From NCBI RefSeq assembly GCF_000020025.1, contig NC_010628.1:5550001-5582000 (forward strand): a DNA stretch of 32,000 bases, read 5' to 3'. Below, one piece after another: positions 1 through 32,000 of the stretch. Positions within the stretch are counted from its first letter, which is position 1. Every line of letters begins with the position of its first letter. This stretch comes from Nostoc punctiforme PCC 73102. GTDB taxonomy: Bacteria > Cyanobacteriota > Cyanobacteriia > Cyanobacteriales > Nostocaceae. Position numbers and translations under genes: made by a program. Under the pieces are notes generated by a model, which was given only the letters and a program-made list of their open reading frames with translations, had not been told where the DNA came from and did not search any database.

Positions 1-492
1 AAATAAGCAGATAGTTACATATATCTCAACCAAACAGAAAGACTTCATCAACGGCTTGTTAGAATAACCGATCACAGCCAGATCGCTGAGAATATCCACA
101 GTCAAAACACCTTCAAAGGCGATCGCGTCAATAACTCTATAAACATACTCCTAGTTTGTTCAAATAAAGTACGACGCAACTGTGCTTCTGCAATCCCAAA
201 GCGCTTGCTAATTTCTGATAAATCCCAAATTAGCCATAGTCATTATTTCTTTAGGGATGCTTTCTCAACTATTAGTCACTAGGAATGCGTCAACTACCTC
301 TAGCGAGTTTTTATTTTTATGACCCTGAATATCGAGTGTAATATTAGTCATCTTGCTGAATACAATAAAGCACACAGGAAATTCATAAATAGCAATTAAT
401 CAGCGTGAATTTAAAGATGACTTTAAAAATGGCTCAGTAGATATATTTTGTGAGAAAGTTAATACAAAGGTATATTCACTGATTTCAAATTC

Positions 493-975
493 ATGGATTC
501 TTTATCTATCAATTCCTTACTTGAAGAGTTGAAAAACCCCGATGCTACAGTCCGGGACAAAGCAACCAGAAAAATTTGGCGGATCTGGTTTCAGCAAAAG
601 GGAATCTATGGGCTGGAAATAATTGACCGTAGTCAAAAGTTACTAGATGCGGGTGAAATTGCTGAAGCTGAAACAGCGCTAACGGCACTAATTAAAGACC
701 AGCCAGATTTTGCCGAAGCCTGGAATCGTCGTGCTTTCCTCTATTACAGTATTGGTGATTATCAAAAATCTCTGGCAGATTGTCAGATGGTTGTACAAAT
801 AAATCCGATACATTTTGGGGCACTTCACGGGATGGGGTTGTGTTATGCAGCACTAGGAGAATATGGTGAAGCGATCCGAGCTTTTAAACGTGCTTTAGAA
901 ATTCAGCCCTATTCACTAGTGAATCAAAAGTTGATTCTAGAATGTACATTTAGATTCAGCTATGACGGCAGATAG
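493..975 (+). CDS. TPR-repeat protein (160 aa)
   Basis: Intact ORF. Consecutive 34-aa TPR-like units, e.g. AEAWNRRAFLYYSIGDYQKSLADCQMVVQINP and GALHGMGLCYAALGEYGEAIRAFKRALEIQP. Confidence 0.7.
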   Translation: MDSLSINSLLEELKNPDATVRDKATRKIWRIWFQQKGIYGLEIIDRSQKLLDAGEIAEAETALTALIKDQPDFAEAWNRRAFLYYSIGDYQKSLADCQMVVQINPIHFGALHGMGLCYAALGEYGEAIRAFKRALEIQPYSLVNQKLILECTFRFSYDGR

Positions 976-996
976 GAGAGAGCATCATACTATTTT

Positions 997-1469
997 ATGA
1001 ATCTGTCATTACCCTCATCAACAGCAATTCATCGCCTTAGTCACTGCAATTTTATTCAATACGCTTCTATCTGGATTGGTAGCAGCGTTATTGCTGCTTG
1101 TACTAACAGCAACTAACCATCAACTAGCAATTCTCAATTGGATAAACTTACGTTTGGTAAAGACTGGATAGCACAAGCAGAACACGGCGAATTTTACCAG
1201 GTGATAGCTACTGGTATCTAGAAAGACTACGGTTTAGATGTCAATATCAAAATGAGTAACTTTCAGCTTTCCAGCGCTACTCAATTATAGATGGGGGGTA
1301 CGGTAGATTTCTTTATGGCATTGATGCCGTGAACGCAATAGCACAAAGTATTCCCAAAATTACAGTCGCAGCAATTTTCCAGAAAAACCTCTGGTGTCTT
1401 ATTACACATCCCAACCCAGCAATTAAAATCCTTGCCTACTTCAAAGGCAAACCAATTTATATTAAATAA
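997..1469 (+). pseudogene. Decayed, truncated remnant of an NMT1/THI5-like ABC transporter substrate-binding lipoprotein
   Basis: ATG at 997 gives a signal peptide with lipobox (FIQYASIWIGSSVIAAC). In-frame stops follow at 1114 (TAA), 1219 (TAG) and 1288 (TAG). Conserved-looking text LTFGKDWIAQAEHGEFYQVIATGI*KDYGLDVNIK continues after a frameshift near 1310-1320 as IDAVNAIAQSIPKITVAAIFQKNLWCLITHPNPAIKILAYFKGKPIYIK*. Only about 150 codons remain. Confidence 0.6.
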
Positions 1470-1577
1470 GTGGCATGAAAGTGCTGTAAAAAATGAGAAT
1501 TAAAATTTAAAAACACAGAGGAGTTAATTCTCTGCAAACCCGTGCGTCCCTATGCGTCAAAAAAAAGGATATCAACT

Positions 1578-2918
1578 ATGACGATAAAATTGGATGCCCT
1601 GATTAATTCTTTAGAAGGTATAGAAACGATTACTGATTCAGCCCAAGTAGCAAAATTATCCCAGGATTATCACAACTTTAGCCCAGTACTTGTACCGAAA
1701 CTAGAGGGGAAAGTTGGGGATATTGTAGTGCGTCCCGCCAATGAAGCAGAGGTTTTAAAAGTTGCAGCCGCCTGTGCAAAACATCGTATACCCGTGACAG
1801 TGAGGGGCGCGGGAACAGGAAATTATGGGCAATGCGTACCCTTACATGGCGGTGTAATTTTAGATATGACGCGGATGCAAGGGATTCCTTGGGTAAAACC
1901 GGGGGTGGCGCGGGTAGAAGCTGGCGTGAAGTTAGCGGCTTTGGATAAAAAAGCCAGAGAGATTGGCTGGGAAATTCGGATGGCACCCTCGACTTACCGC
2001 ACAGCGACAATTGGCGGATTTATTGCTGGGGGAAGTGGGGGTGTTGGCTCGATCCAATATGGGTTACTAAGCGATCGCGGTAATATCTTAGCACTGCGAG
2101 TAGTAACTGTAGAAGATGAACCCCGTGCGATCGAATTACACGGTGATGATGTACACAAGGTGAATCATGCTTGGGGAATTAACGGTATTATTACCGAAGT
2201 AGAAATCCCCTTGGGGCCAGCTTATCCTTGGGCAGAAGTTATTGTCACATTTGACGACTTTATGACAGCAGCAAAATTTGGTCAGGCCCTTGGTAATGCT
2301 GATGGCATGATTAAAAAGTTGATTTCTGTTTTTGCATCCCCAATACCCCAATACTTTCACGCCCTACAACAGTACATTCCTGAAGGGACTCACGCAGTAT
2401 CTTTGATAATTGCTGAATCGAGTTTGGAATTTTTACCGGGTTTGGTGCAGCAATACGGCGGCCAAATTACTTATGAAAAACCAGCCGAGGAAGCAGCCAA
2501 AGGAACACATTTAATAGAATTTAGCTGGAACCACACTACCTTACACGCCCGGAGTGTAGATACTACAATTACCTACTTACAAAGTATGTTCCCTAGCGAT
2601 TGCAGTTTGCAAGTGGTAGAGCAGTTTTATCATCACTTTGGTGATGAAGTGATGATGCATTTAGAATTTTTTCGCCTGAACGGTGCTGTAGTTATTGCTG
2701 GTTTGCAACTTGTTCGCTACACCACAGAAGAACGCCTCAATGAAATTATTCGCTATCACGAAGAACAAGGTGTAAGTATTGGCAATCCCCACACGTATAT
2801 TATGGAAGACGGAGGCAGAAAAGTTATTGCTCCTGAACAGTTAAAATTTAAAGAAATAGTTGACCCATATCGGTTGATGAATCCTGGTAAAAGCAAGGTT
2901 ATTCAATTACCAATTTAA
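1578..2918 (+). CDS. FAD-binding (PCMH/FAD_binding_4 type) oxidoreductase
   Basis: Long ORF with VRGAGTGNYGQ and a glycine-rich GGFIAGGSGGVGS segment. Start placed at ATG 1578 (MTIKLD) because the tracked 1542 extension lies inside a dispersed GC-rich repeat (gtgcgtccctatgcgtc). Confidence 0.8.
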   Translation: MTIKLDALINSLEGIETITDSAQVAKLSQDYHNFSPVLVPKLEGKVGDIVVRPANEAEVLKVAAACAKHRIPVTVRGAGTGNYGQCVPLHGGVILDMTRMQGIPWVKPGVARVEAGVKLAALDKKAREIGWEIRMAPSTYRTATIGGFIAGGSGGVGSIQYGLLSDRGNILALRVVTVEDEPRAIELHGDDVHKVNHAWGINGIITEVEIPLGPAYPWAEVIVTFDDFMTAAKFGQALGNADGMIKKLISVFASPIPQYFHALQQYIPEGTHAVSLIIAESSLEFLPGLVQQYGGQITYEKPAEEAAKGTHLIEFSWNHTTLHARSVDTTITYLQSMFPSDCSLQVVEQFYHHFGDEVMMHLEFFRLNGAVVIAGLQLVRYTTEERLNEIIRYHEEQGVSIGNPHTYIMEDGGRKVIAPEQLKFKEIVDPYRLMNPGKSKVIQLPI

Positions 2919-3071
2919 AATTAGCAACCTACAGAAACACATACAGCAGACTTCAAGTTGGGTGTTATATACAAGCTAAGTCTCAAAGGTAAGAATAAAG
3001 CGGGTTTTAGTTCTGTTAGCGTAGCCGATTCTGACTCCTTAATTCTGCTGTCTCAGAACTTTCTCTTTATA

Positions 3072-3893
3072 ATGAACACTGAAATAAACTCCAGAATACC
3101 TGTTGCGTTAACCATTGCTGGTTCAGATAGCGGTGGTGGTGCAGGAATTCAAGCTGATTTACGCACCTTTGCTTTTCACTGTGTCCACGGTACTAGCGCT
3201 ATAACCTGCGTCACGGCACAAAACACTCTAGGAGTGAAAAGGGTCGATGCTATGGCAACAGAGGCTGTTGTGGCGCAAATTCAGGCAGTAGTTGAGGATA
3301 TTGGCGTACAATCTGCCAAAACCGGGATGTTACTCAATCAAGAAATTATTTTTGCTGTTGCCCAGCAGGTAGAAGCTTTAGAAATCGAGAATCTAGTTGT
3401 TGATCCAGTAATGGTGTCACGTACAGGGGCACAATTGATTGATGATGATGCTGTGAAGACTCTATCTCATACCCTGATTCCCAAGGCGGTTATCATCACG
3501 CCGAATCGCTACGAGGCCCAGATTTTGAGTGAGTTAGAAATTAATTCCGTAGAGGATATGCAAGCTGCTGCCGAAATTATTCACAAGACTTTACGGACGA
3601 AGGCTGTTTTAGTCAAGGGCGGCGGTATGCAGGGAGATTTGCGTGGCGTTGATATCTGGTTTGATGGGAACAAGTTGGAAATTTTGACTTGTCAGCAAGT
3701 AGAGACAAAAAATACTCACGGTACTGGTTGTACACTATCAGCTGCGATCGCTGCTAATCTGGCTAAGGGAAATGACTTGTGGTCGTCAGTGCAACAGGCT
3801 AAGGAGTATGTGACTACTGCACTCACTCACGCCCTAGATATTGGCAAAGGGCAAGGCCCTGTAGGACACTTCTTCCCATTGTTACGAAATTAA
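3072..3893 (+). CDS. thiD: Hydroxymethylpyrimidine/phosphomethylpyrimidine kinase
   Basis: Motifs LTIAGSDSGGGAGIQADL and THGTGCTLSAAIAANLA. Start moved to ATG 3072 (MNTEINSRIPVAL); the tracked N-terminal 38 aa look non-homologous. Confidence 0.9.
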   Translation: MNTEINSRIPVALTIAGSDSGGGAGIQADLRTFAFHCVHGTSAITCVTAQNTLGVKRVDAMATEAVVAQIQAVVEDIGVQSAKTGMLLNQEIIFAVAQQVEALEIENLVVDPVMVSRTGAQLIDDDAVKTLSHTLIPKAVIITPNRYEAQILSELEINSVEDMQAAAEIIHKTLRTKAVLVKGGGMQGDLRGVDIWFDGNKLEILTCQQVETKNTHGTGCTLSAAIAANLAKGNDLWSSVQQAKEYVTTALTHALDIGKGQGPVGHFFPLLRN

Positions 3894-4122
3894 CCTCGTA
3901 TTCAGTTATCAAGAGGACTGAGAACTTGGGCAGGGAGCAGAGGAGAAGAGTTTTCCCCTCTGCCCCCGCACCCCGCCCCTCTGCCTCTTTCCAATGCCTC
4001 AATAACAAATCTTTGCCCTTTCGGAATTTTTCTATTATTCTTGGGCATAGTTTCAGGGTTGACTATCTCTGTTAGCATCTCTGTACGATCTACTTACCTT
4101 GATTTTTAATACCAAGCCACCG

Positions 4123-4731
4123 ATGCGAACAACCATAGGTTCTGTTCACAGAAATTCGTCAACACCGACTACTCAAGCCTACCCTCCCTCTGTACCACTA
4201 TCTGTATACAGAGAATTGTCAGCAGAGTTGCAAGCAGCACAGGCAAGGCTAAATGCACTCACTACCCAAAATCAGCAACTAACACAAGAAAATCAGCTAT
4301 TACGCCAAGAAATTATTAAAGTTGTTGATTCTTTTTCTTATTTGCAAAATTTTGTGGATTCCCATGTTACGCCTAGCTATCAGCAAGCCACCCAAGCTTC
4401 TAGCGGTGTGAAAAGCGCTGTTAAAGTGCCAGTAACTCAAGTGCCTCCACGTCAGCAGGTTGCCCATCCGCGTCCACCTGTTGTCTCCAAAGCCCCACCC
4501 GAAAAAAGCCACCGCCAAAACTTTGCGACACCTGTAATGGAAATGAATTTCCCCATACAAGAACCAGTTTTTATAGAAGAGCAACAAGTAAGTTATTATT
4601 CCACTACTGAGTCAGATCCCAAGGGACTCAATGGCTGGTGGTTAATTATCACCATCTTGCTAATTATGCTTACTGCCTTTAGCGCTGGATATTTCGTTGT
4701 ACGTCCTTTGTTTGAACATCAGAAACGTTAG
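4123..4731 (+). CDS. Hypothetical coiled-coil protein with C-terminal transmembrane anchor
   Basis: ORF with Q/L-rich heptad segment (LSAELQAAQARLNALTTQNQQLTQENQLLRQEI), a Pro-rich linker and a terminal TM helix (WWLIITILLIMLTAFSAGYFVV). The tracked start 4099 is TTG; ATG 4123 is preferred. Confidence 0.6.
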   Translation: MRTTIGSVHRNSSTPTTQAYPPSVPLSVYRELSAELQAAQARLNALTTQNQQLTQENQLLRQEIIKVVDSFSYLQNFVDSHVTPSYQQATQASSGVKSAVKVPVTQVPPRQQVAHPRPPVVSKAPPEKSHRQNFATPVMEMNFPIQEPVFIEEQQVSYYSTTESDPKGLNGWWLIITILLIMLTAFSAGYFVVRPLFEHQKR

Positions 4732-5058
4732 TTGACACTCCCACAGTCAGCAGCAGGCTAACGAGCAATTTCTCTGCAATCACTCTCTAAATATCTGAAG
4801 ATATCTGCTAAATAGCGGAATTTATCTATTTTTAGGTTATAAAAGCTACATAATATGCTAGCTTGACAGCAAATTCTTTATATTAGAACCTCAAAGATTA
4901 TTTAATCAATAAATCCTTGCTGGTTCTCATGTCTCAAACATCAGGCAAAGAATCTACACTTTAAAAAAGTGGTAATTATTACATATCTTTTAGGAAAAGC
5001 ACTGGTAGTTACAGCTTCAGACAAAGGATCTGGTTAGATATATAAACGAAGCTAGTAG

Positions 5059-5415
<357 letters not shown>

Positions 5416-5505
5416 AAAAGTTAGGAGTTAAGAGTTAAAAGTTATGGGTTGTGAGTCAGGACTAAATGAATGAAGATTTAACAGAATTCATAAATCCTAA
5501 CTCTT

Positions 5506-5568
5506 GTACAGACGCGATTAATCGCGTCTGTACTCTTAACTTTTGTACAGACGCGATTAATCGCGTCT
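5506..5568. repeat. Two tandem copies of a palindromic element (GTACAGACGCGATTAATCGCGTCTGTAC)
   Basis: 5506-5533 is a perfect 28-nt palindrome. A second copy lies at 5545-5568. A third, degenerate copy is at 25901-25928. Preceded by heptamer-periodic sequence (ggagtta agagtta aaagtta, 5420-5460). Confidence 0.85.
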
Positions 5569-6141
5569 CTTAATTCTCTCCAGCTGCGGCAGTAAAGCTG
5601 TAAAAGCCTTGCCTCGATGACTTATTGAACCCTTCAACTCTCGTGTCATCTCAGCAAAGGTCAATTGCAACTCTTGGACATAAAAAATTGGATCGTACCC
5701 GAAGCCACTATCACCACGGGGCGCGTGAAGAATTTCACCACGACAAATACCTTCAGATTCTAATACGATCGCACCATCAGGACGAGCGATCGCTACTGCA
5801 CAAACAAATTGTGCTTGTCGATTTACCTCGTTGCCTAATTCTTTCAATAACCTAGCAATCCGTTCTGAGTCAGTTTTGGCGTAACGTGCAGAATAAACCC
5901 CTGGTGCGCCATTTAGAGCATCTACTTGCAAACCCGAATCATCAGCAATCGCCCAGTTCCCCGTAGCTTTAGCAATTTGTGATGCTTTCAAACAAGCATT
6001 AGCGGCAAAGGTTTCGCCCGTCTCTTCAATATCCAATTCTTCAGGTTTGAGGGTTAATTCCCAACCAGAATTTTTCAGGTAAGCTTGCATTTCTCGCAAC
6101 TTACCTGGATTTCCTGTGGCTACTACAAGTAATTTGGTCAT
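5557..6141 (-). CDS. rdgB: Non-canonical purine NTP pyrophosphatase (RdgB/HAM1 family)
   Basis: Motifs VATGNPGKLREM, FGYDPIF and SHRGKA. The last codons and stop (IKRRD*) lie inside palindrome copy 2. Confidence 0.9.
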   Translation of the reverse strand: MTKLLVVATGNPGKLREMQAYLKNSGWELTLKPEELDIEETGETFAANACLKASQIAKATGNWAIADDSGLQVDALNGAPGVYSARYAKTDSERIARLLKELGNEVNRQAQFVCAVAIARPDGAIVLESEGICRGEILHAPRGDSGFGYDPIFYVQELQLTFAEMTRELKGSISHRGKAFTALLPQLERIKRRD

Positions 6142-6222
6142 TGGTAATTAGTCATTGGTCATTAGTAATTAGTCATTGGTCATTTACTAAGGACAAAGGA
6201 CAAATGACTAATGACTAATAAT
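6139..6222. repeat. STRR-like heptamer array (about 12 units)
   Basis: 7-nt phased units: cattggt aattagt cattggt cattagt aattagt cattggt catttac taaggac aaaggac aaatgac taatgac taataat. It contains the TTGGTCA-type STRR unit. Left and right halves are reverse complements (agtcatt vs aatgact), so an imperfect long hairpin is possible. Confidence 0.8.
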
Positions 6223-6227
6223 GAATT

Positions 6228-7664
6228 TTACCCCGCCCACTGTTTCGCCCAAGCAAGAGTTTGATGCACTTGCTCAATTGTCGAGGCTTCGCAGTAGAGC
6301 CGTAAAACTGGCTCAGTCCCGCTAAACCGAATCATTAACCAGCTTTGATCGGCGAGGCGATATTTGTAGCCGTCAATTGTTTGGCAATCAATTACTGCTA
6401 ACCCTGCAATTTCTGTTAAGGGTTTGGTTTGCAGCTGTTGCAAAAGACGCGATCGCACTTCCATACTTGCTAAGGGTAAATCAATGCGATCGTAAGCTGA
6501 GGTAAACCCTGTTTGTTTTTGCAAGTAGCGATTATACTCGCCTAAATCCAAACCAGATTCTACGATCGCCTCTAGGACGTATAAAGCTGACAGCAGGGCA
6601 TCGCGTTCGGGAATATGACTGCCATAGCCAATTCCTCCCGATTCTTCGCCACCTAGCAACACTTTTGCTACTAACATTCTGTCAGCGATGTATTTATAAC
6701 CAACTGCTGTCTCAAAGACTGACAGGTTATGCAGTGCTGCTACAAGGGGCATCAAGTCGGAACCACTGACAGTTTTGACTATTTCACCACTAAAGTTGCG
6801 CCGCAGAGTTAGGTGGTCGATTAATATCGGTATTAATACTTGGGAACTTAGGAAGTTTGCTTCCCCATCTACTGCTGCAATGCGATCGCAGTCTCCATCA
6901 AATACCAACCCCACTGTTAAACCTGATTTATCGGTTTCTCGGTGAGTCTTGATGACTTCAAATAGCTTTGAAAGGTATTTAGGTAAGGGTTCCGGCGCAC
7001 CGCCACCAAAAAGGGGGTCGCGTTGTGAGTTGATTTCTTTGACTTGATTGCCTAGTAGTCTCGCCAATCCGCCAGCCGCAGCGCCATGCATGACATCTGC
7101 AAATAACGTCAATTTGCCAGATGCGATCGCTTCTCGAAGTTTGGCGATATCAACTTTACGTTCTAGTGCTTGGGTATAACTGGGCCAAGGATCGAATTTC
7201 TCTTGCTTACCTGGGGTAGCTGCTAGAGGTACTCCCACTGACAACTGCTCTTCTATCTTTTTTGTGACTTCTGACGGTACCGATCCACCAAAATAACCCT
7301 TGACTTTTAAACCCAAATATTTACCAGGGTTGTGGCTGGCCGTAATTACCAGCGCCCCTAAAGCATTGAGTTCTTTTGCTGCCCAACTATAAGCTGGGGT
7401 TGGAGCATAGTCCTCGCTCAATAGCACATCAAATCCCACAGCACTGACAGTATCGGCGACAGCACGAGCAAAGTCTTCAGCCATGAATCGGCGATCGTAA
7501 CCGACAATTATTGTCCGGCTACCCACCGTAGAAAAATACGTATCATATAATACTTTTGCGGCAACTGGCGCGACCAGGGCTAGACGTTCAAAGGTGAACT
7601 CGTCACCGATAACGCCCCGCCAGCCGTCTGTACCAAACTTAATTGAGTTAGTTACAACTGGCAT
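6228..7664 (-). CDS. Alpha-D-phosphohexomutase family protein (phosphoglucomutase/phosphomannomutase)
   Basis: 478-aa ORF with FGTDGWRG at the N-terminus, active-site loop TASHNPGKYLGLK, metal-binding DGDCDR and GEESGG sugar-binding loop. Confidence 0.9.
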   Translation of the reverse strand: MPVVTNSIKFGTDGWRGVIGDEFTFERLALVAPVAAKVLYDTYFSTVGSRTIIVGYDRRFMAEDFARAVADTVSAVGFDVLLSEDYAPTPAYSWAAKELNALGALVITASHNPGKYLGLKVKGYFGGSVPSEVTKKIEEQLSVGVPLAATPGKQEKFDPWPSYTQALERKVDIAKLREAIASGKLTLFADVMHGAAAGGLARLLGNQVKEINSQRDPLFGGGAPEPLPKYLSKLFEVIKTHRETDKSGLTVGLVFDGDCDRIAAVDGEANFLSSQVLIPILIDHLTLRRNFSGEIVKTVSGSDLMPLVAALHNLSVFETAVGYKYIADRMLVAKVLLGGEESGGIGYGSHIPERDALLSALYVLEAIVESGLDLGEYNRYLQKQTGFTSAYDRIDLPLASMEVRSRLLQQLQTKPLTEIAGLAVIDCQTIDGYKYRLADQSWLMIRFSGTEPVLRLYCEASTIEQVHQTLAWAKQWAG

Positions 7665-7890
7665 CTAGGTATCCTAACTGTCTACTTGAGGATTTTAGCA
7701 TTTATACAGTGTATAAAGTAAAAAAAGAATCTAGTAATATTATGTACTAATAATATTCAGCACAAAAGTGAGCAAATTTGTGCAATAGAGTGCATAGACT
7801 GATAGTGATTTGTCTTCAGCCAGCGCTTTTTGGCTCCCAAGTAAAATCTGCGTATCTGCGTGAGCTTGGTTATTTATGTATGGCTGAATT

Positions 7891-10800
7891 CTAATCGCTA
7901 AGTATTCCAGCATTGTCCAGATTTGGATGTATTAGCTGCTCTACCTCGGCAGCTTTTTCACTCAAATCAAGCTCTCTGTAAATTTGCAGACTTTCAGTTA
8001 AAAACTGTATAGCAGTTGCCTCAATATCTGATTGATGATGCTCAGAGCGGCTCAGGTAGATTTCGCCCAAGAGTTTACGAGATGAAGCTTCTAGTTTCCG
8101 GCGATTATATTCTTGAAAAACTTGGAGTGATTCTTGGGCTAGTTCTTCGGCTCGCTCAATATTTTTTAATACGCTGATTTCCAGATAAGCACGAGCGATA
8201 TCAAGAGCTTCATCGGCTCGATTTAATGTTTGCCCAAGTTCGGCAAGATATGTTAAGCCAGTATTATAATATTCTTCAAATTGGGCAATTTCTTTTTGCA
8301 GTAATGAGTCGTCAAAAGATGATATGCGTATGCGTTCTGACCAAATTAAGCTAAAGATAATGTAGTCGTAAGCAAGATTTTCTTTATAGTCTCCTGTGCT
8401 ATTTATTTGAATGGCTTGAAGGATATTTTGTTCAGCTTGCGCCAGTAATTCAAAAGCTACTGCTCTATCTGAGGTATTCTTTGCTAGCAAGCGTTGATTA
8501 TCACCAATTGCTCTATGACATTTAGCTACATCCTGAGTTAAATCTAGTTGCTGGTACAAGTTGTAACTGTACTGAAAATACTCTAATGCCTGCTCATACT
8601 TATCCCAGACTCTATAAATGCGTCCTAGCCAATAATAAGCATTAGCTATTTCGGGTTGGTTATCTAGCGATTGATGTAGCAAAAGATATTGTTTTTGATA
8701 TTCAACTGCCTGTTCATATTTACCCCAATTCAGGTAGCAATAAGCTAACCAGTCCCATTGATTAGCTACATTTTTGTCTTGACCCAATTGCTCATAGAGG
8801 TCGCGGCTTTGTTGGAAATAAGTGATCGCTTTTTCATATTTTCCCCAAGTTTGATAGATGCGACCTAATTGATGGTAAGTCACAGCTATCAATGATGTGT
8901 CATTTAATGTCTGACGTATGATCAAACATTGCTGTTGACACTCTAATGCCTGTTCATATTTGCCCCAGTTGCTATAACAATCAGCTAGCCAGTACCATAA
9001 GTTAGCGACATCCTTCTCTTTGCCCAATTGCTCATAGAGATCATAGCTTTGTTGAAAATAGGCGATCGCTTGTTCATATTTGCCCCAAGCTTGATGAATC
9101 GAGCCTAGTTGAAAGTAGGCACTAGCTATACCTGCTTGGTCTTCTAACTTTTGACGTTGTGCCAAGCACTTTTGCCCACACTCCAGTGCTTGTTCATATT
9201 TATCCCATTCTCGGTAGCATCCAGCCAAGTTGTACCACTGGCTAGCTACATTCTTCTCTAAACCTAATTGCTCATAGCGTTCACGGCTTTGTTGAAAGTA
9301 GGGGATCGCTTGTTCATATTTACCCCAAGCTTGATAAATTCGACCTAGTTGATTGTAGCCATCCGCTATATTTGTTTGGTCATCCAGTTGTTGACGGCTT
9401 GCTAAATCTTTGAGTTCATATTCGACTGCCTGCTGATATTTGCCCCAATCCCGATAGCAACTAGCCAGCCGATACCATAGATCAGCTACATTCTTTTCTT
9501 TACCCAATTGCTCATAGAGGTTACGGCTTTGTTGAAAATAGGCGATTGCTTGTTTGTATTTGCCCCAAGCTTGATGAATCGAGCCTAATTGAAAGTAGGC
9601 ACTAGCTATATCTGGTTCGTCTTCTAACTTTTGATATTGTGCCAAGCACTTTTGCCCACACTCAAGTGCTTGCTCGTATTTTCCCCATTCTCGGTAGCAC
9701 CTAGCTAAGTTGTAGCACTGATTAGCTACATCCTTCTCTTTGCCCAATTGCTCATAGAGGTCACGGCTTTGTTGGAAATAGGTGATCGCTTGTTCGTATT
9801 TGCCCCATACTTGATAGATACGTCCTAACTGATGATGAGCAAGAGCTATTCTTATTTGGTCATCTATCTGTTGGCGAATTGCCAAATCCTTTTGCTCACA
9901 CTCTACGGCTTGCTGATATTTACCCCAATCACGATAGCAATCAGCTAGCCAATACAACTGGTTAGCCATATCTTTCTTTTTACCCAATTGTTCATAGAGG
10001 TCACGACTTTGTTGGAAGTAAACGATCGCTTGTTCATATTTTCCCCATGCTTGATAGATGTAGCCTAAGTGAAAATACGCCAAAGCCACTTGTGATTGGT
10101 CTTCTAACTTTTGGCAAATTTCTAAATCCTTGAGTTCGCAATGGAGTGCCTGTTCATATTTACCCCAATCGCGATAGCACCCAGCTAGGTTGTACCACTG
10201 ATTAGCCACATCTTGCTCTTTGCCCAATTGCTTATAAAGGTCATGGCTTTCTTGGTGGTAGGCGATCGCTTGTTCATATTTGCCCCACTCTTGATAAGTT
10301 CTACCTATATTCCATAAATCACTTGCTTCATCTTCTGGCTTACGAAGCTCTCTGTCTATAGCTAACGCCTGCTGGAAGCATTCTAGTGACTGCTCGTATT
10401 TGGTGTGTAAGCGATGACAAATACCTCGATTTCTCCAAAACAACAGAAAAGCAGATGGATGAATATATAAAGCTAGTTTTTCAAAGCATTCCTGATAGTA
10501 GTCAATTGCTTTATCAAATTTATCTTGTTCCTGATAACAAGTTGCAATTGACCAAGCTATGTAAGCACTGTGCCTGAAATTTGGCTGAACATCGATTTTT
10601 TCTAATAGCTCAACAGCTTTTGTATATTTATCTGTACGAATATAAGATATTGCGGTGAGTAAGTTTAATGCCCTTTGAGAGTCCTGATCGCCAACATAAT
10701 TTTCCACACTATTTTCTAAAGCAGGTGTCATTTCTTCACCTAGTTCTTTAACCAATTCTCTAAGACGACAAAATATATTAGGCTCTAGCTGATTAACAAT

Positions 10801-13338
10801 ATCAATGGTACAACTAACTAATCCTGCCCCTGCTTCACCACAAGCAACATAAAGAATAGCTGTCTGTGCTTTTACCCGTATTTCTTCAGCAAGTGTTGAG
10901 TCATTAGCAAATTCTTTCAGTCTTACCAGAACCTCACCTTTCTGGTTAAATAGTTCAATTTGGCGTAACAGCCTTAACAGTTGTTTAGTTGTATCATCCT
11001 CAAAATCTGTATCTAAAACAAGATAACTAATAACTAATTTTTGAATTAGCTTTTTGCGACGACTGCTATTTAGCTCAACTTGAGTTAAAACCTCACCAGC
11101 AAATAATAAATCTTTCAACCGTAATTCCGACTGCTTACAGTTAGTAGTTGATTCTTCTTGCAAATCTGACCAGATGATAATTGCATCCTGGGAAGATGCA
11201 TTTTTTATTTTTAACTTACCACCTTTAATTACAGGTTCATAAGCCTCAAGGTTACTGAAAAGCTGCTCAACCAGCTTATTAGCCTGTTTCGGAGAATAAA
11301 TTCCGTAATAGCCTAAAGCTAGTAGAATTGGCTCATTCCAACGCGGCTCATGCAAATGTTTACGGATAATTGCTAAAATATCGCTTACTTCATTGTCAGC
11401 AATATAACGTGCAGCAAAATACTCCTCAAACGTCAGGTGCATAAAGCCGTAGACTCCAGGCGCACGTTCCACAAATAGACCTGTGGTTTCCCGCACTTTT
11501 CGTAAAAACTCCTGCACGGCAAGCCGCACTGAGTCTGATTCTAGATTAGTATCATTTAGTTCTGCTAGTTTTGCTGCTAACTGTTGTTCAACTTCTTCCT
11601 CAGTGACTAAACCAGAGGGCTTCTCCTCATGCATCCAGTAAGCCAGTGGTGCTAAAAATGCCACTACTTCATTTTGGTTCAGCAGCACTTTCGGAGCATC
11701 TGGCAACTTCTTACCTAGCTGCCAATCTTCCGTCAAGGTTTGTACTGCCAATTCATAAAGTTTCACCCGACGGTTAGGTAGGCGTTCACCATTGCGGTGA
11801 ATCAATGCCAAAATTGTCAACAGTAAAGGGTTCGCTGTCAAGCGCTTTACACCCTCATTGTCTTTAATTGCCTCTAAAATCTTCCTTGCTTGGTCATCTC
11901 CTGCTCTTTGCCATTGTGCCTCACTAGCTTCTGGCTGCTGCGCTCGTTCTATCGCCAAACACCAGCGTTCCAAGAATTTTTCTACCTGTTCGCTACCCAT
12001 ATCTTCAACAGTGAACTCAGCAAAACGGCTGCTCAGTTTCACATCGCGGTAGCCAGCTATGCGGCTGGTAATGACAAACTTATTATTAGAGAAAGCATTC
12101 ACAAACTGATCAATTCTTTCCACAATCAGCCTGCGGCTTTCTTGTTCAAATACCTCATCTAGACCATCCAGCAGCATTAAGCACTGCCCTTGACGCATTT
12201 TTTCTAATAGTAGCGTCGCCATCTCAGTTCCCGCTTCTGCTTCATCTTGAAAGTAAGCTTCCCACTGGCGGTAGAATTGGCGCAGATAGTCCAGCAGTCT
12301 TAACTCTGGTTCTTGTTGCAGTCGTTCTGCATAATCGGCAATACGAAAGAAAATTGGCAACAGAGCTTTACCCAATTCTTCTTGGGGTTCACCACCTATT
12401 ACTATTTCATTGCCATCACGTTTCGCTGTGGCAAAATGTAGCGCTAGATAACGCAGTAACGTTGTCTTTCCCGCACCTGGAGCGCCGAGAATCACACAGT
12501 ATTGATTCTCCCGCACTGCATGAGATAAATCAATTCTCTGTGTTACTGTTTTGGTGCTAGTAGTGGGTATTGAACTTAGTAAAACTGGTTCGTAATAAGA
12601 AGGTTCGTCTAAATCGTAGGGACTAGAGATGTTCATGCTAAACCTATGTTCAGCTTTGCGAAATGTAGTCATCTCTTGGTCTAGTTTCGACGTTTCTGTA
12701 ATCTGCTGTCGCCTTACTGCTTGCAGTGAAACATAAATTTGATCCAAAAAAATATCTACTTGGCGCTGGACTTGCATCACACCGCTAATTTTGAGATAGG
12801 AATTCTCAGCTATCAACCACTCCAGATAAGGATAAAACAGAGGATTTACAGGTGGACGTGCCTCAAATTTCACTAACTTACCTCGCCAATCCCAGAAATC
12901 AGGCGCACGGTTACGAAATTCTTCTAAAAATTCCTCTTTATTTAGCCAAAAAATTATGACTAATTCCCGACCAAATAGCGAATCTCTCCCTAAATTCAAC
13001 TGCTTCATCTCTTGTTTTAGGCGTGATGTTGGCAGTTGGTCAATTCCAAACGCCATTATCAATTTGCGTTTAGTTTGAGGATTATGCAGCCCAGTTTCAT
13101 CTAAACTGTAGAGAAAGTTATACAGTGAGTTATCACTATAAAAGAAGTTCTGAGGTTCCTGAAAAGTATGATCGCTATGAGATAAAAGTAACTTGATTTC
13201 CTCGACTACCGGATGCTGTGGCCCACTCTCCGGTGCAATAGCAAAAATTGTCGTTGTTCCACTAGATAGTTCTAAGAAACTAACTAGTTTATTTAGCTCT
13301 GTTGCGTCATTTGCACTTATAGATTCGTTAGAAGCCAT
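7891..13338 (-). CDS. NACHT-family STAND NTPase with C-terminal TPR array (1815 aa, NLR-like)
   Basis: Walker A ILGAPGAGKTTLLRYLA (aa 283-299; G285 at nt 12486). Walker B CLMLLDGLDEV (aa 386-396). NACHT-typical LTANPLLLTILALIH. At least 15 repeats of 40 aa (WGKYEQAI.YFQQSRDLYEQLGKEKDVANQWYNLA.CYR). N-terminal ~160 aa are unassigned. Confidence 0.9.
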   Translation of the reverse strand: MASNESISANDATELNKLVSFLELSSGTTTIFAIAPESGPQHPVVEEIKLLLSHSDHTFQEPQNFFYSDNSLYNFLYSLDETGLHNPQTKRKLIMAFGIDQLPTSRLKQEMKQLNLGRDSLFGRELVIIFWLNKEEFLEEFRNRAPDFWDWRGKLVKFEARPPVNPLFYPYLEWLIAENSYLKISGVMQVQRQVDIFLDQIYVSLQAVRRQQITETSKLDQEMTTFRKAEHRFSMNISSPYDLDEPSYYEPVLLSSIPTTSTKTVTQRIDLSHAVRENQYCVILGAPGAGKTTLLRYLALHFATAKRDGNEIVIGGEPQEELGKALLPIFFRIADYAERLQQEPELRLLDYLRQFYRQWEAYFQDEAEAGTEMATLLLEKMRQGQCLMLLDGLDEVFEQESRRLIVERIDQFVNAFSNNKFVITSRIAGYRDVKLSSRFAEFTVEDMGSEQVEKFLERWCLAIERAQQPEASEAQWQRAGDDQARKILEAIKDNEGVKRLTANPLLLTILALIHRNGERLPNRRVKLYELAVQTLTEDWQLGKKLPDAPKVLLNQNEVVAFLAPLAYWMHEEKPSGLVTEEEVEQQLAAKLAELNDTNLESDSVRLAVQEFLRKVRETTGLFVERAPGVYGFMHLTFEEYFAARYIADNEVSDILAIIRKHLHEPRWNEPILLALGYYGIYSPKQANKLVEQLFSNLEAYEPVIKGGKLKIKNASSQDAIIIWSDLQEESTTNCKQSELRLKDLLFAGEVLTQVELNSSRRKKLIQKLVISYLVLDTDFEDDTTKQLLRLLRQIELFNQKGEVLVRLKEFANDSTLAEEIRVKAQTAILYVACGEAGAGLVSCTIDIVNQLEPNIFCRLRELVKELGEEMTPALENSVENYVGDQDSQRALNLLTAISYIRTDKYTKAVELLEKIDVQPNFRHSAYIAWSIATCYQEQDKFDKAIDYYQECFEKLALYIHPSAFLLFWRNRGICHRLHTKYEQSLECFQQALAIDRELRKPEDEASDLWNIGRTYQEWGKYEQAIAYHQESHDLYKQLGKEQDVANQWYNLAGCYRDWGKYEQALHCELKDLEICQKLEDQSQVALAYFHLGYIYQAWGKYEQAIVYFQQSRDLYEQLGKKKDMANQLYWLADCYRDWGKYQQAVECEQKDLAIRQQIDDQIRIALAHHQLGRIYQVWGKYEQAITYFQQSRDLYEQLGKEKDVANQCYNLARCYREWGKYEQALECGQKCLAQYQKLEDEPDIASAYFQLGSIHQAWGKYKQAIAYFQQSRNLYEQLGKEKNVADLWYRLASCYRDWGKYQQAVEYELKDLASRQQLDDQTNIADGYNQLGRIYQAWGKYEQAIPYFQQSRERYEQLGLEKNVASQWYNLAGCYREWDKYEQALECGQKCLAQRQKLEDQAGIASAYFQLGSIHQAWGKYEQAIAYFQQSYDLYEQLGKEKDVANLWYWLADCYSNWGKYEQALECQQQCLIIRQTLNDTSLIAVTYHQLGRIYQTWGKYEKAITYFQQSRDLYEQLGQDKNVANQWDWLAYCYLNWGKYEQAVEYQKQYLLLHQSLDNQPEIANAYYWLGRIYRVWDKYEQALEYFQYSYNLYQQLDLTQDVAKCHRAIGDNQRLLAKNTSDRAVAFELLAQAEQNILQAIQINSTGDYKENLAYDYIIFSLIWSERIRISSFDDSLLQKEIAQFEEYYNTGLTYLAELGQTLNRADEALDIARAYLEISVLKNIERAEELAQESLQVFQEYNRRKLEASSRKLLGEIYLSRSEHHQSDIEATAIQFLTESLQIYRELDLSEKAAEVEQLIHPNLDNAGILSD
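8560..10440. repeat. Intragenic tandem repeat, 120-nt unit (240-nt A/B super-repeat), encoding the 40-aa TPR units
   Basis: The c/tCCCA motif (antisense of the Trp-Gly/Asp codons of WGKY/WDKY) recurs at 8603 + 120n up to 10283. That is 15 units with no indel. Long stretches are near-identical (e.g. tgttcatatttgccccaagcttgat at 9071, 9311, 9551). Alternate units carry HIP1 or near-HIP1 (gcgatcgc). Confidence 0.95.
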
Positions 13339-13377
13339 TTTTATTGATGAATAACTGCTGATTGCAAGAGAAAAAAG

Positions 13378-14679
13378 CTATTTTTGGGGAGAGTTAGCAG
13401 CTTGCCAACGCTGTAAATCTTCTAATAGAATAGGGTTCACATCAAACCAGGATTTTTTACTGCCATTGTAATAACCTAATACAAATTTATTTTGCAAAAG
13501 CTCATCACAAATCACAAACTGACCTTTGTTAGGCAAACTATGGGTATTAGTAGTTAAACAACCTGTGCGGTGAACTTTATCTAGTTCAGGGAAATGGTAA
13601 TCGCTTAAGTTGTATTCTCTACGAACTTCTTGCACAGCCTCTTTAGCAACATCTAAGTCTACATATATCAAATCTAGCCTTAAAGAAACTTCACAAGCTG
13701 TACGAGCTAGTCGCACCAAGTCACGCATCACACCGCCACTTTTTTCCATAATTAGTTCTAGGGCATCTGGATTAAATAAACCCTTATAAGCAACACCCAA
13801 ACTTGCTAAACGCTTATTAATTACACTATTCAGAATGTCTCTACCAACTTGATTAGGGATTGTAGTAGGACATAAATTTTCATCGCACTCAAATACTGGT
13901 GGATTAGTTAAATCTAAACATTTTTGAAAGCTTTCCATTGGTTGACGAAAACTCGGAGAATACCTGAGTGAAATCGGGATCGCATATATAATATGGCAAC
14001 TTAGCTGAGTCAGCAATGGACTAGCGAACATTTCCAAAGCTGTAACTTGATCGTGTCGGTCAAGACCATCTACAATCACCAGTAACTTCTGCTTATTTCT
14101 TTTTTCGGCAGCTTCTATGATGGCGTTAACTCGCTCAATGATTTTACTAAGCTGCGGACGAATATTGTAAGTTTTAGTAACTTTTCGAGTTACACCTTGC
14201 TTAAGAATTACACCTAGTTTTTTGATAATTTCTGGAACTTCAAGACCAGTGTTTTCAGCGTCTTCATCTTGATAAACTACAGTTTTTAAACTTTCGAGTA
14301 AATCATTTAATAAATCGTCTTTTAAACCCCATTCTTGTTGAATAACTTTTTCAAAAATTTTAATTCCAATTAGTACTACAACCTCAGCATAGCCGATGTT
14401 ATATTGTTCTAGAGCAGTGACAGTATCAATCCAAATTACTGTATACTTGCTGTTCAGATTTTGTTCTAATCGCCGCAATTCTGTGGTTTTGCCACCACCT
14501 CTGTGACCTGCTAATAAAAATTTAGCTGGGTCGTCTTCCATATCCAAAAAAGTGATTAAATTCTCTACAGGACTATTAGCTCGCTGGACATAAAAATTTT
14601 TCAGGTCTTCAGCTGTAGTCAGTGGTTCCTCTGGCTTAAAAAGCTGGTAAGCAGGCTTCCAAAAACTGGTATTACTCAT
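13378..14679 (-). CDS. P-loop ATPase, ORC/Cdc6-like AAA+ (433 aa)
   Basis: Walker A LLAGHRGGGKTTELRRL. Walker B KLLVIVDGLDRHD. Lid/sensor-2-like SGGVMRDLVRLARTA. Stop is 39 nt upstream of the NACHT gene start on the same strand. Confidence 0.8.
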   Translation of the reverse strand: MSNTSFWKPAYQLFKPEEPLTTAEDLKNFYVQRANSPVENLITFLDMEDDPAKFLLAGHRGGGKTTELRRLEQNLNSKYTVIWIDTVTALEQYNIGYAEVVVLIGIKIFEKVIQQEWGLKDDLLNDLLESLKTVVYQDEDAENTGLEVPEIIKKLGVILKQGVTRKVTKTYNIRPQLSKIIERVNAIIEAAEKRNKQKLLVIVDGLDRHDQVTALEMFASPLLTQLSCHIIYAIPISLRYSPSFRQPMESFQKCLDLTNPPVFECDENLCPTTIPNQVGRDILNSVINKRLASLGVAYKGLFNPDALELIMEKSGGVMRDLVRLARTACEVSLRLDLIYVDLDVAKEAVQEVRREYNLSDYHFPELDKVHRTGCLTTNTHSLPNKGQFVICDELLQNKFVLGYYNGSKKSWFDVNPILLEDLQRWQAANSPQK

Positions 14680-14900
14680 GGTAAGAAATCTTAGTTTATC
14701 TCAGTATAACTGGGTAATTTCCCTCTGTAGATTGCTAGAAGTGAAAAACTTTATACCGTAGTCCTAAACAAGACTTTATCTTACTTTGATCGCAGATAAA
14801 TTCTTGGTGTGCGATCGCTTGTTTATATAACTTGATTAGCTGTGTAGATTTATAGACAAAAAGTTGCTTACCATTCGTCTAGCGGCTCGTTGCCAAATAT

Positions 14901-14983
14901 TGTATATGCACAAATATACAAACATTAATAATCCTTAATAGTTAATACTATTAAGGATTGTTAATATGAGCAAAAACTGCTCA
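14901..14983 (-). other. Cluster of three hairpin-forming palindromes just downstream of the RHH gene
   Basis: tgtatat-gcacaa-atataca (14901-14920). A 19-bp stem at 14924-14942/14947-14965 with one T-G pair and a 4-nt loop. tgagca-aaaac-tgctca (14967-14983). Confidence 0.6.
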
Positions 14984-14999
14984 CAAACCTGATTTTTCC

Positions 15000-15479
15000 T
15001 TAAAAATCATCGAGAAACTGACTAAGGCGACTGATTACGGGGTCAACCTCTTGAGGAGGGGTAGCAACAGTATAAGAAGTATTATTTACTACTTCTAATT
15101 GAGTTGGAGACGGAACGAACGAGCGATCGTTGACTATGAGCGCTAGTTGTGCAACTTGTTGAGAAAGTTGCAGTAGATGATGTTCCATCGCCTCCAAACG
15201 ATTAGATCCCTTGGCAAAAAAGCGTTCCTCAAGTCCAGCCACTTGACGTTGCAGTTCACCGATTTGTTGTTCAACCGGTGTTGTTGCTGCTGTTTGTGGA
15301 GCAGGTTGTACAGATTCCGGTACACATAAAGATTGCCACAAGGCTTCTTTACAGAGGTCGCTGAAAGTCTTGTCTGGTTGTTTTTCCAAATAACTTTCTA
15401 CTTGCGCTAACAAGCTTTCATCAGCAAGCTCTGGGTTGAACGTGACGGATTTAACTACCTTTTTTGACCATTGGAACAT
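15000..15479 (-). CDS. ParR-like adaptor candidate: N-terminal ribbon-helix-helix-like segment, central coiled coil, acidic/hydrophobic C-terminal tail (159 aa)
   Basis: KSVTFNPELADESLLAQVESYLEK...TFSDLCKEALWQSL fits a strand-helix-helix pattern. Heptad region IGELQRQVAGLEERF...LLQLSQQVAQLALI. Tail DPVISRLSQFLDDF. Starts 5 nt after the stop of the ParM-like gene. Confidence 0.55.
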   Translation of the reverse strand: MFQWSKKVVKSVTFNPELADESLLAQVESYLEKQPDKTFSDLCKEALWQSLCVPESVQPAPQTAATTPVEQQIGELQRQVAGLEERFFAKGSNRLEAMEHHLLQLSQQVAQLALIVNDRSFVPSPTQLEVVNNTSYTVATPPQEVDPVISRLSQFLDDF

Positions 15480-15484
15480 CAGCT

Positions 15485-16654
15485 TTATGCCCTAGCAGCG
15501 CGATTGGAGGATAATTGTGCCTCTCCATAAATATACTGCCCCAAAGCATTCGCCTGACGGGAAGGTGCTGCTAAATGAGCATTAATCTTTGCTTCTTTGA
15601 GTAGACGTTGAACGTCGTCCCAGAAGAACTCACCACCGCCACCAGTGAGAATCACATCAGTGACGCGTTCTGGCAACCAGGCTAGCACACGGCTACAGAT
15701 TTCACGCGAAAACATCTCTGTAAGGTTGGGAAGAAAATCGTCTAGGTTGGTGGGCTTGCTAGCGCCTTTAGGACGGTAATAGCGTTCACCTCTGGGTTTG
15801 TTAACGGCAGAAATCAGCGCGAGAGATTGACTATCTGCTCCCTCGATTTCGGCAGACACCAATTCATAAAACTTATTCATCCCGAAGTCTTCGCTCTTAG
15901 AAGCACCTCTGGCAAAACGGAAGTTATCTACCATCAAAAGATCGACAGTTTGATGTCCAATATCAACGATCGCTACCGATATTTTTGTAAAATCGGGACT
16001 GCTAGGACTTTTCTTCGGTTGAGCTTCAGACCACAACAGGCTACCGTAGCCTTCTGGCATTACCCATACCTTACTCACATTCAACGATATAGATTCGCCT
16101 CGGAAGTTCAATACATGAGGACCACCTACTTGGCTAATCAACTGTGCTTTTTCTTTTTCAAATTGCTCTAAAGAAAGAAAAGGCAGACCAAGTACAACTG
16201 AGATATCGTCTCTGAGTTTGAAGTAGCCAGCACTTGCTAACACTTTTACCAGTGCAGCCTCTACCTTAGATTGGCCGACTCCTAGATTCGCCCCAAAATC
16301 TGCTGCTAGTTGACCAACAGCATATCCATTTCCTTGATACTCCAGCCACAAATCCATTAAAGGGTCAGTAGCTCTGGCTTCAAAAACACCACCACGTACT
16401 TGTTCTATTGACATCTGCTTAACGTTGGCAGGTACGAATACTACACTGCCGGGTTCACGACTCACACAAGTTTTGGTGGAAGTTCTACCTAAATCAACAC
16501 TGAGAATGGTTTTCCCGGAACCACCGCCTGACTTGGTAGTAGTGGGAGGATTATTATTAACAGCATTTATGGGAGTCGTCGATGCTAACGGCTGCCTATT
16601 CATGGGTATAGCAGCACTATTCATAGGGTTAGCGGCGGAAGGTTGGTCTGTCAT
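15485..16654 (-). CDS. ParM/Alp-family actin-fold ATPase (389 aa)
   Basis: Actin-fold nucleotide motifs: phosphate-1 ILSVDLGRTSTK, phosphate-2 VAIVDIGHQTVDL, adenosine VILTGGGGEF. ParM-like YAVGQLA and VMPEGYGS. About 50 aa of low-complexity N-terminal extension (alternative starts at Met11 and Met18). Confidence 0.8.
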   Translation of the reverse strand: MTDQPSAANPMNSAAIPMNRQPLASTTPINAVNNNPPTTTKSGGGSGKTILSVDLGRTSTKTCVSREPGSVVFVPANVKQMSIEQVRGGVFEARATDPLMDLWLEYQGNGYAVGQLAADFGANLGVGQSKVEAALVKVLASAGYFKLRDDISVVLGLPFLSLEQFEKEKAQLISQVGGPHVLNFRGESISLNVSKVWVMPEGYGSLLWSEAQPKKSPSSPDFTKISVAIVDIGHQTVDLLMVDNFRFARGASKSEDFGMNKFYELVSAEIEGADSQSLALISAVNKPRGERYYRPKGASKPTNLDDFLPNLTEMFSREICSRVLAWLPERVTDVILTGGGGEFFWDDVQRLLKEAKINAHLAAPSRQANALGQYIYGEAQLSSNRAARA

Positions 16655-16894
16655 GAAAGCTCCTAGTTCAAACTTAACTGTAAAAAGTTGTCATGCTCAT
16701 CTTACAAAAATGCGAGCAACCAGAAATTCTAGGTTGCGTCAAGTGTAGCTAGAAATACGCCAAAAATTAATTTTGACCATATCTCCGATGGGCTCATGCC
16801 TTCGTACATCTAGTATTATTTGGCATAGTGTAGGCGAATTTTGGCCAGATGTAACCCCTGCTTTCACTGCTTTCAAACCAAAAGCGTCCGTATT

Positions 16895-17518
16895 TCATCT
16901 TCTAGTACGTCTTAACTGGCGCTTGAATATCCAAAAAACAAATGCTAGAACCAAACCCCCAAGTACGATTTTGGATACAGGAGCAAGGTACTTGTCCACA
17001 AGTTCATACTGACTACCCAATATGTATCCTGAGTATGTTAGCAAACCCACCCAAGCCGCGCTACCTACTGTTGTGTAAAACAAAAATGGTAGCAAGGGCA
17101 TATTGCTGATCCCTGCGGGAACAGAAATCAAGGTGCGGATTCCTGGTACAAGACGACCAATTAATACTGCTTTTCTACCTTGTCGGTCAAACCACCCTTT
17201 GGCCTTGGTAATATCTTTACTGGATATAGCCAGCCATTTACCATACTTGTCAGCCCAAGCTTTCAAACGGGTTTCGCCCAAAAACTTACCTGGATAGTAC
17301 CAAATAAGTGCGCCCAATACAGAACCCAAAAGCCCTGCGAAAAACACACCAATGATATTTAGCTTTGCCCCTCCTGGTTGATATGGACTTGCTGTAAATC
17401 CAGCCAGTGGCATAATCAATTCTGAAGGAATTGGGGGAAAAAGGTTCTCTAGGAACATTAGTAGGGCGATTCCCCAATAGCCAAAATAGTTGATAGTGTT
17501 AGTTATCCATTCAAGCAT
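16895..17518 (-). CDS. DedA family membrane protein
   Basis: FLENLFPPIPSELIMP and GRLVPGIRTLISVPAG motifs, with multiple TM helices. The tracked start 17611 is TTG; ATG 17518 (MLEWITN) is preferred. Confidence 0.85.
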   Translation of the reverse strand: MLEWITNTINYFGYWGIALLMFLENLFPPIPSELIMPLAGFTASPYQPGGAKLNIIGVFFAGLLGSVLGALIWYYPGKFLGETRLKAWADKYGKWLAISSKDITKAKGWFDRQGRKAVLIGRLVPGIRTLISVPAGISNMPLLPFLFYTTVGSAAWVGLLTYSGYILGSQYELVDKYLAPVSKIVLGGLVLAFVFWIFKRQLRRTRR

Positions 17519-17973
17519 TGAGTCAATTCCTGAAATTGCTGCACTAGTCTTGTTACTAAGATTGAGCCTTAGTTTTTTTAAACAGTAATTATCCCTGCTT
17601 GTTAGAGTCAAGGTAACTTGGCTGCACTAAAAGTTGCATCGCAACTTAAAAATAGAGCAAGACAAGTGGAAGCTAGGGGTCTGTTTGATTAATTTCGAGG
17701 GTTATAAAAGTTCGTAAGTAGCTCTAACCCTTGAAATTGAGCGAGAAATTGCTCACTACGAATCCCACAAAATTAATGAAAAGAACCACTAAGTTTTATT
17801 TTCTAATTTTTTAGATCCCCCTTAGTCAATTTTGTTAAAAGACTAGGGAGGATCTAAAGACTTGATGGCAAATTTAAAAACATGCTTTAGGGTTTTCTTC
17901 TAAGTTGGTGGCTGTGGGAGAGTAGGGAGAAAATTTTACCTTGTCTCCCTCATCCCCCTCATCCCCTCTTCTT

Positions 17974-19044
17974 CTAGGCTGTCGGGGTCAGTGATTGTAC
18001 CCTTGGTTCCGATTGCCAGTCTAATGGATTCCAAACTCGATCTTCCAGCGCCATCTGCTCAATCAAACTTGCCAGTCTCAGGGCTTTGAGAGCTTGTTCG
18101 CCACCTACTGAGGGTTGATTGCCACCATGTACACAGTTGACAAAATGTTCTAATTCTGCGCTCAAAGGTTGAATATTGCTGGTGTAGACTTTTTCAATCA
18201 CACCATCTTGCCTGTAAAGTACTTGTCGGTGGTCGGTGAGAGAATTGGCAGCTGTTTGTCGGTGAATCAAAATTTCATTCTTGAGAAAATCCGCCTCAGT
18301 AAATGAATTTTTGCAATGGGCGACAATCCGGCGAATTTTTCGGTGAGTGACTTTACTGGCAGTCAGAGTAGCAACAATACCATTGGCAAATCCCAAAGTG
18401 GCAGTTACGTAATCTAAATAACCAGAGTCCAAGGAGCGAGTACCGCTAGCAGTCAATTTTGTGACTGGGGAAGCAGCTAATTCTAAAAGTAGGTCGATGT
18501 CATGGATCATTAAATCCAGCACAACCGAAACATCGTTTGCCCGATCTGAGTAAGGACTCATTCTATGGGCTTCTAGCGCTAGCAATTCCTCCGTTTTCAG
18601 AACTTGGCTCAGTTCTTTAAAAGCTGGGTTGAAACGCTCAATATGACCTACTTGCAGGATACACTGAGACTCTGCCGCCGCATTTACTAGAGACTCTGCC
18701 TCAGAAATACTGGCTGCGATCGGTTTTTCAATCAAAACATGAATTCCCGCTAGCAGACAGCTAATACCCACGGCATAGTGCAGACGGGTGGGAACAGCTA
18801 CACAAACTGCTTCCACAAGGGGTAGCAGGTCACAGTAATCTTCAAAAAAACGCACCTTGTACTTGCTGGCAGTTTCTAATCCTCGTTCGACGTTAATATC
18901 TGCCACTCCGACCAGTTCAACATCTTTCATTGAACTCAGCACGCGAGCGTGGTGTTGTCCCATGTTACCCACTCCAATCACGCCTATGCGGATCGGTCGT
19001 GGCTGGTTGCGCTGTGTATATAGATTCGGTTCTGCCACTGACAT
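17974..19044 (-). CDS. Gfo/Idh/MocA family NAD(P)-dependent oxidoreductase
   Basis: Rossmann motif IRIGVIGVGNMGQHH, then the EKP motif (VLIEKPIA). The tracked start 19080 is TTG; ATG 19044 is preferred. Confidence 0.85.
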   Translation of the reverse strand: MSVAEPNLYTQRNQPRPIRIGVIGVGNMGQHHARVLSSMKDVELVGVADINVERGLETASKYKVRFFEDYCDLLPLVEAVCVAVPTRLHYAVGISCLLAGIHVLIEKPIAASISEAESLVNAAAESQCILQVGHIERFNPAFKELSQVLKTEELLALEAHRMSPYSDRANDVSVVLDLMIHDIDLLLELAASPVTKLTASGTRSLDSGYLDYVTATLGFANGIVATLTASKVTHRKIRRIVAHCKNSFTEADFLKNEILIHRQTAANSLTDHRQVLYRQDGVIEKVYTSNIQPLSAELEHFVNCVHGGNQPSVGGEQALKALRLASLIEQMALEDRVWNPLDWQSEPRVQSLTPTA

Positions 19045-19710
19045 GCTATCTTGCACTATTATTCTCTCCTCAACCACCAAATTTAGAGACGCTACGGCCG
19101 TTGGCGTTTATACTCGAAAGCCAGTTACGATCCGTCTAAAACCATCCAGATGGTAACATAGAGCCTATGTTTATGAAGAATTTCAAAGTTTGCGATCGGT
19201 TCCCGTAATCCAAACATCTTTTGTATAGATAGTTCGGGTTTGTTTTTGATTTTGCACTTTCTACAAAAAATATATGTCTTTTTATTAACTTTAAAACATT
19301 CAGTAAGACTTAAGTGTAAATTCTCCAAAGTTCTCAGGGTCAGCTTCCTCGGTTCGGGCTTATCTCTGGGATACCGTGAGGTAATTAGTTACTGAGAGCA
19401 ATATCCAATTGACAACACTAAAATTACAAAATAGTCAAAAATAACACTTAAGCTTTTTCAAAAAAAATTATCACTGTTTAATGGAAAAGATTTTTGTATG
19501 ATTATTTGCAGTACCTACCGTAGAAACATACTCCTGTAAAGAAACAAGCTATTAGCAGGGTCTTGTAGAGAAGATATCACAGCACTTTTTGAGAGGAACT
19601 GGTGTGGCTTGACCATCACTAAGAGACGTTTAGGAATCTTTTTGGCATTGCTTCCTGGCATCTTGTTAAGGTGTAATTTGGCGATTTAAAATTCAAAATT
19701 TGCAATCGAG

Positions 19711-20385
19711 ATGAAAGCTGTAATTCTGTTATCTGGGGGATTGGACTCTTCCACAATTCTGTATAAAGCTAAGGCTGATGGCTGTGAATGTCATGCTATT
19801 TCCTTTGATTACCAGCAGCGACACCGACAAGAGTTACAGTCAGCCCTTACTGTCGCTAAAAAGGCTGCGATCGCAAAACATCAGGTAGTGAATTTTGATT
19901 TACGGCAATGGGGCGGTTCTGCACTTACTGATGACGCGATTGATCTACCCCAACAGCGATCGCTGGATGAAATGTCTCAGAATATTCCTGTGACTTATGT
20001 TCCGGCTCGTAATACCATTTTTTTAAGCTTTGCTCTTGGCTATGCCGAAGCGATCGCGGCTGAACGTGTCTATATCGGTGTCAACGCCTTAGATTACTCA
20101 GGATATCCTGATTGTCGCCCCGACTATATCGAAGCAATGCAAGAAGTTTTTCGCCTGGGAACCAAACAAGGGCGTGAGGGACAACCAATTAAGATTGTTG
20201 CACCCTTAATCAACTTGAAAAAAACCGAAATCATCCAACTCGGTAACGAATTGGGAGTTCCTTGGGAGCTAACTTGGTCTTGCTATGCAGGTAATGATGT
20301 TGCCTGCGGTGTATGTGATTCTTGCCGCTTGCGGTTGGCAGCTTTTGCCGAATTGGGACTCGTTGATCCACTGGTGTATGCTTAA
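19711..20385 (+). CDS. queC: 7-cyano-7-deazaguanine (preQ0) synthase
   Basis: PP-loop VILLSGGLDSST and C-terminal zinc cluster SCYAGNDVACGVCDSCRLR. Length 224 aa. Confidence 0.93.
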   Translation: MKAVILLSGGLDSSTILYKAKADGCECHAISFDYQQRHRQELQSALTVAKKAAIAKHQVVNFDLRQWGGSALTDDAIDLPQQRSLDEMSQNIPVTYVPARNTIFLSFALGYAEAIAAERVYIGVNALDYSGYPDCRPDYIEAMQEVFRLGTKQGREGQPIKIVAPLINLKKTEIIQLGNELGVPWELTWSCYAGNDVACGVCDSCRLRLAAFAELGLVDPLVYA

Positions 20386-20522
20386 TGGGCATTGGGCATT
20401 GGGCAAAACAGTGCTGAGTGAGGAGTGCTGTTAGCGGTAGCGGAGCGTTTAGCCCGTGAAGAGTTAGAGTTACAAATTCTCCCCCTCTCTCCCTGCTCCC
20501 CTGCCCCCTGCTCCCCTGCCCC

Positions 20523-21920
20523 CTACTCCTCTGCTCCCCCCACTTCCTCTAACCGTCGCAGTTGAATTTGATGCAGGCGAGGGCCAACAATTGATACCAC
20601 AGTGAATTCGAGATTTTCATAACAGAAGGTTTCGCCTTTGGCAGGAATTTTCTGCAACTGATACAGCAAGAAGCCCCCTAGTGTTTGGTATTCTCTTGTC
20701 AAGGGCAAATTGAGATGCAAAACCTCGTTGAGGTCTTCGAGGTTGATTTGTGCCTGCACCAAAAATTTCTGCTCATCTAACATCTGAATCAGTAAGTCGT
20801 CACTGCTTTCAGGTTCGCTTGCGTCGCCGATGATTTCGGCAATGACATCTTTGATTGTCACGAGTCCCACAGTACCGCCGAATTCATTCACTACCATGAC
20901 CATAGCGGGTTTCTCTTGCTGCATCATGGGCAAAAGTTCACTTAAGGGCGTGTGTTCGGGAACAAACCGGGCGGGACGCATCCAAGGTTGGATCTGTGTC
21001 TCTAAACTGAGCTTTCCCACAGCTAAAGGTTGCGCCAAATCTTTAAAATAAACAATGCCACGAACATCGTCCAAAGATTCACCAATCACGGGATAGCGAG
21101 AATAACCAGTAGCAGCCATTTCCTTGAGTAATGTCTGAAAAGTAGCATCTTTCGGTAGCACGATAATACTGGTGCGGGGAATCATCACATCTTGGGCCAT
21201 GACATCCCCAAACTCAAAGACATTATTGAGCAGTTCTCGTTCCGCACGCTGTAAACCAGTAGATCCCCATTCTGTAGAGATAATCAGTTGCAATTCTTCG
21301 GGAGTTACAGGCGGTCTCCAGCCTTGACCTGTGTATTGGATACCAAAAATCCGCAATAAAAAACGAGTTGATTGGTTGAGAATCCAAATAAAGGGACCAA
21401 AAAAACGCACGATCGCTTTTACCGAAGGTCCTAAAAACCTCGCTAGCTGTTCTGAGTACAGCATGGCTAAGGATTTGGGACATAGTTCTCCGATCACAAT
21501 TTGCAGATAGGCAATCAAGAAAAAGGCAATGGGAATTGATAGGGAATGGGCGAGGAAGTTAGTCATCCCACTAGGTAAAGGCCAGGATCTTAACCAGGCA
21601 TTTACCAGCACGACAATTGTGCTTTCGCCAATCCATCCCAGCGCCAAACTAGAAAGGGTAATGCCTAACTGAGTGGTAGATAGTAGTCGATCTATACTAC
21701 GTTGTAGCATTTCCACAGCGATCGCTGGAATATCCCCTGCCTTAACTAGCTGGTGAATACGCGATCGCCGCACGCTCACCATCGAAAATTCCGCCGTCAC
21801 AAAAAAGGCATTTATGGCAATCAGTAGTAGCACTGACAACAACCGCAGCGCCACATCCGTCCAAATCAAATTAGGAAAACCACTCACTGCCAAAGCTCGT
21901 GTAAAACTCACGCCCTCCAT
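20523..21920 (-). CDS. CNNM/hemolysin-family protein (DUF21 - CBS pair - CorC/HlyC)
   Basis: N-terminal TM domain with FFVTAEFSMVSVRRSRI, a central CBS-like pair (DVMIPRTSI..., YSRYPV) and a C-terminal CorC-like segment (GETFCYENLEFTVVSI). Confidence 0.85.
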   Translation of the reverse strand: MEGVSFTRALAVSGFPNLIWTDVALRLLSVLLLIAINAFFVTAEFSMVSVRRSRIHQLVKAGDIPAIAVEMLQRSIDRLLSTTQLGITLSSLALGWIGESTIVVLVNAWLRSWPLPSGMTNFLAHSLSIPIAFFLIAYLQIVIGELCPKSLAMLYSEQLARFLGPSVKAIVRFFGPFIWILNQSTRFLLRIFGIQYTGQGWRPPVTPEELQLIISTEWGSTGLQRAERELLNNVFEFGDVMAQDVMIPRTSIIVLPKDATFQTLLKEMAATGYSRYPVIGESLDDVRGIVYFKDLAQPLAVGKLSLETQIQPWMRPARFVPEHTPLSELLPMMQQEKPAMVMVVNEFGGTVGLVTIKDVIAEIIGDASEPESSDDLLIQMLDEQKFLVQAQINLEDLNEVLHLNLPLTREYQTLGGFLLYQLQKIPAKGETFCYENLEFTVVSIVGPRLHQIQLRRLEEVGGAEE

Positions 21921-21924
21921 TTAA

Positions 21925-22058
21925 GGGAATTGGGGAATGGGAAGAAGCAAGGAAGCAGGGGGACAAGGAGAAAAGGGGGAATTATTGGAACAAGTCTCCC
22001 CCCTCTTCCTTGTCTTCCTTGTCTGTTTTTCATACCCCATTCCCAATTTCCAATTCCC
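21925..22058. repeat. Long imperfect G-rich/C-rich inverted repeat
   Basis: gggaattggggaatggg...ggacaaggagaaaaggggga is mirrored by tcccccctcttccttgtc...ccccattcccaatttccaattccc. It lies between two minus-strand genes. Confidence 0.6.
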
Positions 22059-22067
22059 AATGCCAAT

Positions 22068-22769
22068 CTACCTTCCCACAGGAATATTCGATGCCTCTAA
22101 CTTCAATTGTTGAGCAGGATAATCAGTAAGAGCAAGTGATATTTTCTTGACATCATCAAGTAAAGCTGTGGGAATGCTCACTGTACCTGAAAATGCCGGG
22201 CCATTGACAGGTAATTCCGTTGGTAAACCCTCTGTACTAGCACTCAGGGTTCGTCCTTTATCATCGGTAACATCTAAAAAACTATACAAGAAGCGCACAG
22301 AATCCTTACCTTTGTTCTGCATTTTCACTTTCAGTAGCAAGTCACCACCGGAGTAGCGAGCAGATTGCACAGTCATAGTTACACCCTCACTTTGGGCAGT
22401 AACTGGAAAGCCTGGTAGGGGTTTTTCTTCAACCACTTCTGGGGGCTTTTCTTCTGGCTTCTGCTTGCTGCTATTGGTTTCTTCGTCATCTTCCTCTAGC
22501 TTTTCCGATTTAGCAGCCTTGGTTTTACCATCAATTCGCGCCTTGACAACTTTCAGAATCTCTTCCTCTTTTAATAGCACTAGCCCTCCCTGTTGAGAGG
22601 CATTTGCCTTATTGCTGGCAAATTTGGTTGTGGGACGACCATCGGGTGTGGTAACGCCTTTAAGTGCTGAACTCCCCAGTTCAAACCCCAAAAACGCGCT
22701 CACAGAACCGGCTCCCATCATCAGGATTAACAAAATCAAAGTAAGAAGTACAGTAGAATTTATTTTCAT
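22068..22769 (-). CDS. Hypothetical membrane-anchored/exported protein with K/E-rich linker and C-terminal beta-rich domain
   Basis: Start taken at ATG 22769 (MKINSTVLLTLILLILMMGAGSVSA hydrophobic leader). Charged linker KSEKLEEDDEETNSSKQKPEEKPPE. C-terminal alternating pattern VTMTVQSARYSGGDLLLKVKMQNKGKDSVRF resembles DUF4352-type beta-sandwiches (unverified). Confidence 0.6.
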   Translation of the reverse strand: MKINSTVLLTLILLILMMGAGSVSAFLGFELGSSALKGVTTPDGRPTTKFASNKANASQQGGLVLLKEEEILKVVKARIDGKTKAAKSEKLEEDDEETNSSKQKPEEKPPEVVEEKPLPGFPVTAQSEGVTMTVQSARYSGGDLLLKVKMQNKGKDSVRFLYSFLDVTDDKGRTLSASTEGLPTELPVNGPAFSGTVSIPTALLDDVKKISLALTDYPAQQLKLEASNIPVGR

Positions 22770-23059
22770 TGCTGATGAGCTATTACATAAGAATGCTGGG
22801 CTATTTAAGAATAGTGAAGCTTTTGACCTCAATCCTTAAAGGAACTTAATCAATATTAGTCTGTACTATTTCATGATTAAATTATGTAGTATAAAAATTT
22901 GGTAAACTAGTGTCCAGTATTCACACGTGGTAAATTTATGCTATAATTACGGAATTGGCTAAACTCAGTGAATAAAATATTTTCCTCACTCTAAAATTAG
23001 CAAATAAAGTTGACTTAAAGAGTCAAAATAATTGGCTCGTAGGAATCCGAACAAAACAA

Positions 23060-23132
23060 GCGCCTTTGGCCGATTGGGGAGGCAACGAACTCATAATTCG
23101 TCTTCAGGCTGGTTCGATTCCAGCAGGGCGCA
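23060..23132 (+). tRNA. tRNA-like gene with CAU anticodon (Met or Ile2 type), atypical geometry
   Basis: 7-bp acceptor stem (GCGCCUU/AGGGCGC, one G-U). Anticodon arm ACGAA-CUCAUAA-UUCGU. Perfect T arm GCUGG-UUCGAUU-CCAGC. But the D stem has only 3 bp and the variable loop is 6 nt (23102-23107). No encoded CCA. Confidence 0.6.
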
Positions 23133-23285
23133 CTGAATCATCAAAAAGCAGTAATAGAGGGCATGGGGCATTGGGCATGAGCAGTTGTACTGAGCATTGC
23201 TGAAGTGTTGGTTATTAATTATTGTCCTTTGCTCCCCACTACCCCTTATCCCGACAGGGGGCCCCACACTCCCCACTCGCTAATC

Positions 23286-23720
23286 TTACCGAGGTGGTAA
23301 AGTTTCAAACCTGAATTCAGTTCCCACTTTGAGTTTGTTGCTATTCAAACGAGGGGACATAATCAGCGATGTGTCATAAGGATTTGGTAAATCAGGGGTG
23401 CGAATATAAGGATCGTTACCAACTTGCTGAGTCAAGACATCATGATATAAAGTATTAACCAACTCAGCATCGCGAGCAATTTCATTTTCTGGAAAAGAAC
23501 CACCGAAACTAGAACCAGATCCTAGAAGTGAGTCTAGCTGACGTTTGAGACTGCCATTTTCGTAGAAATTGCGATCGTGACTAAAAAAAGCTCGTTCAAA
23601 TACATCACTTGTAGTTTCAGTTCTAGGGGTTTCGGTTTGGGCAAATGCGACTGAGGGAAAAGCAATACCAGCAGCAAGCAGCACCAATAAACCACCAAAG
23701 GTTTTAAATTTTATACGCAC
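23286..23720 (-). CDS. Hypothetical secreted protein (144 aa)
   Basis: GTG start and Sec-type signal peptide MRIKFKTFGGLLVLLAAGIAFPSVAFA-Q. No recognisable motifs. Confidence 0.6.
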   Translation of the reverse strand: MRIKFKTFGGLLVLLAAGIAFPSVAFAQTETPRTETTSDVFERAFFSHDRNFYENGSLKRQLDSLLGSGSSFGGSFPENEIARDAELVNTLYHDVLTQQVGNDPYIRTPDLPNPYDTSLIMSPRLNSNKLKVGTEFRFETLPPR

Positions 23721-23826
23721 GTTTCTGACTCCTCAATTTTCGTTTTGGACGAATCTTAATTTATGCTTAAGTTCAGAACTCTGATGAGTTCAACCTTTGG
23801 TGTAGCACAACTTTTAATGTTTTGTA

Positions 23827-24450
23827 ATGACGTATCCTACTGAAACTCTTACCCACTCAGATATTTGGGCAACCACTGCTGATTTGACAACCTTGCGACA
23901 CAAGCTATTAGATTTATTTTCTCAACGGGCTTATCAAGAGGGTGATTTTGTTCTCGCTTCTGGGCTACGTAGTTCTTATTATGTCAATAAGATGCAGGTA
24001 ACACTCCACCCCCAAGGAGCTTTAGCTGTTGGACGATTGTTGTTTCCTTTACTACCTGTAGATACTCAGGCTGTAGCAGGTTTAACGATGGGGGCTGACC
24101 CAATGGTGACGGCAGTGAGTATAGTTTCTGTTTATGAAAACCGACCCATACCAGCGCTGATTATTCGCAAGGAAGCCAAGGGTTATGGGACGAAAGCTTA
24201 TATAGAAGGCCCCACTTTACCTGAAGGTGCAAAAGTAGTAGTTTTAGAAGATGTGGTGACAACTGGGCAATCTGCTTTAAAAGCAGTTGAGCGTCTCAAA
24301 GATGCAGGTTATACCGTTAATCAAATAATTTCCCTGGTAGACCGACAGCAAGGTGGAGCTGAGTTGTACCAGTCAGCTGGATTGAAGTTTGAAACTTTGT
24401 TTTCGATTCAGGAAGTTCAGGAACGCTATCGACAACTGGCGAATTCATGA
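23827..24450 (+). CDS. pyrE: Orotate phosphoribosyltransferase
   Basis: PRPP-binding loop VVVLEDVVTTGQSA and the FVLASGLRSSYYVN motif typical of PyrE. Confidence 0.9.
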   Translation: MTYPTETLTHSDIWATTADLTTLRHKLLDLFSQRAYQEGDFVLASGLRSSYYVNKMQVTLHPQGALAVGRLLFPLLPVDTQAVAGLTMGADPMVTAVSIVSVYENRPIPALIIRKEAKGYGTKAYIEGPTLPEGAKVVVLEDVVTTGQSALKAVERLKDAGYTVNQIISLVDRQQGGAELYQSAGLKFETLFSIQEVQERYRQLANS

Positions 24451-24511
24451 ATATCTCAATATATATGATTTAGTTAGAGACTAAAACATATATTCATGTA
24501 ATTTAGAGCCG

Positions 24512-24536
24512 AAAACCCCCGCATCTGGGGGATTTT
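24512..24536. terminator. Stem-loop between convergent pyrE and tRNA-Thr (candidate bidirectional terminator)
   Basis: aaaaccccc-gcatct-ggggg-atttt: a GC stem flanked by an A-run and a T-run. Confidence 0.6.
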
Positions 24537-24543
24537 GCGTTAA

Positions 24544-24615
24544 AGCCAGCAGCGGGATTTGAACTCGCGACCTTCCGATTACAAGTCGGATGCACTACCA
24601 CTGTGCTATGCTGGC
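24544..24615 (-). tRNA. tRNA-Thr (UGU)
   Basis: Reverse complement folds as GCCAGCA-UA-GCAC-AGUGGUA-GUGC-A-UCCGA-CUUGUAA-UCGGA-AGGUC-GCGAG-UUCAAAU-CCCGC-UGCUGGC-U. There is one A-C mismatch in the T stem. Confidence 0.85.
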
Positions 24616-24960
24616 AAATTGGCGATTACTTTTAGTAGCAACCACAATTTCTTATTGTACCATAATCAATTTATTTGTCTAGCTGTAATTGCTAAAAATA
24701 TCTCCTTTTTCAGAAATAAGCTTAGAAGACTAGAGATTTGCATCTGGAAAGTCTAGTTGGCGTTGCAATTGTGATGAAACAGAAACAAATCTGCGATCGC
24801 AATCGCTGATAAAGTTGATAAATTAATATCCATACCAAAAAAAACTAACTCAAATCCTGGGCTGAACACAAAAATATCTTGTCAGTTCAAAAACTGTATC
24901 TTCTTAGCACGGCTGAATAAAGGAACGGAAATATATAATTATTTTTTACAGATTATAAGC

Positions 24961-25881
24961 ATGGCAGCATTGCTCGGACGAGATTTATTAAGTCTAGCGG
25001 ATATCAGTTCTACTGAACTTCAAGAACTCCTGCAATTGGCAACTCAACTTAAATCACAACAGTTGAAGTTGCAGTGTAATAAGGTTTTAGGGTTGTTGTT
25101 CTCCAAAGCTTCAACTCGCACGCGGGTAAGTTTTACTGTGGCGATGTACCAATTGGGTGGACAGGTAATCGATCTGAACCCGAATGTCACTCAAGTTAGC
25201 CGTGGGGAACCTTTACAGGATACGGCGCGGGTGTTAGACCGATATCTGGATATTTTGGCAATTCGCACTTTTGCACAGCAGGATTTAGAAACTTTTGCTC
25301 ACTATGCAAAGATTCCAGTAATTAATGCGCTTACTGATGCAGAACATCCTTGTCAGGTATTAGCTGATTTATTGACGATTCAAGAAAGCTTTAACACCCT
25401 TGCTGGGTTAACTTTAACCTACGTAGGTGATGGGAATAATATGGCTAATTCTCTGATGTTGGGCTGTGCTTTGGTAGGGATGAACGTCAGAATTGCTACT
25501 CCTGACGGATATGAACCAGATTCTCAGATTGTAGAACAAGCAAGAGCGATCGCTAATAACAAAACTGAAGTCCTTCTCACTCACGATCCAGAATTAGCTG
25601 CTAAGGGTTCTACTGTACTTTATACTGATGTTTGGGCAAGTATGGGTCAAGAAACAGAAGCAGACAATCGGATGCCAATTTTCCAGCCTTACCAAATTTC
25701 GGAGCAACTATTGAGCCTTGCTGCTCCAGAGGCAATTGTTTTACACTGCTTACCAGCTCATCGTGGTGAAGAAATTACTGAGGCAGTTATTGAAGGTTCT
25801 CAATCACGAGTTTGGGAACAGGCAGAAAATCGCCTACACGCTCAAAAAGCTTTGCTTGCAAGTATCTTAGGGGCGGAATGA
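24961..25881 (+). CDS. argF: Ornithine carbamoyltransferase
   Basis: Motifs STRTRVSF, HPCQVLADL, DVWASMG and HCLPAHRGEE. Length 306 aa. Confidence 0.95.
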   Translation: MAALLGRDLLSLADISSTELQELLQLATQLKSQQLKLQCNKVLGLLFSKASTRTRVSFTVAMYQLGGQVIDLNPNVTQVSRGEPLQDTARVLDRYLDILAIRTFAQQDLETFAHYAKIPVINALTDAEHPCQVLADLLTIQESFNTLAGLTLTYVGDGNNMANSLMLGCALVGMNVRIATPDGYEPDSQIVEQARAIANNKTEVLLTHDPELAAKGSTVLYTDVWASMGQETEADNRMPIFQPYQISEQLLSLAAPEAIVLHCLPAHRGEEITEAVIEGSQSRVWEQAENRLHAQKALLASILGAE

Positions 25882-25900
25882 AAGGAGTTAGGAATTAGAA

Positions 25901-25928
25901 GTAGAGACGCGATTAATCGCGTTTGTAC
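25901..25928. repeat. Degenerate copy of the GTACAGACGCGATTAATCGCGTCTGTAC palindrome
   Basis: gtagagacgcgattaatcgcgtttgtac has two substitutions relative to 5506-5533. Like that copy, it is preceded by ggagtta-type heptamers and sits just 3' of a gene (argF). Confidence 0.7.
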
Positions 25929-26078
25929 AAGATTTAGGAGTCATAATAGCTAGTGTGCAATTGGCTCCTAACTACTTGCTGGTAAAAAATCCGAAATAAA
26001 TGGGTAAAAGAAAAGAGAATATTCTTGCTTTTGCCTTTCATAATTTTTACTTTTCTCTTGTTATGGGGAGTTTTTTGT

Positions 26079-26092
26079 AGTACTAATGTTCT
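26079..26092 (+). promoter_or_regulatory. Cyanobacterial-type LexA box upstream of lexA
   Basis: AGTACTAATGTTCT matches RGTACNNNDGTWCB at every position. It lies 32 nt upstream of the lexA ATG. Confidence 0.75.
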
Positions 26093-26123
26093 AGAGACAT
26101 TAATAATTACTTCCCGCAAATTT

Positions 26124-26729
26124 ATGGAACGTCTAACGGAAGCTCAACAAGAACTTTACGAATGGTTGGCAGAATACATCAGAACGCACCAGCATTCGCC
26201 TTCAATTAGGCAAATGATGCAAGCTATGAACTTGAAGTCACCAGCACCAATTCAAAGTCGTTTAGAACATTTACGCACCAAAGGATATATAGAATGGACT
26301 GAAGGACAAGCGCGAACGATTCGGATTTTGCGTCCTGTTAAGCAAGGTGTACCAATTTTGGGCACGATCGCTGCTGGTGGTTTAATAGAACCGTTTACTG
26401 ATGCTGTAGATCATTTAGACTTTTCTAATTTCGATTTACCTCCCCAAACCTATGCTTTGCGGGTAGCTGGCGATAGCATGATTGAAGATTTAATTACTGA
26501 TGGCGATGTGGTATTTCTGCGTCCAGTAGCAGAACCAAATCATTTAAAAAATGGTACTATTGTTGCGGCCAGAGTTGATGGATTTGGGACGACATTAAAA
26601 CGTTTTTATCGCCAAGGCGATCGCGTTACCCTCAAACCAGCAAATCCTAAGTACAATCCCATAGAAGTCAGTGCTATGCAAGTGCAGGTGCAAGGTTCAC
26701 TGATTGGTGTTTGGCGTGGTTACAACTGA
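26124..26729 (+). CDS. lexA: LexA repressor (S24 peptidase)
   Basis: N-terminal wHTH (LTEAQQELYEWLAEYIRTHQHSPSIRQMMQAM). Ala-Gly cleavage context TIAAGGLIEP. Catalytic Ser in GDSM and Lys in LKRF. Start moved to ATG 26124; the tracked 26025 extension is hydrophobic read-through of the promoter. Confidence 0.93.
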   Translation: MERLTEAQQELYEWLAEYIRTHQHSPSIRQMMQAMNLKSPAPIQSRLEHLRTKGYIEWTEGQARTIRILRPVKQGVPILGTIAAGGLIEPFTDAVDHLDFSNFDLPPQTYALRVAGDSMIEDLITDGDVVFLRPVAEPNHLKNGTIVAARVDGFGTTLKRFYRQGDRVTLKPANPKYNPIEVSAMQVQVQGSLIGVWRGYN

Positions 26730-26807
26730 GTAATGGAGAGTGGGAGAGAGATAATCAATGCCCAATGCCCATTAATTAGGGTTCGTTACCATCTTTGTGC
26801 TTAATAT

Positions 26808-28286
26808 ATGTACCTGACGAAAAATCCAGTGCAGCAACTGCCCACTTTCCGGTTGAAATTACCGTTTGCAAGGGAAAGTAAGGGCAGTTATTACACTCCG
26901 CAACCATTACCAGGATGCCCAAGAATGCCTCCGTCTCTGCAATTGCGGCAATATCAGCGCCAAGCGATCGCTAGCTGGTTTACCAACAATGGCAGAGGGA
27001 CGTTGAAAATGGCTACTGGTAGTGGTAAAACTATTACCGCATTAGCGATCGCTTGTGAATTATATCAGCAGATTAATTTACAAGTTCTGTTAGTGGTGTG
27101 TCCCTATCGTCATCTCGTCACCCAATGGGCGAGAGAATGTGAAAAATTTAATTTGCAACCCATTTTAGCTTTCGAGAATTTACGCACTTGGCAAAGTCAA
27201 CTTTCTACGCAAATTTATAATCTGCGTTCTGGTTCTCAACGATTTGTCACTGTAATTACTACGAACTCCACATTAATTGGTGATGGGTTTCAGTCTCAAC
27301 TCAAATATTTTCCCGCTAAAACTTTAATTATTGGGGACGAGGCGCATAATTTAGGCGCACCCAAGTTAGAAGAAAGTTTACCGCGCAGTGTGGGATTGAG
27401 ACTAGCTTTATCTGCCACACCGGAAAGGTATTTTGATGATTTTGGTACGCAATCTTTATTTGATTATTTTGGCCCAGTTCTCCAGCCAGAGTTTACTTTA
27501 AGGGATGCGATCGCTCAAGGTGCTTTGGTGCATTATCTGTATTATCCGGTGTTGGTGGAGTTAACTGAAGCCGAAAGTATTGCCTATTTAAAGTTAACTA
27601 AAAGAATTGGGCGATCGCTACTTTATCGGGATAAAGAAAATGGCGAATCGGGATTTGAAGACAATGAAGATTTAAAGCCGTTGTTGATGCAAAGAGCAAG
27701 ATTAATTGGTGCGGCAGAAAATAAATTAACTGCCTTGCGGGATTTAATGGTAACTCGCCGCGAAACTAGTCACACTCTTTTTTATTGTAGTGATGGTTCC
27801 CAAGATGCGGGACAACGTTCATCTTTACGGCAACTTAAAGCTGTTGCTAAAATTTTGGGGGTGGATTTAGGCTACAAGGTAAGCACCTATACAGCCCAAA
27901 CAACTTTACAAGAACGAGAAATTTTGCGGCATCAATTTGAAAGTGGAGAGTTGCAGGGTTTAGTTGCGATTCGTTGTTTAGATGAAGGTGTTGATATTCC
28001 AGCAATTCAAACTGCGGTGATTTTATCGAGTTCTGGTAATCCTCGCCAATTTATTCAGCGACGGGGGCGAGTGTTACGTCCTCATCCTGCTAAAGAACGC
28101 GCAACAATATTCGACATGATTGTTTTACCACCAGATTTAGATAGAGAAACTATCGAAGTTGAGCGTAATTTGTTGAAAAAGGAATTGCGTCGCTTTGTAG
28201 AGTTTGCTGATTTGGCTGATAACGCTGGTGAAGCAAGAATGAAGTTACTTGATTTACAAAAGCGATATGGTTTATTAGATATTTGA
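26808..28286 (+). CDS. SF2 DEAH-box helicase (type III restriction Res / XPB-like)
   Basis: LRQYQRQAI (Q-motif-like). Motif I KMATGSGKT. Motif II IIGDEAHNL. Motif III LSATPER. Motif VI QRRGRVLRP. An alternative start at ATG 26925 (MPPSLQLRQYQ) is possible. Confidence 0.85.
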   Translation: MYLTKNPVQQLPTFRLKLPFARESKGSYYTPQPLPGCPRMPPSLQLRQYQRQAIASWFTNNGRGTLKMATGSGKTITALAIACELYQQINLQVLLVVCPYRHLVTQWARECEKFNLQPILAFENLRTWQSQLSTQIYNLRSGSQRFVTVITTNSTLIGDGFQSQLKYFPAKTLIIGDEAHNLGAPKLEESLPRSVGLRLALSATPERYFDDFGTQSLFDYFGPVLQPEFTLRDAIAQGALVHYLYYPVLVELTEAESIAYLKLTKRIGRSLLYRDKENGESGFEDNEDLKPLLMQRARLIGAAENKLTALRDLMVTRRETSHTLFYCSDGSQDAGQRSSLRQLKAVAKILGVDLGYKVSTYTAQTTLQEREILRHQFESGELQGLVAIRCLDEGVDIPAIQTAVILSSSGNPRQFIQRRGRVLRPHPAKERATIFDMIVLPPDLDRETIEVERNLLKKELRRFVEFADLADNAGEARMKLLDLQKRYGLLDI

Positions 28287-28373
28287 TGATAAGCCAAATT
28301 GTATTTTTTATAAAAATTTTCGACTTTTGAAAAAAGATGCATTAGGTATGAAATAATAAGATTATGAGTTTGG

Positions 28374-28424
28374 TCATAATGGGATGTAAGTAGCTTTAAA
28401 AATTTGACTTACATCCCATTATGA
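28374..28424 (+). terminator. Perfect 18-bp stem-loop downstream of the helicase gene
   Basis: tcataatgggatgtaagt (28374-28391) and acttacatcccattatga (28407-28424) with a 15-nt loop. No trailing T-run, so a terminator role is uncertain; it could be an operator or RNA element. Confidence 0.45.
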
Positions 28425-28587
28425 TCTAGATTAATTACAATATATATTAACAGAAAATAATTAAAGAATAAAGTGTTTTTTCAAAGAAAATTAGGATTTT
28501 AAAGATAACGCTAATAGTGAGTTTACGGAGGCTATTCTAGCACTAGAGAAAGTTAAAATGTAGAAAAACTATATTTTAAAATCCGAT

Positions 28588-28761
28588 ATGTCACAAGAGG
28601 CAAATATCGACGATGTACAAGAGCCAATAACTAGCGCACCACCGGAAGTACGGCAAATTATTGAGCGGGTATGGAAGCTGGAAAAAGGCAGGCTAGATAA
28701 GAAGATTAACAGCCATGTAAATGACAATATTTTGGACATTATTAAGGAGGAGGTGCGATGA
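28588..28761 (+). CDS. Small acidic helical protein (57 aa), not in the supplied ORF track
   Basis: ATG 28588 gives MSQEANIDDVQEPITSAPPEVRQIIERVWKLEKGRLDKKINSHVNDNILDIIKEEVR*. Its TGA overlaps the ATG of the next gene (gcgATGAag). A strong SD for the next gene (aaggaggagg) lies in its 3' end. Confidence 0.45.
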   Translation: MSQEANIDDVQEPITSAPPEVRQIIERVWKLEKGRLDKKINSHVNDNILDIIKEEVR

Positions 28762-30830
28762 AGCTGACTTCAATCAAGCTCTGCAACTTTCGCTCCTTTT
28801 ATGGTACGACACCAGAAATGATTATCGCTGGGGGAGATGCTCAGAACACGACAATCATTCATGGGAATAATGGCTCTGGAAAAACTAGCTTGCTGAATGC
28901 CTTTACGTGGGTATTGTATGATAAATTTAGTGCGGCATTTGCATCGATAGAGCAGTTAGTGAATAAGCGTGCGATCGCAGAAACCCAAAAAGGTCAAGCT
29001 GTAGAATGTTGGGTAGAGATTGGCTGGGAACACGAAGGTAAACGCTATCGAGTTAAACGCGCCTGTCGGGGTTATAAAAACGAAGGTGATTTTGACGCTG
29101 GAAAAACTCAATTAACCATGTGGGTTGGTGGAGATGATGGCAAATGGAATATACCAATTCAGCAACCAGACGATATAATTAATCAAATTTTACCCGCAAC
29201 TTTACATCAATATTTTTTCTTTGACGGCGAACGAATTGAAGAAATCGTTCGTTCTGATAAAAAAGCTGAAATTGCTGAAGCTACAAAAATTTTCTTGGGT
29301 GTGGAAGTAATCAACCGTTCCATCAGACATTTAGGAGATGCTAAAAAAACTCTAGAAAATGATTTAAAAGCTATTGGTGATTCTGAAATTAAACAGTTAT
29401 TACGACAGCAAGAAAAAATAGAGCGAGAACGCGAACGCATTACCAAACGGCAAACTGAAATTAAAGAAGAGTTAGAATATCAACAAACTTTCAAAAAAGA
29501 GACAAGTAACCGTTTGCGAGAATTGAGTGCTGCTAAAGAATTGCAAGAAAGATGGCAGGATTTAGAATCGCAAAAAGCAGCAAATCAAGAAGAATATAAA
29601 AAAACCAAGGAAGCGCTGAAAAAAGTTATTTCTGCGCGGGGTTATACAGTTTTGCTTTCAGAAACTACATCGCAGTTTCGAGGGATTATCAATGATTTGA
29701 AGCAGCGCGGTGAATTAACATCAGGAATTTCGCGGGAATTTGTGAATGATTTACTCAATTCTCAACGCTGTATATGTGGTGCAGAATTACATGAGGGTAA
29801 TCATTCTCATACTCATGTGAGTACTTGGTTAAATAAAGCCGGTTCTTCGGCGGTAGAAGAAACTGCAATTCGGATGCTAGCACAAGTAGATGAAATTGAT
29901 AAGCAAGCGATAGGATTTTGGGAAGAAGTTGATAGAGAACAAACTAGGATTAATCAATTAAGGCAAAGTATATCTCAAATTGAAGGCGATTTAGACAATA
30001 TTCAAGAACGGTTGCGAAAAGATGCTAATGAAGAAATTAGCAGTTTGCAAAAACGATTAGATGAAATTGAAAGTAAAATTGATGAATTAAATCGAGAACA
30101 GGGTGCAAATCAGCAGCAAATTGCTCAACTCACAACTGAAATTGAAGGTTTAAACAAACAAATCGCCAAACAAAAGCTGAATGAAGACAAGCAAACTTTA
30201 GCACAGCGACGAATTAACGCCACTCAAGATGCAATCGAACGGTTAACGGAAGTTAGAAATCGTCAAGAACAACAATTTCGTCTGCAACTAGAAAAGCGAG
30301 TGCAGGAGATATTCACAGAGATTTCTGTTACTCCATACATTCCTAAAATTAGTGATAAATATGAACTGACATTAGTAGAAAATACTACAGGTGTGGAAGC
30401 ACCAGTTGCAGCATCTACTGGGGAAAATCAGATTCTCAGCTTATCCTTTATTGCCAGCATCATTGACAAAGTGCGGGAATGGAGTGAGAAGCGAAAAATG
30501 ATGATGATTCCCGATAGTAGTACTTTTCCAATTGTGATGGATTCGCCGTTTGGTAGTTTAGATGAGAATTCGCGGCGACATATAGCAAAGACAATTCCCC
30601 AATTAGCGAATCAGTTGATAGTTTTAGTTACTAAGACTCAGTGGCGCGGTGAAGTGGAAGCAGAAATAACAGACAGAATTGGGAGAGAATATGTGCTTAC
30701 GTATTATTCTTCTAAACCGGATTGTGAACAAGATTATATTGAGTTGAGTGGAGAAAGATATCCTTTGGTGAAACAAAGTCCGAATGAGTTTGAGTATACA
30801 GAAATTATGGAAGTTGAACGAGATAGGTAA
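28758..30830 (+). CDS. DndD/Rad50-like ABC-type ATPase with coiled coils (690 aa)
   Basis: Walker A HGNNGSGKTSLLNAF. FFFDGERIEE. Long heptad regions (aa ~195-295 and ~385-515). Signature-like ASTGENQILSLSF. Walker B/D-loop FPIVMDSPFGSLD. Central CxC...HxxxHxHxH cluster at aa 338-353. Confidence 0.8.
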   Translation: MKLTSIKLCNFRSFYGTTPEMIIAGGDAQNTTIIHGNNGSGKTSLLNAFTWVLYDKFSAAFASIEQLVNKRAIAETQKGQAVECWVEIGWEHEGKRYRVKRACRGYKNEGDFDAGKTQLTMWVGGDDGKWNIPIQQPDDIINQILPATLHQYFFFDGERIEEIVRSDKKAEIAEATKIFLGVEVINRSIRHLGDAKKTLENDLKAIGDSEIKQLLRQQEKIERERERITKRQTEIKEELEYQQTFKKETSNRLRELSAAKELQERWQDLESQKAANQEEYKKTKEALKKVISARGYTVLLSETTSQFRGIINDLKQRGELTSGISREFVNDLLNSQRCICGAELHEGNHSHTHVSTWLNKAGSSAVEETAIRMLAQVDEIDKQAIGFWEEVDREQTRINQLRQSISQIEGDLDNIQERLRKDANEEISSLQKRLDEIESKIDELNREQGANQQQIAQLTTEIEGLNKQIAKQKLNEDKQTLAQRRINATQDAIERLTEVRNRQEQQFRLQLEKRVQEIFTEISVTPYIPKISDKYELTLVENTTGVEAPVAASTGENQILSLSFIASIIDKVREWSEKRKMMMIPDSSTFPIVMDSPFGSLDENSRRHIAKTIPQLANQLIVLVTKTQWRGEVEAEITDRIGREYVLTYYSSKPDCEQDYIELSGERYPLVKQSPNEFEYTEIMEVERDR

Positions 30831-30926
30831 TTACAGCAGTTTTGATGTCTTTGACCCACATCTGTCATAAGGAAGTAGGCGAAAATATTTTTACAGGAAT
30901 GATACAAAATACTTCTCAAATTCTTA

Positions 30927-30955
30927 TTCTCCGTGTTCTCTGTGCCTCTGTGGTT
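30927..30955. repeat. GC-rich dispersed repeat copy (left, inverted)
   Basis: ttctccgtgttctctgtgcctctgtggtt is similar to the reverse complement of 31332-31362. A related sequence occurs at 1540-1557. Confidence 0.6.
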
Positions 30956-31031
30956 TTATTTTCCGTTACCTGTACATAAATCTGATTTTAGTTACAGTTG
31001 AGAAAATTGGCTTTTGAAAAGGAATAAGATT

Positions 31032-31370
31032 ATGGTTGCGAGTCCAGACAGAAACTATATGTCCCCCCAGGAATATCTGGAATGGGAAGAACGCCAAGAA
31101 ATTAAATATGAATATATTGATGGTGAAGTTTTCGCCATGACTGGGGAGACTTTGCAAGAATACGTCCTCATCGATGCTGAAAAAATTGGTTTAGATTGTT
31201 TTCGGTTAAATGATAGAGGACTTTGGGAGTTACATCCTTATGAGGAAGGGGATGAGGTTCATTTAACTAGTGCTGATTTTCACTTTCCTATTTCTTTGGT
31301 TTATGAGGATGTTCAGTTTGTAGGAAAAACGAACCGCAGAGGCGCAGAGGACGCGGAGAGAAGAGAGTAA
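31032..31370 (+). pseudogene. Uma2 (DUF820) family nuclease with internal in-frame deletion
   Basis: The N-terminal YMSPQEYLEWEERQEIKYEYIDGEVFAMTG joins directly (near 31143-31151) to the C-terminal ETLQEYVLIDAEK...FHFPISLVYEDV. The ~85-95 aa core with the PD-(D/E)xK residues seen in the neighbouring 183-aa paralog is missing. The 3' tail (RRGAEDAERRE*) is read from a dispersed repeat. Confidence 0.65.
31332..31362. repeat. GC-rich dispersed repeat copy (right)
   Basis: aaccgcagaggcgcagaggacgcggagagaa, the inverted partner of 30927-30955. Confidence 0.6.
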
Positions 31371-31406
31371 AATTGAGATTATTACTAACTCATTAAAAGA
31401 TATTTT

Positions 31407-31958
31407 ATGAGTATTAAAACTGAAGCGACTATTGAAGATTTGTACCAATTACCAGACAATTGTAAAGCAGAGATTGTCAATGGGAAATTGGTGCTGATGT
31501 CTCCAACTGGATTTTTACCAGGACGTGCAGGTGGTGAAATTTATGCAAGTCTACGGGATTATAAACGATTGACAAAAAGTGGTTATGCTTTACCTGATAA
31601 TGTTGGTTTCATTGTCAATCTCCCTCATCATCGTTCTTTAAGTCCTGATGCGGCATTTTATACCGGCAAACCTACAGGTGGGAAGTTCCTTAATGGTGCG
31701 CCTGTGTTTGCTGCTGAGGTGAGAAGTGAAAATGATTATGGTGAGACAGCAGAGAAAGATATGGCTAGCAAACGCCGTGATTATTTTGCAGCTGGTACTT
31801 TGGTCGTTTGGGATGTGGATGTACTCAAAGAGGAAGTTATCAGAGTATACCGCGCTAGTAATCCCGAAGAAGCACAAGTGTATCGCCGTGGTGAGGTAGT
31901 GGAAGCTGAACCTGCGTTACCAGGATGGACTATGTTGGTGGATAATTTGTTTGTTTAG
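31407..31958 (+). CDS. Uma2 (DUF820) family putative endonuclease, full length (183 aa)
   Basis: Family-typical layout: KAEIVNGKLVLMSPTG, SPDAAF, PVFAAEVRS (PD...E.R/K core) and the C-terminal DYFAAGTLVVWDVD. Confidence 0.85.
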   Translation: MSIKTEATIEDLYQLPDNCKAEIVNGKLVLMSPTGFLPGRAGGEIYASLRDYKRLTKSGYALPDNVGFIVNLPHHRSLSPDAAFYTGKPTGGKFLNGAPVFAAEVRSENDYGETAEKDMASKRRDYFAAGTLVVWDVDVLKEEVIRVYRASNPEEAQVYRRGEVVEAEPALPGWTMLVDNLFV

Positions 31959-32000
31959 TGTTTGTTTAGCGATCGCCCACATACTATCATTAAATCATAC

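Follow-up and report, generated by a model that had tools for sequence, protein, structure and literature searches.

How does an NLR-like protein act when it has no toxin domain of its own? Classical bacterial NLRs usually carry a fused effector domain such as a nuclease, TIR or protease. In the 32,000-nucleotide stretch of Nostoc punctiforme PCC 73102 analysed here (the window), a gene for a P-loop ATPase (protein A) is followed by one for a NACHT–tetratricopeptide repeat (TPR) protein (protein B) that had been described, in a first-pass annotation made from the sequence alone, as lacking any recognizable effector. The two minus-strand ORFs are as that annotation had placed them, 39 nt apart with no hairpin between them (Table 1), and the motifs it quoted (the GHRGGGKTTEL region, LLVIVDGLDRH, SGGVMRDLVRLARTA, GAPGAGKTT and LMLLDGLDEV) are all present.

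Table 1. Features of the A–B locus, numbered from the first nucleotide of the window.
Feature	Position	Strand	Residues	Basis or content
13-bp hairpin directly 3′ of fcmC	14930..14959	minus		Consensus scan
Sigma-70-like promoter candidate upstream of A	14703..14731	minus		Consensus scan, 9/12 matches
Gene A	13378..14679	minus		433-aa ORF, P-loop NTPase
A Walker A, GHRGGGKTT	14482..14508	minus	58–66	Translation
A Walker B, LLVIVDGLDRH	14053..14085	minus	199–209	Translation
A lid motif, SGGVMRDLVRLARTA	13696..13740	minus	314–328	Sensor-2-like or GxP-like position
A C-terminal alpha/beta region	13381..13662	minus	340–433	Motif W[FY]D[VL][HN]P[IL], model secondary structure
A–B intergenic spacer	13339..13377	minus		39 nt
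Gene B	7891..13338	minus		1815-aa ORF
B N-domain	12853..13338	minus	1–162	Predicted AAA+-like alpha/beta core without Walker A
B NACHT domain	11962..12501	minus	280–459	Pfam NACHT PF05729, 38.3 bits, cutoff 26.7
B NACHT Walker A, GAPGAGKTT	12460..12486	minus	285–293	Kept in 63/64 orthologues
B NACHT Walker B, LMLLDGLDEV	12151..12180	minus	387–396	Kept in 64/64 orthologues
B NACHT sensor-1, FVITSR	12061..12078	minus		Kept in 56/64 orthologues
B middle helical region	10567..11961	minus	460–924	No Pfam family
YGFMHLTFEEYFAA in B middle helical region	11410..11451	minus
B TPR array	8503..10566	minus	925–1612	Pfam TPR_12, 336 bits
15 exactly phased 40-aa TPR units	8512..10311	minus		Phasing analysis
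B C-terminal helical region	7894..8502	minus	1613–1815	Non-repetitive

By consensus scan, the spacer between A and B contains no terminator-like hairpin, and the hairpin after fcmC is likely to mark the boundary between the fcmBC operon and an A–B operon. fcmBC is a two-gene operon with start sites upstream of fcmB (PMC12645912). The promoter candidate upstream of A is weak evidence, as promoter-like sites are no commoner in the locus than in shuffled sequence.

Protein A consists of an NBD, a helical lid and a C-terminal alpha/beta region. Residues 39–218 match Pfam KAP_NTPase (PF07693) at 35.4 bits (cutoff 20), and the nSTAND5 and AAA_16 (both borderline) and Sll1717 models of Pfam and NCBIfam all score below cutoff; for the Sll1717-family P-loop ATPase model (NCBIfam NF047389, cutoff 75) the values are 27.9 bits on A and 32.6 bits on a relative. 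The first-pass annotation had called A an ORC/Cdc6-like AAA+ ATPase. Its identity as a P-loop ATPase stands, but a specific ORC/Cdc6 assignment gains no support, and A scores as a KAP/AAA_16-type P-loop NTPase. Neither Pfam nor NCBIfam lists an ORC or Cdc6 family for A, A has no match among PDB sequences, and Foldseek returned ORC mixed with RuvBL, Dark/Apaf-1-like proteins and RdrA, all weak and generic matches (TM ~0.2) to a model with an overall pLDDT of 57. Because this model is poor, falling below 50 in the C-terminal region, the fold class of A and the nature of that region are uncertain; the region may be winged-helix-like, and its conserved motif W[FY]D[VL][HN]P[IL] forms invariant alignment columns.

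All named hosts of the 259 homologues of A are cyanobacteria. The Walker A pattern G..G.GK[ST] is kept in 63 of 64 cyanobacterial orthologues and in full-length metagenome homologues. Walker B is of the STAND-style form hhhhDGLD, with Arg at the position where NACHT has Glu; it reads DGLDR/K in 62 of the 64 orthologues and DDLDK in the wider A family, which also keeps SGGxxRE[LF] in the lid motif. A long insert separates Walker A from Walker B, and in this, as in its score above the PF07693 cutoff, A resembles the KAP family of P-loop NTPases, to which PifA of the F plasmid belongs. Transmembrane helices inserted within the P-loop domain are the hallmark that Aravind and colleagues reportedly gave for that family in 2004, and here A differs: its insert has no convincing transmembrane helices, the top Kyte–Doolittle 19-mer (IGYAEVVVLIGIKIFEKVI) reaching 1.62 with charged residues inside. 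The PADLOC PifA model scored only 16 bits, and that on a relative alone.

Protein B runs from an N-domain through NACHT and a helical middle region to a TPR array and a C-terminal helical region. Pfam bears out its earlier description as a NACHT–TPR protein; its Walker A and Walker B motifs are both intact, and we classify it as a NACHT STAND NTPase with a putative superstructure-forming repeat sensor at the C terminus. The middle region is conserved at 41–93% among orthologues, and can, with its YGFMHLTFEEYFAA, be read as a NACHT-type winged helix; the C-terminal helical region is also conserved (tblastn identity of 44–83% across loci). At the DNA level the TPR units are arranged as 240/480-nt super-repeats, for which Tandem Repeats Finder gives periods of 240 and 480 at 73–78% identity (positions 8702–10307). 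Close Nostoc strains, the A proteins of which are 91–96% identical, have between 14 and 23 units, and their differences cluster at helix-A positions 2, 3, 5, 9 and 13. Unequal crossing-over can yield repeat copy-number variation without any selection.

No catalytic domain is recognizable in residues 1–280 of B, which match no Pfam family even at E ≤ 10, and to this extent the earlier description was correct; but the region is not empty. AlphaFold2 predicts a fold for the N-domain (pLDDT 79.8, pTM 0.78) that Foldseek matches in the PDB to ORC2, NSF, clamp-loader delta and Rif2 (TMq 0.5–0.64), and a P-loop is absent from all 64 orthologues. On this model, the conserved N-domain, some 160 aa long, has a predicted AAA+-like fold and lacks a P-loop. 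Its motifs are MAFGIDQL (residues 94–102), LNLGRD (114–119), IIFWLN (128–133) and APDFWDWRG (145–153). A profile search returned 186 matches, N-terminal in every one, and profile–profile comparison of the N-domain with A was not significant (2.9% probability).

The pairing of the two genes extends well beyond this locus. Across 80 cyanobacterial genome loci, ranging from Nostocales to Leptolyngbya-like lineages (52–96% identity), almost every one with sufficient downstream DNA has B as the next gene after A, in the same orientation. Gaps are 39–42 nt in Nostoc orthologues and from −26 to about 50 nt across many lineages, with overlaps of −1 or −4 nt in some, and the suggestion that A and B form one unit is upheld. 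In a metagenome sample selected solely by the N-domain motif APDFWSWR, an A-type ATPase is encoded immediately upstream of 52 of the 65 N-domain ORFs; 10 of the 13 exceptions have no upstream DNA, which leaves 52 of about 55 testable cases. The median gap in these pairs is −1 nt, and the GC content of their loci spans 33–65%. The window has the same arrangement, with an N-terminal N-domain bearing APDFW[DS]WR and a same-strand A-type ATPase immediately upstream. Its recurrence in several cyanobacterial orders and outside them puts the pairing well past what chance would give, and we consider a conserved association of A with the N-domain highly probable. Neither locus set has a third conserved gene beside A and B. 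At one locus (L036), B is missing and A is broken into two ORFs, a case of decay.

The first-pass annotation had proposed testing whether A and the NACHT–TPR gene co-occur and co-vary. They do both, and the divergence of A tracks the N-domain of B best (r = 0.92); controlling for NACHT leaves a partial correlation of 0.62 between A and the N-domain, and the converse control leaves 0.33, although partial Mantel tests are liberal. The pairing of A with a NACHT–TPR protein holds in the cyanobacterial loci, but the invariant partnership is that of an A-type ATPase with the N-domain and not with NACHT: most sampled relatives are too short (250–740 aa) to contain NACHT, and none was found in the short ones scanned. 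Behind the N-domain, the scanned representatives have TPRs only, NB-ARC and TPRs, a weak NACHT-like match, or TPRs and an FGE-sulfatase domain, and the upstream A-type ATPase is present whichever sensor adjoins. WD40 repeats take this position in a plasmid paralogue. In two Rosetta-stone fusions, P0234 and P0266, the N-domain and a complete A-type ATPase are parts of one protein. These comparisons indicate that the core of the module is an A-type NTPase of about 430 aa plus a P-loop-less N-domain of about 160 aa that heads the next-encoded protein, and that the part behind the N-domain is probably a swappable sensor or scaffold. In this locus, B combines a functional-looking NACHT domain with a TPR array that appears variable in both copy number and surface.

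Nostoc, Stigonema, Calothrix and Dulcicalothrix share the gene order fcmBC, A, B, PGM-family gene; no more than 19 loci show this linkage of fcmBC with the pair, and outside this clade the neighbourhood is not conserved. In Nostocales the pair occupies a fixed housekeeping locus and A is about as conserved as its PGM-family and fcmB neighbours (in Calothrix HK-06, identities of 75% for A, 78% for fcmB and 80% for the PGM-family gene), which is unusual for defence genes. Copies and paralogues also occur on plasmids, and Nostoc sp. ATCC 53789 has several paralogous modules within one strain. On plasmid p057_J of Nostoc sp. C057 (locus L206), an 85%-identical A module is fused to the vWA component of a VMAP–MoxR–vWA system, where it occupies the C-terminal variable slot, defined as the ‘effector’ position but known to host non-terminal signalling NTPases too (PMC7159879). 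MoxR, vWA and VMAP genes are absent from the window, all three being found at this plasmid homologue only. No N-domain protein is encoded downstream of the fusion, which implies that A can be deployed alone as a module. We found no A–B copies in phage genomes.

We propose, with a probability of about one half, that this locus represents the NACHT-bearing branch, found in cyanobacteria, of a broad NLR-like conflict module consisting of A and the N-domain, in which A serves as output or co-factor. A protein or peptide ligand would be bound by the TPR array of B, and ATP-dependent, NACHT-driven oligomerization would then gather the B N-domains. Each N-domain could dock on A as a pseudo-protomer, in the way that inactive clamp-loader delta/delta-prime subunits join active ones, and docking would assemble or activate the A ATPase, which would substitute for the nuclease, TIR or protease domain fused to classical bacterial NLRs. 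The gene pairing, domain content, intact motifs, N-domain fold, fusions and repeat variability come from the data; that A touches the N-domain, which way the signal runs and what the module does in the cell are inferred. The module rather probably has a conflict or immune role; that the N-domain docks and A is the output is a tentative suggestion. Calling A the output is an argument by elimination, because no toxic activity is evident for A. The analogy with inactive AAA+ subunits of the clamp-loader delta/delta-prime, ORC and Rif2 type lies in the predicted fold of the N-domain, in the missing nucleotide-binding loop and in the partnership with an active ATPase. It is structural and conceptual only and does not extend to ring formation or a trans arginine finger; those subunits have no sequence homology to the N-domain.

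Several other explanations can be weighed against this one. Chance adjacency of two unrelated genes is refuted by the comparative data: the pair is conserved across cyanobacterial orders and beyond, stop and start codons often overlap, A/N-domain fusion proteins exist and the divergence of A and B is correlated, so that we give this idea practically no credence. A pair joined by an amyloid motif (BASS-type effector–NLR) or a homotypic adaptor (EAD/Death-like) would have the gene order seen here, with the partner upstream and an NLR with a non-catalytic N terminus downstream, as in the effector–NLR amyloid-motif pairs reported in filamentous bacteria (bioRxiv 10.1101/2020.01.06.895854). It is very improbable and largely refuted by the lack of a shared motif between the C terminus of A and the N terminus of B: BLASTP of A against B residues 1–280 finds nothing (best E = 1.3), the two termini share 3 4-mers where 2.0 ± 1.4 are expected (63 pairs), A contains no copy of the N-domain, and the N terminus of B is a globular 160-aa alpha/beta domain instead of a 20-aa motif.

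A housekeeping or developmental role is harder to dismiss. The pair would then be an ATP-dependent STAND switch for the filamentous lifestyle, comparable to the STAND regulators MalT and AfsR, with the TPRs as a scaffold. Among named hosts, the orthologous pair is confined to cyanobacteria, mostly of presumably filamentous genera; the gene order from fcmBC to the PGM-family gene is kept in four genera; A is conserved like the adjoining housekeeping genes of Calothrix HK-06; and a toxin-type effector and a PADLOC match are lacking between housekeeping flanks. Against this, fcmBC has its own start sites and a hairpin after fcmC and is linked in only 19 loci, beyond which the neighbourhood is not conserved. 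Genomes carry several paralogous modules, plasmid copies and paralogues include one within a VMAP–MoxR–vWA conflict system, relatives exchange sensor modules (FGE-sulfatase, WD40 and NB-ARC), near-identical strains differ in TPR copy number and in helix-A residues, and no DNA-binding output domain is recognizable in A or B. We regard this role as unlikely. Signalling could also run the other way, with A a chaperone or licensing ATPase that loads, resets or unfolds the N-domain, as MoxR acts on vWA, and the real output lying in higher-order TPR/NACHT assemblies of B or in a factor encoded elsewhere. This matches the earlier idea of an ‘ATPase-licensed NLR’ and the AAA+ chaperone-type thresholding published for the related ternary systems (PMC7159879). 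Pairing and fusions show the coupling of A and the N-domain but not its direction, and the scanned short relatives consist of an N-domain and TPRs with no NTPase of their own, so A would be their only motor. However, no catalytic or pore-forming feature is recognizable in the TPR arrays or the N-domain, the C057 plasmid fusion has A without a downstream N-domain protein, and A seems to lack classical unfoldase AAA+ features, as far as its weak model shows; we think the reversed direction improbable.

On our preferred reading, a conflict module with A as output or co-factor, the pair represents a widespread and apparently undescribed two-gene arrangement in which the neighbouring ATPase may do what a toxin domain does in other NLRs. 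The literature searched contains no description of the pair or module, and the statement that it maps to no named defence system is supported by PADLOC and NCBIfam searches of A, B and their relatives. PADLOC gave only generic TPR, P-loop or candidate fragments on B (PDC-S39, mad8 and PtuA, ≤57 bits), with no full-length match to Avs1–4 or another named model, and only PDC-S20 (21.6 bits) on A; no NCBIfam family matches A or B, the NACHT anti-phage model EruA scoring 48.6 bits on B (cutoff 1000).

Its parts nevertheless resemble several known systems, and we infer that the module belongs among the NLR-like conflict systems, whether for immunity or allorecognition, that are enriched in multicellular bacteria. 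B shares with bNACHT (Kibby et al., bioRxiv 10.1101/2022.07.19.500537) and Avs proteins a central NACHT domain, its Walker A and Walker B intact, and a repeat sensor at the C terminus, but in place of a fused N-terminal enzymatic effector it has the P-loop-less AAA+-like N-domain. The hosts of A–B are cyanobacteria, and no phylum has more NACHT paralogues. The nSTAND2 operons likewise comprise two adjacent genes, for an active STAND-type NTPase and an eroded, inactive module that are predicted to form a hetero-multimer (Kaur et al. 2021, PMC8195603); in the A–B pair, the Walker motifs of A are intact and the N-domain lacks a P-loop. Each of the two nSTAND2 partners, however, is a full STAND module, and variable domains, GT4 or HEPN effectors, are attached to the inactive one (PMC8195603), whereas here the inactive module is a 160-aa core alone, fused to TPR, NACHT–TPR, FGE-sulfatase or WD40 sensors and to no enzymatic effector; neither GT4 nor HEPN occurs in B or the scanned relatives. 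This comparison is by published description only, the Pfam matches of A being KAP_NTPase, nSTAND5 and AAA_16. [quoted passage not shown] They are linked to A–B by the A module in the vWA slot on the Nostoc plasmid, and differ in being ternary where the A–B module is binary. Finally, in the fungal NLRs described by Dyrka et al. 2014 (PMC4986451), the TPR, WD or ANK repeats are nearly identical to one another and hypervariable, and the repeats of B are similarly long, exactly phased and highly similar, with copy number and a few positions variable between strains, but in a bacterial host and with a repeat unit of 40 aa.

The first-pass annotation proposed that two minus-strand genes 39 nt apart, encoding a P-loop NTPase (A) and, downstream, a NACHT-TPR protein (B), make up a two-ATPase NLR-like module. 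Both ORFs are present as described, every motif it quoted was found in the two proteins, and a consensus scan detected no terminator-like hairpin in the spacer. A–B lies in ordinary chromosomal surroundings (glnB, rdgB, a PGM-family mutase, fcmB/fcmC, a DedA/UptA-like gene, a GFO/IDH oxidoreductase, queC and a CNNM transporter). In Nostoc punctiforme, fcmBC has been described as a two-gene operon with start sites upstream of fcmB (PMC12645912); because of this, and of the hairpin that follows fcmC, A–B appears to be a separate unit. The order fcmBC, A, B, PGM-family gene is common to 19 loci from Nostoc, Stigonema, Calothrix and Dulcicalothrix, the only loci in which fcmB/fcmC co-occur with the pair. 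Given this restricted linkage, the separate start sites and the hairpin, a functional operon of A–B with fcmBC is unlikely. GC content drops to 35–37% over A and its upstream spacer (window 13001–15000), compared with 41–46% in the flanking housekeeping genes and 38–43% in B, which may reflect compositional heterogeneity or the trace of an older acquisition.

Features of the A–B locus and of a second gene stretch in the window (window-relative coordinates)
Feature	Position	Strand	Remarks
A	13378-14679	minus	ORF, 433 aa
B	7891-13338	minus	ORF, 1815 aa
Promoter-like site, weak	14731-14703		ahead of A; consensus scan
13-bp hairpin	14959-14930		directly after fcmC; consensus scan
fcmB and fcmC	15000-16654	minus	filament-morphology actin-like system; NCBIfam 732 and 237 bits; abut A–B
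SF2 helicase (ResIII/Helicase_C)	26808-28286	plus	492 aa; downstream of lexA
SMC-like ATPase (AAA_23/AAA_15)	28758-30830	plus	690 aa; after the SF2 helicase
Two Uma2-family endonuclease ORFs	31014-31370, 31407-31958	plus	after the SMC-like ATPase

A genome scan with A returned 80 homologue loci, from Nostocales, Coleofasciculaceae, Moorena, Symploca, Microcoleus, Pseudanabaena and Leptolyngbya-like lineages; A is most closely related to proteins of Nostoc spp., at 95% identity. Wherever enough downstream DNA is available, a B homologue follows on the same strand, with four exceptions. Gene order is reversed in two of these (L051 and L054, B then A), and L052 has an orphan A in a metagenome-assembled genome (MAG) that holds a complete pair elsewhere. 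The fourth, L036 (Mastigocoleus MAG, 10001–11338), where A is broken up into ORFs of 196 and 244 aa and B is missing, appears to be a decayed remnant of the module. The four non-repeat segments of B can all be aligned across loci, at 41–98%, and the A–B gap is 39–42 nt in Nostoc and a few nucleotides or an overlap in other lineages. All-against-all clustering of neighbouring genes in the 80 genome loci revealed no third conserved gene or effector beside the pair, and none recurs in 51 paired metagenome loci. In Calothrix sp. MO_167.B12 (L068, 10001–18227), A is 56% identical to the window A, compared with about 73% in other Nostocales, and the B segments are 61–70% identical; this A seems to have diverged unusually fast or to have been replaced.

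A passes the Pfam cutoff for KAP_NTPase (35.4 bits, cutoff 20) and falls below those for nSTAND5, AAA_16 and the NCBIfam Sll1717 family. A transmembrane segment is a hallmark of classical KAP proteins; A has no convincing one and was rejected as a membrane-inserted protein of this kind. Its AlphaFold2 model, poor at pLDDT 57, comprises a P-loop core in which a long insert separates Walker A from Walker B, a helical lid and a C-terminal alpha/beta region to which no class can be assigned at that confidence. Foldseek matches of this model (RuvBL, ORC, Apaf-1-like Dark and RdrA) are weak and generic, all at TM ~0.2. The earlier description of A as an ORC/Cdc6-like AAA+ ATPase therefore holds for the broad class, an AAA+/STAND/KAP-type NTPase with a lid. 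The ORC/Cdc6 label itself is not supported, as neither Pfam nor NCBIfam matches A to that family, the PDB contains no sequence relative and Foldseek adds nothing specific. Walker-type motifs are kept among orthologues both in A (GHRGxGKT and DGLDR) and in the NACHT domain of B (GxPGAGKTT, DGLDE and TSR; residues 280–459, Pfam 38.3 bits, cutoff 26.7), and, judged by these motifs, both true NTPases look active.

The N terminus of B had been read as lacking any recognisable effector, and Pfam indeed has no family match in residues 1–280; yet this region is not empty. Residues 1–162 (the N-domain) are strongly conserved, with the motifs MAFGIxQL, LNLGR[DE], FWLN and APDFWDWRG, and give a usable model (pLDDT 79.8, pTM 0.78). 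Foldseek against the PDB matches this model to AAA+ alpha/beta cores (TMq 0.5–0.64, E ~1e-5 to 1e-4), foremost Aeropyrum ORC2, NSF, the inactive clamp-loader delta subunit of E. coli and Rif2. Because the fold is that of an AAA+ core and a Walker A pattern occurs in this region in 0 of 64 orthologues, the N-domain is pseudo-ATPase-like. It is not a detectable sequence homologue of the nucleotide-binding domain (NBD) of A: hhalign gives a probability of 2.9%, for a sole stretch that places GLExL on the Walker B strand and PIVLWL on the sensor-1 strand of A. Neither a shared terminal motif nor BASS-type pairing of A and B was found. NCBI labels four N-terminal fragments of B orthologues (P0124, P0129, P0132 and P0134) ‘histidine kinase, partial’, a name for which their domain content offered no support.

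Searching for protein homologues with the N-domain, as a single sequence or as a profile, yielded nothing beyond short B fragments, which gave no architectures. Against 1.84 billion representative proteins, the N-domain profile gave 17 orthologue-level and about 160 distant matches, with the domain N-terminal in all. Seventy of the distant matches were scanned for other domains, which included TPR_12 (38), NACHT (20), nSTAND3 (11), AAA_16 (11) and HEAT repeats (11). Metagenome contigs, sampled only by a hand-made back-translation of the N-domain signature APDFWSWR, contributed 65 N-domain ORFs, 52 of which have a full-length A-type ATPase (~430 aa; A-profile E 1e-9 to 1e-41) immediately upstream on the same strand. 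Of the 13 exceptions, 10 offer under 320 nt of DNA upstream, which leaves about 55 testable cases, 52 of them paired. The gap has a median of −1 nt, ATGA-type overlaps are numerous, and locus GC spans 33–65%, so that the module extends beyond a single lineage.

Most of the downstream N-domain proteins in the metagenome sample have only 250–740 aa, and what follows the N-domain varies: TPR only (L110 and L180), TPR, NB-ARC and TPR (L189), a weak NACHT-like match below the Pfam cutoff (L136), or TPR with an FGE-sulfatase domain (L164). Plasmid pNsp_c of Nostoc sp. ATCC 53789 encodes a paralogous A followed by an 1844-aa N-domain protein with WD40 repeats (14 matched stretches); a 7.3-Mb contig of the same strain carries a pair orthologous (95%) to that in the window. 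In P0234 and P0266, the N-domain is fused directly to a complete A-type ATPase. Pairing, fusions and varied back ends together identify the A-type ATPase plus the N-domain as the invariant unit, behind which several back ends can be exchanged; the NACHT-TPR body found in the window is one of them. The proposed coupling of two ATPases in an NLR that lacks a classical effector is thus largely right, except that the constant partner is the pseudo-ATPase head domain rather than NACHT. A further candidate fusion, the 749-aa metagenome protein P0158, joins the C-terminal third of A, the C-terminal part of the N-domain, NACHT and the C-terminal end of B; it was discarded as a chimeric or deleted A/B fragment, probably a mis-assembly or deletion derivative.

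The very large TPR array of B (TPR_12, 336 bits) consists of 15 exactly phased 40-aa units, coded by 240/480-nt super-repeats of 73–78% identity, and Nostoc strains with 91–96% identical A proteins have between 14 and 23 units. Within the conserved unit type, variation peaks at helix-A positions 2, 3, 5, 9 and 13 (1.8–2.7 bits), which in TPR structures line the ligand-binding groove, and most other positions vary much less. Fungal NLRs have hypervariable repeats with a similar pattern (PMC4986451). Because the 240/480-nt repeat defeats short-read assembly, draft genomes do not give reliable B lengths; all five Logan contigs shown with the exact A protein (L001–L005) break inside the array, truncating B at 1203 or 1575 aa. 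A and B also co-vary: over 54 pairs, divergence of A correlates with that of the N-domain (r = 0.92), NACHT (0.89) and the middle region (0.88), with partial correlations of 0.62 for the N-domain given NACHT and 0.33 for NACHT given the N-domain. As such tests are liberal, this falls short of proof, and the A/N-domain correlation is consistent with co-evolution.

We rate the A–B module as a variant of NLR-like STAND conflict systems. The boldest reading, to which we give a probability of about 0.35, has the module work by a sensor/helper or split-STAND logic: the partner ATPase, recruited by the pseudo-ATPase head, would be the output in place of a fused toxin. In the most likely mechanism, the TPR array would bind a ligand, and ATP-dependent oligomerisation of NACHT would then cluster the N-domains. 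Each N-domain could dock on A as a pseudo-protomer, by analogy with inactive clamp-loader or ORC subunits and their active partners, and docking would assemble or activate A, replacing the fused effector of classical bacterial NLRs. On the boldest reading, the pair would be a prokaryotic counterpart of sensor/helper NLR pairs, and the A-type ATPase either an immune executor of a new kind or a switch built as a hetero-oligomer, with a composite active site that is incomplete without the pseudo-protomer. In short family members, in which the N-domain protein has no NTPase of its own, A would be the only switch; these would be ‘split STANDs’, in which two different polypeptides supply the switch (A) and the sensor (N-domain plus TPR) and a dead NBD-like domain connects them. 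The direction may also be the reverse, with A a chaperone that licenses B.

A plasmid locus bears on the choice between a conflict role and a cellular one. L206 (Nostoc sp. C057 plasmid p057_J, 5105–10278) is a VMAP–MoxR–vWA ternary system in which the vWA component (SAV_2336_NTERM, 539 bits) is fused in frame to an 85%-identical A module and preceded by MoxR and a VMAP-M1/VMAP-C protein; no B follows the A module. RefSeq gives the fusion as one 974-aa protein, and the source record of protein P0014 gives a 426-aa A alone. Kaur et al. described the C-terminal region of vWA as a variable effector slot that accepts 86 different domains, including STAND NTPases (PMC7159879), and the fusion in this slot places the A module within the module-sharing network of conflict systems. 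Occupancy of the slot is no proof that A is a terminal toxin. Against a conflict role, the pair occupies a fixed housekeeping locus in Nostocales, where the conservation of A is similar to that of its PGM-family and fcmB neighbours; no phage-borne copies of the module were found; PADLOC gives no hit; and no toxic activity is readable in the sequence of A. These points keep a cellular regulatory role of A–B a live alternative. No PADLOC or NCBIfam model captures A or B, in agreement with the earlier failure to name a defence system.

The usual view of bacterial NLR-like proteins is of a single chain that combines sensor, switch and fused effector. B fits the definition of a NACHT STAND protein but, unlike classical bacterial NLRs and Avs proteins, has no fused effector. 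The module departs systematically from the one-chain rule: a dead AAA+-like domain stands at the effector position and is adjoined by a separate ATPase, in combination with many types of sensor and over a broad span of GC content. The sharper result is this constant partnership of a small ATPase with a pseudo-ATPase head domain over many sensor architectures, and effector-less NACHT-TPR genes should not be classed as incomplete or decayed. Were the partner ATPase the output, or a co-switch that the system requires, prokaryotic STAND systems would have a new signalling logic. It would offer a handle on hundreds of functionally unannotated ‘TPR protein’ and ‘P-loop NTPase fold protein’ gene pairs, and a simple bacterial model both for sensor/helper NLR cooperation and for pseudo-ATPase subunits that control active ones. 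The closest published concept is the nSTAND2 two-gene operon, in which an active STAND and an eroded STAND fused to GT4/HEPN effectors are predicted to form a hetero-multimer (PMC8195603). That operon shares with A–B the concept of pairing an active with a dead NTPase, but not the domain content. In a non-exhaustive literature check, we found no description of the A plus N-domain module.

Elsewhere in the window, tRNA-Met (CAT; 23060–23133, plus strand) and tRNA-Thr (TGT; 24544–24615, minus strand) are the only Rfam families at gathering score. Downstream of lexA (26025–26729), four plus-strand ORFs (26808–31958), encoding the helicase, the SMC-like ATPase and the two Uma2-family endonucleases, may form a small defence-like cluster.

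Follow-up and report, generated by a model that had tools for sequence, protein, structure and literature searches.

Two adjacent genes in the window (the whole 32,000-nucleotide stretch of DNA analysed here) almost certainly form the fcmB-fcmC operon of Nostoc punctiforme, also named corM-corR, which encodes a membrane-bound cell-shape cytoskeleton derived from a ParM/ParR pair. The FcmB/FcmC (CorM/CorR) system is already known: two groups described it in 2025 under two names, and the novelty that a sequence-only reading of this DNA had implied for the pair therefore fails.

Identity of the operon

The minus strand of the window encodes a 389-aa filament-forming actin-like ATPase (fcmB or corM, 15485..16654) and a 159-aa filament-to-membrane adaptor (fcmC or corR, 15000..15479), and both open reading frames exist as the sequence-only reading had described them. 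By sequence comparison, the two proteins are identical to ACC82839.1 and to ACC82838.1/WP_012410799.1, respectively, of N. punctiforme PCC 73102, and identical proteins sit on an 8.23-Mb contig of N. punctiforme. Judged by organism, names and gene order, these entries are very probably Npun_R4472 and Npun_R4471, the pair characterised by Nguyen et al. (mSphere 2025; PMC12645912), and the window very probably contains the locus used in that study; gene order, strand and chromosomal setting match as well, with no difference detected. This identification is further supported by the observation that both proteins pass their NCBIfam equivalog models. FcmB matches NF052678 (morpho_FcmB) with 732.6 bits against a cut-off of 300, over the full length of the profile (residues 1-381 on positions 1-373 of 373), and FcmC matches NF052682 (morpho_FcmC) with 237.4 bits against a cut-off of 90 (residues 5-159 on positions 1-159 of 159). 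In public annotations the pair is labelled ParM/ParR.

The orthologues of Anabaena sp. PCC 7120, CorM and CorR, are described in a preprint by Springstein et al. (bioRxiv 10.1101/2025.06.27.661541), in which the CorM structure was solved (PDB 9rmi). FcmB aligns with 9rmi 'CorM' over its full length (E 2.8e-223) and is orthologous to Anabaena CorM at about 87% identity, although the variable linker of its disordered region is 6 residues longer. FcmC is 71% identical to its Trichormus/Anabaena-type partner, the 162-aa protein encoded directly 3' of the CorM orthologue in Trichormus; it shares with CorR the N-terminal helix and the C-terminal tail and is 3 residues shorter, the difference falling within the linker that precedes the tail. 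Both species also agree in the 5-nt junction between the genes and in the backbone genes around the operon, whereas a 7-kb ATPase insertion downstream of the operon in N. punctiforme is absent from Anabaena. All functional statements about FcmB and FcmC below come from these two papers, one of them a preprint. Given 87% (FcmB) and 71% (FcmC) identity and identical terminal motifs, we infer by analogy that the Anabaena results carry over to the window locus.

The actin-like ATPase FcmB

FcmB contains the three actin-fold motifs that the sequence-only reading had picked out (DLGRTSTK at residues 54-61, VDIGHQTVD at 230-238 and LTGGGGEF at 336-343), and the core residues of these motifs are invariant among 40 homologues. 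Pfam places ALP_N (3.8e-16) and MreB-like_C (1.1e-8) on the protein, both above their gathering scores. FcmB is thus a member of the ParM/Alp superfamily, but the ParM equivalog model rejects it: the match to PRK13917 is partial (55 bits against a cut-off of 417), as is that to PRTRC_D (46 bits against a cut-off of 215).

The low-complexity N-terminal extension claimed for the actin proved real. Within residues 1-50, P, S, T, N, Q, G and A make up 76% of positions, compared with 43% in the core, hydrophobic and aromatic residues account for 10%, and the Pfam domain begins only at residue 53. Judged from this composition, the N-terminus is probably disordered; together with conservation, it delimits an extension of residues 1-48 (16511..16654, minus strand). 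The first 20-30 residues or so are conserved, with M1-P5, A8, P10, N12, A14, I16, P17, N19, P28 and N30 invariant among 40 Nostocales homologues, and are followed by a Pro/Thr/Asn/Gly linker (residues ~31-47) that varies among the same homologues. The disordered extension sets the FcmB clade apart. In Anabaena CorM, residues 1-40 restrict both the rate of filament growth and the ATPase activity (bioRxiv 10.1101/2025.06.27.661541). The near-invariant first 20-30 residues of FcmB could be a docking motif for a partner protein.

The adaptor FcmC

[quoted passage not shown] This helix is predicted for residues 1-11 (MFQWSKKVVKS; 15447..15479, minus strand). Residues 1-10 (MFQWSKKVVK) are invariant in 25 of 25 homologues and match the first residues of the Trichormus/Anabaena-type protein exactly, and residues 1-16 are conserved, as is the C-terminal tail, between FcmC and the Trichormus/Anabaena-type partner. 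The helix has a net charge of +3 and a hydrophobic moment of 0.54-0.59, a value that is not statistically unusual, being reached by 947 of 10000 shuffles. It is conservation and the published deletion, not the hydrophobic moment, that argue for a membrane helix here: in Anabaena, deletion of CorR residues 1-10 abolished vesicle binding (bioRxiv 10.1101/2025.06.27.661541).

Residues 12-52 (15324..15446, minus strand) form a predicted ribbon-helix-helix-like segment. An AlphaFold2 model of the FcmC monomer, built from a 25-sequence alignment and of low confidence (mean pLDDT 59, pTM 0.22), places helices at residues 21-33 and 39-52 after an extended N-terminus, an arrangement that is compatible with a ribbon-helix-helix fold, and an (RHH)2 dimer has been predicted for CorR (bioRxiv 10.1101/2025.06.27.661541). 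Single-sequence and profile searches of Pfam and the PDB returned no sequence-level match to any ParR. The model and the PDB profile search both point to a long coiled-coil-type helix at residues 67-119 (15123..15281, minus strand), since every PDB match of the FcmC profile was a coiled coil, for example reovirus sigma-1 (E 3.5e-4).

The C-terminal residues 144-159 (EVDPVISRLSQFLDDF; 15003..15050, minus strand) would form the helix that binds FcmB. They contain the most amphipathic 11-residue stretch of the protein (hydrophobic moment 0.73), a helix is predicted at residues 147-156 in the low-confidence AlphaFold2 model, and E144, D146, P147, I149, R151, S153, D157, D158 and F159 are invariant in 25 homologues. 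The motif EVDPVISRLSQ[F/Y]LDDF is conserved between FcmC and the Trichormus/Anabaena-type partner. The segments that had been quoted as ParR-like are indeed found in the protein, and docking of the tail onto the actin, as proposed from the sequence, has been shown for the near-identical helix 150-162 of Anabaena CorR, deletion of which abolished CorM recruitment (bioRxiv 10.1101/2025.06.27.661541). Taken at its low confidence, the predicted arrangement of helices in FcmC agrees with the published layout of CorR.

Operon junction and flanking DNA

The fcmB stop and the fcmC start are separated by a 5-nt spacer, AGCTG (15480..15484, minus strand), as the sequence-only reading had reported, and the same spacing is found in the Trichormus, Rivularia and Scytonema loci. 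The two genes are co-transcribed from start sites 5' of fcmB (PMC12645912). Directly upstream of fcmB lies a conserved region (16655..16770, minus strand), putatively the promoter together with a 5' leader that contains an AGGAG ribosome-binding site; a block including TACACTTGAC...TGTAAGATGAGCATGA.AACTTTTTACAG...ACTAGGAG is common here to Nostoc, Trichormus, Scytonema and Rivularia. In the intergenic region 5' of fcmB, a consensus sigma-70 scan detected no promoter, and site counts were at or below the shuffle expectation.

Directly 3' of the fcmC stop, hairpins at 14930..14983 (minus strand) are a possible operon terminator. They comprise a 13-bp AT-rich stem (14930-14959), which scored as terminator-like in a scan where the number of such sites did not exceed the shuffle expectation, and a 6-bp TGAGCA/TGCTCA stem (14967-14983) read from the sequence. 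Neither flank of the operon holds a centromere-like iteron array or a multi-copy family of direct repeats, and the sole tandem repeat within 14600-17000 consists of two 9-nt copies at 16858-16875.

Cell-shape function and proposed mechanism

Deletion phenotypes, FcmC-dependent membrane localisation and a two-hybrid interaction between FcmB and FcmC have been shown in N. punctiforme itself (PMC12645912), while filament structure, ATPase activity, lipid binding, the absence of DNA binding and control by MinC have been shown only in Anabaena (bioRxiv 10.1101/2025.06.27.661541). Deletion rounds the cells and leaves nucleoid distribution unchanged in both N. punctiforme (PMC12645912) and Anabaena (bioRxiv 10.1101/2025.06.27.661541). 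In published work, the ATP-dependent actin filaments run across the long axis of the cell beneath the membrane.

These results suggest a mechanism in which FcmC, probably as a dimer, would use its N-terminal amphipathic helix to attach to the cytoplasmic membrane and its C-terminal helix to capture FcmB. Because the adaptor would both anchor to the membrane and capture the actin, filaments would come to lie under the membrane and across the long axis of the cell. The disordered N-terminus of FcmB would slow filament growth, MinC, as in Anabaena, would exclude filaments from poles and septa, and the rod or barrel shape of the cell would require the resulting array. Within the FcmBC explanation, the most likely downstream step, which we hold with moderate confidence, is guidance of lateral peptidoglycan synthesis by the array; a connection of FcmBC to the cell-wall machinery is in this sense inferred.

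The main alternative for this output, which we consider rather unlikely, is a mechanical girdle, in which membrane-bound filaments squeeze the cell into a narrower rod and give no guidance to wall synthesis. The N. punctiforme authors proposed the girdle because hormogonia narrow quickly, and their two-hybrid assays detected no contact of FcmBC with MreB, MreC or MreD (PMC12645912); the circumferential course of the filaments in published work fits it as well. However, lateral labelling with fluorescent vancomycin is lowered in both mutants (PMC12645912), and the Anabaena study leans towards a role in coordinating peptidoglycan synthesis in space (bioRxiv 10.1101/2025.06.27.661541). The sequence itself does not distinguish the two outputs. 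Filaments that are thin and show dynamic instability would probably not keep a cell in shape under turgor, which also counts against a girdle.

Conservation and genomic neighbourhood

In a collection of species-representative genomes, a relative is encoded at 496 stretches, and the nearest homologues all come from Nostoc or other Nostocales. The partner gene lies directly 3' of fcmB in 80 of the 80 loci for which gene order was counted; these are the best 80 of the 496, all from Nostoc and with at least 93% identity. The chromosomal genes around and including the operon form a conserved backbone (QueC - GFO oxidoreductase - (DedA) - FcmB - FcmC - PGM - Ham1) that is common to Nostoc, Trichormus, Rivularia and Scytonema. 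A Symploca homologue (45% identical) sits amid small hypothetical genes and away from these backbone neighbours. Cyanobacterial plasmids carry close paralogues with 70-80% identity; plasmid paralogues with a hydrophobic N-terminal extension appear to bear a membrane anchor of their own.

The immediate neighbours are those given in the sequence-only reading, with a DedA/VTT protein upstream and a KAP NTPase and a NACHT-TPR protein downstream. We note the best matches of three neighbours in the backbone: UDP-GlcNAc 3-dehydrogenase for the upstream GFO-family oxidoreductase, the undecaprenyl-phosphate transporter UptA for the upstream DedA protein, and phosphoglucosamine mutase for the downstream PGM-family mutase. 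It is conceivable, though we regard it as improbable, that these neighbours are functionally tied to the cytoskeleton and that FcmBC positions envelope-precursor supply or lipid-carrier recycling. If true, such a tie would supply the link with wall synthesis that neither paper provides.

Partition, signalling and remnant readings of the locus

The sequence-only reading was right on the ParM/ParR ancestry of the pair, which descends from a plasmid partition module and is now chromosomal. It is very improbable, however, that the operon acts as a type II (ParMRC-like) partition system, in which the adaptor would bind a DNA site and growing filaments would push chromosomes, plasmids or other cargo apart. 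ALP_N and the partial matches to PRK13917 (55 bits) and PRTRC_D (46 bits), the ParR-like layout of the partner in a low-confidence AlphaFold2 model and the names in public annotations all speak for it, but the two ParM-type matches fall far below their cut-offs (417 and 215 bits), no centromere-like repeat array flanks the operon on either side, and the locus belongs to the conserved chromosomal backbone, not to a replicon in need of partitioning. DNA binding by the small protein, part of the sequence-only reading, is not supported: the Anabaena orthologue CorR gave negative EMSA results with its own promoter region and with E. coli parC (bioRxiv 10.1101/2025.06.27.661541), and no iteron array was found at the window locus. 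Segregation or positioning of DNA or cellular cargo, also suggested there, does not agree with mutants that are rounded but retain their nucleoid distribution, and DAPI staining revealed a segregation defect in neither species (PMC12645912; bioRxiv 10.1101/2025.06.27.661541). Sub-cut-off ParM matches, absent iterons, negative EMSA and normal segregation together largely refute an active partition system.

Equally doubtful is a single four-gene module, for instance in filament-based signalling or defence, formed by the actin pair with the KAP NTPase and the 1815-aa NACHT-TPR protein. The four genes are adjacent and on the same strand, a gap of 320 nt separating fcmC from the KAP gene. Yet the ATPase pair occurs 3' of fcmC in only 10 of 80 species-level Nostoc genomes (the best 80 of 496 loci) and is absent from the Anabaena/Trichormus, Rivularia and Scytonema loci, and fcmBC is kept across Nostocales without it. 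A Nostoc strain with an identical FcmB lacks the ATPase pair, and the same site holds unrelated cargo elsewhere, namely a caspase-like peptidase in one genome and restriction-modification genes with an IS605-type gene in another. The hairpins after the fcmC stop, weak as they are as terminator evidence, also lie between the operon and the ATPase genes. A search of an anti-phage library gave no match for FcmB or FcmC and weak matches only for the ATPase pair. The KAP/NACHT-TPR pair is a strain-variable insertion, and the link that had been drawn between the actin pair and the adjacent ATPases is not supported.

Least probable of all is the reading of the pair as a functionless, decaying relic of an integrated plasmid or prophage. 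Plasmid ancestry and the close plasmid paralogues could be cited for it, but it is rejected on conservation and published phenotypes: both genes are intact and highly conserved (FcmB is 82-99% identical across heterocyst-forming genera), their chromosomal position is fixed across genera, and their deletion strongly alters the phenotype. Among the other ORFs of 100 aa or more that were scanned in the window, no replication, conjugation, integrase or phage family was found, and five further ORFs were identified solely by their match to an annotated neighbour locus. Among the ORFs scanned or matched in this way, the absence of plasmid or phage context noted from the sequence holds, and the chromosomal housekeeping neighbours are conserved across genera.

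Relation to ParMRC and MreB

Like ParM/ParR/parC of E. coli plasmid R1, the fcmBC operon consists of a gene for an actin-fold ATPase followed by one for a small adaptor whose C-terminal helix binds the actin, and in both systems the filaments are dynamically unstable (bioRxiv 10.1101/2025.06.27.661541). Unlike R1, the fcmBC locus is chromosomal and lacks an iteron array, the adaptor, as studied in Anabaena, binds membrane and not DNA, and the Anabaena filaments are antiparallel and not polar (bioRxiv 10.1101/2025.06.27.661541). FcmB also has an extra disordered N-terminus, and its likeness to ParM, at 55 bits against the cut-off of 417, lies at the level of the superfamily only. With MreB, FcmB shares membrane-associated antiparallel actin-like filaments around the cell and a loss-of-rod phenotype. 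However, it falls in the ParM/Alp branch and is not an MreB paralogue (Pfam; PMC12645912), its membrane binding requires a separate adaptor, and its filaments show dynamic instability in place of synthesis-driven motion.

The value of the present check is that the finding is closed as known and that the functional guess of cargo segregation gives way to membrane anchoring and control of cell shape. Leads for specialists are the conserved N-terminal motif of FcmB, the insertion hotspot 3' of fcmC and the plasmid paralogues with an apparent membrane anchor. The operon clearly illustrates how a plasmid-partition machine was turned into a cell-shape cytoskeleton, one that is tied to the multicellular cyanobacteria.

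Identity of the fcmB-fcmC operon

The two genes that the sequence-only reading took for an actin-like ATPase and its adaptor are both found where it placed them, as minus-strand ORFs of 389 aa (15485..16654) and 159 aa (15000..15479). The stop of the first and the start of the second are separated by 5 nt, read from the sequence as AGCTG. The actin-fold motif set is present in the 389-aa protein (phosphate-1, phosphate-2 and adenosine motifs), with core residues invariant in 40 homologues, and the protein matches the Pfam families ALP_N (3.8e-16) and MreB-like_C (1.1e-8), each above the gathering score. The 159-aa protein matched no family in a Pfam scan. NCBIfam equivalogs assign the 389-aa protein, over its full length, to 'filament morphology actin-like protein FcmB' (732.6 bits; cut-off 300 bits) and the 159-aa protein to 'filament morphology membrane protein FcmC' (237.4 bits; cut-off 90 bits), whereas the best ParM model scores only 55 bits on the 389-aa protein against a cut-off of 417 bits.

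Exact-sequence look-up identifies the proteins as ACC82839.1 and ACC82838.1/WP_012410799.1 of Nostoc punctiforme PCC 73102, and identical copies are encoded on 8.23-8.33 Mb contigs. PDB entry 9rmi, 'CorM', aligns with FcmB of the window over the full length (E 2.8e-223). FcmC shares 71% identity with the 162-aa product of the gene directly after that of the Trichormus CorM orthologue; no difference occurs in residues 1-16, and the tail EVDPVISRLSQ[F/Y]LDDF is common to both. Together, the protein identity, the 9rmi alignment and the FcmC similarity indicate that the window very probably carries the locus in which Npun_R4472 and Npun_R4471 were named fcmB and fcmC (Nguyen et al., mSphere 2025; PMC12645912); we infer that ACC82839.1 and ACC82838.1 correspond to these two tags. 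The Anabaena PCC 7120 orthologues were named CorM and CorR (Springstein et al., 2025; bioRxiv 10.1101/2025.06.27.661541). The FcmB-FcmC system is already known, having been published in 2025, and the sequence-only reading described the pair accurately and was right about its ParM/ParR ancestry.

Published function and contradicted roles

After in-frame deletion of fcmB or fcmC, both the vegetative cells and the hormogonia of N. punctiforme are broader and rounder, a shape resembling that of a rodA mutant, and both mutants show less lateral vancomycin labelling (PMC12645912). The two genes form a hormogonium-induced operon, and FcmB forms membrane-associated filaments round the cell circumference that turn cytoplasmic upon fcmC deletion. 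In two-hybrid assays FcmB and FcmC contact each other and each self-interacts; contact of either with MreB, MreC or MreD was not seen (PMC12645912). Anabaena CorM is an ATPase forming antiparallel, dynamically unstable double filaments, and MinC clears filaments from the poles; the first 10 residues of CorR bind vesicles and residues 150-162 recruit CorM (bioRxiv 10.1101/2025.06.27.661541).

Published experiments on these proteins or their close orthologues, together with our repeat and synteny checks, contradict three roles suggested for the module, namely cargo segregation, DNA binding by the small protein and cooperation with the adjacent ATPases. The N. punctiforme deletion mutants have no nucleoid defect by DAPI (PMC12645912). 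Anabaena CorR shifts neither its own promoter DNA nor E. coli parC in EMSA (bioRxiv 10.1101/2025.06.27.661541), and a search of 14600-17000 found no centromere-like array, the sole tandem repeat being 2 x 9 nt at 16858-16875. Immediately 5' of fcmB, a 115-nt stretch closing with an AGGAG ribosome-binding site is conserved across genera from Nostoc to Rivularia, and hairpins lie 3' of the fcmC stop.

Gene neighbourhood

The adjacent ATPases, a 433-aa KAP-family P-loop NTPase (13378-14679, minus strand) and an 1815-aa NACHT and multi-TPR protein (7891-13338, minus strand), lie between fcmC and the PGM-family gene as an insertion of ~7 kb (7891-14679). A relative is encoded at 496 stretches of the species-genome collection. 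In the best 80 of these loci, all from species-level genomes of Nostoc, FcmB has FcmC after it in every case (80) and DedA before it in 78; the ATPase pair follows FcmC in only 10. Elsewhere the site carries a 169-aa ORF, a caspase-like peptidase, or a restriction-modification system with an IS605-type gene. Given this rarity and the other cargo, the pair is a strain-variable insertion outside the FcmBC system, and the variety of cargo gives the fcmC-PGM gap the look of a hotspot where defence-type or STAND genes insert. Against an anti-phage library the pair gave weak matches only (PDC-S20 2.8e-5; TPR; PDC-S39).

The order QueC, GFO oxidoreductase, DedA, FcmB, FcmC, PGM-family mutase and Ham1 recurs in Nostoc and Trichormus/Anabaena, and partly in Rivularia and Scytonema. 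As the sequence-only reading held, mobile genes are absent nearby: among window ORFs of 100 aa or more, those scanned, or identified through an annotated neighbour locus, are genes of ordinary chromosomal or defence type, with no replication, conjugation, integrase or phage function among them. The conserved neighbours (16895-19080 and 6228-7664, minus strand) have envelope-precursor functions as best matches, all under the curated cut-offs: undecaprenyl-phosphate transporter UptA for DedA (135 bits; cut-off 300), UDP-GlcNAc 3-dehydrogenase for the GFO/IDH/MocA oxidoreductase (238; 450) and phosphoglucosamine mutase for the PGM-family mutase (245; 439). Because Rivularia PCC 7116 and one metagenome-assembled genome lack DedA at this place, the adjacency of these genes to fcmBC may be simply inherited gene order. 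The start codon of the DedA ORF is probably the ATG that yields 207 aa (16895-17518) and not the listed TTG.

Farther right, tRNA-Met(CAT) (23060-23133, plus strand) and tRNA-Thr(TGT) (24544-24615, minus strand) lie among small ORFs (22068-22832 and 23286-23720) that match no family and are kept beside a CNNM gene across Nostocales. A LexA-like repressor (26025-26729) is followed by a run of defence-type genes at the right end (26808-31958, plus strand), comprising a 492-aa ResIII/DEAD helicase, a 690-aa AAA_23/SMC-N-type ATPase and two ORFs (118 and 183 aa) for putative endonucleases of the Uma2 family; the first of these two looks truncated.

Family limits and conserved termini

Within a 50%-identity clustered library, the identity of full-length relatives falls from 84% to 71%, 45% and then at most 31%, a sharp drop that fits a tight clade distinct from generic ParM/Alp proteins. 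Paralogues with 70-80% identity to the core of FcmB are found on four cyanobacterial plasmids, including Trichormus variabilis ATCC 29413 plasmid A (locus L093, 4482-6044) and Nostoc sp. N6 plasmid pNPM2 (locus L094, 4482-6023); the others are hits H2 and H3. The plasmid paralogues lack the disordered N-terminus, and in the two examined (L093 and L094) no FcmC homologue lies alongside. These two share a conserved in-frame N-terminal extension, a hydrophobic transmembrane-like segment followed by a ~150-residue coiled coil, which the older GenBank model Ava_B0315 of L093 includes (509 aa) and the later-starting RefSeq model omits (366 aa). Such proteins may be FcmB-clade actins with a built-in membrane anchor.

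Symploca sp. metagenome-assembled genomes encode a homologue of 368 aa with 45% identity to FcmB (L091, 6517-7623; L092, 3583-4689), amid many small hypothetical genes and with the Nostocales backbone neighbours absent. A 158-aa ORF matching no family follows after ~225 nt. This homologue may be a divergent or mobile clade member.

In FcmC, 25 homologues show no variation in the N-terminal decapeptide MFQWSKKVVK or over most of the C-terminal tail. The N-terminus has a net charge of +3 and a hydrophobic moment of 0.54-0.59, not unusual against shuffles. A low-confidence AlphaFold2 monomer model (pLDDT 59) places helices at 21-33, 39-52, 67-119 and 147-156, a predicted layout equal to that published for CorR. 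Coiled coils were the only PDB matches to the FcmC profile, so a relationship to ParR is not visible by sequence, and the ribbon-helix-helix segment proposed from the sequence is at most a candidate.

The low-complexity N-terminal extension noticed on the actin is borne out, with P/S/T/N/Q/G/A making up 76% of FcmB residues 1-50 versus 43% of the core. In Anabaena CorM, the disordered first 40 residues reduce both the rate of filament growth and the ATPase activity (bioRxiv 10.1101/2025.06.27.661541), and in the searched text of both 2025 papers residues 1-40 are treated as a single disordered region, with conservation unmentioned. Across 40 Nostocales homologues this N-terminal segment, residues 1-48 (16511-16654, minus strand), does not vary uniformly: its first 20-30 residues hardly change, with residues 1-20 (MTDQPSAAxPMNxAAIPxNR), P28 and N30 invariant or almost invariant, and residues ~31-47 differ in sequence and length. 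This pattern suggests that the conserved FcmB N-terminus is a short motif for docking or autoinhibition, carried on a flexible linker.

Follow-up and report, generated by a model that had tools for sequence, protein, structure and literature searches.

A helicase, small-protein and ATPase cassette behind lexA in Nostoc punctiforme as the probable pbeABC part of a Dnd-Pbe phosphorothioate defence locus

Background

What is the function of a helicase gene, a micro-ORF and a coiled-coil ATPase gene that stand directly behind lexA? The question is raised by a 32,000-nt stretch of Nostoc punctiforme PCC 73102 (NC_010628.1, positions 5,550,001 to 5,582,000; hereafter the window), in which three plus-strand ORFs are found at 26808-28286 (492 aa), 28588-28761 (57 aa) and 28758-30830 (690 aa). 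A first-pass annotation had described them as a cassette, named defence and SOS-linked repair as candidate functions and stated that no named system could be assigned. The three ORFs are real, every motif that it quoted was found, and lexA is indeed located directly 5' of the cassette (Pfam, TIGR00498). A name can nevertheless be given: the genes are pbeA, pbeB and pbeC of the known PbeABCD system, the helicase being recognised by TIGR04095 and PADLOC models and the ATPase by a PADLOC model, and the defence reading is upheld.

PbeABCD of Halalkalicoccus jeotgali A29 (Xiong et al. 2019, PMC6459918), a CxC ABC-ATPase/DndE-anchored system (PMC10853773), confers a protection of about 10^4-fold for which DNA phosphorothioate (PT) is required, with no DNA cleavage detected; full protection needs all four pbe genes, and a pbeA deletion keeps low-level resistance (PMC6459918). 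The HKD nuclease is regarded as the effector of such systems (PMC10853773). Judged by family models, the Nostoc cassette is three of the four genes of this DNA-PT defence system, in a form that lacks the nuclease domain. We consider it likely, at a probability of roughly 0.75, that it forms the pbeA-pbeB-pbeC part of a chromosomal Dnd-Pbe PT defence locus. The cassette is thereby largely ordinary: the system is known, and the window stops just short of its fourth gene and of the genes for sulfur modification.

Identity of the three cassette genes

The family assignments were obtained directly. The third ORF, pbeC (28758..30830, plus strand), encodes a 690-aa coiled-coil ABC ATPase of the CxC type that matches PADLOC PbeC PDLC02753 over its full length with 1197.9 bits. 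On the same strand it contains Walker A (GNNGSGKT, aa 36-43, 28863-28886), FFFDGE (aa 153-158), a CIC zinc hook (aa 338-340, 29769-29777), the signature motif STGENQ (aa 553-558, 30414-30431) and Walker B with D-loop (MDSPFGSLD, aa about 594-602, 30531-30563). Its earlier description as a DndD/SMC-like ATPase holds at superfamily level, since DndD of the canonical DndBCDE modification module, a paralogue of PbeC that is encoded in the same locus, belongs to the same coiled-coil ABC ATPase superfamily. PbeC is not a DndD, however: it scores 162 bits on TIGR03185 against a cutoff of 245.85, and the CxC hook, conserved in five PbeC proteins, is missing from the DndD of the same locus. Rad50/SbcC was likewise rejected (best Rad50 model 53.6 bits against a cutoff of 700, SbcC 47 against 478), and the ORFs of the window and the extended locus include no SbcD/Mre11 gene.

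The micro-ORF, pbeB (28588..28761, plus strand), is a real gene under purifying selection, because all 80 distinct nucleotide versions keep the 57 codons intact and mean pairwise differences at codon positions 1, 2 and 3 amount to 3.8, 3.6 and 13.6. Its stop overlaps the pbeC start as ATGA, as in 79/79 related loci, through which the two genes are translationally coupled. When a profile of cyanobacterial PbeB was run against 1531 segments, the top four were ORFs abutting pbeC in distant loci, those of Natrinema (7e-6), Halorhabdus (0.0028), L. plantarum and Pontibrevibacter; a single pairwise BLASTP of PbeB and the Natrinema ORF gives a weak match (E = 0.1). By position and by profile PbeB is a homologue of the short ORFs in the pbe loci of archaea and bacteria, and its length lies in the range of about 50-66 aa expected of a PbeB.

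The first ORF, pbeA (26808..28286, plus strand, 492 aa), encodes an XPB-like SF2 helicase/translocase with 668.7 bits on TIGR04095 (cutoff 600), Pfam ResIII and Helicase_C matches, and motifs GSGKT (aa 71-75), DEAH (177-180), SATP (202-205) and QRRGRVLR (417-424). The PADLOC PbeA model is matched at 1.6e-163, yet only from profile position 243 to 681 of 682. The N-terminal PLD/HKD nuclease domain has been lost: Pfam PLDc_2 has no match in PbeA, and a conserved 38-aa leader takes the place of the domain. In 79 loci both the leader and the start codon at 26808 (ATG) are kept, with in-frame indels, and M40 is not conserved. Of 150 family representatives, 131 are extended at the N-terminus by 160 aa or more (PLD/HKD nuclease) and 11 are helicase-only, a form also found in the loci of Natrinema, Halorhabdus, L. 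plantarum and Pseudanabaena, so that the domain is typical of the family, not universal. The nearest solved structures to the helicase core are archaeal XPB/Rad25 (PDB 2fwr, 6p66; XPBII 5tnu; E ~6e-24, residues 32-438). XPB works with a nuclease in trans, Bax1. PbeA differs from archaeal XPB in its genomic context and in the absence of Bax1, and reaches 65 bits on the NCBIfam XPB model against a cutoff of 610.

Extent of the locus

The window was extended by means of contig L001, which is 100% identical to it across 13243 nt (window-to-L001 offset 18757). The architecture could thus be read directly: lexA, helicase-only pbeA, a spacer, pbeB-pbeC, two Uma2 genes and pbeD are followed by a DGQHR gene and a 316-aa gene, dndB on the minus strand, dndC, dndD and dndE. 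Two DGQHR genes lie past base 32000, one of them being the dndB equivalent. The gene pbeD (152 aa, window-equivalent 32074-32532, L001 13317-13775; TIGR04062 201 bits against a cutoff of 74) starts 1.24 kb past pbeC, and its product aligns with the protein directly after PbeC in Rhizobium and Natrinema; hhalign with shallow profiles gave no confirmation of the published PbeD-DndE relationship. The genes dndC, dndD and dndE are located about 5.6 to 10 kb beyond pbeC (DndC 731 bits; DndD 742 bits, L001 20013-21998; of dndE the gene start is present). The first-pass annotation had reported that no sulfur-transfer genes accompany the cassette, which is correct within the window and incorrect beyond it, because the window ends before the dnd genes. 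No dndA was found in the extended downstream stretch.

Conservation and comparison with known systems

A lack of linkage between helicase and ATPase genes in other genomes had been named earlier as a refutation; the two were found linked in every locus examined. The conservation pattern is plain: argF-lexA-pbeA-pbeB-pbeC synteny is kept in 73/73 Nostocales loci, PbeA and PbeC identity tracks that of argF (rho 0.76 and 0.61), and ORFs are intact in 72/74 (pbeA), 79/79 (pbeB) and 77/78 (pbeC) loci. Amino acid identity is 86-98% among 120 homologues, and the module is under strong purifying selection across the order. Such housekeeping-level conservation with strictly vertical inheritance is unusual for defence genes. 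Three parts of the locus are hypervariable: pbeD, the slot with Uma2 genes and a slot for nuclease cassettes. In 6 of 64 loci pbeABC is intact, yet pbeD and dnd genes are missing from the 10 kb around it, which may point to a function independent of PT or to partner genes at another site.

In common with H. jeotgali A29 the locus has, in identical order, a helicase, a small ORF overlapping the ATPase start, a CxC ABC ATPase and a protein of ~152 aa, as well as adjoining dndCDE, with family models above their cutoffs. It differs from the A29 system in that PbeA has no PLD/HKD domain, pbeA and pbeBC are divided by a 301-nt spacer that contains a conserved palindrome, Uma2 genes stand between pbeC and pbeD, PbeB is conserved within Nostocales instead of fast-evolving, and inheritance is vertical beside lexA instead of patchy. 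The nuclease-less variant also occurs on plasmid pPg_01 of Pseudanabaena galeata (NZ_CP112875.1). Its PbeA is helicase-only (476 aa, 70% identity), its PbeB of 57 aa follows a long gap that contains hairpins, its PbeC has 691 aa (51% identity), and inserts separate pbeC from the gene of a 152-aa PbeD. There the variant is found beside a type I-D CRISPR locus, not beside lexA, and no dnd genes occur within ~6 kb.

Proposed mechanism

From homology to the Halalkalicoccus system, which has been tested, a mechanism can be proposed. Host DNA would receive its PT mark from DndCDE together with a cysteine desulfurase whose gene lies elsewhere. PbeC, a zinc-hook ABC ATPase, and its fast-evolving partner PbeD would scan DNA, PbeA would act as an XPB-like SF2 translocase and PbeB as a small partner in fixed ratio with PbeC; incoming unmodified DNA would be blocked. 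PbeA has no PLD/HKD nuclease, and the variant would therefore either obstruct replication by ATP-driven action or employ a nuclease that is supplied in trans by the exchangeable cassette slot separating pbeD from dndB. PT dependence, an antiviral role and complex formation of the module are predictions from homology to PbeABCD.

Counted against the PT defence reading were the missing HKD nuclease, the missing dndA, the distance to pbeD, the dnd-less loci, the housekeeping-like conservation and the hhalign result; counted in its favour were the family assignments, the extended locus, the Halalkalicoccus precedent, the intact ORFs and the nuclease-less variant in a plasmid defence island beside type I-D CRISPR. 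A further point in its favour is that plasmids of Natrinema, Halorhabdus, Haloprofundus, Pontibrevibacter and L. plantarum show the same four-gene order, and that a plasmid of Rhizobium carries these genes too, there with the helicase after pbeD. According to a more far-reaching version, which we hold to be rather unlikely, an ancestral Pbe system lost its nuclease in Nostocales and became a fixed core unit or 'engine', with pbeA transcribed together with lexA and pbeBC under their own promoter, and with partners and effectors swapped in two neighbouring hypervariable slots. The specificity partner would then be pbeD with the dnd alleles, and the effector nucleases would be HNH, GIY-YIG-like, AIPR and DGQHR pairs. 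If true, this would constitute a modular defence locus coupled to the regulator of the DNA-damage response, contrary to published work in which cyanobacterial Dnd systems have no restriction partner.

lexA, the spacer and a possible role in repair

Since lexA is the immediate 5' neighbour of pbeA in 73/73 Nostocales loci, the module might instead be a domesticated LexA-controlled machine, with pbeA co-transcribed with lexA, that processes damaged chromosomal DNA instead of foreign DNA. The gene lexA (26125..26729, plus strand, 201 aa; TIGR00498 203 bits, Pfam LexA_DNA_bind and Peptidase_S24) is preceded by the LexA box AGTACTAATGTTCT (26079..26092, plus strand), a zero-mismatch match to RGTACNNNDGTWCB that ends 32 nt 5' of the lexA ATG. 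Its letters are those listed for the alr4908 box (PMC3091678), and it is the lexA autoregulatory operator. The pbeA ORF begins 78 nt past lexA, and the gap (26730..26807) contains STRR-type heptamer repeats, the arrays of which vary in length; across loci the gap measures 64 to 292 nt. In this gap an alignment of 23 loci reveals no conserved promoter, and neither a stable hairpin (fold z-score -0.5) nor a terminator-like site was found. The genes lexA and pbeA are possibly on one transcript.

The AT-rich spacer between pbeA and pbeBC (28287..28587, GC 0.24) has a non-coding length of 301 nt; the 470 nt given earlier is the helicase-to-ATPase distance including the micro-ORF. The spacer is found in 74 loci (158-625 nt, GC 0.20-0.40), as compared with a pbeA-pbeB gap of just 8 nt in an HKD-bearing sister locus. 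It contains a palindrome (inverted repeat I3, 28374..28424) with perfect 18-nt arms and a 15-nt loop, a folding energy of -31.5 kcal/mol and a z-score of -6.35. The palindrome is present in 62/71 spacers, with 92% of positions paired and compensatory changes at 10/18 pairs, which was matched by 0/500 shuffles, and occurs once in the window and extended locus. It may be a terminator or boundary element of a lexA-pbeA unit. A -10-like TAAAAT (28554..28559, plus strand), a block conserved across genera in the spacer alignment, sits 28 nt 5' of the pbeB ATG and is a candidate pbeBC promoter element. Two transcripts, lexA-pbeA and then pbeBC, would fit this organisation.

The repair reading agrees with the promoterless gap, the conserved hairpin 3' of pbeA and the perfect box before lexA, as well as with the argF-like identity expected of a core gene, the lost nuclease domain, the trio without nearby dnd genes in 6/64 loci, the XPB-like helicase core and the Rad50-like ATPase head. 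It is nonetheless unlikely. No match to RGTACNNNDGTWCB precedes pbeA or pbeB, and the SOS link is positional only, because the sole box in the region is 5' of lexA. Moreover, alr4908 (lexA) is a single-gene unit in a published operon prediction, Rad50 and SbcC models score far under their cutoffs and the Mre11/SbcD partner is absent, all components match Pbe families with dnd genes adjoining, and the Pseudanabaena plasmid carries the same variant away from lexA.

The Uma2 slot

Of the two Uma2 nuclease genes noted earlier downstream of pbeC, both ORFs exist, but the first is a remnant. Pfam Uma2 matches gene 'A' (31014..31370, plus strand) in two separate stretches, an internal deletion having taken out the catalytic core; gene 'B' (31407..31958, plus strand, 183 aa) is intact (Pfam Uma2 2.9e-26). 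Both occupy the variable pbeC-pbeD slot. That Uma2 proteins, with their PD-(D/E)xK fold, replaced the HKD domain as effector nuclease of the cyanobacterial variant would agree with the intact 189-aa counterpart of 'A' that starts ~14 nt past the pbeC stop in many Nostoc loci, with a second Uma2 gene next to it in about half of these, and with the Uma2 fragment that overlaps the pbeC stop on the Pseudanabaena plasmid. We judge it very improbable, since about a dozen loci, the window among them, have a deletion in 'A' or only fragments of it, with pbeABC intact; it is absent in loci such as L021, L049 and L072, where pbeD directly follows pbeC; and an MNT/HEPN pair takes the same slot in sister loci. 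Uma2 genes are, furthermore, very numerous in cyanobacterial genomes.

Least probable of all is an inactive relic, a Pbe system crippled by nuclease loss, for although the HKD domain is missing, the operon split and pbeD displaced, the strong purifying selection, the intact ORFs, the retention of all ATPase and helicase motifs and the recurrence of helicase-only PbeA in Natrinema, Halorhabdus, L. plantarum and Pseudanabaena argue against it.

Assignment of the cassette

The cassette of helicase (26808-28286, + strand, 492 aa), small ORF (28588-28761, + strand, 57 aa) and ATPase (28758-30830, + strand, 690 aa) is part of a known system, Pbe paired with Dnd, which is already covered by NCBIfam and PADLOC models; the form found here is nuclease-less and lineage-specific. 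The first-pass annotation quoted motifs that were all recovered from the helicase and ATPase ORFs, and correctly placed lexA upstream and two Uma2 ORFs downstream. Its statement that the cassette cannot be assigned to a named system is superseded, since both helicase and ATPase match Pbe models. The helicase scores 668.7 bits (cutoff 600) on NCBIfam TIGR04095, an equivalog-domain model named "DNA phosphorothioation system restriction enzyme", and matches PADLOC PbeA at 1.6e-163. The ATPase covers the full length of PADLOC PbeC model PDLC02753, with 1197.9 bits. DndD was rejected as its identity, with 162 bits on the DndD model being below the cutoff of 246, and model scores also excluded the Rad50/SbcC and DndFGH readings.

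Xiong et al. 2019 (PMC6459918) defined PbeABCD as a four-gene system that adjoins dndCDEA and encodes a PLD-helicase, a protein of 66 aa, an SMC-like ATPase and a protein of 152 aa. It protected approximately 10^4-fold, in a phosphorothioate (PT)-dependent manner, against a virus of haloarchaea, and DNA cleavage was not detected. PMC10853773 describes PbeA as a fusion of HKD nuclease and SF2 helicase, PbeB as a small, mostly disordered protein, PbeC as a CxC zinc-hook ABC ATPase and PbeD as a cognate of DndE. A CxC hook is present in the window ATPase (CIC, aa 338-340). It is kept in PbeC of Pseudanabaena, Natrinema, Rhizobium and a sister locus from a metagenome, and is lacking in the DndD encoded in the same locus as the window ATPase. 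Comparison of PbeD with DndE profiles by hhalign gave a probability of 0.9%, obtained with a very shallow DndE alignment.

Extended locus

What was called unassignable becomes a recognised system whose absent partners lie just past the window end. Public contig L001 overlaps the window by 13243 nt without a single difference and runs on for 8.8 kb. Following the two Uma2 genes it encodes PbeD (L001 13317-13775, window-equivalent 32074-32532; 152 aa; TIGR04062 / PF27807, 201 bits, cutoff 74), a 343-aa DGQHR protein (DGQHR-343), a 316-aa protein without significant family match (sub-threshold HEPN hit, E = 0.009), a DndB equivalent (a 532-aa DGQHR protein, in divergent orientation), DndC (731 bits), DndD (742 bits) and the start of DndE. 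The reported lack of sulfur-transfer genes holds inside the window only, because the window ends before dndC, dndD and dndE, which start on L001. The dndC-dndD gap (L001 19350-20012) spans approximately 660 nt and has no ORF that reaches 90 aa; its counterpart in Anabaena contains called genes for small products of 80 and 84 aa.

The plasmid pbe loci of Natrinema, Halorhabdus, Haloprofundus, Pontibrevibacter and L. plantarum have the same gene order, unlike that of the Rhizobium plasmid, where the helicase is placed after pbeD. Where bacterial loci carry PGAP names, PbeC is followed by "DNA phosphorothioation-associated protein 4".

PbeA without nuclease

The pbeA ORF starts 78 nt after lexA, and its 38-aa leader is kept, with in-frame indels, in 79 loci; by this conservation the real start is the ATG at 26808, giving the 492-aa product. 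Public contigs have the gene called from an internal Met that is not conserved (453 aa), leaving out 26808-26924. In Nostoc sp. DedQUE08 (locus L032, 3856-9017) an insertion of approximately 5.2 kb splits pbeA at about aa 331-342.

The PADLOC PbeA profile is matched from position 243 of 682 onward only, and no PLDc_2 domain was found in the window PbeA. Cluster representatives were searched exhaustively and the best 150 PbeA were taken: 131 are extended at the N-terminus by 160 aa or more, with PLDc_2 detectable in several, and 11 are full-length helicase-only forms. The nearest non-Nostocales relative (P0122, 708 aa, 60% identity) comes from a locus with a pbeA-pbeB gap of 8 nt. Since helicase-only PbeA is found in these 11 representatives and also in Natrinema, Halorhabdus, L. 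plantarum and Pseudanabaena (70% identity), nuclease loss has recurred in a minority of the family and is not unique to the window locus. The HKD nuclease is the effector in the view of PMC10853773, and the Nostocales version is without it. This nuclease-less form fits the rival experimental report, in which virus was inhibited without DNA cleavage (PMC6459918).

PbeB

The 57 codons are intact in all of 80 distinct nucleotide versions, and third-position differences are approximately 3.7-fold those at first and second positions. Coupling to the ATPase was confirmed, the stop overlapping the ATPase start as ATGA in 79 of 79 loci. The product is 49% identical to that of a 57-aa ORF at the same place on the Pseudanabaena plasmid; pairwise BLASTP against the Natrinema small ORF alone was not significant (E = 0.1). 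A profile made from cyanobacterial sequences was then used to search 1531 stop-to-stop segments of six distant pbe loci, and its four best matches are precisely the ORFs that directly adjoin pbeC in the loci of Natrinema (7e-6), Halorhabdus (0.0028), L. plantarum and Pontibrevibacter. Judged by sequence comparison, the micro-ORF is PbeB.

Spacer, transcription units and lexA

The spacer between helicase and small ORF is AT-rich as described (GC 0.24) and measures 301 nt; the 470 nt first given run through the small ORF. Among 74 loci it varies from 158 to 625 nt, with GC 0.20-0.40. It contains a palindrome with 18-nt perfect arms (28374-28391 and 28407-28424) and a 15-nt loop, folding at -31.5 kcal/mol (z-score -6.35) and present in 62 of 71 distinct spacers. 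Pairing is kept at 92% of positions, with compensatory changes in 10 of 18 pairs, values reached by 0 of 500 shuffles. No strand bias was found (41 G-U vs 37 A-C mismatches), which does not tell RNA from DNA action. The loop occurs in both orientations among genomes (TTAAAAATTT type 38, ATTTTTA type 16), which suggests that the inverted repeat has repeatedly undergone inversion or template switching. A role as shared operator is without support, as no further copies of the half-site were found in the window or in the 22 kb of the extended locus, a search that took in the dndB-dndC promoter region. An Rfam scan of 25800-32000 gave only two chance microRNA-model hits, far below gathering scores, and the palindrome corresponds to no Rfam family.

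A TAAAAT is conserved 28 nt before the pbeB ATG. The lexA-pbeA gap (26730-26807; 64-292 nt among genomes) consists of tandem heptamers of the STRR type, GGGGA[A/C]T-like and CCAATGA-like, that vary in copy number, and shows no conserved promoter and no stable fold. Counts from a consensus promoter/terminator scan were no higher than shuffled expectation and are of descriptive use only. We infer two putative transcription units, lexA-pbeA ending at the palindrome, then pbeB-pbeC.

A repair function, as the position after lexA had suggested, is less likely than defence. The adjacency is real, and the single LexA box of the region is the autoregulatory box at 26079-26092, identical to the published box of alr4908 (lexA). 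No box precedes pbeA or pbeB, also when one mismatch is allowed; one-mismatch boxes number 11 against 7.3 expected, not above chance. The SOS link is therefore positional, with lexA-pbeA co-transcription possible.

Conservation and evolution

The three genes are linked elsewhere too: the order argF-lexA-pbeA-pbeB-pbeC is invariant in 80 genome loci, and in 73 of 73 lexA is the direct neighbour of pbeA. The 120 best PbeA homologues (489-515 aa, 86-98% identity) range over Nostoc, Anabaena, Calothrix, Tolypothrix, Scytonema, Nodularia and other genera, and identities of PbeA and PbeC correlate with that of argF (rho 0.76 and 0.61). For a defence module the Nostocales version is unusually stable, being inherited vertically across the order with housekeeping-level conservation and always beside lexA. 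That the locus is a relic is also less likely: pbeA is intact in 72 of 74 loci, pbeB in 79 of 79 and pbeC in 77 of 78. Within 10 kb, pbeD is found in 58 of 64 loci and dndC in 56, with neither in six.

PbeD has a mean identity of 67.5% (range 56-89%) vs 93.5% for PbeC; its identity is uncorrelated with that of argF (rho 0.07) and correlates with that of DndC (rho 0.52). It is as if pbeD travelled with the modification module as a specificity determinant. The PbeD identities (L001 13317-13775 against orthologues in loci L007 to L086) fall into discrete classes of about 58-60, 65-69, 75 and 87-89%, which are uncoupled from species divergence and covary with DndC.

Hypervariable slots

Between pbeC and pbeD there are zero, one or two Uma2 genes. 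The first encodes 189 aa when intact and in many Nostoc genomes often starts approximately 14 nt after pbeC; in the window (31014-31370) an internal deletion has cost it the catalytic core. The Pseudanabaena plasmid has a Uma2 fragment overlapping the pbeC stop, and sister loci have an MNT/HEPN pair instead of Uma2. Uma2 as effector of the system is among the less likely readings.

The pbeD-dndB slot is a hot spot with at least seven alternative cassettes across Nostocales. Here (L001 13810-15811, window-equivalent 32567-34568) it holds DGQHR-343 and the 316-aa protein; elsewhere it holds an HNH_2 nuclease (24 loci; in Anabaena with a ScoMcrA-type sulfur-binding domain), a 396-aa DndB-family protein (18 loci), a DndB-like protein with a weak GIY-YIG match, AIPR, a DndB-like protein with HNH, or a methyltransferase with a GHKL ATPase.

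Mechanism and significance

In the most likely mechanism, PbeC and PbeD would provide PT-guided discrimination and PbeA would act as translocase. This could end in one of two ways: replication is blocked and the DNA stays uncut, as reported for the archaeal system, or the DNA is cleaved by a nuclease that the neighbouring slot provides in trans.

PMC8569181, a paper with no mention of Pbe in its text, states that cyanobacteria lack PT restriction components. Contrary to that statement, a Pbe-type partner adjoins dnd genes in 56 of 64 loci and, going by gene content, is the rule in Nostocales. The same paper describes a 'DndD clade 1' of cyanobacteria that is congruent with the species tree; since its BLASTP criteria would probably also collect PbeC, this clade may be vertically inherited PbeC rather than DndD. 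We found nothing specific in the literature on alr4909 to alr4914, or on Pbe in cyanobacteria. The locus of the window also occurs in Anabaena FACHB-709, a strain presumably close to the model PCC 7120, so that a relative amenable to genetics may serve to test these points.
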